Below are positions 1 to 24,000 of a DNA stretch of 24,000 nt, in pieces; positions within the stretch are counted from its first letter, which is position 1; each line of letters starts with the position of its first letter. The position numbers were made by a program, and so were the translations under genes. The stretch is taken from NCBI RefSeq assembly GCF_006265115.1, contig NZ_SMDR01000003.1, positions 323,694 to 347,693 of the forward strand, written 5' to 3'. This stretch comes from Arenimonas terrae (GTDB lineage: Bacteria > Pseudomonadota > Gammaproteobacteria > Xanthomonadales > Xanthomonadaceae). The notes beneath the pieces are model-generated. The model was not told the origin of the DNA. It did no database searches and saw only the letters and a program-made list of their open reading frames with translations.

Positions 1-1025
1 CTAAGCTCGTCGCCTGCCGTTCTCTCCGTTTCAGGAGCATCCGACCTGGTTGCGGGACCTCTTTGCTCCGCACCCCGTATCGAGAGGAACGCGAGTCCGC
101 AGAGCACCACAAGCACCGCAATCACCGGCAGCTTCGGAAAGCCAGGGAGCAGCATTGCGACCAGCAGGACTACGCCGACAATCAGCAACGCGCGTGGGTT
201 GGCGAGCATCTGTCGCGGAATTTCGGTCCCGAGCTGGGCATCGGCCGCGGCTCGTGTGATGATGATGCCTGTGGCGACGGCGATGACTAGTGACGGAATT
301 TGCGTGACGATCCCGTCGCCGATAGTGAGCAGGGTAAACCGCTGGACCGCGTCGGCCCACGGCAGTCCCATCTGAGCGATGCCGATGGCCAGGCCGCCGA
401 CGATATTGACGCCGATGATGATGATTCCGGCGATCGCATCGCCCTTGACGAACTTCGTCGCGCCGTCCATCGCGCCGTAGAAGTTGGCCTCTCTTTCTAC
501 CAACGCTCGTCTAGAACGCGCCTCCTTCTCATCGATCAAACCCATGTTCATATCGGCGTCGATGCTCATTTGCTTGCCGGGCATGCTGTCTAGCGTGAAC
601 CTCGCAGCGACTTCGGCCACGCGCTGTGCGCCGCTGGTCACAACCACGTACTGAACGACCACGAGAATAAGGAAGACGACGACACCGACGATGTAGTTGC
701 CGCCCACGACGAACTCTCCGATCGCACCAATGACCCGACCGGCATCGGCACCTTCCAGGATGAGGCGGGTGGCCGAGACGTTTAGCGCCAGCCTGAACAG
801 CGTCGACAGGAGCAGCAAAGTCGGAAAAGTCGAGAACTTGAGTGGCGTCTCGATGAAAAAGGTCACAAGAAGCACCAGCAGCGCCATGCTGATGTTGGTT
901 ATGAGAAGGAAGTCGAGCACCGGCGATGGAACTGGAACAAACAACAGCATCAGTACGCCCATCACTAGTGCGATAAGCACCAGGTCGCGACGACCCGCCC
1001 ACAGTTGCTGGAGGGCATGCATCAT
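1..1025 (-). CDS. sctV: Type III secretion export-gate protein SctV (FlhA/HrcV/YscV family), N-terminal ~341 codons; continues beyond the left edge
   Basis: Absent from the ORF track (no stop in window). My translation of the minus strand from ATG 1025: MMHALQQLWAGRRDLVLIALVMGVLMLLFVPVPSPVLDFLLITNISMALLVLLVTFF..FRLALNVSATRLILEGADAGRVIGAIGEFVVGGNYIVG..ARFTLDSMPGKQMSIDADMNMGLIDEKEA..FYGAMDGATKFVKGDAIAG..LTIGDGIVTQIPSLVIAVATGIIITR. FTLDxMPGKQMSIDAD and KFVKGDAIAG are FHIPEP-family hallmarks. KQMSID and the short ILEGADAG loop resemble injectisome rather than flagellar FlhA. The ATG overlaps the sctU stop (ATGA, 1022-1025). Confidence 0.9.
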   Translation of the reverse strand, partial: MMHALQQLWAGRRDLVLIALVMGVLMLLFVPVPSPVLDFLLITNISMALLVLLVTFFIETPLKFSTFPTLLLLSTLFRLALNVSATRLILEGADAGRVIGAIGEFVVGGNYIVGVVVFLILVVVQYVVVTSGAQRVAEVAARFTLDSMPGKQMSIDADMNMGLIDEKEARSRRALVEREANFYGAMDGATKFVKGDAIAGIIIIGVNIVGGLAIGIAQMGLPWADAVQRFTLLTIGDGIVTQIPSLVIAVATGIIITRAAADAQLGTEIPRQMLANPRALLIVGVVLLVAMLLPGFPKLPVIAVLVVLCGLAFLSIRGAEQRGPATRSDAPETERTAGDEL

Positions 1026-2086
1026 CGCTCGTCCCTCATCGCCCAGATGCGCCGGTAGATGGGAGCCAGCGCGATATACAGGTCAGCCGGGACCATTGCG
1101 TCAATTCCGCAACCTTTGTAGAGCGCCCGGGCCAGCACAGGCGACCTGATGATTGGGACGCCGCTCTTCGCGGCGATCTTGCGAATCTGGGCGCTGAGCG
1201 CGCCCGCGCCTTTGGCCGTGACCACCGGCGCCATCGTCTCCCCGACGCGGTAGCGGAGTGCGACGGCAAAATGGGTCGGATTGGTGACGACCACATCGGC
1301 GTCCTTCACACTCGCCAGCGCTTTGATCTTGCGAAGAAGTTCCTGAACCTGCTGCTTTCGCTTTGCCTTCACCGCTTGGTCGCCATCGCGGCGCTTGATC
1401 TCGTCCTTCAGCTCTCGCCGGCTCATCTTCATCCGGCGCTTGAAATCACGCCTGACGAATAGCAGGTCGACGACTGCGGCGGCCGCGATGACGATCAGGA
1501 CATAGATTGAAGCGGTCTTGAACATGTCCAGCAGCACCGCGCCGAGCTTCTTTGGATGCGCAGACGCGATGCTGTCGGTCACCGCCTGCAGGTTCCACAG
1601 GAAGGCGGCACAGATTGCGGCGAGCACCGACAGTTTGACCAGAATCTTTCCCAGCTCCCACAGCGATTTCATCGAGAATATTCGCTTTATCGCGGTGGCC
1701 GGACTTAGCCTGGAGAAGTCCGGCCGCAACGGATGGGTGGTGAACATCGGTCCGGTCTGCGCTAGGTTCGCGGCCACGGCGATCACCGGAAGTCCGATCG
1801 CGAGCGGGGCAAGCGCCTGCCAAAGCGATGACGACGACAGCAGGGATCGGGCCACGAAGGCGCCGTCTACAGCCGGAGACGAGCTGGCCACGGCGATCAT
1901 CCGCTTCGTCATGCCAGCGATGGCCATGGCGATGGCAGGCGCCGTCAGTGCGACGATCGCCGCCGAGACGATCATCACCAGTGCGGACGATAGATCCATG
2001 CTTTTCGCCACCTCGCCCTTCTTCCTGGCCTCTTCCAGCCGGTAAGGGGTGGCCTGTTCGGTCTTGTCCTGGTCCTGGTCGCTCAT
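1022..2086 (-). CDS. sctU: Type III secretion substrate-specificity switch protein SctU (FlhB/YscU/HrcU family)
   Basis: 354 aa. N-terminus MSDQDQDKTEQATPYRLEEARKKGEVAKS is the FlhB/SctU signature. Four hydrophobic segments. Conserved NPTH autocleavage site within VVTNPTHFAVALRY. Length fits injectisome SctU. Start is 1 nt after the sctT stop. Confidence 0.9.
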   Translation of the reverse strand: MSDQDQDKTEQATPYRLEEARKKGEVAKSMDLSSALVMIVSAAIVALTAPAIAMAIAGMTKRMIAVASSSPAVDGAFVARSLLSSSSLWQALAPLAIGLPVIAVAANLAQTGPMFTTHPLRPDFSRLSPATAIKRIFSMKSLWELGKILVKLSVLAAICAAFLWNLQAVTDSIASAHPKKLGAVLLDMFKTASIYVLIVIAAAAVVDLLFVRRDFKRRMKMSRRELKDEIKRRDGDQAVKAKRKQQVQELLRKIKALASVKDADVVVTNPTHFAVALRYRVGETMAPVVTAKGAGALSAQIRKIAAKSGVPIIRSPVLARALYKGCGIDAMVPADLYIALAPIYRRIWAMRDER

Positions 2087-2087
2087 G

Positions 2088-2861
2088 TCACATTCCCAGC
2101 ACCGACGGAACGCGCGACGTAGCGTCCCGGAACAGCCGCGCGAACGCGGCCGGCATGGCCCCGAGCGAGGATGCCGTCAGAATCATCGCAACGAACACCT
2201 TGAGCGGCAGGGCCAGGAAGTAGACATTCGCTTGCGGCATCGAGCGTGTCGCATAGGCAACACCGACGTCTATCGCGAAGAGGCAGAGAACCGTGGGCGC
2301 GGCGACCATCAGACCCAGGAGGAAGCTCGACCCCACCATGGACAAGAATGCGCTTGCATCCAGGTAGACGCTCGACCCGGCGAAGGGAAGCACTTCCGCG
2401 CTGACTACCAGGCCTGCGTAGAGGTCCAGATGAAGGTCCATGGTGAAAAATAGGGTCGTGGCCAACAGCAGAAGTGCCGCTCCAAGCGGCGACTGGGCAT
2501 CACCCTGCGAACCGGGATCGAACAATGTCGCTGAGCCAAGGCCCGCCTGAACGTCGATCACCCAGCCGGCCGTATGCACCGCAGCCATTGGAAAGGCCAC
2601 GGCGGCTCCAAAAGCCGTTCCGATCGCCAGCTCACTTAGCGCAGCGATCGTCCAGGCCACCGGCCCGCTCAGGTCAGCGGGTATCGCCGCGGGCGATGAC
2701 GCCAGAACCGTCAGCCAGGCTAGGCTCAGAACCACGACGATACGAATCAGAGGCGGCGCCCAACGCATCGGGGACAGGGGCGGAATGGCAACGACGGGGA
2801 TGTATCGGATCACGGCGAGCAGGAACATCCCCATCGCTCCCTCGACATGCTGCATGTTCAC
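2088..2861 (-). CDS. sctT: Type III secretion export apparatus protein SctT (FliR/HrcT family)
   Basis: 257-aa polytopic membrane protein in the canonical position between sctS and sctU. GTG 2861 overlaps the sctS stop (GTGA); alternative ATG at 2855. Confidence 0.8.
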   Translation of the reverse strand: MNMQHVEGAMGMFLLAVIRYIPVVAIPPLSPMRWAPPLIRIVVVLSLAWLTVLASSPAAIPADLSGPVAWTIAALSELAIGTAFGAAVAFPMAAVHTAGWVIDVQAGLGSATLFDPGSQGDAQSPLGAALLLLATTLFFTMDLHLDLYAGLVVSAEVLPFAGSSVYLDASAFLSMVGSSFLLGLMVAAPTVLCLFAIDVGVAYATRSMPQANVYFLALPLKVFVAMILTASSLGAMPAAFARLFRDATSRVPSVLGM

Positions 2862-3121
2862 AGCCGGCCCGCCAGTTCGAACATCTGGCGCGACAGGTCG
2901 ACCGCCACCGACATCATCCAGCTTCCGAAAGCGAGACAGATGCCCATGAGGACAATCAGCTTCGGAACAAAGGTCAGGGTCATTTCCTGGATCTGTGTGA
3001 CCACTTGGACGATTGAAACGAGCACTCCCACAACCAAAGTTGCCAGCAGCAGCGGCATAGATATCTTCGCGGCGGCCAATAGGGTGTCCGCTAGCAGGCG
3101 GATGGCGAGATCGGAGTCCAC
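2858..3121 (-). CDS. sctS: Type III secretion export apparatus protein SctS (FliQ/HrcS family)
   Basis: 87 aa, two hydrophobic helices. VSIVQVVTQIQEMTLTFVPKL matches the FliQ/SctS Q-x-TQIQE-x-T/L-x-FVPK motif. GTG start 8 nt after the TPR gene stop. Confidence 0.85.
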   Translation of the reverse strand: MDSDLAIRLLADTLLAAAKISMPLLLATLVVGVLVSIVQVVTQIQEMTLTFVPKLIVLMGICLAFGSWMMSVAVDLSRQMFELAGRL

Positions 3122-3129
3122 TGCGGCAC

Positions 3130-4275
3130 CTAGTCTTTCCGTCGTGATGCGTACGCGGAGGACAGCCTTTGAGCGATGAGTTTCAGGGATGGCCCCCCCG
3201 GGATGCCCGCTTTGGCGAGGATCGCCGCAAACATCCGCTCGGCCCGGCCGGTGTCACCACGGGCGCTTTCGAGCAGCGCTTTCGCCAACATTGCGGTTAT
3301 TGCGGTTGGGTCGAGCCTGAGTGCTATGGAGAGGTGCTGCTCGGCTTGTTCCTCGTCGCCTCGCAGCGTGGCTACCAAAGCCAGTCCTCCGTGGCTGTCA
3401 CCGAAGTTCCGCTCCGCCTCACGGGCGCGGCGGTAGCTCAGCTCGGCCGCGTCCAGGTTCCCCTGCAGAAGTTGCGCCCAAGCAAGCGCATGCAGCGTTC
3501 CCACATGCCGAGGCATGATGCGCGCCGCCGCTGAGAGCAGTTCCTCGGCGCGCGCGAAATCGGCTCTTGCCAGCGCGATTTCACCACTTCCGAACAGCGT
3601 CCGGCCCGACGCCGGGTATCGGCGCAGTATCCGCTCATGCAGTCGTTCGGCCGATTCCAGCTCGCCTTCCCAGCGGAAGATCGTTGCGACGGTGACCAAT
3701 GCTTCGTGCTGGTTCGCGTCCCTGCTCAACGCCGCGACCGCGTCGGCCCGAGCATCTGCCAATCGGTTGCTGTCGAGCATGGCGATTGACTTCACGCCTA
3801 GCGTGGTCGGATTCCCGGGATCCCGTGTGAGCGCGGCCTCGACGCATGCGATGGCTTTCTCCAGCTCATCCGTAGCCATGTGTATCCTGGCTTTCAGGAC
3901 GAGCAGGTCGGTGCTCTCTCCAAACCTTTCGAGCGCCTCCGAAACCAGCTTCATCGCCGCGTCTGAGTCACGGATGCAGAAGAGGGCGTGCGCCCGGTCG
4001 TGCTCAAGCCAAGACGCCTGTACACCCTCCGAGCGCAGCGCTTCGTACTCGGAAATGGCTTCGTGGAAACGGCCGCGCGCAAGGGCCGACCGGGCCACGC
4101 GCACCCGGATTTCCGGCAGGGAACGGATCTCCGCCGGCACCGAGCACAGCAGCTCCGCCGCTTCGCGATAGGAAGCGTCACGAAAAAGGTCGTCGGCGAC
4201 CTCGCCGACGAGCTTTGGATTGGCTGGGTCGCGCTCAAGCAGGGAGCCCAGCGCGCTGGTTGCGGTTTGGTTCAC
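3130..4275 (-). CDS. TPR-repeat protein (381 aa from GTG 4275) sitting where sctR is normally found
   Basis: The track ORF 3130..4557 would overlap the AraC gene by 190 nt. GTG 4275 is the most upstream in-frame start outside that gene, preceded by GAAAGAG 8 nt upstream. The sequence is a series of Ala/Leu/Arg-rich ~34-aa helical repeats (e.g. LHALAWAQLLQGNLDAAELSYRRAREAE, AEQHLSIALRLDPTAITAMLAKALLE), typical of TPR. Confidence 0.7.
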   Translation of the reverse strand: MNQTATSALGSLLERDPANPKLVGEVADDLFRDASYREAAELLCSVPAEIRSLPEIRVRVARSALARGRFHEAISEYEALRSEGVQASWLEHDRAHALFCIRDSDAAMKLVSEALERFGESTDLLVLKARIHMATDELEKAIACVEAALTRDPGNPTTLGVKSIAMLDSNRLADARADAVAALSRDANQHEALVTVATIFRWEGELESAERLHERILRRYPASGRTLFGSGEIALARADFARAEELLSAAARIMPRHVGTLHALAWAQLLQGNLDAAELSYRRAREAERNFGDSHGGLALVATLRGDEEQAEQHLSIALRLDPTAITAMLAKALLESARGDTGRAERMFAAILAKAGIPGGPSLKLIAQRLSSAYASRRKD

Positions 4276-4334
4276 GTGCGGATCTCTTTCGACAGCGTCG
4301 TTCCGGCGATCGAATGCGGCAGGCGTTGTTTCAT
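4272..4334 (-). other. 20-codon upstream ORF (MKQRLPHSIAGTTLSKEIRT) whose TGA overlaps the GTG start of the TPR gene
   Basis: ATG 4334..4332; stop TGA 4274..4272 overlaps GTG 4275..4273 (GTGA). Lies in the 92-nt AraC-TPR intergenic region. No evidence that it is translated. Confidence 0.2.
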
Positions 4335-4367
4335 CTCGAACAAGCGTCTCACGAGCGCAGGTTTTTT

Positions 4368-5261
4368 TTACCGCCGTTTGTCTGCCGTGTTTGTCTTCTT
4401 CGAGGCGACTGTGTTCGCTCCTACCAGCTTTCGGACCGTCGGTGATGGCATGGAGCGTTCGTCGCTTGGACGCTTTCCGAACGTCCGCCGATACATCCGG
4501 CCGAAGCTCGCGCAGTTTTCGAAACCGCACTCCACGGCGATCCGCTTCACAGGCCAATCGGTCGTTCTCAGGAGAGCGCAGGCATGCTGTGCGCGGAGCC
4601 GGATGGACGCCTCCTGCGGACTCTCTTCATAAATCTCCAGAAACTGCCGCGACAGATACCACCGCGAGAAGTTGGTTAGAGCTGAAAGCTCTTCGAGCCG
4701 CACCACCCGGTGCCGGTTTCCATCGAGCATCAACCGCGCGCGCTGCATCCGCGCGAACACTCTCAGCCGGCTAGCGGCCGACCGACCGGGGCAACGCGCG
4801 ATGCTGGCGTCATGGCACCGCGCCAGCGGCGCGAGCGCGAGAAGCATCTCCGTCGCGGCCTGAGCCTCGGGCAGCCGGCCGGCGGCGCCCACCCGCCACA
4901 ACGCCACGATGCGGCGACGCGCCGCCAGGTCGAAGCGTCCCCGGCCCGGCACGATGCCGAGCTCCCGGGCCTGCCGCGCCCACCGGCCCGAAAGGACAAC
5001 GCCTATCAGGACGCCGAGGCTGTTTCCGAGGATCTTCTGCGAAGGACTGCGATCCAGGACCAGCCATTCGCCCGGATCAAGGGCGAACTGACCCTCTCGG
5101 GCCCGAAGATGGCCGCCGCGCCGGACTTGCAGCCAGATCGACAGCTCCCCGCCCGTACCATCGAGCTCACTCTCATTCCGACCTGCAACTGCCCAAGCAA
5201 TATCCGGACTCCGCGAGCCGCTCCCGGCCAGCGACATCAGCTTGCTGCGTCCCAACTCCAT
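4368..5261 (-). CDS. AraC/XylS-family transcriptional regulator at the edge of the T3SS cluster
   Basis: 297 aa. C-terminal double HTH region: VRLEELSALTNFSRWYLSRQFLEIYEESPQEASIRLRAQHACALLRTTDWPVKRIAVECGFENCASFGRMYRRTFGKRPS. GAGGGG lies 6 nt before the ATG. AT-rich putative promoter region upstream. Confidence 0.85.
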   Translation of the reverse strand: MELGRSKLMSLAGSGSRSPDIAWAVAGRNESELDGTGGELSIWLQVRRGGHLRAREGQFALDPGEWLVLDRSPSQKILGNSLGVLIGVVLSGRWARQARELGIVPGRGRFDLAARRRIVALWRVGAAGRLPEAQAATEMLLALAPLARCHDASIARCPGRSAASRLRVFARMQRARLMLDGNRHRVVRLEELSALTNFSRWYLSRQFLEIYEESPQEASIRLRAQHACALLRTTDWPVKRIAVECGFENCASFGRMYRRTFGKRPSDERSMPSPTVRKLVGANTVASKKTNTADKRR

Positions 5262-5284
5262 GTCTCGCCCCTCTGAACCAAAGG

Positions 5285-5400
5285 GGTCCGTATGCCGGGC
5301 GCCCGTCCGGACGACATGAAAGACGGAAGAAATAACTAGAAAATTAAGCTTCTTTTTTTATTTTCTTTTGCAATCAACGAATTAGCTACGGACATGAGAC
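5285..5400. other. AT-rich junction between the lower-GC T3SS segment and high-GC core DNA; probable promoter region of the AraC gene
   Basis: aaagacggaagaaataactagaaaattaagcttctttttttattttcttttgcaatcaacgaattagc is far more AT-rich than anything else in the window. Composition steps from about 60% to about 70% GC across it (hand counts of single lines). Confidence 0.6.
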
Positions 5401-5516
5401 GCCCGCCGTCGGCTGACCGCCGCTGCTGCGCCCGGTACCGACGGTCCTCCGGTCGAGACGCCACGCCGATCAGCGGCCCTGATTGTCTGTCGGGAGCCGA
5501 GAGCGGCCGCCCGCCT

Positions 5517-6548
5517 TCACATGGCATCGTCGGGCACAGGGATCAGCAGGGTGAACACAGTGTGGCCCGGCCGCGAGCGGTAGCTCAGTGAGCCGCGGTG
5601 TTCGCGCGCCACCTGCTGGGCCAGCGGCAGGCCGAGGCCGCTGCCTTCGGCGCGGCCGGACACCAGCGGCAGGAAAATGCGTTCGGCCAGGTCCTCGGGC
5701 ACGCCGCGGCCGTCGTCGGCGATCTCGACGCGCACGGCCAGGCGGTGCGCGCTGTCGCCGATCAGCAGGTGGTGTTCGGCGCGGGTACGCAGCTGCACGG
5801 TGGTGGCGCCGGACTCGAGCGCGTTGCGCACCAGGTTCCACAGCGCCTGCGCCAGGCGGTCGCCGTCGCCGGGGAATTCCGGCAGCGAGGGATCGAAGTC
5901 GCGCACCAGCTTGATCGCCCAGCCGGCTTCGACTTCCGCCAGCTGACGCACGCGCTCGAGCACGGCGTGGATATTGGTCGGCGCGAACGCGCGCGGCGGC
6001 GCCGGGTTGAGCAGGCGGTCGACCAGGGCGGCAAGACGGTCCACTTCGCTGCCGATCAGGTCCACCAGTTCGCGGGTTTCGTCGCCTTCGACGCGGCGCG
6101 CCAGCAGCTGCGCGGCACCCTTCATGCCGGCCAGCGGATTGCGGATCTCGTGCGCCAGGCCCTTGAGCGCGGCGGACAGTGCGGCCGGCAGGGCGGTCGC
6201 GGGATCTTCGCCGGGGAATTCTTCGGCCAGGTGCGCTTCCAGGCGCAGGCCGCCATCGTCGCTGCGCGCCAGCCACAGATCGGCGAAGCGTTCGCTGCCG
6301 CCCGGATGCGCGAGCCGGGCGCGCCGCACGCGCAGCGCTTCGCCGGAGGCCGGCAGGCGCGGCAGCAGTTCGGTCAGGCGGCCGCCCTCGGCATCGAGTT
6401 CCCCCAGGCCCAGGCCGACCAGGCGCCGGGCGCTCACGCCCAGCCAGCTGGCGAAGGCAGCATTGCAGCCCAGCAGCCGGCCCTCGGCATCGGCCCAGGC
6501 CAGGGGCGTGCTGAGCTGGTCGGCGGTGGGCGGCAGCGGCTCGGACAT
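5517..6548 (-). CDS. ntrB: Nitrogen-regulation sensor histidine kinase NtrB (GlnL)
   Basis: 343 aa. N-terminal PAS-like region. H-box LKGLAHEIRNPLAGMKGAAQLLARR. RDFDPSLPEFPGD and PLVSGRAEGSGLGLPLAQ closely parallel E. coli NtrB (RDYDPSLPE.., PMVSGREGGTGLGLS). C-terminal PGHTVFTLLIP. Confidence 0.85.
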   Translation of the reverse strand: MSEPLPPTADQLSTPLAWADAEGRLLGCNAAFASWLGVSARRLVGLGLGELDAEGGRLTELLPRLPASGEALRVRRARLAHPGGSERFADLWLARSDDGGLRLEAHLAEEFPGEDPATALPAALSAALKGLAHEIRNPLAGMKGAAQLLARRVEGDETRELVDLIGSEVDRLAALVDRLLNPAPPRAFAPTNIHAVLERVRQLAEVEAGWAIKLVRDFDPSLPEFPGDGDRLAQALWNLVRNALESGATTVQLRTRAEHHLLIGDSAHRLAVRVEIADDGRGVPEDLAERIFLPLVSGRAEGSGLGLPLAQQVAREHRGSLSYRSRPGHTVFTLLIPVPDDAM

Positions 6549-6581
6549 GGCCGCAGCATAGTGAACCCGCCGCGGGAACGG

Positions 6582-6857
6582 CTACTGGCCGCCGCCGCCG
6601 GCCGCCCGCCGGCGGTTGCGCCGGTAGATCAGCTGGCCGGCGATGGCGGTCAGGCACAAGGCCGAATTGGTAGTCAGGAATACCCAGTTCTGCAGCAGCC
6701 AGCTGTAGAGCGCGAAGCCGGCGCTGGCCGATAGCTGGCCGACGAACAGCCACGAGGACACGCCCTCGGTGCTGCCGCTGCGCCACTGCACCACGACCTG
6801 GCGGACCAGCGTCGCCAGCAGCACCGCCGACGCCAGCCAGCCGATCGCTTCGGCCAC
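6582..6857 (-). CDS. Small 3-TM membrane protein, PQ-loop/SemiSWEET-like (MtN3 clan)
   Basis: 91 aa. Aligns without gaps to the SemiSWEET pattern: IGWLASAVLLATLVRQVVVQWRSGSTEGVSSWLF..ALYSWLLQNWVFLTTNSALC versus IG..A...T....PQ..K..KT+S..G.S......LW..YG.....P....N. RQ replaces the PQ motif; the conserved Asn in TM3 is present. GTG start 3 nt after the upstream stop. Confidence 0.5.
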   Translation of the reverse strand: MAEAIGWLASAVLLATLVRQVVVQWRSGSTEGVSSWLFVGQLSASAGFALYSWLLQNWVFLTTNSALCLTAIAGQLIYRRNRRRAAGGGGQ

Positions 6858-6860
6858 GGA

Positions 6861-7478
6861 CTAGTGCTTCTTGAGCATCTCGTCGCGGGCCTGCTCGGCG
6901 CGCGAGGCGCCGATCTTGGTCTCCACGTGCTTGACCTCCTCCGGCGGCGGCAGCACCGCCGGCAGGCCCAGCGACTGGATCCACAGCTCGCGGGTCCAGC
7001 CGGTGGTGTGCAGCAGGTGGTGGTGTTCGTCCTTGGCGACGGCGTCGTAGGCCTGCTGCAGCACTTTGGTCTCGTCGCCCGAGCCCTTCTCGGCCAGCAG
7101 GCCGATCAGCTCCCAGTTCTGGTGGTCCTTGGTCTCGGCCAGCACGACGCATTCGCCGGCCACCAGCTGCGCGGCTTCGGCATCGGCGGACTCGCGCGCC
7201 ATTTCGATGGCCTGCACCAGCGACTTGCCGATATGCGCCACCACCTCGCGTCCCGGCGAACGCTGCTCGGGGTCGAGCCCGACCTGTTCGAACACGTTGA
7301 TCAGCACCTCGTGGTGGCGGCGGGTCTGCTCGAGATATTCCTGCCACTCCTCGCGCAGGTCGTCGTTGACCGCGCATTCGATCGCCGCGGTGTAGACCTC
7401 GATGCCACCGAGTTCGGTTTCCAGCGCCTGCAGCAGCAGTTCCTCGAGCTGGGCGCGGTCGTACTTCTTCTTGGCCAT
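6861..7478 (-). CDS. Ferritin-like / four-helix-bundle domain protein (205 aa)
   Basis: Only the C-terminal 205 codons of track ORF 6861..8804 look real: ATG 7478 is preceded by AAGGAA 5 nt upstream. MAKKKYDRAQLEELLLQALETELGGIEVYTAAIECA..EWQEYLEQTRRHHEVL..DEHHHLLHTTGW has paired E/H-containing helices as in ferritin-like proteins. Family assignment is by eye only. Confidence 0.6.
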   Translation of the reverse strand: MAKKKYDRAQLEELLLQALETELGGIEVYTAAIECAVNDDLREEWQEYLEQTRRHHEVLINVFEQVGLDPEQRSPGREVVAHIGKSLVQAIEMARESADAEAAQLVAGECVVLAETKDHQNWELIGLLAEKGSGDETKVLQQAYDAVAKDEHHHLLHTTGWTRELWIQSLGLPAVLPPPEEVKHVETKIGASRAEQARDEMLKKH

Positions 7479-7510
7479 GACGGTTCCTTGGTGGTGGGGG
7501 GATCGCGGTG

Positions 7511-7539
7511 GGCGCCCCGGACGAGGCGTCCGGGGCGCC
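7511..7539. other. Perfect 13-bp GC-rich stem-loop between the PA2169-family and ferritin-like genes
   Basis: ggcgccccggacg-agg-cgtccggggcgcc. No U-tract on either strand. Confidence 0.6.
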
Positions 7540-7582
7540 GCCGCGGGGACCGGCGGGGGAGGAAATCCGGTCCCAGGGGGAC

Positions 7583-8023
7583 TCAGCGCCCGGTCGTGCG
7601 CTGCAGAGCGCGCAGGCTGTCGTGCATCTGTTCGACCTCGGGCAGGTAGCTGGCCGCCAGTTCGCGCACGCGCTGCGGCTGGTCCTGGGCGGTGGCGTCG
7701 CGGAAGGCGGCGACGATGCGGTCCTCCTGCTCTTCCAGCGCGGCGATGAAGCTGGCTTCCGAATCGCTGGCCAGGCGCGCGCGCAGGTCGGCATAGGACT
7801 GGCGGAAGCTGCCGAGCCAGGAGCCGTGCCCCGCGGGCTCGTCGCCGTTGCGCGCCACTTCGGCGCGCAGGTCGGCGGCGATGGTTTCCTTGAGGTGGCG
7901 GACGCGCTGGAACAGCTCGATGTGCGCCGCGCTGGTGCTGCGCTCGGCGGCCAGGCCGAAAAAGGCGATGCCGTCGTTCAGCGCTTCGACCAGTTCGTTC
8001 AGGGTGGCGGAGGGGCGGGTCAT
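7583..8023 (-). CDS. PA2169-family (DUF2383) four-helix-bundle protein (146 aa)
   Basis: ATG 8023 with AGGAG 7 nt upstream. TLNELVEALNDGIAFFGLAAERS..LF...EEQEDRIVAAFRDA matches the LN.L.e..DG..fY..AAe...EE.ED pattern of this family. Confidence 0.65.
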   Translation of the reverse strand: MTRPSATLNELVEALNDGIAFFGLAAERSTSAAHIELFQRVRHLKETIAADLRAEVARNGDEPAGHGSWLGSFRQSYADLRARLASDSEASFIAALEEQEDRIVAAFRDATAQDQPQRVRELAASYLPEVEQMHDSLRALQRTTGR

Positions 8024-8053
8024 GGCGAATCTCCTGGATGACCCGTGCAACGC

Positions 8054-8069
8054 TGCAGCTTCCGTGCCA
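8054..8069 (-). promoter_or_regulatory. Sigma54-type -24/-12 promoter candidate P1 (TGGCACGGAAGCTGCA)
   Basis: Minus strand reads CCG TGGCAC GGAAG CTGCA. One mismatch to TGGCAC-N5-TTGC (C for T). Predicted +1 near 8043, about 20 nt before the PA2169-family ATG. Nearly identical to P3. Confidence 0.6.
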
Positions 8070-8158
8070 CGGTACGCGCGCGCGGAAATCCATTCCCGGC
8101 TCGGGCGTGTTTTCCGTGCCCGCGCACGCGAGGCCGGTCGCGCGCGCGACGCCGCGGT

Positions 8159-8833
8159 TCAATGCCGGTTCGGCGGCAGCGCACGGTGGATCGCCGTCGC
8201 CGCGACGGCCGCTTCCGCCATCGCCACCGCCACCTCGCTCAGGCCCGCGACCACATCGCCCGCGGCGTAGAGGCCGGGCACGCACGTGCTTTGGCGGATG
8301 TCCACTTCCAGGTGGCCGTCGCCGGCACGGCGCGCGCCCAGCGCCACCGCCAGGTCGACGGGAACCCGCGCGAAGCGGATCGCCTGCATCGTGTCGACGA
8401 CGGGCGCCGGCGCGGCGGCGGCGTGCAGCCACACGCGCGGGTGCCCGCGCCGCAGCGGCAGCGGACACGCCACCGTCTGCGGTTCGATCGCACCGGTGGC
8501 GATCAGCACGCAGCGCGCGCGCACCAGCACGCCGTCCACTTCGGCCACGAAGCCCAAGCCGTCGCGGGCCAGGGTCTCGACCACGCCGCGGCAGACGACG
8601 ACGCCGGCGGCTTCGGCCTGGCGAAGGATCCGCTCCAGCAGCCGCGATCCGGGCTGCGCGCCCGGCACGCCCGGGCCCCGGCGCGGATGCCGCGGGCGCT
8701 GCCCGCGCGTCTCGCCGCGATCCACCACACAGGCCTGGCGGCCGTAGCGCGCGAGATTGGTCGCCGCGACCAGCCCGGCCGGTCCACCGCCAACGACCAG
8801 GCAATCCATGCGGCTGGCCGGCAGCGCGTTCAT
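8159..8833 (-). CDS. FAD-dependent pyridine-nucleotide-disulfide (thioredoxin-reductase-like) oxidoreductase, unusually short (224 aa)
   Basis: N-terminal FAD dinucleotide fold DCLVVGGGPAGLVAA and C-terminal GLYAAGDV..AVAMAEAAVAATAIHRAL. There is no second GxGxxA/G NAD(P)H-binding motif between them. Confidence 0.7.
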   Translation of the reverse strand: MNALPASRMDCLVVGGGPAGLVAATNLARYGRQACVVDRGETRGQRPRHPRRGPGVPGAQPGSRLLERILRQAEAAGVVVCRGVVETLARDGLGFVAEVDGVLVRARCVLIATGAIEPQTVACPLPLRRGHPRVWLHAAAAPAPVVDTMQAIRFARVPVDLAVALGARRAGDGHLEVDIRQSTCVPGLYAAGDVVAGLSEVAVAMAEAAVAATAIHRALPPNRH

Positions 8834-8843
8834 CGGCCGCCGG

Positions 8844-10496
8844 CTACAGCGGATCCTTCTCGTGCCGCGGCTGGGTGCGGCGGTCGCCGAGCAGCGAACT
8901 GATCACCAGTCCGGCGCCGAGACCGGCCGCGACCAGGAACATCAGCAGGGCCAGCACCGGATAACCCAGCAGGGTGCGCGAGGTCGGGATGTCCATGATC
9001 AGGGCCGCGCCGACGATCATCGCCGCGGCGATCACGCCGGCGGTGACGCGGTTGGCGATCTTCTGGATGCTTTCGATCAGGCGCGACTCCTCGAGCCCGG
9101 CGACATGGATGCGGAAGCGGTTGTCGGCCAGCGTGCGCAGCAGCACCGACAGCCGCTGCGGCGCGTCGCGCACCAGCTCCTGCATGTCGAACAGGTCGGT
9201 GGCCAGGCGCGAGAGGTCGAGCCCGGCGGCCGCGCGCTGGCGGAACAGGTGGTCGCGGTGCTCGCTCAGCGCCTGCTTCATGGACGCGCCCGGGTCGAGC
9301 GCGAGCGCCACCGATTCCAGGTTGAGCAGGGTCTTGCCCAGGATCGCCAGCTCGGCCGGCGGCCGCAGTCCGGCCTCGGCGCCGATGCGGATCAGGTCCA
9401 TCAGCACCGAGCCTTCGGACTCGGCCACGCCGGCGCTGGAGTAGCGGGCGACGCGGCGGCCGATCTCGCGGGTGAAGCGGGCTTCGTCGAAATCCTCCAG
9501 CCGCGTGCCCATGTGCGCGAACGTTTCCGCCACCTGCTCGCCGCGTCCGTCCACCGTGGCCACCACCAGCTTGAGCAGCTGGTCGCGCATGCGCGGCGGC
9601 ACGTAGGCCACCATGCCCAGGTCGAGCAGGATCAGCTCGTGCTCGGGCGTCAGCACCATGTTGCCGGGGTGCGGGTCGGCGTGGATCAGGCCGTGCACGA
9701 AGATCTGGTCCAGGTAGGCGCGGCCCAGCTCGTTCGCCAGCGCGCCCAGGTCGGCTTCCGGCCGGGCGACATCGGGAATGGCGGTGACGCGGATGCCTTC
9801 GGCCAGGTCCATCGTCAGCAGGCGGCGCGTGCTGTAGTCGCGCACCGGCGCCGGCACGTGGATGCGGGCATAGGGCGCCAGGTTCTCGCGGAAGGCGTCG
9901 AGGTTGTCGGCTTCCTGGCCGTAGTCGAGTTCGGTCATCACCGAGGTGCGGAACTCGTCGAGCCATTCGCGGAAGCCGTAGCGGCGGCCGACGCCGGTGA
10001 CCAGGCCCAGCGAGGCGATCAGCCGCCCGATCGACGACAGGTCGTTCTCCACCTGCTCGGCCAGCTGCGGGCGCTGCACCTTCACGGCCACGCGCCGGCC
10101 GCTGGGCAGCACGGCGGCGTGCACCTGGGCGAAGGAGGCGGTGCCGATGGGCACCGGTTCCAAGGTCTGGAAAACTTTACGCGCCGCCAGGCCCAGTTCG
10201 GCTTCGATGCGCTCGAGCACCTGCTCGAAGGGCATGGGCGTGGCCTGGTCCTGCAGCCGCGACAGCGCCACGAGGTAGTCGGGCGGCACCAGGTCGGGGC
10301 GCGTGGACAGCATCTGCCCGATCTTGACGAAGGTCGGGCCGAGCTTCTCGAGGTCGGCGGCGAACTCCTCGGCTTCCGGCGACGTCTCCGGACCGCCGGG
10401 CGCGCTGGCGCCGGGCGGCCGCGACTTGAACAGCGGCGAGCTGCGGTGCTTGAGCAGGAAGGCGGACAGGGACGACAGTTTCGCGCCTTCGCTCAT
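8844..10496 (-). CDS. ABC1/UbiB-family atypical protein kinase (AarF domain) with C-terminal TM helices
   Basis: ATG 10496 (GGAG 6 nt upstream), 550 aa. LGPTFVKIGQMLSTRPDLVPPDYLVALSRLQD, IGTASFAQVH, VAVKVQRP and HADPHPGNM are classic ABC1 motifs. Two hydrophobic C-terminal segments. Confidence 0.85.
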   Translation of the reverse strand: MSEGAKLSSLSAFLLKHRSSPLFKSRPPGASAPGGPETSPEAEEFAADLEKLGPTFVKIGQMLSTRPDLVPPDYLVALSRLQDQATPMPFEQVLERIEAELGLAARKVFQTLEPVPIGTASFAQVHAAVLPSGRRVAVKVQRPQLAEQVENDLSSIGRLIASLGLVTGVGRRYGFREWLDEFRTSVMTELDYGQEADNLDAFRENLAPYARIHVPAPVRDYSTRRLLTMDLAEGIRVTAIPDVARPEADLGALANELGRAYLDQIFVHGLIHADPHPGNMVLTPEHELILLDLGMVAYVPPRMRDQLLKLVVATVDGRGEQVAETFAHMGTRLEDFDEARFTREIGRRVARYSSAGVAESEGSVLMDLIRIGAEAGLRPPAELAILGKTLLNLESVALALDPGASMKQALSEHRDHLFRQRAAAGLDLSRLATDLFDMQELVRDAPQRLSVLLRTLADNRFRIHVAGLEESRLIESIQKIANRVTAGVIAAAMIVGAALIMDIPTSRTLLGYPVLALLMFLVAAGLGAGLVISSLLGDRRTQPRHEKDPL

Positions 10497-10512
10497 CGGG
10501 ATCTCCAGTGAC

Positions 10513-10532
10513 GCCCCGTCGGTCGACGGGGC
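10513..10532. other. GC-rich inverted repeat between the lipoprotein and UbiB-like genes
   Basis: gccccgt-cggtcg-acggggc. No U-tract; function unknown. Confidence 0.4.
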
Positions 10533-10589
10533 ATCGGGTGGGTCAGCGCGGCGCACCGCGGCAGGACGGCGTGGCGCCGGCGCGGGAAC

Positions 10590-11039
10590 TCAGCCGTCGG
10601 TGTCGGCCGGCGGCGGGCCTTCGGCCGGGACGGCTTCGCGCACGGCCTGGCTGCGGCGCAGTTCGGCGTCGGCGACGGCCTTGTCGTACACCGCCTCGGC
10701 GGTGTCCTTGCAGGCGTCGCGCGCGTCGCCGGTCATGGCCTCGCACTTCTCCTGCTCCACGTCTAGCGTGGATTTGGCCTTGGCGACCGCGACGTCGTAG
10801 TCGGCATCGGCCTTGTCGTCGCGCGGATCGTAGGTGCCCATCACCGGGCCGGTGTCGGGATTGACGCTGGCGTCGGCGGCGTCACGACGGGCGTCGGCGC
10901 GGTCGGCCTCGGCTTCGCGAACCTCTTGCGCACCTTCGGCGCGCGCCTCGGCGACGTCTTCGGCGGTTTCCTGCGGGGTTTCGCGGCAGGCCGAAAGCGC
11001 CAGCAGGACCAGGGCAACGGGAATCAGGGTGTTCTTCAT
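10590..11039 (-). CDS. Acidic Ala/Asp/Glu-rich lipoprotein (149 aa)
   Basis: ATG 11039 (GGAG 6 nt upstream). Signal peptide with lipobox: MKNTLIPVALVLLALSAC. The track ORF's upstream extension starts at a TTG that is part of the P2 promoter element and has no other in-frame start. Confidence 0.7.
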   Translation of the reverse strand: MKNTLIPVALVLLALSACRETPQETAEDVAEARAEGAQEVREAEADRADARRDAADASVNPDTGPVMGTYDPRDDKADADYDVAVAKAKSTLDVEQEKCEAMTGDARDACKDTAEAVYDKAVADAELRRSQAVREAVPAEGPPPADTDG

Positions 11040-11199
11040 GGGTTGCTCCGCGATGGGGGTGGCAGGCTCGGCATGGAAAAAGTGCGGACCCTGCCGGTGA
11101 CAGGGAGCGCCAGGGGAAGCGCGGCAGCCCCGGACAGGGTCCGTGGAGAAAGGCTCTTCTCCAATAGCCGATCGGTGGACGGGGGTCCGGGGGAAAGGA

Positions 11200-11215
11200 A
11201 GCAAGAGCGGTGCCA
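11200..11215 (-). promoter_or_regulatory. Sigma54 promoter candidate P2 (TGGCACCGCTCTTGCT), exact consensus
   Basis: Minus strand reads GCCGC TGGCAC CGCTC TTGCT TCC. Predicted +1 near 11189, giving a ~150-nt leader before the lipoprotein ATG. Lies in the divergent region shared with the EBP gene. Confidence 0.7.
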
Positions 11216-11341
11216 GCGGCCGCGCCGTCGGTAAGTTTTACCGGCCCGGAAAGGCTTTCCTGGTCGCGGCGGGAATCGGCGGTTTTTTTAACTGTGGGTT
11301 AACCGTTGAGGTGCACACTACGGCTCCGTCGGAGGCTGCCC

Positions 11342-12724
11342 ATGACCGAGCAACAGACACTGTTCATCGTCGACGACGACGTTGGATTCGTTCACGCCGC
11401 CGCCGAGCTGGCGCGCGAGCAGGGTTTCATCATCACCGTGGCCGGCAGCGTCGAACAGGCGCTGACGCGGCTCAAGGACACCAGCTTCGACGTCGCGCTG
11501 ATCGACCTGTCGCTGCCCGACGGCAGCGGGCTGGAGCTGCTCGAGCACCTGGACCTGGGCGGAAGCACCCAGGTCATCCTGATCACCGGCCATCCCACCG
11601 TGGAATCGGCGCTCAAGGCGATGCACCTGCCGATCGTCGACTACGTGGTCAAGCCGCTGCGCGCGGCCCAGTTCACCGACCTGCTGCAGTCGGCGGCGAA
11701 GCAGCGCCGCGTGGTCGGCACGCAGGGCGAACAGTGGCACGGCCTGGCCGGGCCCTCGGCGGCGATGGCCGACGTGCGCCAGCAGATCTGCCGCGTGGCG
11801 CCGACCGACGCTTCGGTGTTCATCGAAGGCGAAAGCGGCGTGGGCAAGGAGCTGGTGGCCGGCGCGATCCATGCCGAGAGCGGACGCACCGGACCCTTCG
11901 TCGCGCTCAACTGCGGCGCCGTGCCGGCCGAACTGCTCACCAGCCAGCTGTTCGGGCACGAGCGCGGCAGCTTCACCGGCGCCAACAGCCGCCACGTCGG
12001 CCTGTTCGAGCAGGCGCAGGGCGGCACCCTGTTCCTGGACGAGCTGACCGAGATGCCGATCCACCTGCAGGTGCACCTGCTGCGCGCGCTCGAGACGCGG
12101 ACCATCCGCCGGGTCGGCGGCAGCGAGGACATCCCGGTGGACGTGCGGGTGATCTCGGCCACCAACCGGCCGCATGCCGAGGCGATCGAGGCGGCGAAGC
12201 TGCGCGAGGACCTGTACTACCGGCTGGCCGAATTCCCGATGACCCTGCCCTCGCTGCGCGAGCGGCCGGAGGACGTGCTGCCGATCGCCGACCTGTTCCT
12301 GCAGCGCCTGAACGAGCGCTACGGCACCCGCCGCGCACTGTCGAAGGAAGGCGCCGACCGCCTGCAGCGCTACAGCTGGCCGGGCAACATCCGCGAGCTC
12401 AAGAACATCATCCAGCGCTCCTACATCCTGGCCGACGGCGACCTGATGACGCCGACCCTGCCCACCGGCAACGCACGCCCGCTGGCGGAAACCGAAAGCA
12501 CAATCACCTTCGCGGTCGGAACGCCCATGCACGAGATCGAAAGGCGCATGCTGTTCAAGACCCTGGCCTTCTTCGAGAACAACAAGGCCAAGGCCGCGCA
12601 GGCCCTGGGCGTCACCACCAAGACCATCTACAACCGCCTCACCGCCTACCAGTCGTCCAACGAACCCAGGGAGCGCACCGATGAACGCCCCGACACGCCG
12701 TCTCGATGCGAAACCGGCACCTGA
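11342..12724 (+). CDS. Sigma54-dependent response regulator (REC + AAA+ sigma54-interaction + Fis-type HTH), NtrC family
   Basis: ATG 11342 with GGAGG 6 nt upstream. REC: LFIVDDDVGF..DVALIDLSLPDGSG. Walker A GESGVGKE. Sigma54-contact loop as GSFTGA. LFLDELTEMP, RVGG, RVISATN, REDLYYRL. C-terminal HTH AKAAQALGVTTKTIYNRL. Confidence 0.9.
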   Translation: MTEQQTLFIVDDDVGFVHAAAELAREQGFIITVAGSVEQALTRLKDTSFDVALIDLSLPDGSGLELLEHLDLGGSTQVILITGHPTVESALKAMHLPIVDYVVKPLRAAQFTDLLQSAAKQRRVVGTQGEQWHGLAGPSAAMADVRQQICRVAPTDASVFIEGESGVGKELVAGAIHAESGRTGPFVALNCGAVPAELLTSQLFGHERGSFTGANSRHVGLFEQAQGGTLFLDELTEMPIHLQVHLLRALETRTIRRVGGSEDIPVDVRVISATNRPHAEAIEAAKLREDLYYRLAEFPMTLPSLRERPEDVLPIADLFLQRLNERYGTRRALSKEGADRLQRYSWPGNIRELKNIIQRSYILADGDLMTPTLPTGNARPLAETESTITFAVGTPMHEIERRMLFKTLAFFENNKAKAAQALGVTTKTIYNRLTAYQSSNEPRERTDERPDTPSRCETGT

Positions 12725-12959
12725 AGGCCTGGCGGTGTCGCGCCCGCCACCGGGTGAGCTGGTGACGATCCCTCGCCAGGAGCTGCAGGCCCTGGTGCAC
12801 GACATCCGCAACCACCTCAATTCCATGCTGATGAACGCCGGAGTTCTGGCGGTGCAAAGCCGCGCCAATCCGTCGTCGGCCCGCCATGCCGCCCAGCTCG
12901 AGGACGACGGCGAGAAATGCGCCCAGGCGCTGCGGAACCTGTCCGACCGCTATCTGTGA
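12681..12959 (+). CDS. 92-aa stand-alone H-box (DHp-like) protein; candidate phosphotransferase or kinase modulator
   Basis: ATG 12681 with AGGGAG 7 nt upstream; overlaps the EBP gene 3' end by 44 nt and ends 13 nt before the kinase ATG. High third-position GC in this frame. LQALVHDIRNHLNSMLMNAGVL resembles the kinase H-box (LATLSHELRNPLAALMASVEVL). It is followed by a second predicted helix and no ATPase domain. Confidence 0.55.
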   Translation: MNAPTRRLDAKPAPEGLAVSRPPPGELVTIPRQELQALVHDIRNHLNSMLMNAGVLAVQSRANPSSARHAAQLEDDGEKCAQALRNLSDRYL

Positions 12960-12972
12960 CCGCGGCGGGCGA

Positions 12973-15900
12973 ATGAGCTTCCCCGAGTTCTTCCGCACGC
13001 TCAGCCAGCCCATCAGCCGACTCAGCCTCACCGGGTGGCGGGCCTATGTCTTCGCCGCCGCGATGATCCTGGGCGCGGTGGTCGTGCGCTGGGCGCTGCC
13101 CGAGGGCCTGGGCTCGCGCGTGCCCTTCCCGACCTTCTTCCTGGCCGTGTTCCTGTCGGCCTGGGTCGGCGGCTGGCGCGCCGGCCTGCTGGCCTCGGCG
13201 CTCACCATCGTCTGCGGCGTCACCGTCTTCCCGATCACCCGTCCGCCCTGGGACTGGCGCGACCTGGTTGCGCTGGGCTTCGTGTTCGCGGTCTGCGTGG
13301 TGGGCGCCTACGCCTGCGCGCGGCTGCGCGCGTCCACCGACGTGATCGAGAAGGACCGCGGCTGGTACGAACGCATCCTCGACCGCGTCGGCGAGGCGGT
13401 GCTGGTGGTGGACGACGCTGGCCGCCTGCGCTATTTCAACAGCCACGCCGCCGGCCTCTGGGCGCTGGACGCCAGCCACCTCGACCGTGACGTCGGCCTG
13501 GCGGTGGTGCTGTGGCACGAGGGCCGCGACGCGCCCTTCGACGGCCTGGGCGAGCTGATCCGCGACAACGAGGGCAGCTGGGAGCTTCCGCTGGGGCTGG
13601 AGGTGCGCGCCGGTGCGCGGCGGGTGCCGGTCGTCGGCAGCGTCTCGCGCGTCCGCGACCCCGACTACGGCGACGCGGCCGTGGTGTCGGTGCAGGACAT
13701 CCACGCCCTGCGCGAGGCCACGCGCCGGATCGAGGCGACCGAGCGGCGCATGCGTGCGCTGTTCGACTCCGACATCGTCGGCCTGTTCAGCATCGATGGC
13801 CGCGGCCGCATCAGCGCCATGAACGACGGCATGCGCCGCTTGCTGGGTTACGGCGCCGACGCCGGCTCGCCGGAGGCGCTGGCGCAGATCGCCGACGAGG
13901 ACCTGCTGTCGCAGCTGGGCGTCGACGGCACCGAAAACGCGATCGCCTTCGGTCCCTTCGACTGCCGGCTGTCGGGCCCCTCGGGTGAAGTGTGGGTGTC
14001 GCTGGGCGTGGTGCCGATCACGCCGCGCGAGCGCATGGTCTTCGCCATCGACATCGGCGCCCGCAAGCGCGCCGAAAGCGCGGTGGACAGCAGCGAGGCG
14101 CGCTTCCGGCAGCTGGCGGAGGCGTCCGCGGCAGTGGTCTGGCAGGCGCGGGCCTCGGGCGCGCTGACCGCGCAGATCGGCTGGAGCGAATTCACCGGCG
14201 CGCCGCCGCTGGCCTCGTTCGACCAGTGGCCCGACTGGGTGCACCCGGCCGACCAGGACGCGGCGCGGCAGCTCGTGCAGGCGCTGCACACCCAGCGCGA
14301 CGGCGTCGAGGCCGAGCTGCGCTTCCGCCATGCCTCCGGCGACTACCGCCATGTCGGCGTGCGCGGCGTGGTGCTCGACGGTCCGGCCACCGGCGCCATC
14401 GAATGGATCGGCACCCTGCGCGACATCCACCAGCGCCGCCAGGCCGAGGAGGCGCTGGCCTCGAAGGAAGTCGAGCTGCGCCTGATCCTCAACGCCATGC
14501 CGGCGCGCATCGCCTACATGGATGCGGACGCGGTGTTCCAGTGGGCCAACGGCAACTTCACCCAGTGGTTCGGGGTTGCCGGCGACGTCAAGGGCCGGCC
14601 GCTGGCCGAGGTGCTGCCGCCCGACGCGGTGTCCACGCTCTACCGCTCGCTGCAGGTGGCGCGGCGCGGTTTCGTCAGCCAGCAGGAGTGGCTGGAGAAT
14701 CACCCCACGCTGGGCCTGCGCTGGACCACGACCACGTTTTCGCCGGACCTGGACGAACGCGGGCGCGTGCGCGGCGTGATCAGCCTGTGCATGGACAGCA
14801 CCGACCGCCACGAGGCCGAGGACGCGCTGCGGCGCAGCGATGCCGAACACCGCACCCTGGCCGAGAACGTGCCGCACATGGTCTGGATGTCCGACGCCGA
14901 GGGCCGGCTGCAGTACTGCAACGCGCGCTGGCACGAGTTCACCGGCCAGGACTCCAGCGGCCGCTGGACCGACCCGGCGCACCCCGCGGACCGCCAGGCG
15001 GCCGAAGCGGCGCTGCAGCAGGCCGCGCAGTCGCGCACCGAGCTCAACATCGAAGTGCGCTACTGCCGCGCCACCGACGGCGCCTTCCGCTGGCACCTGG
15101 TGCGGGCGCTGCCCCTGCTCGATGGCGAGGACCGCGTACTGCGCTGGTACGGCACCTGCACCGACATCGAGGACCAGCGCATCGCCCAGGAGACGCTGCG
15201 CGAGGCGCATTCGCGCACCACGCATTTCCTGGCCACGCTCAGCCACGAGCTGCGCAATCCGCTGGCGGCGCTGATGGCCAGCGTCGAGGTGCTCGAGCAC
15301 GCTGCGCTGGACGAGAACCGCCGCTTCGAGGTCCGGCAGGCGATCCAGCGCCAGGCGTGGCACCTCAAGCGCCTCACCGACGACCTGCTCGACATCTCGC
15401 GCATCACCCTGGGCAAGATCCAGATCAGCAGCGACACCATCGACCTGCGCGAGGTCTGCCAGCACGTGTGCCGGGACTTTTCCGAGAAGGCCCAGCGCCA
15501 CGAGGTCGAACTGGACTGCGACGTGCCCGACGATCCGATCCTGGTCAACGGCGACCCTTCGCGCATCCGCCAGTGCGTGGACAACCTGGTGTCGAACGCG
15601 ATCAAGGCCAGCATGCCGGGCATGCGCGTGCACGTCTCGACGCGCGTGGCCGAACGTTTCGCCGAGATCATCGTGCGCGACGAAGGCGTGGGCATCGAGC
15701 AGGACGCGAAGGCGACGATCTTCCTGCCCTTCTCGCAGGCCGACGACTGGCGCAACCGGGGCCTGGGCCTGGGCCTGAGCATCGTCAGCAAGCTGGTGGA
15801 GCTGCACGGCGGCTCGGTCTGGGTGGACAGCGACGGCCGGCACTGCGGCGCCACCTTCGGTATCCGGCTGCCGGTGGCCAAGGGCGGCGCGGCGGCTTCC

Positions 15901-16335
15901 GCCGCGCCGCCGGCGGACGAGCCGGCCCGGTCGGCCGAGAGCCTGGTCGGCAAGGTGTTGATCGTCGAGGACGAAACCGACAACGCGGTCGCGCTGCAGT
16001 ACCTGCTGGCGCTGGAGGGGCACGACGTGTCGGTGGCCGAGGACGGCGTCGCGGCGATCGCGCTGGCCGAATCGCTGCGGCCGGACGTGGTGATCTGCGA
16101 CCTCGGCCTGCCGCCGCCGCTGGACGGTCTGCAGGTGGCGAAGCGCCTGCGCGCGGCGCGCGGCGACGACATCCATCTGTGCGCATACAGCGGCTACGGC
16201 TCGCGCGAGGACGTGGCGCGCTCGCTGGCGGCGGGCTTCGACACCCATCTCACCAAGCCGGCGACGCCGCGGGCGATCGCCGCCGAGATCCTGCGCGGGT
16301 TGGGGCGGGTAATGGCTTCGCGAAGCGGCAAATAG
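12973..16335 (+). CDS. Hybrid sensor histidine kinase: N-terminal multi-TM (DUF4118-like) region, multiple PAS/PAC domains, HisKA, HATPase_c, C-terminal REC
   Basis: ATG 12973 (M30 of the track ORF) lies just after the small ORF's stop. Hydrophobic N-terminus GWRAYVFAAAMILGAVVVRWAL... Repeated PAS/PAC signatures (e.g. RFRQLAEASAAVVWQA, EHRTLAENVPHMVWMSDAEGRLQYCNARW, FRWHLVRALPL). H-box LATLSHELRNPL. G-boxes RDEGVGI and GLGLGLSIV. REC: KVLIVEDETDN..DVVICDLGLP..HLTKP. No HPt (HxxKG) domain seen. Confidence 0.9.
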   Translation: MSFPEFFRTLSQPISRLSLTGWRAYVFAAAMILGAVVVRWALPEGLGSRVPFPTFFLAVFLSAWVGGWRAGLLASALTIVCGVTVFPITRPPWDWRDLVALGFVFAVCVVGAYACARLRASTDVIEKDRGWYERILDRVGEAVLVVDDAGRLRYFNSHAAGLWALDASHLDRDVGLAVVLWHEGRDAPFDGLGELIRDNEGSWELPLGLEVRAGARRVPVVGSVSRVRDPDYGDAAVVSVQDIHALREATRRIEATERRMRALFDSDIVGLFSIDGRGRISAMNDGMRRLLGYGADAGSPEALAQIADEDLLSQLGVDGTENAIAFGPFDCRLSGPSGEVWVSLGVVPITPRERMVFAIDIGARKRAESAVDSSEARFRQLAEASAAVVWQARASGALTAQIGWSEFTGAPPLASFDQWPDWVHPADQDAARQLVQALHTQRDGVEAELRFRHASGDYRHVGVRGVVLDGPATGAIEWIGTLRDIHQRRQAEEALASKEVELRLILNAMPARIAYMDADAVFQWANGNFTQWFGVAGDVKGRPLAEVLPPDAVSTLYRSLQVARRGFVSQQEWLENHPTLGLRWTTTTFSPDLDERGRVRGVISLCMDSTDRHEAEDALRRSDAEHRTLAENVPHMVWMSDAEGRLQYCNARWHEFTGQDSSGRWTDPAHPADRQAAEAALQQAAQSRTELNIEVRYCRATDGAFRWHLVRALPLLDGEDRVLRWYGTCTDIEDQRIAQETLREAHSRTTHFLATLSHELRNPLAALMASVEVLEHAALDENRRFEVRQAIQRQAWHLKRLTDDLLDISRITLGKIQISSDTIDLREVCQHVCRDFSEKAQRHEVELDCDVPDDPILVNGDPSRIRQCVDNLVSNAIKASMPGMRVHVSTRVAERFAEIIVRDEGVGIEQDAKATIFLPFSQADDWRNRGLGLGLSIVSKLVELHGGSVWVDSDGRHCGATFGIRLPVAKGGAAASAAPPADEPARSAESLVGKVLIVEDETDNAVALQYLLALEGHDVSVAEDGVAAIALAESLRPDVVICDLGLPPPLDGLQVAKRLRAARGDDIHLCAYSGYGSREDVARSLAAGFDTHLTKPATPRAIAAEILRGLGRVMASRSGK

Positions 16336-16353
16336 TCGCGCCCGCGGCCGGAC

Positions 16354-16369
16354 TGGCACCGACCTTGCA
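16354..16369 (+). promoter_or_regulatory. Orphan sigma54 promoter candidate P6 (TGGCACCGACCTTGCA), exact consensus
   Basis: GAC TGGCAC CGACC TTGCA GCC begins 19 nt after the kinase TAG (16333-16335). Predicted +1 near 16380. No credible ORF downstream before the convergent SDR gene. Confidence 0.6.
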
Positions 16370-16434
16370 GCCTTCTCCCGGAGGGCGGTGCCTGCGGCCC
16401 GCGCTCCGCGGCGCGCCGGCTACCGGCGGCCGTG

Positions 16435-16469
16435 GCCCCCGGGGCGGCGTTCGAGGCCGCCCCCGGGGC
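16435..16469. terminator. GC-rich stem-loop between convergent kinase and SDR genes (possible bidirectional terminator, no U-tract)
   Basis: gcccccggggcggc-gttcgag-gccgcccccggggc: 8 bp + 1-nt bulge + 4 bp. Ends 5 nt before the SDR stop codon. Confidence 0.45.
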
Positions 16470-16473
16470 AACT

Positions 16474-17334
16474 TCAGGTGGACAGGTGGGCGCCGCCGTT
16501 CACGTGCAGGATCTGCCCGGTGATGAAGCTGGCGTCTTCGCTGGCCAGGAAGACGAAGGCCGGCGCGATCTCCGCCGGCTGGCCGGCGCGGCCGACCAGG
16601 GTGTCGGAGCCGAAGCTCGCGACCTTCTCCGCGTCGAAGCTGGCCGGGATCAGCGGCGTCCACACCGGCCCCGGCGCGACCGCGTTGACGCGGATGCCGC
16701 GGTCGGCGACGGCCTGGGCGAAGGACAGCGTCATCGCATTGATCGCGCCCTTGGTGCCGGCGTAGTCGAGCAGGGTCTTGTGGCCGCGCACGCCGGTGAT
16801 CGAACTGGTGTTGAGGATCACGCCGCCACGCCCGAGATGGTCCAGCGCCGCCACGGTCGCCATGTAGTAGGTGAGCACGTTGGTGTCGAAGGTCTCGCGC
16901 ACCTGGTCTTCGTCCAGTTCGGCGGGATCCTCGACCGGATGCTGCTCGGCGATGTTGTTGACCAGGATGTCCAGGCCGCCGAGGCGCCGGGCCGCCTGCG
17001 CCACCGCTTCGGTGGCCGCACCCGCAAGCGCGAGATCGCCGGGCATCCGCAGGCAGCGCCGGCCTTCCTTCTCCACCAGGCGTGCGGTCTCGCGCGCGTC
17101 GGCGTCCTCTTCCAGGTAGGCGATGGCGATGTCGGCGCCTTCGCGGGCGAAGTGCACGGCGATCGCGCGGCCGATGCCGCTGTCGCCGCCGGTGATGAAG
17201 GCGCGCCGGCCCTCGAGCTTGCCGCTGCCGCGATAGCCCTCGCGGATGGTGACGGGGCGCGGATGCATCTGCATCTGCTCGCCCGGCTGCGTGTCCTGGT
17301 GCTGGGCGGGCTGCAGTTTCTTCTTTTCCTTCAT
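16474..17334 (-). CDS. Short-chain dehydrogenase/reductase, YghA / general-stress-protein-39 (YdaD) type
   Basis: 286 aa. GKLEGRRAFITGGDSGIGRAIAVHFAREGADIAIAYLEEDADARETARLVEKEGRRCLRMPGDL closely follows the YghA/YdaD N-terminal pattern. NNIAEQ, IRVNAVAPGPVWTPL. AGGAAGG upstream of the ATG. Confidence 0.85.
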   Translation of the reverse strand: MKEKKKLQPAQHQDTQPGEQMQMHPRPVTIREGYRGSGKLEGRRAFITGGDSGIGRAIAVHFAREGADIAIAYLEEDADARETARLVEKEGRRCLRMPGDLALAGAATEAVAQAARRLGGLDILVNNIAEQHPVEDPAELDEDQVRETFDTNVLTYYMATVAALDHLGRGGVILNTSSITGVRGHKTLLDYAGTKGAINAMTLSFAQAVADRGIRVNAVAPGPVWTPLIPASFDAEKVASFGSDTLVGRAGQPAEIAPAFVFLASEDASFITGQILHVNGGAHLST

Positions 17335-17362
17335 GTGCAGTTCCTTCCTGGCGTGGGGAGCG

Positions 17363-17578
17363 TCAGTCGCCGACCAGGGAATGCACGCCGGCGTCGAAGT
17401 ATTCGGCGGGGATGATCCGGCGCGCCTCGGGCGCGACGATCAGCTGTTCCAGGCAGCCCATGGCGGTGGCCGCGAATCCGCCATGGCCTTCGGCCGTGGC
17501 GAAGATCACCAGGTGGGCCAGCGCCTCGATCGCATCGGCGGCGGCGTCGGGCAGCATCTGCGCTTCCTTCAGGCTCAT
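17363..17578 (-). CDS. Hypothetical 71-aa protein, first gene of the SDR operon
   Basis: ATG 17578 with GGAG 6 nt upstream; predicted P3 start is ~21 nt upstream. MSLKEAQMLPDAAADAIEALAHLVIFATAEGHGG... No family recognised. Confidence 0.45.
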   Translation of the reverse strand: MSLKEAQMLPDAAADAIEALAHLVIFATAEGHGGFAATAMGCLEQLIVAPEARRIIPAEYFDAGVHSLVGD

Positions 17579-17609
17579 GGCGTTCTCCGTCGGGGGACAA
17601 CGGAGGGCT

Positions 17610-17625
17610 TGCAGCATCCGTGCCA
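17610..17625 (-). promoter_or_regulatory. Sigma54 promoter candidate P3 (TGGCACGGATGCTGCA)
   Basis: Minus strand reads GCGCA TGGCAC GGATG CTGCA AGCC, 15/16 identical to P1. Predicted +1 near 17599. Confidence 0.6.
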
Positions 17626-17653
17626 TGCGCGCATGGCCGCAGAACTTCCTGCG

Positions 17654-17669
17654 CGGCACCGCAATTGCT
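17654..17669 (+). promoter_or_regulatory. Sigma54 promoter candidate P5 (CGGCACCGCAATTGCT)
   Basis: GGCACCGCAATTGCTTCC is 16/18 identical to P2 (GGCACCGCTCTTGCTTCC). One mismatch (C for the first T). Sits back-to-back with P3, about 30 bp away. Confidence 0.45.
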
Positions 17670-17732
17670 TCCCCGGGCAACGGAACAGCACGGCAGGCGC
17701 CGGCGCGTGAATCCGCCGCCGCGATCCGCATA

Positions 17733-17768
17733 CCGGCGCCAGGAGATTTTTTCCACCTCCGGCGCCGG
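17733..17768. promoter_or_regulatory. Inverted repeat with T6-containing spacer immediately upstream of P4
   Basis: ccggcgccaggag-attttttccac-ctccggcgccgg: 12-bp arms with one bulged base. Ends 2 bp before the P4 TGGCAT. Confidence 0.4.
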
Positions 17769-17770
17769 CG

Positions 17771-17786
17771 TGGCATGTGCATTGCT
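17771..17786 (+). promoter_or_regulatory. Sigma54 promoter candidate P4 (TGGCATGTGCATTGCT)
   Basis: GGCG TGGCAT GTGCA TTGCT TCG. One mismatch (TGGCAT, which I recall as a tolerated variant). Predicted +1 near 17797, 57 nt before the BON-protein ATG. Confidence 0.65.
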
Positions 17787-17853
17787 TCGTTACCTAAGCG
17801 AATGGGTCCCCCGGCTCATTCCATCCCCCCGAGCAAAGCTGAGGAGAGACGTA

Positions 17854-18828
17854 ATGAACCAGCGTTATGGAAATCCGCAGGACGGCCGCAGCCGCAACGA
17901 GGACCCCAGCGGCGGCCGTTCCCGCCAGGGCAACGATGAGGGCGACTGGGGCGGCCGTGGCCAGGGCGGCCAGTTCAGCCGCGGCGGCCAATACAACCCC
18001 GACGACCAGTACAACGGCGGCGATCGCGGCTACGACGATCCGGGTCGCAACCCCGGTTCGCGCGGCCCCGGCGAACACTACCTGCGCGAATGGGCCGGCC
18101 CGGGCGGGCGCGGCGGCCGCCAGGACTACGGCAGTCAGGACTTTGGCGCTGGCCGGGACTATGGCAGCCAGCGTGGTTACGGCAGCCAGGACCCGGGCCG
18201 CAGCTACATGACCTCCATGACCTCGGGTTCTCACGGCTACGGCAACCAGGGTTTCGGCAACCAGGGCCACGGCAACCGCAACTACGACAACCAGGGGTAT
18301 GCCGGCGACCAGGGCGGCGGCTACTACAGCGGCCAGTCGCAGGACGGCCGCCGGGGCTTCGCCCAGGGCCCGCAGAACTTCGGCCAGTACGAAGGCGGCT
18401 ACGGTGGCGAGGACTTCGGCGGCCCGTCGGGCAGCCAGTCCGGCGCGCAGTACGGAAGCCGCAGCGGCGCCCAGCCGCAGAGCTTCCGCGGCAAGGGCCC
18501 GAAGGGCTACAAGCGCTCCGACGAGCGCCTGCAGGAAGACCTCAACGAGCGCCTGATGGACGACGACTACATCGACGCCAGCGACGTGACGGTGCAGTGC
18601 CGCGATGGCGTCGTGACGCTGGAGGGTTCGGTGACCGACCGGCGCATGAAGCACCGCATCGAGGACCTGGCCGAACGCTGCCAGGGCGTGCAGGACATCC
18701 AGAACCGCATCAGCGTCAAGCGTGGTTCGCAGGGCGGCCGCCCGGACGCCGACGACGAGGATTCCGGCGCGGCCGGCTCCTCGGCCCGCGGCAACGAAGG
18801 CTCGAATCAGCCCAAGAAAAAGCACTGA
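17854..18828 (+). CDS. BON-domain protein with ~210-aa G/Q/Y/N/S/R/D-rich low-complexity N-terminal region
   Basis: ATG 17854 with AGGAG 7 nt upstream. Low-complexity region has repeated [DG]YGSQ / GYGNQ / GFGNQ units. It is followed by GKGPKGYKRSDERLQEDLNERLMDDDYIDASDVTVQCRDGVVTLEGSVTDRRMKHRIEDLAERCQGVQDIQNRISV, a typical BON domain with its usual KGPKGY.RSDERI lead-in. Confidence 0.8.
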   Translation: MNQRYGNPQDGRSRNEDPSGGRSRQGNDEGDWGGRGQGGQFSRGGQYNPDDQYNGGDRGYDDPGRNPGSRGPGEHYLREWAGPGGRGGRQDYGSQDFGAGRDYGSQRGYGSQDPGRSYMTSMTSGSHGYGNQGFGNQGHGNRNYDNQGYAGDQGGGYYSGQSQDGRRGFAQGPQNFGQYEGGYGGEDFGGPSGSQSGAQYGSRSGAQPQSFRGKGPKGYKRSDERLQEDLNERLMDDDYIDASDVTVQCRDGVVTLEGSVTDRRMKHRIEDLAERCQGVQDIQNRISVKRGSQGGRPDADDEDSGAAGSSARGNEGSNQPKKKH

Positions 18829-18836
18829 GCCAGGCG

Positions 18837-19175
18837 GTGCCGCCGTCGCGCGACTCTCTCCGCGCGGCGGCGGCGCTGCGCGAACAGGCGGCGCTCGGCC
18901 AGGCGCTGCATGCGCCGGCACACGCCTGGTTCGCGGCCGCGCTGCAGGACGAGCGCGGCGCGCTGTTCGACTGGTCCCGCACCCTGCTGCGCCAGTACCT
19001 GCACGACCCCGACCACGACCTTCCCGAGCCCCTGCCCGACGACGACGCCGCGCTGCTGCTCGACACCGTGGATGCGTACCGGCGCTTCGGCGTCGGCGTG
19101 TCCGGCCATCTGCCCGCGGCGCTGCAGGCCTGGTACCGCGGGCTGCCGCCGCCTCACCAAGGAGAACCGCCATGA
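18837..19175 (+). CDS. Hypothetical 112-aa protein with non-ATG (GTG) start, translationally coupled to the Cys-rich gene
   Basis: C-terminal part of track ORF 18090..19175, which is otherwise the BON gene in a wrong frame. GTG 18837 is the first start after the BON stop. Third-position GC is strongly high in this frame. Its TGA overlaps the next gene's ATG (ATGA, 19172-19175). VPPSRDSLRAAAALREQAALGQ..LFDWSRTLLRQYLHDPDHDLPEPLPDDDAALLLDTVDAYRRFG. No family recognised; weak SD. Confidence 0.45.
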   Translation: MPPSRDSLRAAAALREQAALGQALHAPAHAWFAAALQDERGALFDWSRTLLRQYLHDPDHDLPEPLPDDDAALLLDTVDAYRRFGVGVSGHLPAALQAWYRGLPPPHQGEPP

Positions 19176-19405
19176 AGACCTGCGACGTCTGCGGCAACGA
19201 CTACGACAAGACCTTCACCCTGACCCAGGGCGAGCGCACCGGCACCTTCGACAGCTTCGAATGCGCCATCCACGCCTTCGCGCCGACCTGCGCGCACTGC
19301 GGCTGCCGGATCCTGGGCCACGGCTCGGAATCGCGGGGCCACTTCTACTGCTGCGCGCACTGCGCGGAACAGGCCGGCGTGCAGGGCCTGGCCGACCACG
19401 CCTGA
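19172..19405 (+). CDS. Cys/His-rich small putative metal-binding protein (77 aa)
   Basis: AAGGAG 7 nt upstream. MKTCDVCGNDYDKTF..FDSFECAIHAFAPTCAHCGCRILGHGSESRGHFYCCAHCAEQAG has 9 Cys (CxxC, CxxCxC, CCxxC). The YCCxxCA segment recalls bacterial metallothionein (SmtA/BmtA) C-termini. Confidence 0.6.
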   Translation: MKTCDVCGNDYDKTFTLTQGERTGTFDSFECAIHAFAPTCAHCGCRILGHGSESRGHFYCCAHCAEQAGVQGLADHA

Positions 19406-19408
19406 GGC

Positions 19409-20236
19409 TCAGCCCGGCGCGGCGTCGCGCAGCTGGCGGCAGAAGTCCGCCGTCGCTTCGTCCTCGGGGAAGGCGCATTCGATGCGCAGTTCGTCCAGGG
19501 TCACGTCGTGCGGCGTGCCGAAGGTCGTGATGGTGGAGAAGAAGCGCAGCCGGCGCCCGCCCTTGCCGAACACGGTGGTCAGCAGCGGCGCCGGCGAAGC
19601 GCCGACGTCGCGCAGGCGCCAGCTGGCGGGCACGCCGGGATAGGCCAGCACGTCGGCCAGCAGCTCGCGCGCCTTCGCATCCGACGGCGCGGCGGCGACT
19701 TCGATGTGCAGGTGGCGGATCAGGTCGCGGGCGATCTCCTCCCAGTTTTCCACCGCGGGGCGCAGGCCCTGCGGATCGAAGAACTGGCGGATCATGTTGC
19801 CGCTCGCCGGCGCGCGGCCGTCGAGCAGATGGCCGGTGACCCGCGCCGCGGCGTCATTGGCGGCGAGGATGTCCCAATGCCGGTTGAGCAGGAAGGCGGG
19901 ATAGGGCTCCTGCTGCCGCAGGATCGAGTCGATCGCGCGCCGCACCGCCGCCAGCGCCGGCGTCGCCAGCACCGTCTCGGGGTATTTCGGCGCGAAGCCG
20001 GCGGCCACCAGCAGCGCGTTGCGTTCGCGCAGCGGCATTTCCAGCGTGTCGGCCAGGCGCGTGACCAGCTCGCGGCTGGGGCGCGCCTTGCCGGTTTCGA
20101 CATAGCTGATGTGGCGCGTCGAGACGCCGGCGGCCAGGGACAGGTCGAGCTGGCTCAGGCGCCGCGCTGCGCGCCATTCGCGCAGCAGCCGGCCGATGGG
20201 AACCGTGGACATGGGGTCTTGCCAACCGCGGGTCAT
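19409..20236 (-). CDS. XRE-family HTH regulator with MmyB-like C-terminal ligand-binding domain
   Basis: 275 aa. LLREWRAARRLSQLDLSLAAGVSTRHISYVETGKARPSRELVTRLADTLEMPLRERNALLVAAGFAP...QEPYPAFLLNRHWDILAAN follows the HTH_31 + MmyB-like pattern. GGAG 7 nt before ATG 20236. Convergent with the Cys-rich gene (3-nt gap). Confidence 0.8.
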   Translation of the reverse strand: MTRGWQDPMSTVPIGRLLREWRAARRLSQLDLSLAAGVSTRHISYVETGKARPSRELVTRLADTLEMPLRERNALLVAAGFAPKYPETVLATPALAAVRRAIDSILRQQEPYPAFLLNRHWDILAANDAAARVTGHLLDGRAPASGNMIRQFFDPQGLRPAVENWEEIARDLIRHLHIEVAAAPSDAKARELLADVLAYPGVPASWRLRDVGASPAPLLTTVFGKGGRRLRFFSTITTFGTPHDVTLDELRIECAFPEDEATADFCRQLRDAAPG

Positions 20237-20314
20237 TCCGCGGCTCCAGCATAGGTCGCGTGGCGTCCGCTGGCGATGACCTGCCAGATCATGGCGGCGG
20301 GAACGTGTCCATGC

Positions 20315-21202
20315 TTATGCGGCGGGCCGGTGCACGGTGATGTGTGCGGCGACGCAGGTCCACCGTCCATCTCTCCTTACCCAGACGTCGGTGTATCGAT
20401 TGACCCCGGAGCGGCCGTCCTTGAGGAGATAGGCGTTTTCGGCGTGGACCAACGCAACATCGTTGAAGCGGCGGATATTGACCTTGTCCACCGGGAACGC
20501 GCTGATTTGCGTGGCGTAGGTAGGTTTCGCGAAATCGGTCAGCGCGACCGCCCTGTCGTAGAAGGATCCGTCGCCGTTCACGACCAAATAGTCTGGCGAA
20601 AGGTGCGCGCCGTACCAGGCGACGTCGGCGTCTCGGAACGCTTGCACGTAGCTTTCGTTGAGTTCGCGAAGCGCCGCTGGATCGTCATCGTGATGCCAGG
20701 CCCCTTCCCAGGGGCTATCTGGCGTGGCTAATGCCGTCTGCAGCGCAAGCCCGACGCCGGGCAGTATGGATGTACTCTGCGTGCTGACCAACCGCCAACG
20801 CGACCCGCTCCATACGTACACTTCGCTGTTGCGGACATTTTCGACTTCGCCGGTCGCGCTGGTGATGCGGGCGGTGGAGTGAAGCAGCGCGACCGGTCCG
20901 AACACGCGCACGCGAATATCGTTGTACGAAAGCCCGCGGTGCCGAGACTCTTCGGCCGTCCGCACGAGGAAGGCATCCCGGTCCAGCCACCGTCCATCGT
21001 CGGTGGTCTGCAGGAAGTCTGGAGCTACCAGTTCCCTGAAGAAGCGGCTGTCGCCCAGTCGACGGGCATCGGCCATCTTTTGGGTCAACGCGCGCAGTTG
21101 TACTTCTGCCAACGCTTCGGTGGGGGCGTCAACGGTGTCGCTGGCTTCGGCGAGAAGTCCGGTGACGACGAGCAGTGGCGCAATCAGGCCGATCGAGTTC
21201 AT
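20315..21202 (-). CDS. Secreted protein with two tandem NTF2-like (DUF4440/SnoaL-like) domains
   Basis: Signal peptide MNSIGLIAPLLVVTGLLAEA/SD. Each half ends in the W-R/K-hydrophobic-x-x-H/Q pattern typical of DUF4440 (GSRWRLVSTQST; DGRWTCVAAHITV). Start is ATG 21202 (GAGG upstream) or GTG 21211. Confidence 0.6.
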   Translation of the reverse strand: MNSIGLIAPLLVVTGLLAEASDTVDAPTEALAEVQLRALTQKMADARRLGDSRFFRELVAPDFLQTTDDGRWLDRDAFLVRTAEESRHRGLSYNDIRVRVFGPVALLHSTARITSATGEVENVRNSEVYVWSGSRWRLVSTQSTSILPGVGLALQTALATPDSPWEGAWHHDDDPAALRELNESYVQAFRDADVAWYGAHLSPDYLVVNGDGSFYDRAVALTDFAKPTYATQISAFPVDKVNIRRFNDVALVHAENAYLLKDGRSGVNRYTDVWVRRDGRWTCVAAHITVHRPAA

Positions 21203-21220
21203 GTCTGTCACCTCATGGGG

Positions 21221-21487
21221 TCAGTGGCGCTTGGGATCAGCTCGCCACGCCGGCATGGTCGCCAACAGCGCCCTCGCCATTTCCCGAGCCACGCCGGCAT
21301 CTAGATCCTGCTGGCGGATGAAGTAGTCCGCGTTCGCGCGCAGTACCTCGTCGTAGGGCTTGAGTTCGCCGGAATCGTCGCCGCAGGTGGAGCAGTAAAG
21401 CGCTCCGATCCGTCCGCCGGCGAAGTCTTCCGGGGTCCGCATCGGAAAGCCGCAGGATCCGCAGGACGGGCAATAGGGTTCGGACAT
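21221..21487 (-). CDS. Putative zinc-ribbon domain protein (88 aa)
   Basis: MSEPYCPSCGSCGFPM..GALYCSTCGD: CxxC...CxxC arrangement like the putative zinc ribbon family, which I recall as often found next to regulators. Confidence 0.6.
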   Translation of the reverse strand: MSEPYCPSCGSCGFPMRTPEDFAGGRIGALYCSTCGDDSGELKPYDEVLRANADYFIRQQDLDAGVAREMARALLATMPAWRADPKRH

Positions 21488-21496
21488 GGCGGTCTC

Positions 21497-22102
21497 TCAG
21501 GGACGGACGAAGTCGAGGAACTGCGCTTTGAGTTCGGCGCCTCGGGCGCGGATTACGCTGGCATCGGGCGCCAGCAGATCGCGGTTCATCAGGAAGTGGT
21601 TCGTCCAAGCGATCCAGAGGTTGGAAAGCGCGGCCGAGCTGCCAGCGCGGACTGTTCCTGTCGCCAGATCGCGTTCATGGGCTTCGCGCAGGCGCCAAGC
21701 CACTCCCGCCTGTAGCGCAAAAACCCGCGCCCGCGCCGCGAGCGGAAGAGTCGAGGCTTCCCGGAGAAGGCAGGCATAGAGCACTTCATGTTCCGCCAGA
21801 GCGAGCAGATGCGCGTCCAATACTTCGCTCAACGTCGGGGTGTCGCTGGGCATTTCAGCCAGCCGCCGCGACATCTCGCGGCCCACCTCCTCCACGAGTT
21901 CGGTTACCAGCGCGTCGCGAGTCTGGAAGTGTACGAATACCGTGCCGTGGGCCTTCCCGGTCTCCTTCGCAATTGCTGCCGTGGTCGTTCCGGCGAAACC
22001 ATGGACGGCTACCATTCGCAGTCCCGCTTCTAGAAGCTGCCGGCGGGTGTTTTCGCGTTGCCGCTGCCGGCTCTGGCCTCGGGGTGTCGCTTGGATAGTC
22101 AT
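21497..22102 (-). CDS. TetR/AcrR-family transcriptional regulator
   Basis: 201 aa. N-terminal HTH: TRRQLLEAGLRMVAVHGFAGTTTAAIAKETGKAHGTVFVHFQTRDAL. ATG overlaps the upstream gene's stop (ATGA, 22099-22102). Confidence 0.85.
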   Translation of the reverse strand: MTIQATPRGQSRQRQRENTRRQLLEAGLRMVAVHGFAGTTTAAIAKETGKAHGTVFVHFQTRDALVTELVEEVGREMSRRLAEMPSDTPTLSEVLDAHLLALAEHEVLYACLLREASTLPLAARARVFALQAGVAWRLREAHERDLATGTVRAGSSAALSNLWIAWTNHFLMNRDLLAPDASVIRARGAELKAQFLDFVRP

Positions 22103-23049
22103 GGCTTGTCGCTCAATGAGCTTTTGCTCATTTTAATTGGGGCATGGGTGCAAAGCGCGGTTTGGGTTCCACGCGACAAATCCGGCGCATCCGCCGCAAC
22201 ACTGGACAAGCCAACCGATGTAGGCGGGTGATCGCCAAAGGTCGTGGCATGCTGGACCGACGCAGCGCCGCAGCCGTCAATGTCGGGCACGATGCCAGTG
22301 CCCCCCGCTATCACGCCGGTCACGGGCGACACTGGCAGCAAAGCCGTCGCGACATGAAGCAGTGGGTTCGTGGGGAAGCGTTTTAGAAGAACCGCCAGCG
22401 GTTCGTCCGGCGCTGGTTCTGACCCCCTACCGCCTTTGACGGACTGCCGATGCGGCAGGGACGCTCGGGCGACATCTTCGATCACGACTAGGGCATTCCC
22501 TGCCCCGTAGATGGACGAGATGGGTGGGCCAAGCAGCATCCAGAGGATCGTTGCGCTCATCAGGCCCATGATCCGAGCGGTGCGGCGCCACAGCGCCGGG
22601 AGCGCCACCGTCGGCGGATCTGGAGTGACCACTGTCGCCCCCCGGAGTGATTCAGCGTTTTCGAGCGCGGTACGGGCGGACAAGGGAGCCTCGGCGACCG
22701 TCGCGCCAGAGGCGAGCCTGCTGACTGGCGCCAGCAGGCGATAACCATGCTTGGGGATGGTCTGGATGTAGTCCTTGCGCTTACGGGCATCGAACGCCTT
22801 CCGCAGCACGGCCACAGCCTGGGTCAGCACTTCGTCGTTGGGCAGCGTGCCCGCCCAGACGCGTTCCATCAGCGTCTCTCGGCTCACCACGCGCCCGGCG
22901 TGCTCGGCCAGCAGGAGCAACACGCCTTGCGCCTTAACGGTGATGCGAACAGGCGCCCGATGTCCCTTCGCCTCCGAGACTTCCCGGAGGGCCAAATCCA
23001 CGATGAAGTCGCCTATCCGAAGCCGGTGGTCAGCGCGCCGGCCTGTCAT
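22099..23049 (-). CDS. ToxR/CadC-like membrane-anchored regulator: N-terminal OmpR/PhoB-type winged helix, one TM helix, uncharacterised C-terminal region
   Basis: LRIGDFIVDLALREV..ITVKAQGVLLLLAEHAGRVVSRETLMERVWAGTLPNDEVLTQAVAVLRKAF..YIQTIPKHGYRLLAP is a Trans_reg_C domain. TM: IMGLMSATILWMLLGPPI. The last ~130 aa have no recognisable domain and contain the internal TetR promoter/operator. No SD before ATG 23049. Confidence 0.65.
   Translation of the reverse strand: MTGRRADHRLRIGDFIVDLALREVSEAKGHRAPVRITVKAQGVLLLLAEHAGRVVSRETLMERVWAGTLPNDEVLTQAVAVLRKAFDARKRKDYIQTIPKHGYRLLAPVSRLASGATVAEAPLSARTALENAESLRGATVVTPDPPTVALPALWRRTARIMGLMSATILWMLLGPPISSIYGAGNALVVIEDVARASLPHRQSVKGGRGSEPAPDEPLAVLLKRFPTNPLLHVATALLPVSPVTGVIAGGTGIVPDIDGCGAASVQHATTFGDHPPTSVGLSSVAADAPDLSRGTQTALCTHAPIKMSKSSLSDKP
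22115..22135 (-). promoter_or_regulatory. Candidate TetR operator O1 (AATGAGC-N4-GCTCATT) overlapping a TAAAAT -10-like hexamer
   Basis: Perfect 7-4-7 palindrome at 22115-22132, 13 nt upstream of the TetR ATG. Minus strand reads TTAAAATGAGCAAAAGCTCATT. The 11-mer TAAAATGAGCA recurs at 23105-23115. Confidence 0.55.
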
Positions 23050-23086
23050 TGAAGAGAGGTGGAACGGGTCATTATCTTAGATGACA

Positions 23087-23115
23087 ACCAACTCACTGAG
23101 TTGGTGCTCATTTTA
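23087..23115 (-). promoter_or_regulatory. Operator/promoter region upstream of the CadC-like gene: 9-bp-arm palindrome plus O1-like site O2
   Basis: ACCAACTCA-C-TGAGTTGGT (23087-23105). actgagttggtgctcatt (23095-23112) is 14/18 identical to O1. Shared TAAAATGAGCA on the minus strand. A GATAAT -10-like hexamer lies at 23071-23076. Confidence 0.5.
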
Positions 23116-23168
23116 TGCCGTGGCTACACAAATGCAAGCCCCCCCCTGGCGCCTGCCCCTATCAAGGC

Positions 23169-23198
23169 AAAAAAGCGGCCCGGATTTCTCCGGGCCGC
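23169..23198 (-). terminator. Rho-independent terminator of glnA
   Basis: Minus strand reads GCGGCCCGGA-GAAA-TCCGGGCCGC followed by TTTTTT, 28 nt after the glnA stop. Confidence 0.85.
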
Positions 23199-23225
23199 GG
23201 GCATCCGACGTGATCCGGGGGAGGA

Positions 23226-24000
23226 TCAGATGCCGTAGTACATCGCGTACTCGAGCGGGTGCGTGGCCGCGCGGAACTTGGTCACTTCGCCCATCTTCAG
23301 GGCGATGTAGCCGTCGATGAAGTCGTCGCTCATCACGCCGCCGGCCTTGAGGAACTCGCGGTCCTTGTCCAGCGCCTCGAGGGCCTGATCGAGCGAGTGG
23401 CAGACGGTCGGGATGTTCTTCTCTTCTTCCGGCGGCAGGTCGTACAGGTCCTTGTCGCTGGGCGCACCCGGGTCGATCTTGTTCTTGATGCCGTCCAGGC
23501 CGGCCATCATCAGCGCGGTGAAGGTGAGGTAGCCGGTGTTCATCGGATCCGGGAAGCGGATCTCGATGCGGCGCGCCTTCGGGTTGGACACGTAGGGGAT
23601 GCGGCAGCTGGCCGAGCGGTTGCGGGCCGAATAGGCCAGCATCACCGGCGCTTCGAAGCCCGGCACCAGGCGCTTGTAGCTGTTGGTGGTGGAGTTGGCG
23701 AAGGCGTTGATGGCGCGCGCGTGCTTGAAGATGCCGCCGATGTACCACAGCGCCATCTGGCTCAGGCCGCCGTAACCGTCACCGGAGAACAGGTTCACGC
23801 CGCCCTTGGACAGCGACTGGTGCACGTGCATGCCGCTGCCGTTGTCGCCGACCAGCGGCTTGGGCAGGAAGGTGGCGGTCTTGCCGTTGCGGTGGGCGAC
23901 GTTCTTGATGATGTACTTCATCATCAGCAGCTCGTCGGCCTTCTTCACCAGCGAGTTGAACTTGGTGCCGATCTCGCACTGGCCGGCGTTGGCCACTTCG
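23226..24000 (-). CDS. glnA: Glutamine synthetase type I, C-terminal ~257 codons; gene continues beyond the right edge
   Basis: [63 protein letters not shown] and the adenylylation-loop region [11 protein letters not shown] are all GlnA type I signatures. The track's Met at 23996 is internal. Confidence 0.95.

Follow-up and report, generated by a model that had tools for sequence, protein, structure and literature searches.

What kind of type III secretion system lies at the left end of the 24,000-nt stretch of the Arenimonas terrae genome that we analysed (the window; contig NZ_SMDR01000003.1, C3 below), and what might it secrete? A preliminary description had read window positions 1-5400 as sctS, sctT, sctU, and sctV of an unusual or rearranged injectisome, with sctR missing. 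We find that positions 1-5261 are the promoter-proximal end of a flagellar-type type III secretion island that lacks a filament and a motor. The best explanation as a whole, which we hold with somewhat better than even confidence, is that the island encodes a filament-less, motor-less apparatus of a conserved family that is a conduit for giant Rhs proteins.

Identity of the export-gate genes

The island genes in the window are all on the minus strand. The N-terminal 341 codons of flhA lie at 1..1025 (FHIPEP match, 5e-142, with the flagellar equivalog preferred); the gene crosses the left end of the window, and the whole protein (683 aa) is encoded at C3:322667-324718. Upstream are flhB (1022..2086, 354 aa; Bac_export_2 match, 1e-97), fliR (2088..2861, 257 aa; Bac_export_1 match), and fliQ (2858..3121, 87 aa; Bac_export_3 match). 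As previously described, these genes are tightly coupled, with a 4-nt overlap (GTGA), then a gap of 1 nt, and then another 4-nt overlap (ATGA). Also as described, a gene for a 381-aa TPR protein (3130..4275, GTG start; several TPR family matches) is directly upstream of the supposed sctS, and an AraC-family regulator (4368..5261, 297 aa; HTH_18 and HTH_AraC matches) is upstream of that.

The sct labels, however, were wrong. When proteins were assigned by Pfam and NCBIfam profiles, every export-gate protein scored higher with the flagellar equivalog than with the Sct one (FlhA 748 bits vs. 559 for SctV, FlhB 307 vs. 285 for SctU, FliR 129 vs. 76 for SctT, FliQ 80 vs. 50 for SctS, and FliP 244 vs. 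174 for its Sct counterpart). FliF behaved similarly (207 bits vs. 64 for SctJ), and in all seven comparisons the flagellar equivalog outscored the Sct model. What had seemed a missing sctR is fliP, which is present once in the genome, 13 kb downstream in the same cluster.

Besides the export gate (FliP, FliQ, FliR, FlhB, and FlhA), the cluster encodes the ATPase complex (FliH and FliI), a full-length-type MS ring protein (FliF), a FliG that is cut down to its N-terminal domain, a FliM-like protein and FliN, the rod (FliE, FlgC, FlgF, FlgG, and a weak match to FlgB), FlgA, the L and P rings (FlgH and FlgI), the hook and its cap (FlgE and FlgD), a FliA-like sigma factor, and the 381-aa TPR protein. 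The roughly 27 reading frames are all intact and tightly coupled. Flagellin_N, FliG_C, MotB_plug, and FliD_C had no match in the 99.96%-complete genome. The FlgK model had none above threshold genome-wide (sub-threshold matches were the terminal motifs of flgG, flgF, and flgE).

The island and its borders

The foreign origin that had been proposed for this segment is supported. GC content is 62.9% at 1-5261 vs. 71.2% at 5517-20000, and no other run of 5-kb windows with GC below 65.5% in the genome is as long as C3:292.5-330 kb. The island itself covers about 35 kb (C3:294,000-329,100) and has 63.5% GC (genome mean 69.8%, standard deviation 2.5); it lies within a strain-specific insert of 43.8 kb. 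About that much DNA is present in A. terrae and missing from its closest relative (G014), where ntrB adjoins a homologue of C3:282594-285441 instead of the island. Cluster-type FlhA was found in 2 of 24 other genomes of the genus in one sample and in none of 9 in another, and the AU test rejects a single clade of same-genus FlhAs. The cluster is an acquired island in A. terrae, given its absence from the nearest relative and an FlhA that does not group with those of congeners. As reported earlier for this border, mobility genes and tRNAs are not apparent: the island ORFs that we scanned contain no integrase or transposase domain, and neither window positions 1-8000 nor the far border has a tRNA. 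No direct repeat common to the right and left borders was found.

The right border, defined by composition, is at 5262..5516. Its AT-rich character was confirmed (5285-5400 is 43% GC, and the core, 5330-5400, is 28%). The region probably includes the araC promoter. The first core gene beyond the island is an ntrB-like kinase gene (5517..6548, minus strand); 36 of 40 genomes in the genus have this gene (60-95% identity). Of 65 related loci, only L016 has an AraC homologue in the head position, and the L016 FlhA is the sister of the A. terrae FlhA; judging by this comparison of sequences, the AraC gene that heads the cluster is an addition specific to this lineage. The 92 bp between araC and the TPR gene (4276..4367, minus strand), whose sequence we read directly, probably contain the promoter of the TPR-fliQ operon. 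The sigma-28-type motif discussed below is absent from these 92 bp. In most related loci, this position is filled by a pair of genes for a small TPR protein and a protein termed d124.

A conserved paralogue of the flagellum

Eighty related loci were retrieved by similarity to the A. terrae FlhA, so they are a sample of its clade and not a test of it. Of these, 79 are collinear with the A. terrae cluster, and the order from TPR-fliQ to fliP-sigma is nearly invariant; in 66 of 71 loci, fewer than 300 nt separate the end of a TPR homologue from fliQ. As the TPR gene directly before fliQ belongs to this kept order, the suggested local rearrangement does not hold. The reduced gene set and its order are constant from the Acidiferrobacterales to the Lysobacteraceae. 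In the FlhA tree, second-type FlhAs, including that of A. terrae, form one clade (SH-aLRT 100, stem length 1.09) that is sister to the canonical FlhAs, and HrcV of Xanthomonas arboricola is an outgroup to both. Both FlhA types occur in X. arboricola, S. maltophilia, and Dyella, while Lysobacter has the second type alone and no flagellin. The cluster coexists with a complete canonical flagellum in the three genomes checked, which makes it a paralogue rather than a leftover.

The A. terrae cluster is demonstrably a member of this conserved flagellar paralogue, which is the "FT3SS-like" cluster known from non-flagellated Lysobacter, including L. enzymogenes OH11 and C3 (De Bruijn 2015, PMC4657364; PMC7688988; PMC9927559). 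A fliP elsewhere in the cluster and a known family with this same order are the outcome that the preliminary description had set in advance as refuting its reading of the type III system. Like the Lysobacter clusters, that of A. terrae has the same gene set and order, with a sigma-70-family gene last; fliC, fliD, flgK, flgL, motA, motB, and the C-terminal domain of FliG are unmatched; and its FlhA is 68-73% identical to those of L. enzymogenes and other Lysobacter and in the same clade. Unlike them, it lies on a lower-GC island, has an AraC gene at its head, and carries its module of giant Rhs, small TPR, and d124 genes after the sigma gene instead of before the TPR gene, so that the usual order is cyclically permuted. 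Also, the Lysobacter papers list fliE and flgB as lost, whereas A. terrae has fliE and the weak FlgB-like gene, and they are silent on paralogy with the canonical flagellum and on a link to giant Rhs genes (PMC4657364, PMC7688988, PMC9927559).

The canonical polar flagellum of Xanthomonadales (Xanthomonas, Stenotrophomonas, and Dyella) shares with the cluster the gate, ATPase, MS ring, rod, L/P rings, hook, a FliA-type sigma factor, and a promoter geometry of TAAA-N17-(C/G)GAT. However, its FlhA is in a separate clade (about 40% identity), and the cluster differs from it in having fliP 13 kb from fliQ and flgF after flhA, in lacking the filament, junction, cap, stator, and torque-generating domain of FliG, and in its attached TPR and giant Rhs genes.

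Giant Rhs proteins and rival explanations

The gene that adjoins the A. terrae cluster encodes a 4,654-aa protein with RHS repeats and a DUF6531 domain, in which neither a C-terminal toxin domain nor an Rhs core-end motif was recognised; the small-TPR/d124 pair follows it. The giant Rhs proteins of cluster carriers have 4,000-6,500 aa and a conserved N-terminus (the first 20 residues are MVAVxxGNGLGLFNTSLxQLG), and those of relatives have known toxin domains at their C-terminal ends, with immunity and orphan cassettes following. At least 12 of 16 inspected, mappable genomes (counting A. terrae) have a giant gene next to the cluster, Povalibacter and Cupriavidus show the same adjacency, and it spans several orders in three different arrangements. 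In a survey of 300 genomes of the family, 15 of 17 giant-bearing genomes had a second-type FlhA and 15 of 16 genomes with a second-type FlhA had a giant gene (two had a giant and no clear second-type FlhA, and one the reverse); co-occurrence is near-perfect over at least 10 genera. We found no description of this link in the literature searched. The cluster travels with giant Rhs toxin genes across many bacteria and may export their products.

The sigma-28-type motif CTAAAC-N16-GGAT is upstream of 15 of 15 giant genes, and its strict form has only two sites in the A. terrae genome, before the giant gene and before the small-TPR/d124 operon; no other promoter there has the sigma-28 geometry. 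As the same promoter type may also drive the entire apparatus operon in most relatives, this indicates co-regulation and not necessarily a class of "late substrates." FlhB retains its NPTH autocleavage (substrate-switch) site (VVVTNPTHFAV in the translation) despite no classical late substrate being encoded, which we count in favor of export of the giants.

On these genomic associations, the giant Rhs proteins are probably cargo of the cluster, in what we judge to be a finely balanced case. We propose that a non-rotating basal body and hook would be assembled and used as a protein conduit, and that its dedicated cargo would most likely be the adjacent 4,654-aa protein. TPR proteins would probably serve the giant's conserved N-terminus as adaptors, and the AraC regulator may be an added local regulatory input. 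The 381-aa TPR protein could be an adaptor or chaperone for the giants, or an assembly factor: in Pseudomonas, Povalibacter, and Cupriavidus, its homologues (393-400 aa) adjoin giant Rhs genes, and solved structures gave generic TPR matches alone. Its constant presence in the cluster makes the chaperone role suggested earlier plausible. Unfolded passage of 4,000-6,500 residues through a flagellar channel would be unprecedented, which counts against the giants as cargo.

A possible but less likely explanation is that the apparatus is as described and the giants leave by another route with their own TPR proteins, so that the linkage reflects co-regulation or a shared island history; the basal body and hook would then have a different task, for example sensing surfaces, regulating type IV pilus motility, or exporting small proteins. 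The giant and three helper genes (two TPR, one of about 125 aa) occur with no flagellar-type gene within 10 kb in two Pseudomonas species and one MAG, and as many as five giant paralogues can be scattered through one genome. The OH11 strain of L. enzymogenes expresses its homologous genes, secretes FlgD with them, and needs them for antagonism and twitching (Fulano 2020, PMC7688988). Mutants of OH11 no longer twitch or secrete unrelated enzymes; the reported secreted proteins are a protease, a glucanase, and a HAD-family protein, not a giant Rhs (PMC7688988). Against this explanation are the adjacency, the co-occurrence, and the promoter type common to the giants and the cluster. Also, the A. 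terrae genome has no match to TssC or the T6SS sheath, and its giant has no Sec-like leader. The A. terrae giant does resemble the Rhs/YD-repeat polymorphic toxins of T6SS and the TcB/TcC cocoons of Tc toxins in its RHS repeats and DUF6531, and its relatives share terminal toxin domains and cassettes. It is three to four times longer than typical Rhs effectors and differs in its He_PIG/Ig domains, in a conserved N-terminus of its own, in its sigma-28-type promoter and TPR partners, and in that Pfam reported no PAAR or VgrG domain.

It is very unlikely that the cluster is a decaying, functionless remnant of an ancestral flagellum. The unmatched flagellin, junction, cap, stator, and FliG C-terminal functions would fit, as would its description as a retained gene set (PMC4657364, PMC9927559), but intact frames, conserved order, coexistence with a complete flagellum, recent acquisition, and the function of the OH11 system contradict this. 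That it is an injectisome is refuted by the model scores (Sct models do match the gate, at lower scores), by the FlhA tree with HrcV outside both flagellar clades, and by gene content (FlgH/FlgI, five rod proteins, FlgE, FlgD, and full-length-type FliF, with no match to secretin, needle, or translocator families among scanned cluster ORFs), although an AraC gene heads some injectisome regulons too. Both systems have a type III export gate, probably for non-flagellar proteins, and derive from a flagellar ancestor, but the cluster is an independent lineage that keeps the flagellar rod, L/P rings, and hook in place of secretin, needle, and translocon.

The flagellin-less hook-basal bodies of Buchnera aphidicola resemble the cluster in being filament-free basal bodies that have been proposed to export protein. 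Those are the reduced sole flagellum of a symbiont with a shrinking genome, whereas the A. terrae cluster, a conserved paralogue with linked toxin genes, moves among free-living bacteria.

Flagellar genes first read as an injectisome

The window corresponds to C3:323694-347693, and the genes at its left end belong to a cluster on the minus strand of a 3.31-Mb genome (69.8% GC, rated 99.96% complete). An AraC-family gene (5261..4368) and a TPR gene (4275..3130; 381 amino acids from the first available start, a GTG), both identified from sequence and domain matches, precede four export-gate genes: fliQ (3121..2858), fliR (2861..2088), flhB (2086..1022), and flhA (1025..<1). As the preliminary description had reported, the four are coupled by a GTGA overlap, a 1-nt gap, and an ATGA overlap. 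Downstream of flhA, on the same strand, come flgF, flgG, flgA, flgH, and flgI; a weak FlgB-like gene and flgC; fliE (98 amino acids, 76 bits to PF02049); fliF (441 amino acids); a FliG-like gene (158 amino acids, with a weak match to FliG_N only); fliH and fliI; two genes without assignment in the positions of fliJ and fliK; flgD and flgE; a gene for a 256-amino-acid protein with a weak match to the FliM/N C-terminal domain; and fliN, a weak FliO-like gene, and fliP. Still on this strand, the next genes encode a sigma factor of the FliA/WhiG type (224 amino acids) and a giant protein of 4,654 amino acids with RHS repeats, He_PIG/Ig domains, and DUF6531.

The preliminary description had taken the export-gate genes for sctS, sctT, sctU, and sctV of a horizontally acquired injectisome, unusual or rearranged, with no sctR before sctS. 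The genes are flagellar, and the system has already been recorded in Lysobacter. We rejected an injectisome because flagellar equivalogs outscore the Sct families for all seven proteins compared: FlhA (748 bits vs. 559 for SctV), FlhB (307 vs. 285 for SctU), FliR (129 vs. 76 for SctT), FliQ (80 vs. 50 for SctS), FliP (244 vs. 174 for SctR), FliI (548 vs. 499 for SctN), and FliF (207 vs. 64 for SctJ). Also, the cluster encodes FlgH, FlgI, FlgA, FliE, an FlgB-like protein, FlgC, FlgF, FlgG, FlgD, and FlgE, and the scanned open reading frames of the island have no matches to the secretin or needle families. The counterpart of the missing sctR is fliP (contig C3:308950-309777), which lies 13 kb downstream of the export-gate genes in the same cluster and encodes the only FliP of the genome.

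Export apparatus, MS ring, rod, L and P rings, and hook are all represented, and FlhB retains the NPTH switch site. In the whole genome there are no matches to Flagellin_N or FliD_C and nothing above the cut-off for FlgK, so that the search yielded neither a filament, nor a junction (FlgK, FlgL), nor a cap (FliD). Similarly, the parts for torque (the C-terminal domain of FliG and the MotA/MotB stators) were not found, as judged by zero matches in the genome to FliG_C and MotB_plug. (The stator search used MotB_plug; the MotA family also covers ExbB and TolQ.) A genome search for the type VI sheath protein TssC found nothing either. From these matches and non-matches, it appears that the export gate, rings, rod, and hook could be built and that the filament, junction, cap, and torque generator could not. 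The cluster retains a complete rod, FliE included, as well as a hook, and no parts were matched for rotation or for a filament. In contrast, the papers on the FT3SS-like cluster of Lysobacter list fliE and FlgB as lost.

A conserved paralogue of the true flagellum

A scan of reference genomes with FlhA retrieved 80 related loci, which are a sample of the clade rather than an independent test, as they were found by their similarity to the window's FlhA. They come from Lysobacter, Novilysobacter, Stenotrophomonas, Xanthomonas, Pseudoxanthomonas, Arenimonas, Solilutibacter, Dyella, Rhodanobacter, Luteibacter, Pleionea, Kangiellaceae, Hahella, and Acidiferrobacterales. Collinearity holds for 79 of the 80, with L. 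enzymogenes, L. brunescens, and L. hankyongensis among them. In 79 of 80, flgF begins within 400 nt after flhA, and in 66 of 71 the gap between fliQ and an upstream homologue of the 381-amino-acid TPR gene is shorter than 300 nt. In five genomes that we followed beyond this point, the terminal order matches that of Arenimonas terrae, flgD-flgE-fliM'-fliN-(fliO)-fliP-sigma. The window's cluster has the characteristic order, TPR-fliQR-flhBA-flgFGAHI-…-flgDE-…-fliP-sigma, and it is a member of this Lysobacter-type FT3SS-like family. Because the same order recurs across loci, the wide spacing of fliP and fliQ characterises the family and is not the local rearrangement that had been suspected.

In L. 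enzymogenes OH11, the cluster genes are expressed, FlgD is secreted, secretion depends on FliI and FlhB, and both twitching and antagonism towards yeast need these genes (PMC7688988). By analogy with this relative, the cluster of Arenimonas terrae may be functional as well.

The Lysobacter papers interpret the cluster as the genes that remained after flagellar loss (PMC4657364, PMC9927559), and two Lysobacter genomes do have the cluster only and no flagellin. However, X. arboricola CFBP 2528, S. maltophilia STE2, and Dyella marensis each have both the cluster and a canonical flhA, which lies 20-35 kb from flagellin genes. In a tree of 92 FlhA sequences, the FlhAs of this family ("second-type") form one clade (SH-aLRT 100, stem 1.09), whose sister is the clade of canonical flagellar FlhAs (support 100, stem 0.98). 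The window's FlhA belongs to the second-type clade, and X. arboricola HrcV, the root, is outside; within the clade, it is the sister of the FlhA of a Lysobacteraceae MAG (L016), inside a Lysobacter subclade. Identity to the window's FlhA is bimodal across 300 family genomes, at least 60% or at most 41%, with one genome in between. The cluster is thus a paralogue of the flagellum, and sequence comparison indicates a conserved and horizontally mobile system that coexists with true flagella rather than the leftover of a lost one. A relic flagellum and an injectisome are, even taken together, very improbable. Our literature search, which was incomplete, found no paper on a second flagellar cluster in Xanthomonas or on paralogy with the canonical flagellum.

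S. maltophilia STE2 and Dyella marensis also each have a third FHIPEP gene (L105, C1:3105316-3107268, and L106, C1:4733970-4735910, respectively). Both have very long branches in the tree and group neither with the two flagellar clades nor with X. arboricola HrcV.

Giant Rhs proteins and their link to the cluster

The giant that follows the sigma gene matches RHS_repeat over 17 stretches (2.7e-124) and contains DUF6531, and it has the repeats of an RHS/YD-repeat shell. Neither the Rhs core-end motif PxxxxDPxGL nor the shorter DPxGL was found in it, and its last 599 amino acids have no Pfam match and no recognised toxin domain. We also considered a filament-like structural role for the giant, which has no support (no match to the FlgK-ends model or to Flg_bb_rod).

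Giant frames of 3,200 to over 6,000 amino acids adjoin the cluster on the same strand in several genomes: Lysobacter sp. BL-A-41-H3, S. maltophilia (two in tandem), S. nitritireducens, Dyella, Rhodanobacter, Pseudoxanthomonas, Novilysobacter, another Arenimonas, an uncultured gammaproteobacterium, and an Acidiferrobacterales MAG. These cluster-adjoining giants share their first 20 residues (MVAVxxGNGLGLFNTSLxQLG). The usual order is giant - … - small TPR protein (about 185 amino acids) - d124 (a protein of about 124 amino acids that is paired with the small TPR protein) - 381-amino-acid TPR protein - fliQ … fliP - sigma. The order in Arenimonas terrae is a cyclic permutation of this (AraC - TPR - fliQ … sigma - giant - small TPR - d124), and in L. 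hankyongensis the giant likewise follows the sigma gene.

Among the 300 family genomes, 17 encode the giant N-terminus, 16 encode a second-type FlhA (counting G341, whose FlhA is divergent), and 15 encode both, although these are kindred genomes and the counts are not of independent events. The 15 genomes span at least 10 genera. Of 400 genomes sampled across the class, a single one encodes the giant N-terminus, a number too small to assess co-occurrence, and that genome has a second-type FlhA with 61% identity.

A search of 5.8 billion proteins found 147 giants with the conserved N-terminus, including proteins from Pseudomonas, Fluviicoccus, Povalibacter, Collimonas, Cupriavidus, Roseateles, Zooshikella, and others. 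Known polymorphic-toxin domains terminate many of the 147; the relatives of the giant often end in Tox-HNH, TNT, Ntox, EndoU, or deaminase domains, which are followed by immunity genes. The genes around the giant read …fliP - giant - TPR185 - TPR393 in Povalibacter and …fliP - sigma - TPR400 in Cupriavidus, where a 124-aa gene and TPR191 follow on the opposite strand and then the giant. (In Povalibacter uvarum, the cluster and giant are directly followed, at positions 24373-32567 of locus L129, by what looks like a defence island: a gene for a HipA-like kinase and another, of 1,446 aa, with nSTAND, TIR, TPR, and trypsin-like domains.) Three records labelled Kribbella, of the Actinomycetota (P0012, P0070, and P0071), are giant Ig/RHS proteins whose N-termini are 64-68% identical to those of the proteobacterial giants; these could reflect contamination, mislabelling, or cross-phylum transfer. 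Four genomes (G248, G189, G254, and G217) have four or five paralogous giant genes each, all with the conserved N-terminus and scattered across the chromosome rather than only beside the cluster. Most of their frames are 4,400-6,500 amino acids, but some are cut short, and in G217 one of the four hits is in an open frame of 859 amino acids.

The 224-amino-acid sigma factor scores 79 bits with the FliA_WhiG model, below the cut-off of 190. For a cognate promoter of the FliA/sigma-28 family we required the geometry TAAA-N15-GCCGATAA. All 15 of the giant genes that we examined have CTAAAC-N16-G(G/C/A)A(T/C) 57-114 nt upstream of their start codons. The sigma-28 consensus in E. coli is TAAA-N17-CGAT, and relative to this reference the motif has sigma-28 spacing. 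The motif is also present in 17 related loci, 70-270 nt upstream of the small TPR gene. In the genome of Arenimonas terrae, there are just two copies of the strict form, TAAAC-N16-GGAT, one before the giant and one before the small TPR/d124 pair. As about 3 copies are expected from base composition, it is the placement of the two copies that is telling, not their number. The shared predicted promoter is probably driven by the cluster's own sigma factor. Position, co-occurrence, and this promoter all link the giant genes to the cluster.

Searches against solved structures with the sequence of the 381-amino-acid TPR protein found only generic TPR proteins (e.g., OGT, MamA, and designed repeats), as did searches with a profile of the small TPR protein. 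The AlphaFold2 model of the small TPR protein (pLDDT 89) resembles generic TPR folds by Foldseek, and the top hits include no type III chaperone. The model of d124 (pLDDT 74) has a disordered N-terminal half and four helices in its C-terminal half, and Foldseek gave no match at E < 3. These predicted folds neither support nor exclude chaperone or anti-sigma roles. We suspect that the TPR proteins are adaptors of the giants.

Our preferred reading, of which we are about half convinced, is that the cluster is a distinct and mobile offshoot of the flagellum, without filament or motor, that exports giant Rhs polymorphic toxins. The apparatus would be a non-rotating conduit; the giants (4,000-6,500 amino acids, with the N-terminus MVAVxxGNGLGLFNTSL) would be its cargo and would occupy the regulatory place of flagellin, under the sigma-28-like factor that the cluster encodes; and the dedicated TPR proteins would handle them. 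Another possibility, which we consider somewhat unlikely, is that the apparatus is as described and the giants are not its cargo. In its favour, two species of Pseudomonas and one MAG have a giant with three helper genes and no flagellar-type gene within 10 kb, and other secreted proteins have been reported for OH11. If export of the giants by the cluster is correct, then type III secretion would have a third functional lineage, alongside flagellum and injectisome, and Rhs toxins a new delivery route. If the link to the giants holds, a flagellum would also have been converted into a secretion weapon a second time, independently. These results turn the question of what the FT3SS of Lysobacter is for into a direct experiment. 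We found no paper that links Rhs proteins to a flagellar-type system, in a literature search that was incomplete. The status as a paralogue, the rod and hook without parts for rotation or a filament, and the tie to giant Rhs proteins go beyond the published picture.

The island and its surroundings

The cluster is on an acquired island, and here the preliminary description holds up. The GC content is 62.9% over positions 1-5261 vs. 71.2% over 5517-20000, with an AT-rich end (28% GC at 5330-5400), and C3:292.5-330 kb is the longest lower-GC tract of the genome. In the closest relative (G014), ntrB abuts a homologue of C3:282594-285441, which leaves about 43.8 kb as additional sequence in Arenimonas terrae. 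At one end of this insert, ntrB is a core gene (36 of 40 genomes of the genus), and at the other end, the gene for a PD40 protein is in none of the 40. Furthermore, a topology that holds the FlhAs of three same-genus genomes together is rejected (ΔlnL 411, AU p about 1e-66; the group is set by taxonomy but was named after the tree was seen). The AraC gene before the TPR gene is found at just one other locus, L016. The island borders have no shared direct repeat of 11 nt or more, no integrase, and no tRNA, in agreement with the earlier report of no tRNA at the right-hand border (none in positions 1-8000).

Over its left 8.5 kb, the insert resembles the core in GC and carries ordinary accessory genes. 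The left part of the insert, outside the window, includes (C3:290602-292942) a 666-aa PD40 beta-propeller gene and a 203-aa Trans_reg_C gene; the PD40 protein has a 36%-identical paralogue at C5:61918-63444. In one relative, the flank of ntrB (L126, G362:C36, 15417-15998) resembles C3:287257-287846, an acyltransferase gene region within the insert (74% identity), which makes the flank of ntrB a variable spot in the genus. Finally, a second lower-GC tract (63.7% vs. about 71% around it) covers 20400-24000 of the window and continues to about C3:349000. It encodes a DUF4440/SnoaL-like protein, a TetR regulator, and a Trans_reg_C protein (OmpR-type DNA-binding), and it may be another acquired segment.

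Follow-up and report, generated by a model that had tools for sequence, protein, structure and literature searches.

How are survival genes of the kind that other bacteria keep under RpoS switched on in Arenimonas? The question is raised by a window of 24 kb (the whole stretch of DNA analyzed here) in which six sigma-54-type motifs, P1 to P6, occur together with stress-type genes and a gene for an enhancer-binding protein. The DUF2383 protein of the window matches an Arenimonas terrae protein at 100% identity, and the source of the DNA is A. terrae or a near-identical strain, in agreement with the Xanthomonadales-like host guessed in a preliminary description made from sequence alone. The lack of rpoS that it ascribed to this group is documented for Xanthomonas only (PMC13382473), without data for Arenimonas. 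Relatives are cited below by locus labels (L001 and so on), and only about 10-20 kb of DNA was visible per genome.

Six Conserved Sigma-54-type Sites in Intergenic DNA

The window was searched with TGGCACNNNNNTTGC, permitting up to one mismatch, and exactly six matches to TGGCAC-N5-TTGC were found in the 24 kb:

8054-8069, minus strand: P1, -24/-12 site TGGCACGGAAGCTGCA (pattern search, intergenic position, matrix)
11200-11215, minus strand: P2, exact consensus (pattern search, matrix)
17610-17625, minus strand: P3 (pattern search, matrix)
17771-17786, plus strand: P4 (pattern search, matrix)
17654-17669, plus strand: P5, the weakest site (CGGCAC...), back-to-back with P3 (pattern search, matrix)
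16354-16369, plus strand: P6, exact consensus (pattern search, matrix)

Shuffled windows gave a mean of 2.21 matches, and six were reached in none of 100 shuffles; exact matches, represented here by P2 and P6, are expected about 0.05 times per 48 kb from base composition. All six sites are intergenic, non-coding DNA being 8.6% of the window, and the three two-mismatch matches that retain the GG/GC core all fall in coding DNA. A weight-matrix scan, which the preliminary description had called for and which was here confined to the window, was run with a matrix built from 29 promoters of other genomes only. Its top five hits were P6 (the highest, 20.9 bits), P2, P4, P3 and P1 (17.8-20.9 bits); P5 scored 13.6 bits and tied with one coding match, 15145-15160, whose conservation is explained by the conserved kinase peptide encoded there. 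Five of the six sites point toward their neighboring gene at a plausible spacing: the 5' UTR would measure about 20 nt at P1 and at P3, 57 nt at P4 and 150 nt at P2. A sigma-70-like promoter was not detected anywhere in 5200-20400. The coordinates and strands first given for the six sites, the exact status of P2 and P6, the intergenic placement of all six and the expectation of well under one exact match all held. The pairs called near-identical held for P1/P3 (one base differs), and the term was generous for P2/P5 (three bases differ).

The conservation check in related genomes, also proposed earlier, revealed orthologous sites for all six promoters in other Arenimonas-like contigs. The P1 16-mer is identical before the DUF2383 orthologue in L161, with related sites in L163 and L003. 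Counterparts of P2 lie in L161 (610), L167 (8176) and L168 (16573), those of P3 in L163, L167, L168, L169 and L172, and those of P4 in L163, L167, L168 and L169. The P5 orthologues (L167, L168, L169) precede a RES-domain gene that is missing at this place in the window, and P6, 19 nt past the stop codon of the hybrid kinase gene, is conserved in L167 and L168. These motifs, their statistics and their conservation are shown; that P1-P6 act as true sigma-54 promoters within a single regulon is likely, the dependence on sigma-54 being inferred without expression data or mapped starts.

Genes behind the Promoters

7583-8023, minus strand: DUF2383/PA2169-family four-helix-bundle protein, 146 aa (PF09537, E 2.7e-20)
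6861-7478, minus strand: ferritin-like protein, 205 aa (weak DUF892 match)
6582-6857, minus strand: PQ-loop/MtN3-like small membrane protein, 91 aa (matches just under Pfam cutoffs)
5517-6548, minus strand: cytoplasmic PAS-HisKA-HATPase kinase, NtrB-like (domain search)
10590-11039, minus strand: lipoprotein, 149 aa (signal peptide and Cys)
8844-10556, minus strand: UbiB/ABC1 atypical kinase (PF03109, E 1.4e-65)
8159-8833, minus strand: FAD/NAD(P)-dependent oxidoreductase, 224 aa, shorter than its 306-313-aa orthologues
17363-17578, minus strand: 71-aa protein of unknown family (ORF)
16474-17334, minus strand: short-chain dehydrogenase (SDR), PRK06701/YghA-like (domain and family search)
17854-18828, plus strand: hydrophilic low-complexity protein with C-terminal BON domain, 324 aa (PF04972, E 1.4e-15)
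18837-19405, plus strand: 112-aa protein (GTG start 18837) and 77-aa Cys-rich protein (19172-19405) (ORFs)

P1 precedes the DUF2383 (first ATG at 8023), ferritin-like, PQ-loop and NtrB-like kinase genes, the last closing the string; P2 precedes the lipoprotein, UbiB and oxidoreductase genes, P3 the 71-aa and SDR genes, and P4 the BON, 112-aa and Cys-rich protein genes. The DUF2383 protein reaches 77.5 bits with TIGR02284 (cutoff 44.8). L001 carries orthologues of the ferritin-like (69% identity) and PQ-loop proteins, and there the activator gene holds the position of the NtrB-like kinase, after the PQ-loop gene. The kinase had been named ntrB, which held only in part: at 215.6 bits it misses the cutoff of 240 and is merely NtrB-like. 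No glnA or ntrC gene adjoins it, and it might act as a positive-feedback kinase. The SDR gene is preceded by a 71-82-aa gene in all relatives. The other gene assignments of the preliminary description were also correct, with two further refinements, a kinase start and a missed gene, given below. A gene for an MmyB-like XRE regulator lies at 19409-20236; it recurs near the island in L161 and was not seen near it in L163, L167, L168 or L172.

The Activator and a Possible Phosphorelay

11342-12724, plus strand: enhancer-binding protein with REC, AAA+ sigma-54-interaction and HTH_8 domains (domain and motif searches)
12681-12959, plus strand: 92-aa stand-alone HisKA/DHp-like protein (weak HisKA matches, conservation, synteny)
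12973-16335, plus strand: hybrid sensor kinase with DUF4118, multiple PAS, HisKA, HATPase and REC domains (domain search)

The activator contains the Walker A GESGVGKE, Walker B DELTEM and GSFTGA loop motifs, and scores under the cutoff of every NCBIfam equivalog. Among the relatives searched, its orthologues were found in Arenimonas only. They are syntenic with the targets in L161/L167, L163, L165, L168 and L172; in three other Arenimonas loci (L002, L003 and L081) the activator has no adjacent kinase and few recognizable targets near it. Its closest relatives, a sister clade about 45% identical, sit among sigma-54 sites before CsbD, weak DUF883-like, BON, DUF4398, SOD, EncFtn, glgC and DUF1328 genes.

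The 92-aa gene, which the preliminary description had missed, is placed between the activator and hybrid kinase genes and is directly downstream of the activator in 8/8 Arenimonas loci having it. Its product shows an invariant H40-D-x-R-N motif, a predicted helical hairpin and weak, sub-threshold HisKA matches (window protein and two orthologues); fold and PDB searches returned non-specific matches. Because, at every Arenimonas locus examined, this DHp-like gene comes right after that of the activator, a phosphorelay is suggested, in which the 92-aa protein is a candidate phosphotransferase (or phosphatase) acting on the activator, although the DHp-like assignment rests on those sub-threshold matches. 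The hybrid kinase start at 12886 failed and was set to 12973 from orthologue N-termini, and the sensor kinases vary among species (PAS, CHASE3 and TspO contexts). Domain content and synteny are shown here; the order of the phosphorelay and the stress signal are inferred.

A Palindrome at Fixed Distance from the Promoters

A companion element absent from the preliminary description, the 13-bp palindrome GGWAA-N3-TTWCC, lies upstream of the -24 element in a fixed register, usually 14 nt and sometimes 32-33 nt away (listed without strand):

8084-8096: palindrome GGAAATCCATTCC, a candidate binding site for the activator, lying upstream of P1 at gap 14
11230-11260: two palindromes in the space separating P2 from the divergent activator gene, GGTAAGTTTTACC at gap 14 and GGAAAGGCTTTCC at gap 32
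16308-16320: palindrome GGTAATGGCTTCG with a single mismatch, upstream of P6 at gap 33 and still inside the kinase coding sequence, at its 3' end
17742-17754: palindrome-like GGAGATTTTTTCC, 16 nt upstream of P4

In L002, GGTAAGAGTTACC is kept at gap 14; the P6 palindrome recurs at an identical gap in L167 (exact) and L168, and the P4 orthologues have a related ATTTTTTCC element upstream. GGWA-N5-TWCC occurs exactly three times in the window against 0.39 expected, each copy at most 50 nt upstream of P1 or P2. Across 126 kb from six loci, a sigma-54-type site follows 8/9 exact palindromes, and the remaining one is in an activator/UbiB divergent region. For 35 distinct promoters, palindromes with at most one mismatch were found at gap 13-16 in 11 cases and at gap 32-33 in 5, the background frequency being 6.5e-4 per position. 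The centers fall at about -47 and/or -66. No good palindrome was found within 110 nt of P3-type promoters, and NtrC-type sites were not enriched (22 found versus 19 expected).

LuxO, an HTH_8 activator, recognizes TTGCA-N3-TGCAA, and the palindrome has the same 5-3-5 architecture as such known sites. It is probably the binding site of the activator, the binding protein being inferred without binding data, and its -47 center leaves room for another factor.

A Candidate Small RNA and a Structured Leader

16381-16472, plus strand: candidate sigma-54-dependent small RNA of about 90 nt, with three hairpins, the last a GC-rich terminator-like stem
11040-11190, minus strand: 5' leader with conserved structure in the P2 transcript (a hairpin enclosed by a long stem, then a U-run)

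The gene-free gap originally described in front of P6 held only in part: the site is conserved, and its probable product is a small RNA of about 90 nt, whose existence is inferred. The candidate folds with z = -3.1 (0/200 shuffles fold equally well). The hairpin at its end is conserved, with TTTTT after it in L168; this evidence comprises three sequences, with a clear U-tract in one only. The P2 leader has 7 pairs with compensatory changes across three species. Neither RNA has a match in Rfam, and neither the leader nor the conservation of P6 with its candidate small RNA had been given in the preliminary description.

Stress Genes in the Relatives

The promoter-plus-palindrome architecture precedes otsA-otsB-mscS, Ku-LigD, entericidin and hemerythrin genes in relatives, and also KGG, DUF4142, RES and Transgly_assoc-UbiB genes; katE, without a site of its own, is downstream within the DUF2383 gene string in L161. 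The stress classes in relatives are osmotic (otsAB, mscS, BON), oxidative (katE, hemerythrin, ferritin-like), DNA repair (Ku-LigD, UDG) and envelope (entericidin, Transgly_assoc). Judged from gene content, the extended list amounts to a textbook general-stress set. Such wiring is absent from Pseudoxanthomonas and Luteimonas at the one orthologous locus compared (the SDR locus), and hence appears to be a genus-level rather than an order-wide solution; that it is Arenimonas-specific is likely on this single comparison.

Alternative Explanations

The sigma-54 promoters could be real and driven by one or more different activators, e.g. NtrC under nitrogen limitation, with the local activator incidental or partial. 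In favor of this, the P1 string ends in an NtrB-like gene, few recognizable targets lie near the L002, L003 and L081 activators, and activator binding is inferred without binding data. We consider it unlikely, however, given the activator-target synteny in at least five species-level loci, the clustering of palindromes in the activator's own divergent promoter region, the lack of NtrC-type enrichment, and a kinase under the NtrB cutoff with no adjacent glnA or ntrC. Also unlikely is that the palindrome binds another dimeric factor (a co-activator, a DNA-bending protein or a repressor, e.g. the MmyB-like XRE protein), the activator then acting from elsewhere or from solution. The -47 and -66 centers are atypically near the promoter for an activator site, P3-type promoters have no palindrome, and the MmyB-like gene recurs nearby in the window and L161. 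Nevertheless, the 5-3-5 architecture is that of HTH_8 activator sites, the palindrome strictly co-occurs with sigma-54 sites and the activator's own upstream region, and the MmyB-like gene was not seen near four other islands.

It remains possible that the regulon is real but narrower, serving desiccation/osmoprotection, oxidative/iron stress, or a dormancy or cyst-like state. For many members (DUF2383, 71-aa, 112-aa, lipoprotein) the function is unknown, the sensor kinases differ between species, and little of each genome is visible; against this, the members in relatives span all four classes given above. Finally, the motifs could have arisen by chance or could bind sigma-54 unproductively, without any role in regulation. 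Salmonella and E. coli are known to have sigma-54 sites that are intragenic or orphan; here, P6 has no protein-coding gene in front of it and P5 is a degenerate site. The shuffle, intergenic-placement and matrix statistics, the conservation of all six positions across species and the companion palindrome at fixed distance nevertheless make this very unlikely.

Proposed Model and Comparison with Known Systems

We favor the view that the window forms the core island of a general-stress regulon that is specific to Arenimonas and depends on sigma-54. This is likely on computational evidence only; the sigma-54/activator stress regulon inferred in the preliminary description is thereby supported, the link between activator and promoters being inferred. 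According to this model, an unknown stress would be sensed by the hybrid PAS kinase (12973-16335), and phosphate would pass via the kinase's own receiver to the 92-aa DHp-like histidine protein (12681-12959) and from there to the receiver of the enhancer-binding protein (11342-12724). The activated protein would occupy GGWAA-N3-TTWCC, centered near -47 and/or -66, oligomerize and remodel the sigma-54 holoenzyme parked at the -24/-12 elements of P1-P6. The predicted outputs are the DUF2383, ferritin-like and PQ-loop proteins with the NtrB-like kinase, maybe as positive feedback (P1); the lipoprotein, UbiB and oxidoreductase, via the structured leader (P2); the 71-aa protein and SDR (P3); the BON hydrophilin operon (P4 and P5); and the small RNA of about 90 nt (P6).

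Comparison with known sigma-54 systems counts against the model on two points: the activator loop reads GSFTGA instead of the canonical GAFTGA, and classical activator sites lie at -80 to -150, whereas the Arenimonas palindrome at -47 is much nearer the promoter. Survival genes that depend on RpoS in other bacteria are apparently controlled in Arenimonas by sigma-54 and a neighboring activator; if this is true, a sigma-54/activator pair switches on a set of genes that elsewhere is under RpoS.

Six sigma-54-type sites in the non-coding DNA of the island

A pattern search of both strands of the window with TGGCACNNNNNTTGC yielded six matches with no more than one mismatch. They are listed here with the three regulatory genes of the island:

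P1: 8054-8069, minus strand, sigma-54 -24/-12 promoter-like site
P2: 11200-11215, minus strand, sigma-54 -24/-12 promoter-like site
P3: 17610-17625, minus strand, sigma-54 -24/-12 promoter-like site
P4: 17771-17786, plus strand, sigma-54 -24/-12 promoter-like site
P5: 17654-17669, plus strand, sigma-54 -24/-12 promoter-like site
P6: 16354-16369, plus strand, sigma-54 -24/-12 promoter-like site
Activator gene: 11342-12724, plus strand, REC-AAA+-HTH_8 enhancer-binding protein
92-aa gene: 12681-12959, plus strand, small DHp-like protein
Hybrid kinase gene: 12973-16335, plus strand

P2 and P6 are exact matches and the other four sites carry one mismatch each. Dinucleotide-preserving shuffles (n = 100) gave a mean of 2.2 matches and none of the 100 reached six; by our own base-composition arithmetic, about 0.05 exact matches would be expected per 48 kb of two-strand sequence. 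In all six sites the GG and GC dinucleotides lie exactly 10 bp apart within TGGCAC-N5-TTGCW. A gene map based on ORFs, Pfam matches and the GC content at third codon positions assigns 91.4% of the window to coding DNA, and P1-P6 all fall within the remaining 8.6%; the three two-mismatch matches of the window that retain the GG/GC core are all within genes. Five of the six sites point at a gene, and P6 points at a conserved non-coding stretch. No sigma-70-like promoter was detectable across 5200-20400, and the island contains no gene for a sigma-70-family sigma factor.

A preliminary description had placed the six sites at these coordinates and strands, all of them intergenic, and both claims held exactly, no further match with up to one mismatch being present in the window. 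It had also proposed comparing coding with intergenic DNA by a weight matrix and looking for the sites in related genomes. The first check was run on the window with a matrix trained solely on 29 promoters of other genomes, and P6, P2, P4, P3 and P1, in this order, took the five top positions (17.8-20.9 bits), ahead of every coding position; P5 was the weakest site (13.6 bits), level with one coding match at 15145-15160. This match (plus strand, TGGTACGGCACCTGCA), internal to the hybrid kinase gene, is conserved in the relatives' loci L163, L167 and L168. It is likely not to be a promoter, since the conserved kinase peptide W-Y-G-T-C-T-D encoded there is the simplest reason for its conservation.

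Conservation of the sites and their genes in related genomes

For the second check, loci were fetched around orthologues of the DUF2383 protein and of the YghA-like SDR. These target-gene orthologues were far more productive than the activator, with which genome and metagenome scans gave only four orthologues plus paralogues. Counterparts in other loci were found for six of six sites.

Table. Genes at each site and counterparts of the site in Arenimonas-like loci (L numbers)
P1: DUF2383 (PA2169 family), ferritin-like, PQ-loop, PAS-HisKA-HATPase kinase; counterparts in L161 (identical 16-mer), L163 and A. metalli L003
P2: lipoprotein, UbiB, FAD oxidoreductase; counterparts in L161/L167 (one overlapping sequence) and L168
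P3: 71-aa protein, YghA-like SDR; counterparts in L163, L167, L168, L169 and A. composti L172
P4 (side shared with P5): BON hydrophilin, 112-aa protein, Cys-rich protein; counterparts in L163, L167, L168 and L169
P5 (same side as P4): counterparts in L167, L168 and L169, where the site drives a RES-domain gene
P6: conserved non-coding stretch; counterparts in L167 and L168, directly 3' of the kinase stop codon

The RES-domain gene is missing at the P5 position in the window, which probably accounts for the decay of P5 to CGGCAC and for its present position in tandem with P4. The density of sites was 2.5 per 10 kb in the window, and the median of 160 loci fetched for activator relatives was no site at all. 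No convincing sigma-54 site was found in A. composti L172 5' of its UDG/FAD-oxidoreductase/DUF2383 string. In Pseudoxanthomonas mexicana and Luteimonas aestuarii, the locus of the SDR contains neither a sigma-54 site nor the palindrome described below; therefore, the wiring looks lineage-specific and not Xanthomonadales-wide. As separate observations, a gene for an ECF sigma factor that gives PhyR_sigma2-type matches lies near the DUF2383 orthologue of another fetched locus (L166, 16366-17621), and a Pseudoxanthomonas locus (L170, 14128-15506) encodes an HWE kinase near its SDR orthologue, together with a single-domain receiver; these genes may hint at other stress-control routes in relatives without the sigma-54 wiring.

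An Arenimonas terrae protein matches the DUF2383 protein with 100% identity, and the close relatives of the activator (74-83% identity) are all from Arenimonas, which bears out the earlier guess of a Xanthomonadales-like host. Profile searches likewise upheld the earlier gene calls, with three amendments: the start of the hybrid kinase gene was corrected to 12973, the conserved 92-aa gene had been overlooked, and the kinase called ntrB in the P1 string is only NtrB-like.

Some further features of the island were observed. The FAD oxidoreductase (8159-8833, minus strand) has 224 aa compared with 306-313 aa in orthologous loci, which is suggestive of an internal deletion. The gap between the DUF2383 gene and that of the ferritin-like protein contains a GC-rich hairpin, GGCGCCCCGGAC...GTCCGGGGCGCC (7505-7545, minus strand), which could be an internal attenuator or stabilizer allowing differential expression inside the P1 operon. 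The intergenic DNA at 5290-5400, 5' of an AraC-family gene, is strikingly AT-rich (e.g. ttgattgcaaaagaaaataaaaaaagaagcttaattttctagttatttc) for a genome of about 70% GC. The GC content is 0.60-0.66 in the flanks (1-5000 and 20000-24000) and 0.68-0.75 in the central island; flhB and fliR, which belong to flagellar export, are found in the left flank along with a gene for a TPR protein.

A palindrome at a fixed distance from the promoters

The palindrome GGWA-N5-TWCC, more precisely the 13-bp GGWAA-N3-TTWCC, occurs in three exact copies in the window (0.39 expected), each directly 5' of P1 or P2. P4 and P6 have copies with one mismatch upstream of them, that of P6 sitting within the last codons of the kinase gene; P3-type promoters have no good copy. 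In 126 kb from six Arenimonas loci, eight of the nine exact copies have a sigma-54-type site downstream of them, and the other one falls inside an activator/UbiB divergent region. Among 35 distinct promoters, the gap between the palindrome (up to one mismatch) and the -24 element, counted from the T of TGGCAC, was 13-16 nt in 11 cases and 32-33 nt in five, for a background frequency of 6.5e-4 per position, and these gaps set the palindrome centres near -47 and -66. The same proximal palindrome was searched for in five sister-clade loci of uncultured Gammaproteobacteria (L004, L015 and L082-L084) and none was found; a motif apparently shared by these loci was rejected, being a back-to-back sigma-54 promoter on the opposite strand.

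In three relatives (L003 12891-12963, L002 12836-12851 and L168 4730-4803), RES-domain genes located close to the activator gene have weaker sigma-54-like sites, which read TGGCAAG....CGTGCA in L002 and L003 and TGGCGCGGCTCTTGCA in L168; in L003 and L168 the site is preceded, at a distance of 44-45 nt, by an exact palindrome, GGAATCGATTTCC. A weak site together with an exact palindrome therefore raises the possibility that the RES toxin-like gene belongs to the regulon.

The activator, the kinases and the 92-aa protein

The AAA+ domain of the activator matches Sigma54_activat (PF00158, E 2.3e-64) and retains a Walker A (GESGVGKE), a Walker B (DELTEM) and the arginine finger region; the protein also has a PF00072 receiver with the phospho-acceptor Asp and a PF02954 HTH_8 domain at its C-terminus. 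Its sigma-54 contact loop is GSFTGA, not GAFTGA, with the critical F and T retained, and the same variant is present in the sister-clade protein of L084. The nearest relatives outside Arenimonas are about 45% identical and come from uncultured Gammaproteobacteria (L004, L015, L082, L083 and L084); they are the sister group in a neighbour-joining tree of a subset of sequences without bootstrap support.

The hybrid kinase is a PAS kinase with HisKA, HATPase_c and C-terminal Response_reg domains (Pfam). The kinase at 5517-6548, at the end of the P1 string, scored 215.6 bits against the NtrB cutoff of 240, in an alignment limited to the kinase core, and neither glnA nor ntrC is adjacent, so it does not qualify as NtrB. 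In L001, a relative's locus, the activator gene occupies the position of this NtrB-like kinase, which may supply positive feedback in the island.

At its 3' end the activator gene overlaps with the 92-aa gene, which lies before the hybrid kinase gene. In each of the eight Arenimonas loci that have the activator gene, including loci without a nearby kinase, the 92-aa gene comes directly after it. Its conserved product has an invariant H-D-x-R-N motif, and the protein of the window and two orthologues gave weak, sub-threshold HisKA matches (E 5e-5 to 4e-4). A single-sequence model of moderate quality (pLDDT about 70-75 across the helices) predicted a two-helix hairpin with the conserved His on helix 1; PDB-directed searches (Foldseek and PDB profile) returned non-specific matches, and a canonical Hpt domain is absent. 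The product is annotated as a hypothetical protein, and a JGI metagenome is the only listed source of a 100%-identical copy. In the mechanism that we propose, phosphate would pass from the hybrid kinase to the 92-aa DHp-like protein and from there to the activator.

Structured RNA predicted downstream of P6 and P2

The stretch that P6 faces had been described as a gene-free gap; it proved to be conserved and non-coding, with a predicted structure, no conserved ORF being found after P6. About 90 nt (16381-16472, plus strand) are predicted to fold as three hairpins (z = -3.1), of which the terminal one is terminator-like and conserved with compensatory changes among the only three homologous sequences available, and a U-run following it is clear only in L168 (TTTTT). 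The conserved 150-nt leader of P2 (11040-11190, minus strand) would form a long stem, GGACCCTG...CAGGGTCC, around the hairpin GCGCTTCCCCTGGCGC, followed by a U-run, and seven of its pairs show compensatory changes across three species; the leader is a possible attenuator or riboregulator. At gathering as well as permissive thresholds, Rfam gave no match for either of these RNAs.

Alternative explanations

Because PrsR, the PEP-CTERM regulator, was the best profile match of the activator and exopolysaccharide genes occur in some sister loci, an identity with PrsR was considered. It was dropped because the activator remained under every curated NCBIfam cutoff (345.8 bits vs 502.6 for PrsR, and 316 vs 558.6 for NtrC) and the match to PrsR is poorer still for the sister proteins. 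Nitrogen control by NtrC was set aside because NtrC-type sites (TGCACC-N5-GGTGCA) are not enriched.

Three readings of individual elements have alternatives. The 5-3-5 palindrome resembles the sites of HTH_8 activators such as LuxO, and the simplest and likely reading, made without binding data, is that the activator binds it; a fixed proximal register is, however, atypical of enhancer-dependent promoters, which leaves room for another factor. Phosphotransfer through the 92-aa protein is likewise only inferred, as one possibility, and a phosphatase role is equally possible, as is that of an inhibitor. We propose that P6 drives a sigma-54-dependent small RNA, a candidate that we favour by a modest margin as the RNA itself remains undetected; an antisense transcript running across the SDR gene might alternatively begin with the segment 16381-16472.

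A probable sigma-54 regulon with general-stress content

In relatives, the promoter-plus-palindrome arrangement precedes otsA-otsB-mscS, Ku-LigD, and the ADH, UDG and FAD oxidoreductase genes, and also genes for entericidin, hemerythrin, a KGG protein, DUF4142, RES, and the lipoprotein, Transgly_assoc and UbiB; in L161, moreover, a large-subunit catalase gene lies within the DUF2383 gene string. Together with the BON, ferritin-like and SDR genes of the window, this content is the classic set of RpoS, SigB or EcfG regulons, and the window and its relatives have the multi-stress gene content characteristic of general stress responses. The sister-clade loci, with four to five sites each, have the highest sigma-54 site density among all fetched loci, and their sites precede genes for CsbD, a weakly DUF883-like protein, BON, DUF4398, Fe/Mn-SOD, EncFtn, glgC, DUF1328 and exopolysaccharide functions; these contigs may hold a parallel sigma-54 stress regulon.

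The earlier inference of a stress regulon held as regards gene content and sigma-54 sites, its function being inferred from sequence alone. We consider it likely that the island represents a real and coherent regulon of sigma-54 and the activator with general-stress content, every functional statement about it being an inference of this kind; the regulon is unusual in its proximal enhancer register, in the DHp-only protein that partners the activator and in its candidate small RNA. A bolder reading, against which the balance still tips slightly, is that sigma-54 has assumed the part that elsewhere belongs to RpoS, EcfG or SigB, as the master of the general stress response, in Arenimonas, and perhaps also in a second, uncultured gammaproteobacterial lineage. 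Its parts would be a new activator subfamily with a hybrid-kinase/DHp-only phosphorelay, a proximal palindromic enhancer in fixed register, with the implication that long-range DNA looping is not involved in activation, a dedicated sigma-54-dependent small RNA and the structured P2 leader. Xanthomonas lacks RpoS (PMC13382473); the absence of rpoS from Arenimonas has not been verified.

How stationary-phase and multi-stress responses are coordinated in xanthomonads and their relatives is not settled, and the island offers a testable answer for one genus. If this is true, genes for trehalose synthesis, non-homologous end joining and hydrophilins would all be direct targets of sigma-54 and a single activator, a catalase gene lying in one of these gene strings. 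Sigma-54 and sigma-S are usually viewed as competitors in E. coli and Pseudomonas, and a general stress response run by sigma-54 would therefore be a notable regulatory rewiring. The 14-nt spacing from the palindrome to the -24 element in most promoters is unusual for enhancer-dependent transcription and would provide a compact model of proximal activation, and the palindrome plus the -24/-12 element make a simple sequence rule to predict the whole regulon in any Arenimonas genome. Such a system was not found described in the searchable full-text literature on sigma-54/RpoN with general stress, stress genes, Xanthomonas or Arenimonas.

Comparison with known systems

With the genes of relatives included, the content strongly resembles that of the RpoS regulon of Gamma- and Betaproteobacteria: both have otsBA, katE, osmY/BON, entericidin, YciE/F-like ferritin-like, KGG/YciG, YmgE/Transgly_assoc and YghA-like SDR genes, families whose RpoS dependence is textbook knowledge. 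The island differs in having -24/-12 promoters of the sigma-54 type that require an ATP-dependent activator, no sigma-70-family factor, and an inferred control by phosphorelay, whereas RpoS is controlled by sigma synthesis and proteolysis. EcfG-NepR-PhyR of Alphaproteobacteria and SigB of Firmicutes likewise provide a dedicated, sensor-kinase-triggered transcription route for CsbD, DUF883, BON, KGG, Ku-LigD, catalase and the like, although they rely on partner switching and an ECF or group-3 sigma factor in place of sigma-54 and an AAA+ activator. With promoters of the sigma-54 type, the island is not a member of the RpoS, EcfG or SigB systems, and its likeness to a general stress response in its working is inferred from sequence.

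The activator resembles NtrB-NtrC, AtoC, ZraR, GlrR, LuxO and PrsR in its REC-AAA+-HTH_8 architecture, its ATPase motifs and its presumed recognition of a DNA palindrome. Activators of the NtrC type act from distal sites on nitrogen, acetoacetate, zinc or exopolysaccharide genes; in contrast, the island activator has putative proximal sites fixed at -47/-66, is paired with a stand-alone DHp-like protein and is inferred to control stress genes. Spo0B and ChpT are comparable to this 92-aa protein, which is small, has a predicted two-helix hairpin with a conserved His and is encoded beside a response regulator and a hybrid kinase, but it lacks a CA-like domain and its homology is sub-threshold. 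The sigma-54-dependent crcZ, nrsZ and qrr genes lie beside the two-component genes cbrB, ntrC and luxO. P6, with its palindrome, directly follows the activator-kinase operon, as CrcZ follows cbrB and NrsZ follows ntrC, and as Qrr lies beside luxO and GlmY beside glrK; unlike these RNAs, the P6 RNA is undetected, has no sequence or structure match in Rfam and is represented by only three homologous sequences.

In the Borrelia Rrp2-RpoN-RpoS cascade, sigma-54 and a REC-AAA+ activator also run a stress or adaptation programme, but they work through RpoS at a single promoter, and the Myxococcus stress activators Nla28 and PexR are sigma-54 activators of specific starvation or peroxide genes (PMC12754779). 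In the island, by comparison, many general-stress operons appear to be direct targets of sigma-54.

Follow-up and report, generated by a model that had tools for sequence, protein, structure and literature searches.

How could a hybrid histidine kinase that carries no HPt domain (Pfam) convey phosphate to a sigma-54 activator encoded in the same operon? Multi-step phosphorelays require a second histidine carrier, and the carriers known to us are either HPt domains or degenerate kinases that still possess a CA-like domain. In a locus of Arenimonas terrae, which we analysed within a window of 24,000 nucleotides (contig NZ_SMDR01000003.1, positions 323,694 to 347,693 of the forward strand; assembly GCF_006265115.1), a canonical relay is short of this second histidine, since the hybrid kinase of the operon lacks an HPt domain. 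A sequence-only reading of the window had proposed that a 92-aa protein encoded between the activator (EBP) and the kinase is a DHp-like minimal phosphotransferase or, alternatively, a DHp mimic that inhibits the kinase. Judged from its sequence and gene neighbourhood, the small protein probably shuttles phosphate to or from the EBP.

A conserved small gene overlaps the activator gene

The small ORF with its AGGGAG Shine-Dalgarno sequence is real, as had been claimed, and is conserved in about 65 protein clusters; the codon assigned to His40 is indeed CAC (Table 1). Frame and start are retained in 11 close clusters (59-100% identity, 87-93 aa), all of which match HisKA, and dN/dS against three orthologues is 0.34-0.46, so that the ORF is more than a product of chance. 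Its GC content per codon position, 0.75/0.47/0.80 with 0.86 at position 3 outside the EBP overlap, is coding-like. The high GC3 that it had been credited with holds to this extent but lies below the 0.92-0.94 of both neighbours. Likewise, the tight fit between the neighbours is correct on the kinase side, where 13 nt separate the stop codon of the small ORF from the kinase start, whereas at the other end the first 44 nt of the ORF are shared with the 3' end of the EBP gene. This overlap suggests translational coupling. Overlaps of 14-50 nt recur among the loci in which both genes are called (L001, L020-L024, L027, L029 and L030), and the EBP tail motif PRER.D(D/E)R, which covers the Shine-Dalgarno sequence and the start codon, is retained in L001 and L023. 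An antisense 'shadow' ORF (12639-13031, minus strand) is also open but interrupted by a stop codon in L024; open antisense shadow ORFs are usual in GC-rich DNA. An Rfam search of the window found no RNA family. The peptides LQALVHDIRNHLNSMLMNAGVL (residues 35-56 of the small protein) and LATLSHELRNPLAALMASVEVL (of the kinase, containing His758) were confirmed to be present.

Table 1. Positions of the genes, motifs and residues discussed, numbered from the first letter of the window.
Feature	Position	Strand	Basis or remark
Sigma-54 EBP, 460 aa; REC, AAA+ sigma54-interaction domain, Fis-type HTH	11342-12724	+	Pfam
EBP receiver Asp55	11504-11506	+	sequence read
Shine-Dalgarno AGGGAG	12668-12673	+	7 nt 5' of the small-ORF ATG, within the EBP coding tail
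Small ORF, 92 aa	12681-12959	+	residues 1-31 disordered tail, then DHp-like helical hairpin
Overlap of EBP 3' end and small-ORF start, 44 nt	12681-12724	+	sequence read
Helix 1, residues 32-62, H-box HDIRNHLNSMLMNAGV	12774-12866	+	AlphaFold2, block pLDDT 83-89
His40, codon CAC	12798-12800	+	helix 1
Asn44	12810-12812	+	helix 1
Helix 2, residues 67-91, near-invariant DG..CA motif	12879-12953	+	AlphaFold2
Cys80	12918-12920	+	helix 2; at least 90% conserved (32-sequence alignment)
Hybrid histidine kinase, 1120 aa	12973-16335	+	Pfam domains; facultative downstream partner
Kinase HisKA His758	15244-15246	+	
Kinase REC Asp1043	16099-16101	+	
Kinase REC AYSGY	16183-16197	+	

Both flanking proteins possess intact receivers (Pfam domains and residues) and the kinase has no HPt domain, in agreement with the sequence-only reading. 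The EBP matches Response_reg (2.4e-19), Sigma54_activat (2.3e-64) and HTH_8 (7e-8) in Pfam, and LuxO is among its NCBIfam matches, below the cut-off. Its receiver also has Thr82 and Tyr101, the canonical pair of terminal receivers. The kinase, with the Pfam domain order DUF4118-PAS x4-HisKA-HATPase_c-REC, has an intact H-box; its start was placed at 12973 by the equivalent starts of homologues, and the ATG at 12886 given in the ORF list is an upstream in-frame codon. In its receiver, AYSGY occurs together with a His that replaces the aromatic switch residue in 7/7 orthologues. AYSGY is similar to FxSGY/FATGUY, a motif found in intermediary receivers, CckA-Rec among them (PMC9981736), and may be read as weak evidence for an intermediary-type receiver. 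A CckA-type assignment of the receiver as a whole was rejected, its top PDB matches being OmpR-family receivers and Spo0F.

A predicted hairpin of the HisKA type

The small protein appears to be one helical hairpin homologous to the HisKA phospho-acceptor (DHp) domain. HisKA (PF00512) is its only Pfam match, sub-threshold at E=3.8e-4 and 20.9 bits (cut-off 26.9), and aligns residues 32-89 with profile positions 3-59 of 66. The same profile is matched by 11/11 close homologues (best E=2.2e-5), and precomputed PF00512 matches are present on several relatives. Pfam gave no HATPase_c, Hpt or Spo0B match in the small protein at E<=1 and no Hpt or Spo0B-helix match in any of the 11 close homologues. 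The H-box, HDIRN at residues 40-44, fits H-(E/D)-x-x-(T/N) and is not HxxKG. The earlier observation that an ATP-binding domain and an HPt HxxKG motif are absent is thus borne out.

The AlphaFold2 single-chain model is an antiparallel two-helix hairpin with a mean pLDDT of 74, and the protein ends one residue past helix 2. Both helices show an a/d hydrophobic pattern on reading the sequence, with Cys80 at what would be a heptad core position, and helix 1 also bears a conserved surface stretch, LNSxLMNA. When the family core profile was compared with the PDB, the top three matches were histidine kinases, aligned H-box on H-box (E=0.018-0.14); the close-family profile gave nothing significant, its best match (E=0.38) being an unrelated protein. 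The top Foldseek matches include the kinase DHp domains 5c93, 4u7o and 6rh8 (rmsd 1.6-4.3 A, E about 0.5) and ChpT 4qpk (rmsd 5.2 A, E 0.59), none of them significant. The HisKA-only match, the modelled hairpin and the profile alignments uphold the earlier description of a protein consisting solely of a DHp-like, H-box-bearing hairpin. The resemblance to the neighbouring kinase's own H-box helix stands at the profile level, where hhalign aligns the family with that helix, His on His, at 87% probability, but direct identity is only 27% over 51 aa (pairwise E=0.33). On this pairwise comparison we rejected the idea that the small protein is a recent copy of the kinase's DHp.

Conserved residues and the constant partner gene

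All of the approximately 65 clusters of the family, which is restricted to a single genus-level lineage, come from Arenimonas or close Lysobacterales. His40 and Asn44 (His+4) are invariant in 64/64 members, and several further positions are at least 90% conserved. The HisKA H-box H-E-L-R-T-P has a conserved Pro at His+5, which is absent in 64/64 members: the position is H, R, G, Q, A, S or F in 62 tabulated members and G and R in two further ones. Three large searches returned no family member with HATPase_c or longer than 233 aa. The residue at His+1 is acidic in 44/64 members and has lost its acid in 20/64 (31%), being Gln in kinase-less long forms; this acid has been linked to autokinase activity (bioRxiv 10.64898/2026.02.27.708494). 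Given the invariant His and Asn, the lack of a CA domain, the losses at His+1 and the absent Pro, selection on the His is independent of autokinase function.

The window protein is DHp-only, as the sequence-only reading had it, but many relatives bear an additional, sensor-like N-terminal alpha/beta domain of about 110 aa, so that the 92-aa form is one end of the family rather than its defining state. The additional domain gave no significant fold match and was not found in the window by tblastn. In the predicted structure of a long form, the hairpin helices span residues 121-148 and 156-178 with a pLDDT of about 90. The long-form gene of A. daejeonensis KACC 14631 (L007) appears to be split by a frameshift.

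Related loci were scanned for with a 17-sequence alignment. In every locus examined (about 30), an EBP orthologue (62-91% identity) stands directly 5' of the small gene, and in most cases the two genes overlap. The hybrid kinase follows the small gene in L001, L018, L022-L024, L027 and L030 and is absent beside it in L007, L009-L017, L020/L021 and L029, which is about half of the lineages. Co-occurrence of the three genes, put forward earlier as a check, therefore breaks down, and the constant partner is the EBP rather than the kinase. The surface of the hairpin and the alpha-1 helices of the receivers are nearly invariant in the roughly 20 available loci, which leaves no signal for a covariation analysis between them. 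On two independent contigs (L005 and L008) the hairpin is fused to a receiver that is 56% identical to the kinase REC, and the fusion, with a dN/dS of 0.28, is under purifying selection; a D1-H2 relay unit would be expected to have this form. No HATPase-only protein is encoded in the window or the related loci, and every HATPase_c domain in the window belongs to a complete kinase (12973-16335 and 5517-6548).

A proposed phosphotransfer route to the activator

We consider it an evenly balanced proposition that the small protein is a reversible His-phosphotransfer partner of the EBP receiver, a minimal analogue of Spo0B, ChpT and PhyT that lacks the CA domain. The joint reading, in which it is at the same time what remains of a histidine kinase after reduction to the DHp hairpin, may hold with about the same force. 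In the proposed mechanism, a homodimeric four-helix bundle would dock receiver domains and His40 would serve as the phosphoryl carrier. In loci of the window type, phosphate would pass from kinase His758 to Asp1043 of the kinase REC, on to His40 and finally to Asp55 of the EBP. With the kinase off, the small protein could drain phosphate from the EBP, as His-Asp transfer is reversible, in the manner of the bifunctional PhyT. Lineages without a neighbouring kinase would draw the phosphate from a hybrid kinase at another locus, comparable to the supply of LuxO through LuxU. A stand-alone DHp is biochemically plausible because EnvZ retains activity in vitro when its HisKA and HATPase domains are split into separate polypeptides (PMC3591291). 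Still, in about half of the lineages the locus itself does not reveal a relay, as the kinase is not beside the small gene, and the sensor-like domain of the long forms counts against a relay, since regulated enzymes bear such domains more often than passive shuttles do. The sub-threshold HisKA score and the overall dissimilarity of the kinase receiver to CckA also speak against it. The fuller picture, in which a natural histidine phosphotransferase consists of a DHp hairpin alone, is signal-gated in the relatives with an N-terminal domain and controls a sigma-54 stress-type regulon in Arenimonas, is a tentative one that we put slightly short of an even chance.

Rival readings: phosphatase, split kinase or mimic

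The main rival casts the small protein as a phosphatase or anti-activator dedicated to the EBP, a role that we judge unlikely but worth serious weighing. Its dimer would dock on the phosphorylated EBP receiver and either promote dephosphorylation through Asn44 or hold the receiver inactive, carrying no phosphate itself; gating would fall to the N-terminal domain where a long form has one. The EBP as sole universal neighbour, overlapping genes that suggest 1:1 co-expression, and loci without a kinase would all suit such a role, as would the sensor-like domain. Because H-(D/E)-x-x-N doubles as the motif for phosphatase activity in HisKA proteins (PMC3591291), an invariant Asn is no less compatible with a phosphatase; kinase-less long forms keep this phosphatase-linked residue, and their kinase-linked acid at His+1 has become Gln. 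The roles of phosphatase and phosphotransferase are inseparable by sequence. However, the His is retained in 64/64 members even though kinase function is impossible, and a pure phosphatase or binder would have less need of it. The fusions to a kinase-type receiver would also be futile unless the His passes phosphate to that receiver as a sink, and the HPt-less kinase would be left without a path to the EBP.

It is improbable that the small protein supplies the acceptor half of a split kinase. In that reading, His40 would be phosphorylated in trans by the CA domain of the kinase next door or of some other kinase, and the small protein would then phosphorylate the EBP directly, which would open a second output channel of separate specificity. 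The positions after the His that govern specificity do differ (N, S, M and N in the small protein, A, A, A and S in the kinase DHp), and HisKA proteins without HATPase, which make up 3.66% of the HisKA proteins in SMART, have been proposed as split kinases, with EnvZ halves that work in vitro (PMC3591291). Yet 31% of members lack the autophosphorylation-linked acid at His+1 and all lack the Pro at His+5, neither the window nor the related loci encode the HATPase-only protein that would complete the pair, and the H-box of the neighbouring kinase itself is intact.

The DHp mimic, which the sequence-only reading had offered as its alternative, has lost ground, and we now regard it as decidedly improbable. 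In the manner of Sda, a small anti-kinase protein, a small helical hairpin encoded just 5' of the kinase in window-type loci could form a heterodimer with the kinase DHp, or cap it, and thereby inhibit or re-tune the kinase. But the protein is conserved also where the kinase is not adjacent, its identity to the kinase DHp is low (27% over 51 aa, E=0.33), and an invariant His and a conserved surface stretch would not be expected of a mimic of the bundle core. A functionless, decaying remnant of a former cognate kinase gene might explain why the small protein diverges faster than its neighbours (59% identity to L001, compared with 91% in the EBP and 81% in the kinase; dN/dS 0.34-0.46 against 0.14-0.30) and the apparent frameshift in A. 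daejeonensis, but is very hard to reconcile with a frame, start codon, Shine-Dalgarno sequence and length kept across about 65 clusters, two invariant and several at least 90% conserved residues, and a dN/dS clearly below 1.

Relation to known phosphotransfer proteins

For the preferred reading, phosphotransfer to or from the EBP, the closest precedents include kinase-derived proteins. Spo0B of Bacillus subtilis and ChpT of Caulobacter and Brucella are dimeric DHp-type histidine phosphotransferases, degenerate kinases in which the hairpin His shuttles phosphate between two receiver domains; in Spo0B this His lies in H-D-x-x-N. The ChpT structures 4qpk and 4qpj are among the fold matches of the small protein, which lacks a Pfam Spo0B-helix match and whose similarity is to HisKA itself. 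Both Spo0B and ChpT retain a C-terminal CA-like alpha/beta domain, whereas the present family is entirely without one and the extra domain of its long forms is N-terminal.

The characterised DHp-type phosphotransferases Spo0B, ChpT and PhyT are degenerated kinases, of which PhyT keeps a degenerated ATPase domain (PMC5898713). In the general stress response of Sphingomonas melonis, PhyT is encoded beside its response regulator and passes phosphate from SdrG, with a FATGUY-type receiver, to PhyR; otherwise it is a negative regulator and thus a bifunctional phosphotransferase (PMC5898713). The small protein shares with PhyT the position of a kinase-derived DHp protein beside its regulator gene, and stress-type genes surround the locus. 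Unlike PhyT, which is membrane-anchored with a periplasmic domain, has the HWE/HisKA_2 motif HRxxN and keeps its ATPase remnant, the small protein is soluble and HisKA-like and has no such remnant.

In Vibrio, luxU lies directly after luxO, just as the small gene lies directly 3' of a LuxO-like EBP gene. LuxU is a small His-phosphotransfer protein through which hybrid kinases without HPt domains reach LuxO, a REC-sigma54 activator (PMC10841015). It is a monomeric four-helix HPt protein, however, whereas the small protein has no Hpt match and only two predicted helices.

A phosphorylatable His without an ATP-binding domain is also found in Rv0601c (HK2) of Mycobacterium tuberculosis, which works with Rv0600c and the regulator TcrA. 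This is a split kinase with an ATPase-only partner, unlike the situation in our window and related loci. The three proteins have been described as two sensor kinases with one regulator (PMC3544749). In SMART, about half of the HisKA proteins without HATPase carry HE/DxxN/T, and the DHp domain of EnvZ works apart from its CA domain (PMC3591291); incomplete histidine kinases are a recognised class (bioRxiv 10.64898/2026.02.27.708494). The small protein has the same domain content. The incomplete kinases and the EnvZ domain are categories in databases or engineered pieces to which no role has been assigned, whereas the present family occurs naturally within an operon, is conserved, and has both a defined partner gene and a natural fusion to a receiver. 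Our literature search found no characterised DHp-only or HisKA-only protein, and a review of phosphorelay regulation does not cover one.

If the phosphotransfer reading is true, a protein consisting of the hairpin only would be a minimal second-His carrier module, the smallest relay protein of its kind, and the CA-like domain of Spo0B, ChpT and PhyT would be dispensable for His-Asp-His-Asp relays. The family would then offer a simple system for assessing what the extra domain contributes in Spo0B and ChpT. The relatives with an N-terminal alpha/beta domain would be signal-gated phosphotransferases that place a checkpoint at the H2 step, and the hairpin-receiver fusion would be a natural D1-H2 unit. 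A possible role would emerge for the few per cent of HisKA proteins without an ATPase domain, and the wiring of the local sigma-54 activator would be completed.

Six sigma-54 promoter-like sites, at 8054, 11200, 16354, 17610, 17654 and 17771, lie around the EBP gene, near stress-type genes (DUF2383, BON, SDR and lipoprotein).

Results

On comparative sequence evidence, the small ORF between the genes for the sigma-54 enhancer-binding protein (EBP) and the hybrid kinase is a real and conserved gene. A word-indexed search returned 11 clusters of close relatives (87-93 aa, 59-100% identity) that share the start M-T-x-P-T and in which H40, D41, R43, N44, H45, N47, S48, D76, G77 and C80, among others, are invariant. 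Against three orthologues, dN/dS was 0.34-0.46 for the small ORF, 0.14-0.22 for the EBP and 0.28-0.30 for the kinase, so that the small ORF is under purifying selection, yet evolves faster than its neighbours. The conservation on which the sequence-only reading had made its proposal depend was thus found, as were the Shine-Dalgarno sequence and both quoted peptides, from the small protein and the kinase H-box. As to its high GC3, GC per codon position (0.75/0.47/0.80) is coding-like, but the third position lies below the neighbours' 0.92-0.94. The tight fit between neighbours holds downstream, with 13 nt to the kinase start (taken as 12973, as in homologues), whereas upstream the first 44 nt are shared with the 3' end of the EBP gene (11342-12724). 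The antisense frame is open in the window and broken in the related locus L024; open antisense frames are common in GC-rich DNA.

The small protein can be described robustly as a kinase reduced to its phospho-acceptor (DHp) hairpin. Its sole Pfam match is HisKA (20.9 bits, E=3.8e-4, under the curated cut-off of 26.9 bits; residues 32-89 on profile positions 3-59 of 66), and all 11 close homologues match the same profile (best E=2.2e-5), in line with the earlier likeness to an H-box helix, albeit below cut-off in the small protein itself. HATPase_c, Hpt and Spo0B gave no Pfam match at E<=1; this agrees with the stated lack of an ATP-binding domain and of a canonical HPt motif, while the Spo0B likeness thought worth a profile search did not appear. 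AlphaFold2 with the family alignment (mean pLDDT 74) predicts a disordered tail (1-31) and a hairpin of helices 32-62 and 67-91, the latter being the second helix already read from the sequence. Foldseek found no significant match, as expected for a hairpin query; its top matches, at E about 0.5, include kinase DHp domains (rmsd 1.6-4.3 A) and ChpT (4qpk, 5.2 A). A 27-sequence core profile ranked three histidine kinases first in the PDB, His aligned on His (E=0.018-0.14), and matched the neighbouring kinase's H-box helix with 87% probability. A pairwise comparison with the DHp of that kinase showed only weak similarity (27% over 51 aa, E=0.33), so the small protein is not a recent copy of it.

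The family is lineage-restricted. Searched exhaustively with phmmer, 1.84 billion representatives gave just 25 matches at E<=0.001; with two profile searches the family grew to about 65 clusters of 41-233 aa, in none of which an ATPase domain occurs. When one genome per species was scanned, 13 of 14 loci belonged to Arenimonas or Lysobacterales and the other was a MAG contig labelled Rhizobium. A Lysobacterales MAG (L019) carries a second, divergent DHp-like small ORF (5885-6250, minus strand; …WIHEFRNALGNV…GCDRCLRLL) upstream of the EBP gene and divergently transcribed from it, which hhalign aligned to the family profile with 92.9% probability (E=3.8e-7).

Of the 64 members containing the H-box, every one has His and Asn(+4), almost every one has Arg(+3), and none has Pro(+5), a HisKA hallmark; the +1 residue is D/E in 44, the other 20 having Q, A, S or R. 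We regard it as robust that strict selection acts on the His although an autokinase function is absent. C-terminal to the His lies the conserved surface stretch LNSxLMNA, at the position where kinases such as EnvZ and HK853 contact their receivers. Cys80 belongs to the DG..CA motif of helix 2; it is conserved to at least 90% and, from the heptad pattern, would occupy a core position. Published work associates kinase activity with the +1 acid and phosphatase activity with T/N(+4) (bioRxiv 10.64898/2026.02.27.708494).

The constant partner of the small protein is, robustly, the EBP: an orthologue (62-91% identity) lies directly upstream in every locus examined (about 30), usually overlapping the family gene by 14-50 nt. 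The arrangement downstream varies (types a to e in the table), so that the three genes, whose co-occurrence was a check proposed earlier, are not together the conserved unit. The fusions lack the sensor, DHp and CA (ATPase) parts of the kinase; the protein sequences of the two diverge by 23%, and dN/dS is 0.28 overall, 0.26 in the hairpin and 0.35 in the receiver. Long forms carry, N-terminal to the hairpin, an extra domain of about 110 aa that bears the motif WL..RGC and for which an alpha-beta4-alpha fold is predicted (pLDDT up to about 88); it has neither a Pfam match nor a significant fold match and may be a new small sensor domain. On the Arenimonas daejeonensis KACC 14631 chromosome (L007, 7729-8252) a frame change near 8050 breaks the long-form gene into two ORFs, one of 109 aa for the N-terminal domain and one for the hairpin, the latter annotated by NCBI as a 65-aa hypothetical protein; the break is a sequencing error or else natural (a pseudogene or a split gene).

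Features of the window and architectures of related loci (L001-L030; the short form is that of the window)
Feature	Position or loci	Strand	Remark
Shine-Dalgarno AGGGAG	12668-12673	+	7 nt ahead of small-ORF ATG
Small ORF	12681-12959	+	92 aa
His40 codon CAC	12798-12800	+	
Sigma-54 promoter-like site	8054-8069	-	
Sigma-54 promoter-like site	11200-11215	-	
Sigma-54 -24/-12 element TGGCACcgaccTTGCA	16354-16369	+	perfect; 19 nt past kinase stop
GC-rich hairpin	16436-16470	+	3' of 16354 element; abuts stop of convergent SDR gene
Sigma-54 promoter-like site	17610-17625	-	
Sigma-54 promoter-like site	17654-17669	+	
Sigma-54 promoter-like site	17771-17786	+	
Type a: short form, then hybrid kinase without HPt	window, L001, L018, L023, L024, L027, L030		
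Type b: long form, then hybrid kinase	L022		
Type c: long form, no kinase within 8 kb	L009-L017, L020/21; L007		L007 with apparent frameshift
Type d: 69-aa form, then convergent SDR gene	L029		
Type e: hairpin, Pro-rich linker, receiver (fusion)	L005 229-930; L008 3180-3701		receiver 56% identical to kinase REC; two contigs, different samples
Long forms, 150-225 aa	L010-L017, L020-L022		e.g. L020 3235-3780

Discussion

A reversible phosphotransfer protein is a reading to which we give about even chances: His40 would carry the phosphoryl group between a kinase-type receiver and the EBP receiver, a role suggested by the receiver fusion and by the co-operonic hybrid kinase without HPt. Both receivers have intact active sites, the EBP receiver with the canonical Thr82/Tyr101 switch pair and the kinase receiver with AYSGY after beta-4 and His at the aromatic switch position (7 of 7 orthologues, fusion included). 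FxSGY/FATGUY motifs have been reported in intermediary receivers such as CckA-Rec, MrrA and SdrG (PMC9981736). Since the kinase receiver is overall closest to OmpR-family receivers and Spo0F, AYSGY argues only weakly for an intermediary role.

The main rival reading, appreciably less probable, makes the protein a phosphatase or anti-activator dedicated to the EBP; in its favour are the kinase-less loci, the H-Q variants of the H-box and the long forms with their sensor-like domain. Improbable, by comparison, are an acceptor half of a split kinase and, by a shade more so, a mimic of the kinase DHp; a functionless remnant is very hard to credit. Elsewhere in the window, a soluble 343-aa PAS-HisKA-HATPase_c kinase (5517-6548, minus strand), without receiver domain or adjacent regulator, might instead phosphorylate the EBP directly. 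On the side of UbiB where the window has this kinase and the 224-aa ORF described below, L001 and L024 have Ku/LigD genes, which are absent from the window.

Spo0B and ChpT, both of which keep CA-like domains, are among the closest working analogues of a phosphotransfer protein of this kind. So are PhyT, a bifunctional phosphotransferase and negative regulator that is encoded beside its regulator and retains a degenerated ATPase domain (PMC5898713), and LuxU, which feeds the sigma-54 activator LuxO (PMC10841015). Unlike PhyT, Spo0B and ChpT, the characterised DHp-type examples, which are degenerated kinases, the family has no CA-like or ATPase domain. Databases recognise a class of HisKA-only 'incomplete kinases' (PMC3591291; bioRxiv 10.64898/2026.02.27.708494), and 3.66% of HisKA proteins lack HATPase (PMC3591291); the searchable literature yielded no characterised example of a natural phosphotransferase made of a DHp alone.

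Six sigma-54 -24/-12 matches in the window have one mismatch at most, where 0.67 would be expected; none of 100 shuffles reached six. These sites precede DUF2383, lipoprotein, SDR and BON-domain genes; they probably represent the EBP regulon, and the gene set looks like a general-stress set. The promoter and hairpin downstream of the kinase are kept in L001 and L024, the promoter also in L026. The interval 16354-16470 (plus strand) is a candidate for a small RNA (roughly 60-90 nt) that depends on sigma-54, or for an antisense transcript running into the SDR gene; Rfam gave no match in this region.

At its left end the window carries flagellar export genes (FlhB, FliR, FliQ; 1022-3121, minus strand), after which come genes for a TPR protein and an AraC-type regulator. 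A 224-aa ORF (8159-8833, minus strand) matches Pyr_redox_2 only over about the first 120 of 291 positions, the FAD-binding Rossmann part, and may be a truncated oxidoreductase gene.

Follow-up and report, generated by a model that had tools for sequence, protein, structure and literature searches.

The non-coding gap between a two-component operon and a convergent oxidoreductase operon of Arenimonas terrae probably holds a lineage-restricted gene for a non-coding small RNA (sRNA), which would be read from the plus strand by a sigma-54 promoter of its own. On the sequence evidence set out below we give this reading a probability of roughly 55%. The stretch of DNA that was analysed (the window) comprises 24,000 nt with a GC content of 68%, and the nearest relatives found for it are metagenome-assembled genomes of Arenimonas. 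A preliminary description of the window had offered two options for the gap, a sigma-54-dependent sRNA that ends at a hairpin shared with the operon in front of it, or an antisense RNA made by read-through. The first option is supported by comparison with related loci, where a -24/-12 element in 7 of 7 loci, the register of the first hairpin, the covariation of the stems, the strand preference and the U-rich tracts of two copies (L016 and L021) speak for it. Coordinates are collected in Table 1.

Table 1. Features of the window around the candidate sRNA gene, and the promoter motif at the six related loci that carry the element
Feature	Position (nt)	Strand	Basis or remark
Sigma-54 site	8054	-	upstream of the gene for a DUF2383 protein
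Sigma-54 site	11200	-	upstream of an operon ending in an ABC1 kinase gene
NtrC-family response regulator, sigma-54 enhancer-binding protein (EBP)	11306..12724	+	Pfam Response_reg, Sigma54_activat, AAA_lid_14, HTH_8
92-aa ORF	12681-12959	+	
Hybrid PAS sensor histidine kinase	12973..16335	+	Pfam DUF4118, PAS domains, HisKA, HATPase_c, Response_reg; stop codon TAG at 16333-16335
Non-coding gap, kinase stop to convergent SDR stop	16336-16473		138 nt
Sigma-54 (-24/-12) element TGGCAC-CGACC-TTGCA	16354-16369	+	TGGCACCGACCTTGCA; exact match to the consensus
Candidate sRNA, predicted primary transcript of about 90 nt	16380..16473	+	+1 and 3' end predicted
Hairpin 1 (HP1), GGAG-G-GCGG ... CCGC-G-CUCC	16380..16407	+	fold; begins at the predicted +1
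Hairpin 2 (HP2), truncated allele, GCCGG-CUA-CCGGC atop a lower stem	16408..16433	+	fold
Hairpin 3 (HP3), GC-rich terminator-like stem-loop of 13 bp	16435..16469	+	fold; -33.8 kcal/mol
SDR oxidoreductase (adh_short_C2), convergent	16474..17334	-	Pfam; stop codon at 16474-16476
72-aa ORF, first gene of the SDR operon	~17363-17581	-	5' UTR with Shine-Dalgarno sequence and ATG
Sigma-54 site	17610	-	upstream of the 72-aa ORF and the SDR gene
Sigma-54 site	17771	+	upstream of the gene for the BON protein
BON/OsmY-like protein	~17839-18828	+	
Motif in L009			TGGCGCGGGGCTTGCA; kinase 85% identical to that of the window
Motif in L001			TGGCATCCGCCTTGCA; kinase 81% identical to that of the window
Motif in L014			TGGCAGGCGCCGTGCA; kinase 77% identical to that of the window
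Motif in L015			TGGCAGGCGCCGTGCT; kinase 71% identical to that of the window
Motif in L016			TGGCACGCGGTTTGCA; kinase 66% identical to that of the window
Motif in L021			TGGCACGGGGTTTGCA; kinase close to that of L016

The operon in front of the gap is headed by the NtrC-type EBP gene, and its end directly precedes the element. The EBP has no NCBIfam equivalog at the cut-off. Since the promoter in the gap is of the sigma-54 type, it would need an ATP-dependent activator, and a protein that combines Response_reg, Sigma54_activat and HTH_8 is encoded in this same operon. The longest open reading frame of the kinase begins at 12886; we placed the start at 12973 because the database protein P0001, which is 100% identical, has 1120 aa. 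On the other side of the gap, the SDR gene is the second gene of an operon that has its own sigma-54 promoter motif (17610-17625, minus strand). Members of the sigma-54 regulon in the window include the BON/OsmY-like, DUF2383, DUF892-like, SDR and ABC1-kinase genes, to which the relatives add RES toxin, hemerythrin and entericidin genes. This dense sigma-54 regulon around the element resembles a general-stress or dormancy response.

Orthologues of the kinase, a rare protein, were gathered at 47% to 85% identity by collection scans and protein search. Besides the window, six distinct loci show the same arrangement, with the promoter motif 4-18 nt past the kinase stop, a structured spacer of about 65-140 nt and a GC-rich hairpin beside the SDR stop. 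Two loci, L010 and L011, repeat L009 and were not counted as distinct; the contigs L002 and L020 end at or inside the element. The promoter and HP1 to HP3 are all present in the window and in L001, L009, L014, L015, L016 and L021. Neither motif nor hairpin is found in L004, L006, L012, L013, L017 and L018, where the synteny of kinase and SDR gene is kept and the two stop codons lie 5-50 nt apart. On the P0046 contig, which was assessed without reading its DNA, a gap of 21 nt follows the SDR gene. In a neighbour-joining tree of the C-terminal half of the kinase the carriers fall into three subclades and are interleaved with non-carriers: L016, which has the element, is sister to L012, which lacks it, and L018, again without it, stands beside the carriers L014 and L015. 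This distribution on the kinase tree implies at least two losses or several gains. Because the distribution is so patchy, the element is either dispensable or has been repeatedly lost or gained. The preliminary description had reckoned absence from relatives that keep the flanking genes as evidence against its proposal. Several such relatives do lack the element, and to that extent the objection holds; presence or absence is, however, all-or-none, and carriers occur in three subclades. That promoter and hairpins come and go together speaks for one gene of which they all are parts.

In the promoter element the GG and GC dinucleotides are exactly 10 bp apart within TGGCAC-N5-TTGCW. The motif had been reported to lie 19 nt after the kinase TAG, and indeed it starts at the 19th nucleotide past the stop, which leaves 18 nt between them. 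The window holds two exact copies of TGGCAC-N5-TTGCW where 0.03 are expected, a number that none of 100 shuffles reached. If one mismatch is allowed, the count rises to six sites, compared with an expectation of 0.67 (0 of 100 shuffles had as many). A chance origin of the sigma-54 sites is ruled out by this enrichment together with the same position in relatives. Of the other sigma-54 sites of the window, four have a short leader behind them and then a Shine-Dalgarno sequence and an ATG; no strong site but that at 16354 is without a gene to serve. A relic sigma-54 promoter, which has lost the T of its -24 box, lies at 17654, where relatives carry a RES-domain gene.

With the motif as anchor, the seven distinct syntenic copies (kinases 66-85% identical) were placed one above the other, and all seven have TGGC and TGC. 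No column is invariant in the N5 spacer, nor in the 22 nt before the motif or the 10 nt after it. The first conserved base past the motif is the foot of HP1, and its distance to the -12 box is constant in 7 of 7 copies. Such a pattern is just what should be left by a functional -24/-12 promoter whose start site is fixed.

The predicted +1 at 16380 was set 12 nt past the C of the -12 GC, and the predicted 3' end lies at or just after HP3. In the six copies checked HP1 begins 0-2 nt from the predicted +1, and the -12 element is separated from the foot of HP1 by a fixed distance of 11-12 nt; a fixed spacing of this kind is what a genuine start site would predict. The 101 nt from 16380 fold into three hairpins with a minimum free energy of -75.4 kcal/mol, in agreement with the earlier view of about 90 nt of highly structured sequence. 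Shuffled sequences gave -62.5 +/- 4.2 kcal/mol (z = -3.1), and 0 of 200 were as stable. Both inverted repeats named previously, CCGCG-CTC-CGCGG and GCCGG-CTA-CCGGC, were found in the sequence. The large stem-loop likewise has the span that had been given for it, 16435-16469, but the gap that separates it from the SDR stop codon is 4 nt and not 5. As had also been observed, no U-tract follows HP3 in the window; canonical U-tract terminators are used elsewhere in the organism, for instance at 23198-23175 on the minus strand. In L021 and L016 a U-rich tract does follow HP3 on the plus strand (ACUUUUUCC and ACUUCUUUCC, respectively), with nothing U-rich on the minus strand, and HP3 of these two loci is about 17-20 nt clear of the SDR stop.

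Because MAFFT mis-registers hairpins 1 and 2, we assessed pairing in a hand-registered pair table and in a model-fitted alignment. In the MAFFT alignments A2 to A6, HP1 and HP2 are out of register for some rows, and the promoter of L016 is split. In the hand-registered table the second pair of HP1 is G:C, G:U or A:U across the copies, and the third occurs as four pair types (U:A, U:G, C:G and A:U), the window having A:U. The stems of HP2 alternate between GGAAC/GUUCC, CCGGGC/GCCUGG and CCGGGGC/GCUCCGG, with switches between A:U and G:C. Apart from an A·G, which occurs in L001 and L009, the whole table is free of non-pairs. An independent MAFFT alignment, with five copies, was given to RNAalifold, which returned the same three hairpins with compensatory changes at 8 of 37 pairs.

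In the model-fitted alignment 91.9% of cells pair, compared with 83.6% in shuffles. Pairs changed on both sides number 12 in this alignment, against 6.0 in shuffles, and the covariation score is 0.287, against 0.165; on each of these three measures 0 of 500 shuffles reached the observed value. These counts come from seven distinct but mutually related sequences and from an alignment fitted to the model that is being scored. As a control, the 3' partners were slid by 1-3 columns, upon which pairing fell to 36-53% and pairs with a double change to at most 4. The preliminary description had proposed a search for covariation in related genomes, and in the fitted alignment the stems do covary across the seven related copies. 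We regard the covarying three-hairpin structure as good, indicative support for an RNA, not as proof of it.

Read on the plus strand, the pairs include 13 G:U cells and not a single A·C cell. HP3 is more stable on the plus than on the minus strand in 7 of 7 copies. Together with the U-rich tails in L016 and L021, the occurrence of G:U without A·C and the HP3 energies point to the plus strand as the strand of the putative RNA.

A plus-strand transcript could also serve as an antisense or interference device. Read-through past HP3 would then damp the SDR operon in cis, by collision of polymerases or by pairing with its mRNA, and the promoter would act as a brake within the regulon. The promoter at 16354 does point at the SDR operon, which has the sigma-54 motif at 17610-17625 as its own, and HP3 of the window has no U-tract that would stop transcription in front of it. 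Moreover, HP3 ends 4 nt from the SDR stop, so that two converging RNAs would overlap at least over the hairpin. Simple interference, however, needs neither a covarying HP1 and HP2 nor a conserved apical loop, and the U-rich tract after HP3 on the plus strand of L016 and L021 is what would be expected of a terminator placed ahead of the SDR gene. Six relatives, furthermore, run the same convergent operons without the element. On this balance we consider the antisense explanation unlikely.

Another reading takes the hairpins as a structured 3' UTR or terminator of the kinase operon, concerned with the stability of the mRNA 3' end or giving rise to a processed fragment, and the sigma-54 site as one that fires rarely or never. 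With the element 4-18 nt past the kinase stop, read-through from the operon would include it, and CrcZ, too, arises in part by processing of a cbrB read-through transcript (PMC5113210). Most sigma-54 sites of E. coli are occupied by a holoenzyme that stays inactive, and many such sites are conserved (PMC4591121). It is because conserved sigma-54 sites without an obvious gene are common there that this reading stays alive (PMC4591121). We searched for an upstream activator motif as dyads and 7-mers over 31 regulon promoters, and none was found that also lies upstream of the orphan sites, which again suits a silent site; the signals that did appear at the 31 promoters were traced only to orthology or to divergent start codons. 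Over the last 200 nt of the kinase gene, which are coding, element-bearing loci are no more conserved than element-free ones. The candidate activator is named from gene adjacency, by which it is most likely the EBP at 11306-12724. Against a silent site stand the fixed 11-12 nt from the -12 box to the foot of HP1, which fit a real start site, and the joint gain and loss of promoter and hairpins. Element-free relatives have no terminator hairpin at all, and so the operon needs none there. We judge this explanation improbable as well.

The copy in the window differs from its relatives in HP2. The apical loop of this hairpin, 10-11 nt long and C-rich, reads ACCCCUCGUC in L001, L009, L014, L016 and L021 and ACUCCCUCGUC in L015, which makes 6 of 7 copies; no other stretch of the RNA is as well conserved. 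In the window the loop motif ACCCCUCGUC occurs nowhere beyond chance, and its place is occupied by GCCGG-CUA-CCGGC. In a global alignment the window and L009 are homologous over the full length of the element, with identity at 116 of 163 columns, and a deletion of about 13 nt in the window removes the HP2 loop. The conserved single-stranded seed or binding motif that is looked for in an sRNA gene is thus missing from the window copy. A covariance model was built from five relatives, with L009 excluded and the HP1-loop insertion of about 70 nt in L016 and L021 trimmed beforehand. With this model the untrained L009 copy scored 63 bits (E = 1.4e-7), and the window copy scored 21 bits (E = 0.32), matching only over 16412-16476. 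What the window has kept is a perfect promoter, HP1, HP3 and the base of HP2; what it has lost is probably the business end of the RNA. In the relatives the C-rich loop could pair with G-rich sequences that resemble Shine-Dalgarno sequences. A search of the 183 kb of loci for such targets found the complement of the loop, GACGAGGGG, nowhere else, and in the window it occurs below chance.

The lost loop is one reason to think of a decaying relic, that is of a module which was inserted once in an ancestor and is now eroding, either a captured promoter with its leader or a former sRNA gene, so that the window copy would be dead and the likeness among relatives would be due less to selection than to recent common descent. 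Patchy presence and absence among close relatives agrees with this picture, and the relic promoter at 17654 tells that such erosion does occur at this locus. Yet TGGC and TGC are conserved position-specifically next to bases that have diverged, even where the kinases are only 66% identical, and each of the three stems is kept paired by compensatory changes. Unlike the relic at 17654, from which the T of the -24 box has already gone, the site at 16354 still matches the consensus exactly. Decay, and with it mere common descent as the source of the likeness, is in our view a decidedly doubtful account. Least of all do we favour, as very unlikely, a portable sigma-54 sRNA cassette, precisely inserted or excised, which insulates the kinase operon from the SDR operon in cis by a parked closed complex and the hairpins, its RNA being a by-product or a second, separable function, even though such a cassette would explain that the unit comes and goes, that the window keeps promoter and HP3 without the loop and that no activator site is evident.

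Several other identities were tried for the transcript. The open reading frame at 16388-16765 had been dismissed in the preliminary description, and rightly so: its high GC3 is a shadow of the antisense SDR gene, since its third positions coincide with those of that gene. Codon-position GC bias is absent over 16321-16440. A small protein is rejected on this lack of codon bias and on a start codon and frame that vary between copies. The putative start is AUG in L009 and L016, GUG in L001, L014 and L015, and ACG in L021; the copies also differ in the frame of the conserved loop, and indels of 1 nt in the arms of HP3 shift the frame. A known RNA family was sought in Rfam 15, where CrcZ, NrsZ and the Xanthomonas sRNAs should be represented. 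There was no hit at the gathering score in the window and no match at E <= 1 in L001, L009, L014, L015 and L016. The GUUCGAG loops call a tRNA or tmRNA to mind, but ARAGORN finds no such genes in the window and the closing pairs are unfit for a T-arm. A REP- or MITE-like repeat is likewise rejected, as HP3 is single in the window and a scan of 183 kb with the covariance model brought up none but the syntenic copies.

To return to a sigma-54-dependent sRNA gene, the scheme that we infer extends to transcription, activator, 3' end, targets and a trans-acting mode. Sigma-54 RNA polymerase would wait on TGGCAC-N5-TTGCA as a closed complex. An activated EBP, most likely the NtrC-type regulator of the operon itself, phosphorylated via the hybrid PAS kinase, would open the promoter. 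Transcription would start near 16380 and end at or shortly after the GC-rich HP3, and the RNA would measure about 90 nt and carry three hairpins. It would thus be made alongside the surrounding sigma-54 stress genes and form the non-coding arm of the regulon. The working part of the RNA in the relatives is probably the C-rich apical loop of HP2, ACCCCUCGUC, which may pair with G-rich, Shine-Dalgarno-like mRNA or bind a protein. The allele in the window, with this loop deleted, would be either a crippled copy or one that acts via another part of the RNA.

Two sRNAs of Pseudomonas show a comparable arrangement. [quoted passage not shown] Both its promoter, TGGCAC-N5-xTGCA, and its gene layout are like those described here (PMC4253122). 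NrsZ is cut into repeated stem-loop units, whereas the candidate RNA has three different hairpins. The CrcZ gene follows cbrB directly; it is read from a CbrB/RpoN promoter and ends at a terminator that also serves the cbrB transcript (PMC5113210). The likeness to CrcZ and CrcY consists in a sigma-54 promoter immediately 3' of a two-component regulator gene. CrcZ is, however, about 400 nt long and sequesters Hfq/Crc with A-rich motifs; the candidate RNA, with about 90-185 nt, 75-83% GC, a conserved C-rich loop and no A-rich motifs, stands outside the CrcZ family. Neither NrsZ nor CrcZ has sequence or structure similarity to it.

Since its terminator would be common with the upstream operon, the candidate RNA can be viewed as an sRNA of the 3'-UTR type with its own promoter. 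MicL and DapZ are sRNAs that are read from a promoter of their own at a gene's 3' end; they share the terminator of the upstream mRNA, and through a promoter that belongs to a stress regulon they provide the non-coding arm of that regulon. Here, in contrast, the promoter lies past the stop codon, not inside the coding sequence, and is of the sigma-54 type. The orphan and intragenic sigma-54 sites of E. coli and Salmonella also have a consensus -24/-12 with no coding gene downstream and are conserved among relatives (PMC4591121). Unlike them, the site described here is intergenic and travels as a unit with a covarying RNA and a terminator-like hairpin at the correct distance. The arrangement is thus a known one, as in CrcZ and NrsZ, the RNA itself is in no described family, and no new principle of regulation is involved.

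If the reading is true, the element represents an undescribed sRNA family in Arenimonas-like Lysobacteraceae. To our knowledge, almost no riboregulators have been studied experimentally in Lysobacteraceae of this kind. The full element, the loop-deleted allele of the window and the clean absence in other relatives make up a natural allelic series and thereby a ready-made experiment. The RNA would also give a handle on a dense and uncharacterised sigma-54 regulon. After CrcZ and NrsZ it would be the third clear case of a sigma-54 sRNA behind the two-component operon that probably controls it, and the arrangement would then look like a design rule that recurs, not like a peculiarity of Pseudomonas.

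A small open reading frame between the genes for the NtrC-family response regulator (the sigma-54 enhancer-binding protein, EBP) and the hybrid PAS histidine kinase was predicted by gene callers in all orthologous loci with enough sequence, that is, besides those listed in the table, in the relatives' loci L012, L013, L014, L015, L016 and L018. It encodes 89-99 amino acids; the EBP gene overlaps it at its end, and the kinase gene follows. Its product, which had no match in Pfam or NCBIfam, is a possible third component of the two-component module. Within the kinase gene itself, the block CTGTGCGC(C/A)TACAGCGGCTACGG (window 16174-16196; columns 40-64 of alignment A7) encodes LCAYSGYG of the receiver domain and is nearly invariant in nucleotides among 11 orthologues, including most third positions. 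This near-invariance is common to orthologues with and without the element, the sigma-54 promoter and three hairpins downstream of the kinase gene, and is not specific to carriers; it probably results from codon bias and protein constraint.

Concerning the element, the lineage of L016 and L021 carries an insertion of ~70 nt within the loop of hairpin 1. The insertion contains a C/U-rich, anti-Shine-Dalgarno-like stretch, CCCCUUCCUCCC, and a CCCU-GCGA-AGGG hairpin. MAFFT aligns the C/U stretch with CCTTCTCCC (window 16371-16379), located just 5' of the predicted +1.

Features located in the window and in orthologous loci of relatives
Feature	Locus	Positions	Strand	Basis
Small ORF	Window	12681-12959	+	Gene callers
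Small ORF	L009	1065-1343		Gene callers
Small ORF	L021	14826-15104	-	Gene callers
Hairpin-1 loop insertion	L016	4407-4474
Hairpin-1 loop insertion	L021	about 11030-10962	-
Regulon sigma-54 site	Window	8054-8069	-
Regulon sigma-54 site	Window	11200-11215	-
Regulon sigma-54 site	Window	17610-17625	-
Regulon sigma-54 site	Window	17771-17786	+
Same regulon	L021	4788-16588
Same regulon	L020
Same regulon	L019

ORFs in window 1-5300 and 20300-23100, including those for a TetR regulator, a Trans_reg_C regulator and a SnoaL/DUF4440 protein, have a GC3 of about 0.69-0.79, whereas the central genes reach 0.91-0.96. Both segments may have been acquired horizontally.

Around the locus lies a dense sigma-54 regulon that appears uncharacterised and consists of stress-type genes. 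Those in the window encode DUF2383, a DUF892-like protein, a 72-amino-acid protein together with the SDR, and a BON/OsmY-like protein; an operon of Transgly_assoc and ABC1-kinase genes is a further member. Upstream of the BON gene, CGGCACCGCAATTGCT (17654-17669, +) aligns with TGGCACCGCTCTTGCT, the promoter 5' of a RES-domain gene in L009. No RES gene is found at the matching position of the window, and the BON promoter follows ~100 nt past this site, which looks like a relic promoter with the -24 T already mutated. Relatives add genes for RES-domain proteins, hemerythrin, entericidin, DUF4142 and PNPOx-like proteins to the regulon, and in them OtsA/OtsB and MscS are encoded nearby. The adjoining EBP reached no NCBIfam equivalog above cut-off. 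As a set, these genes resemble an RpoS-type general-stress regulon brought under sigma-54.
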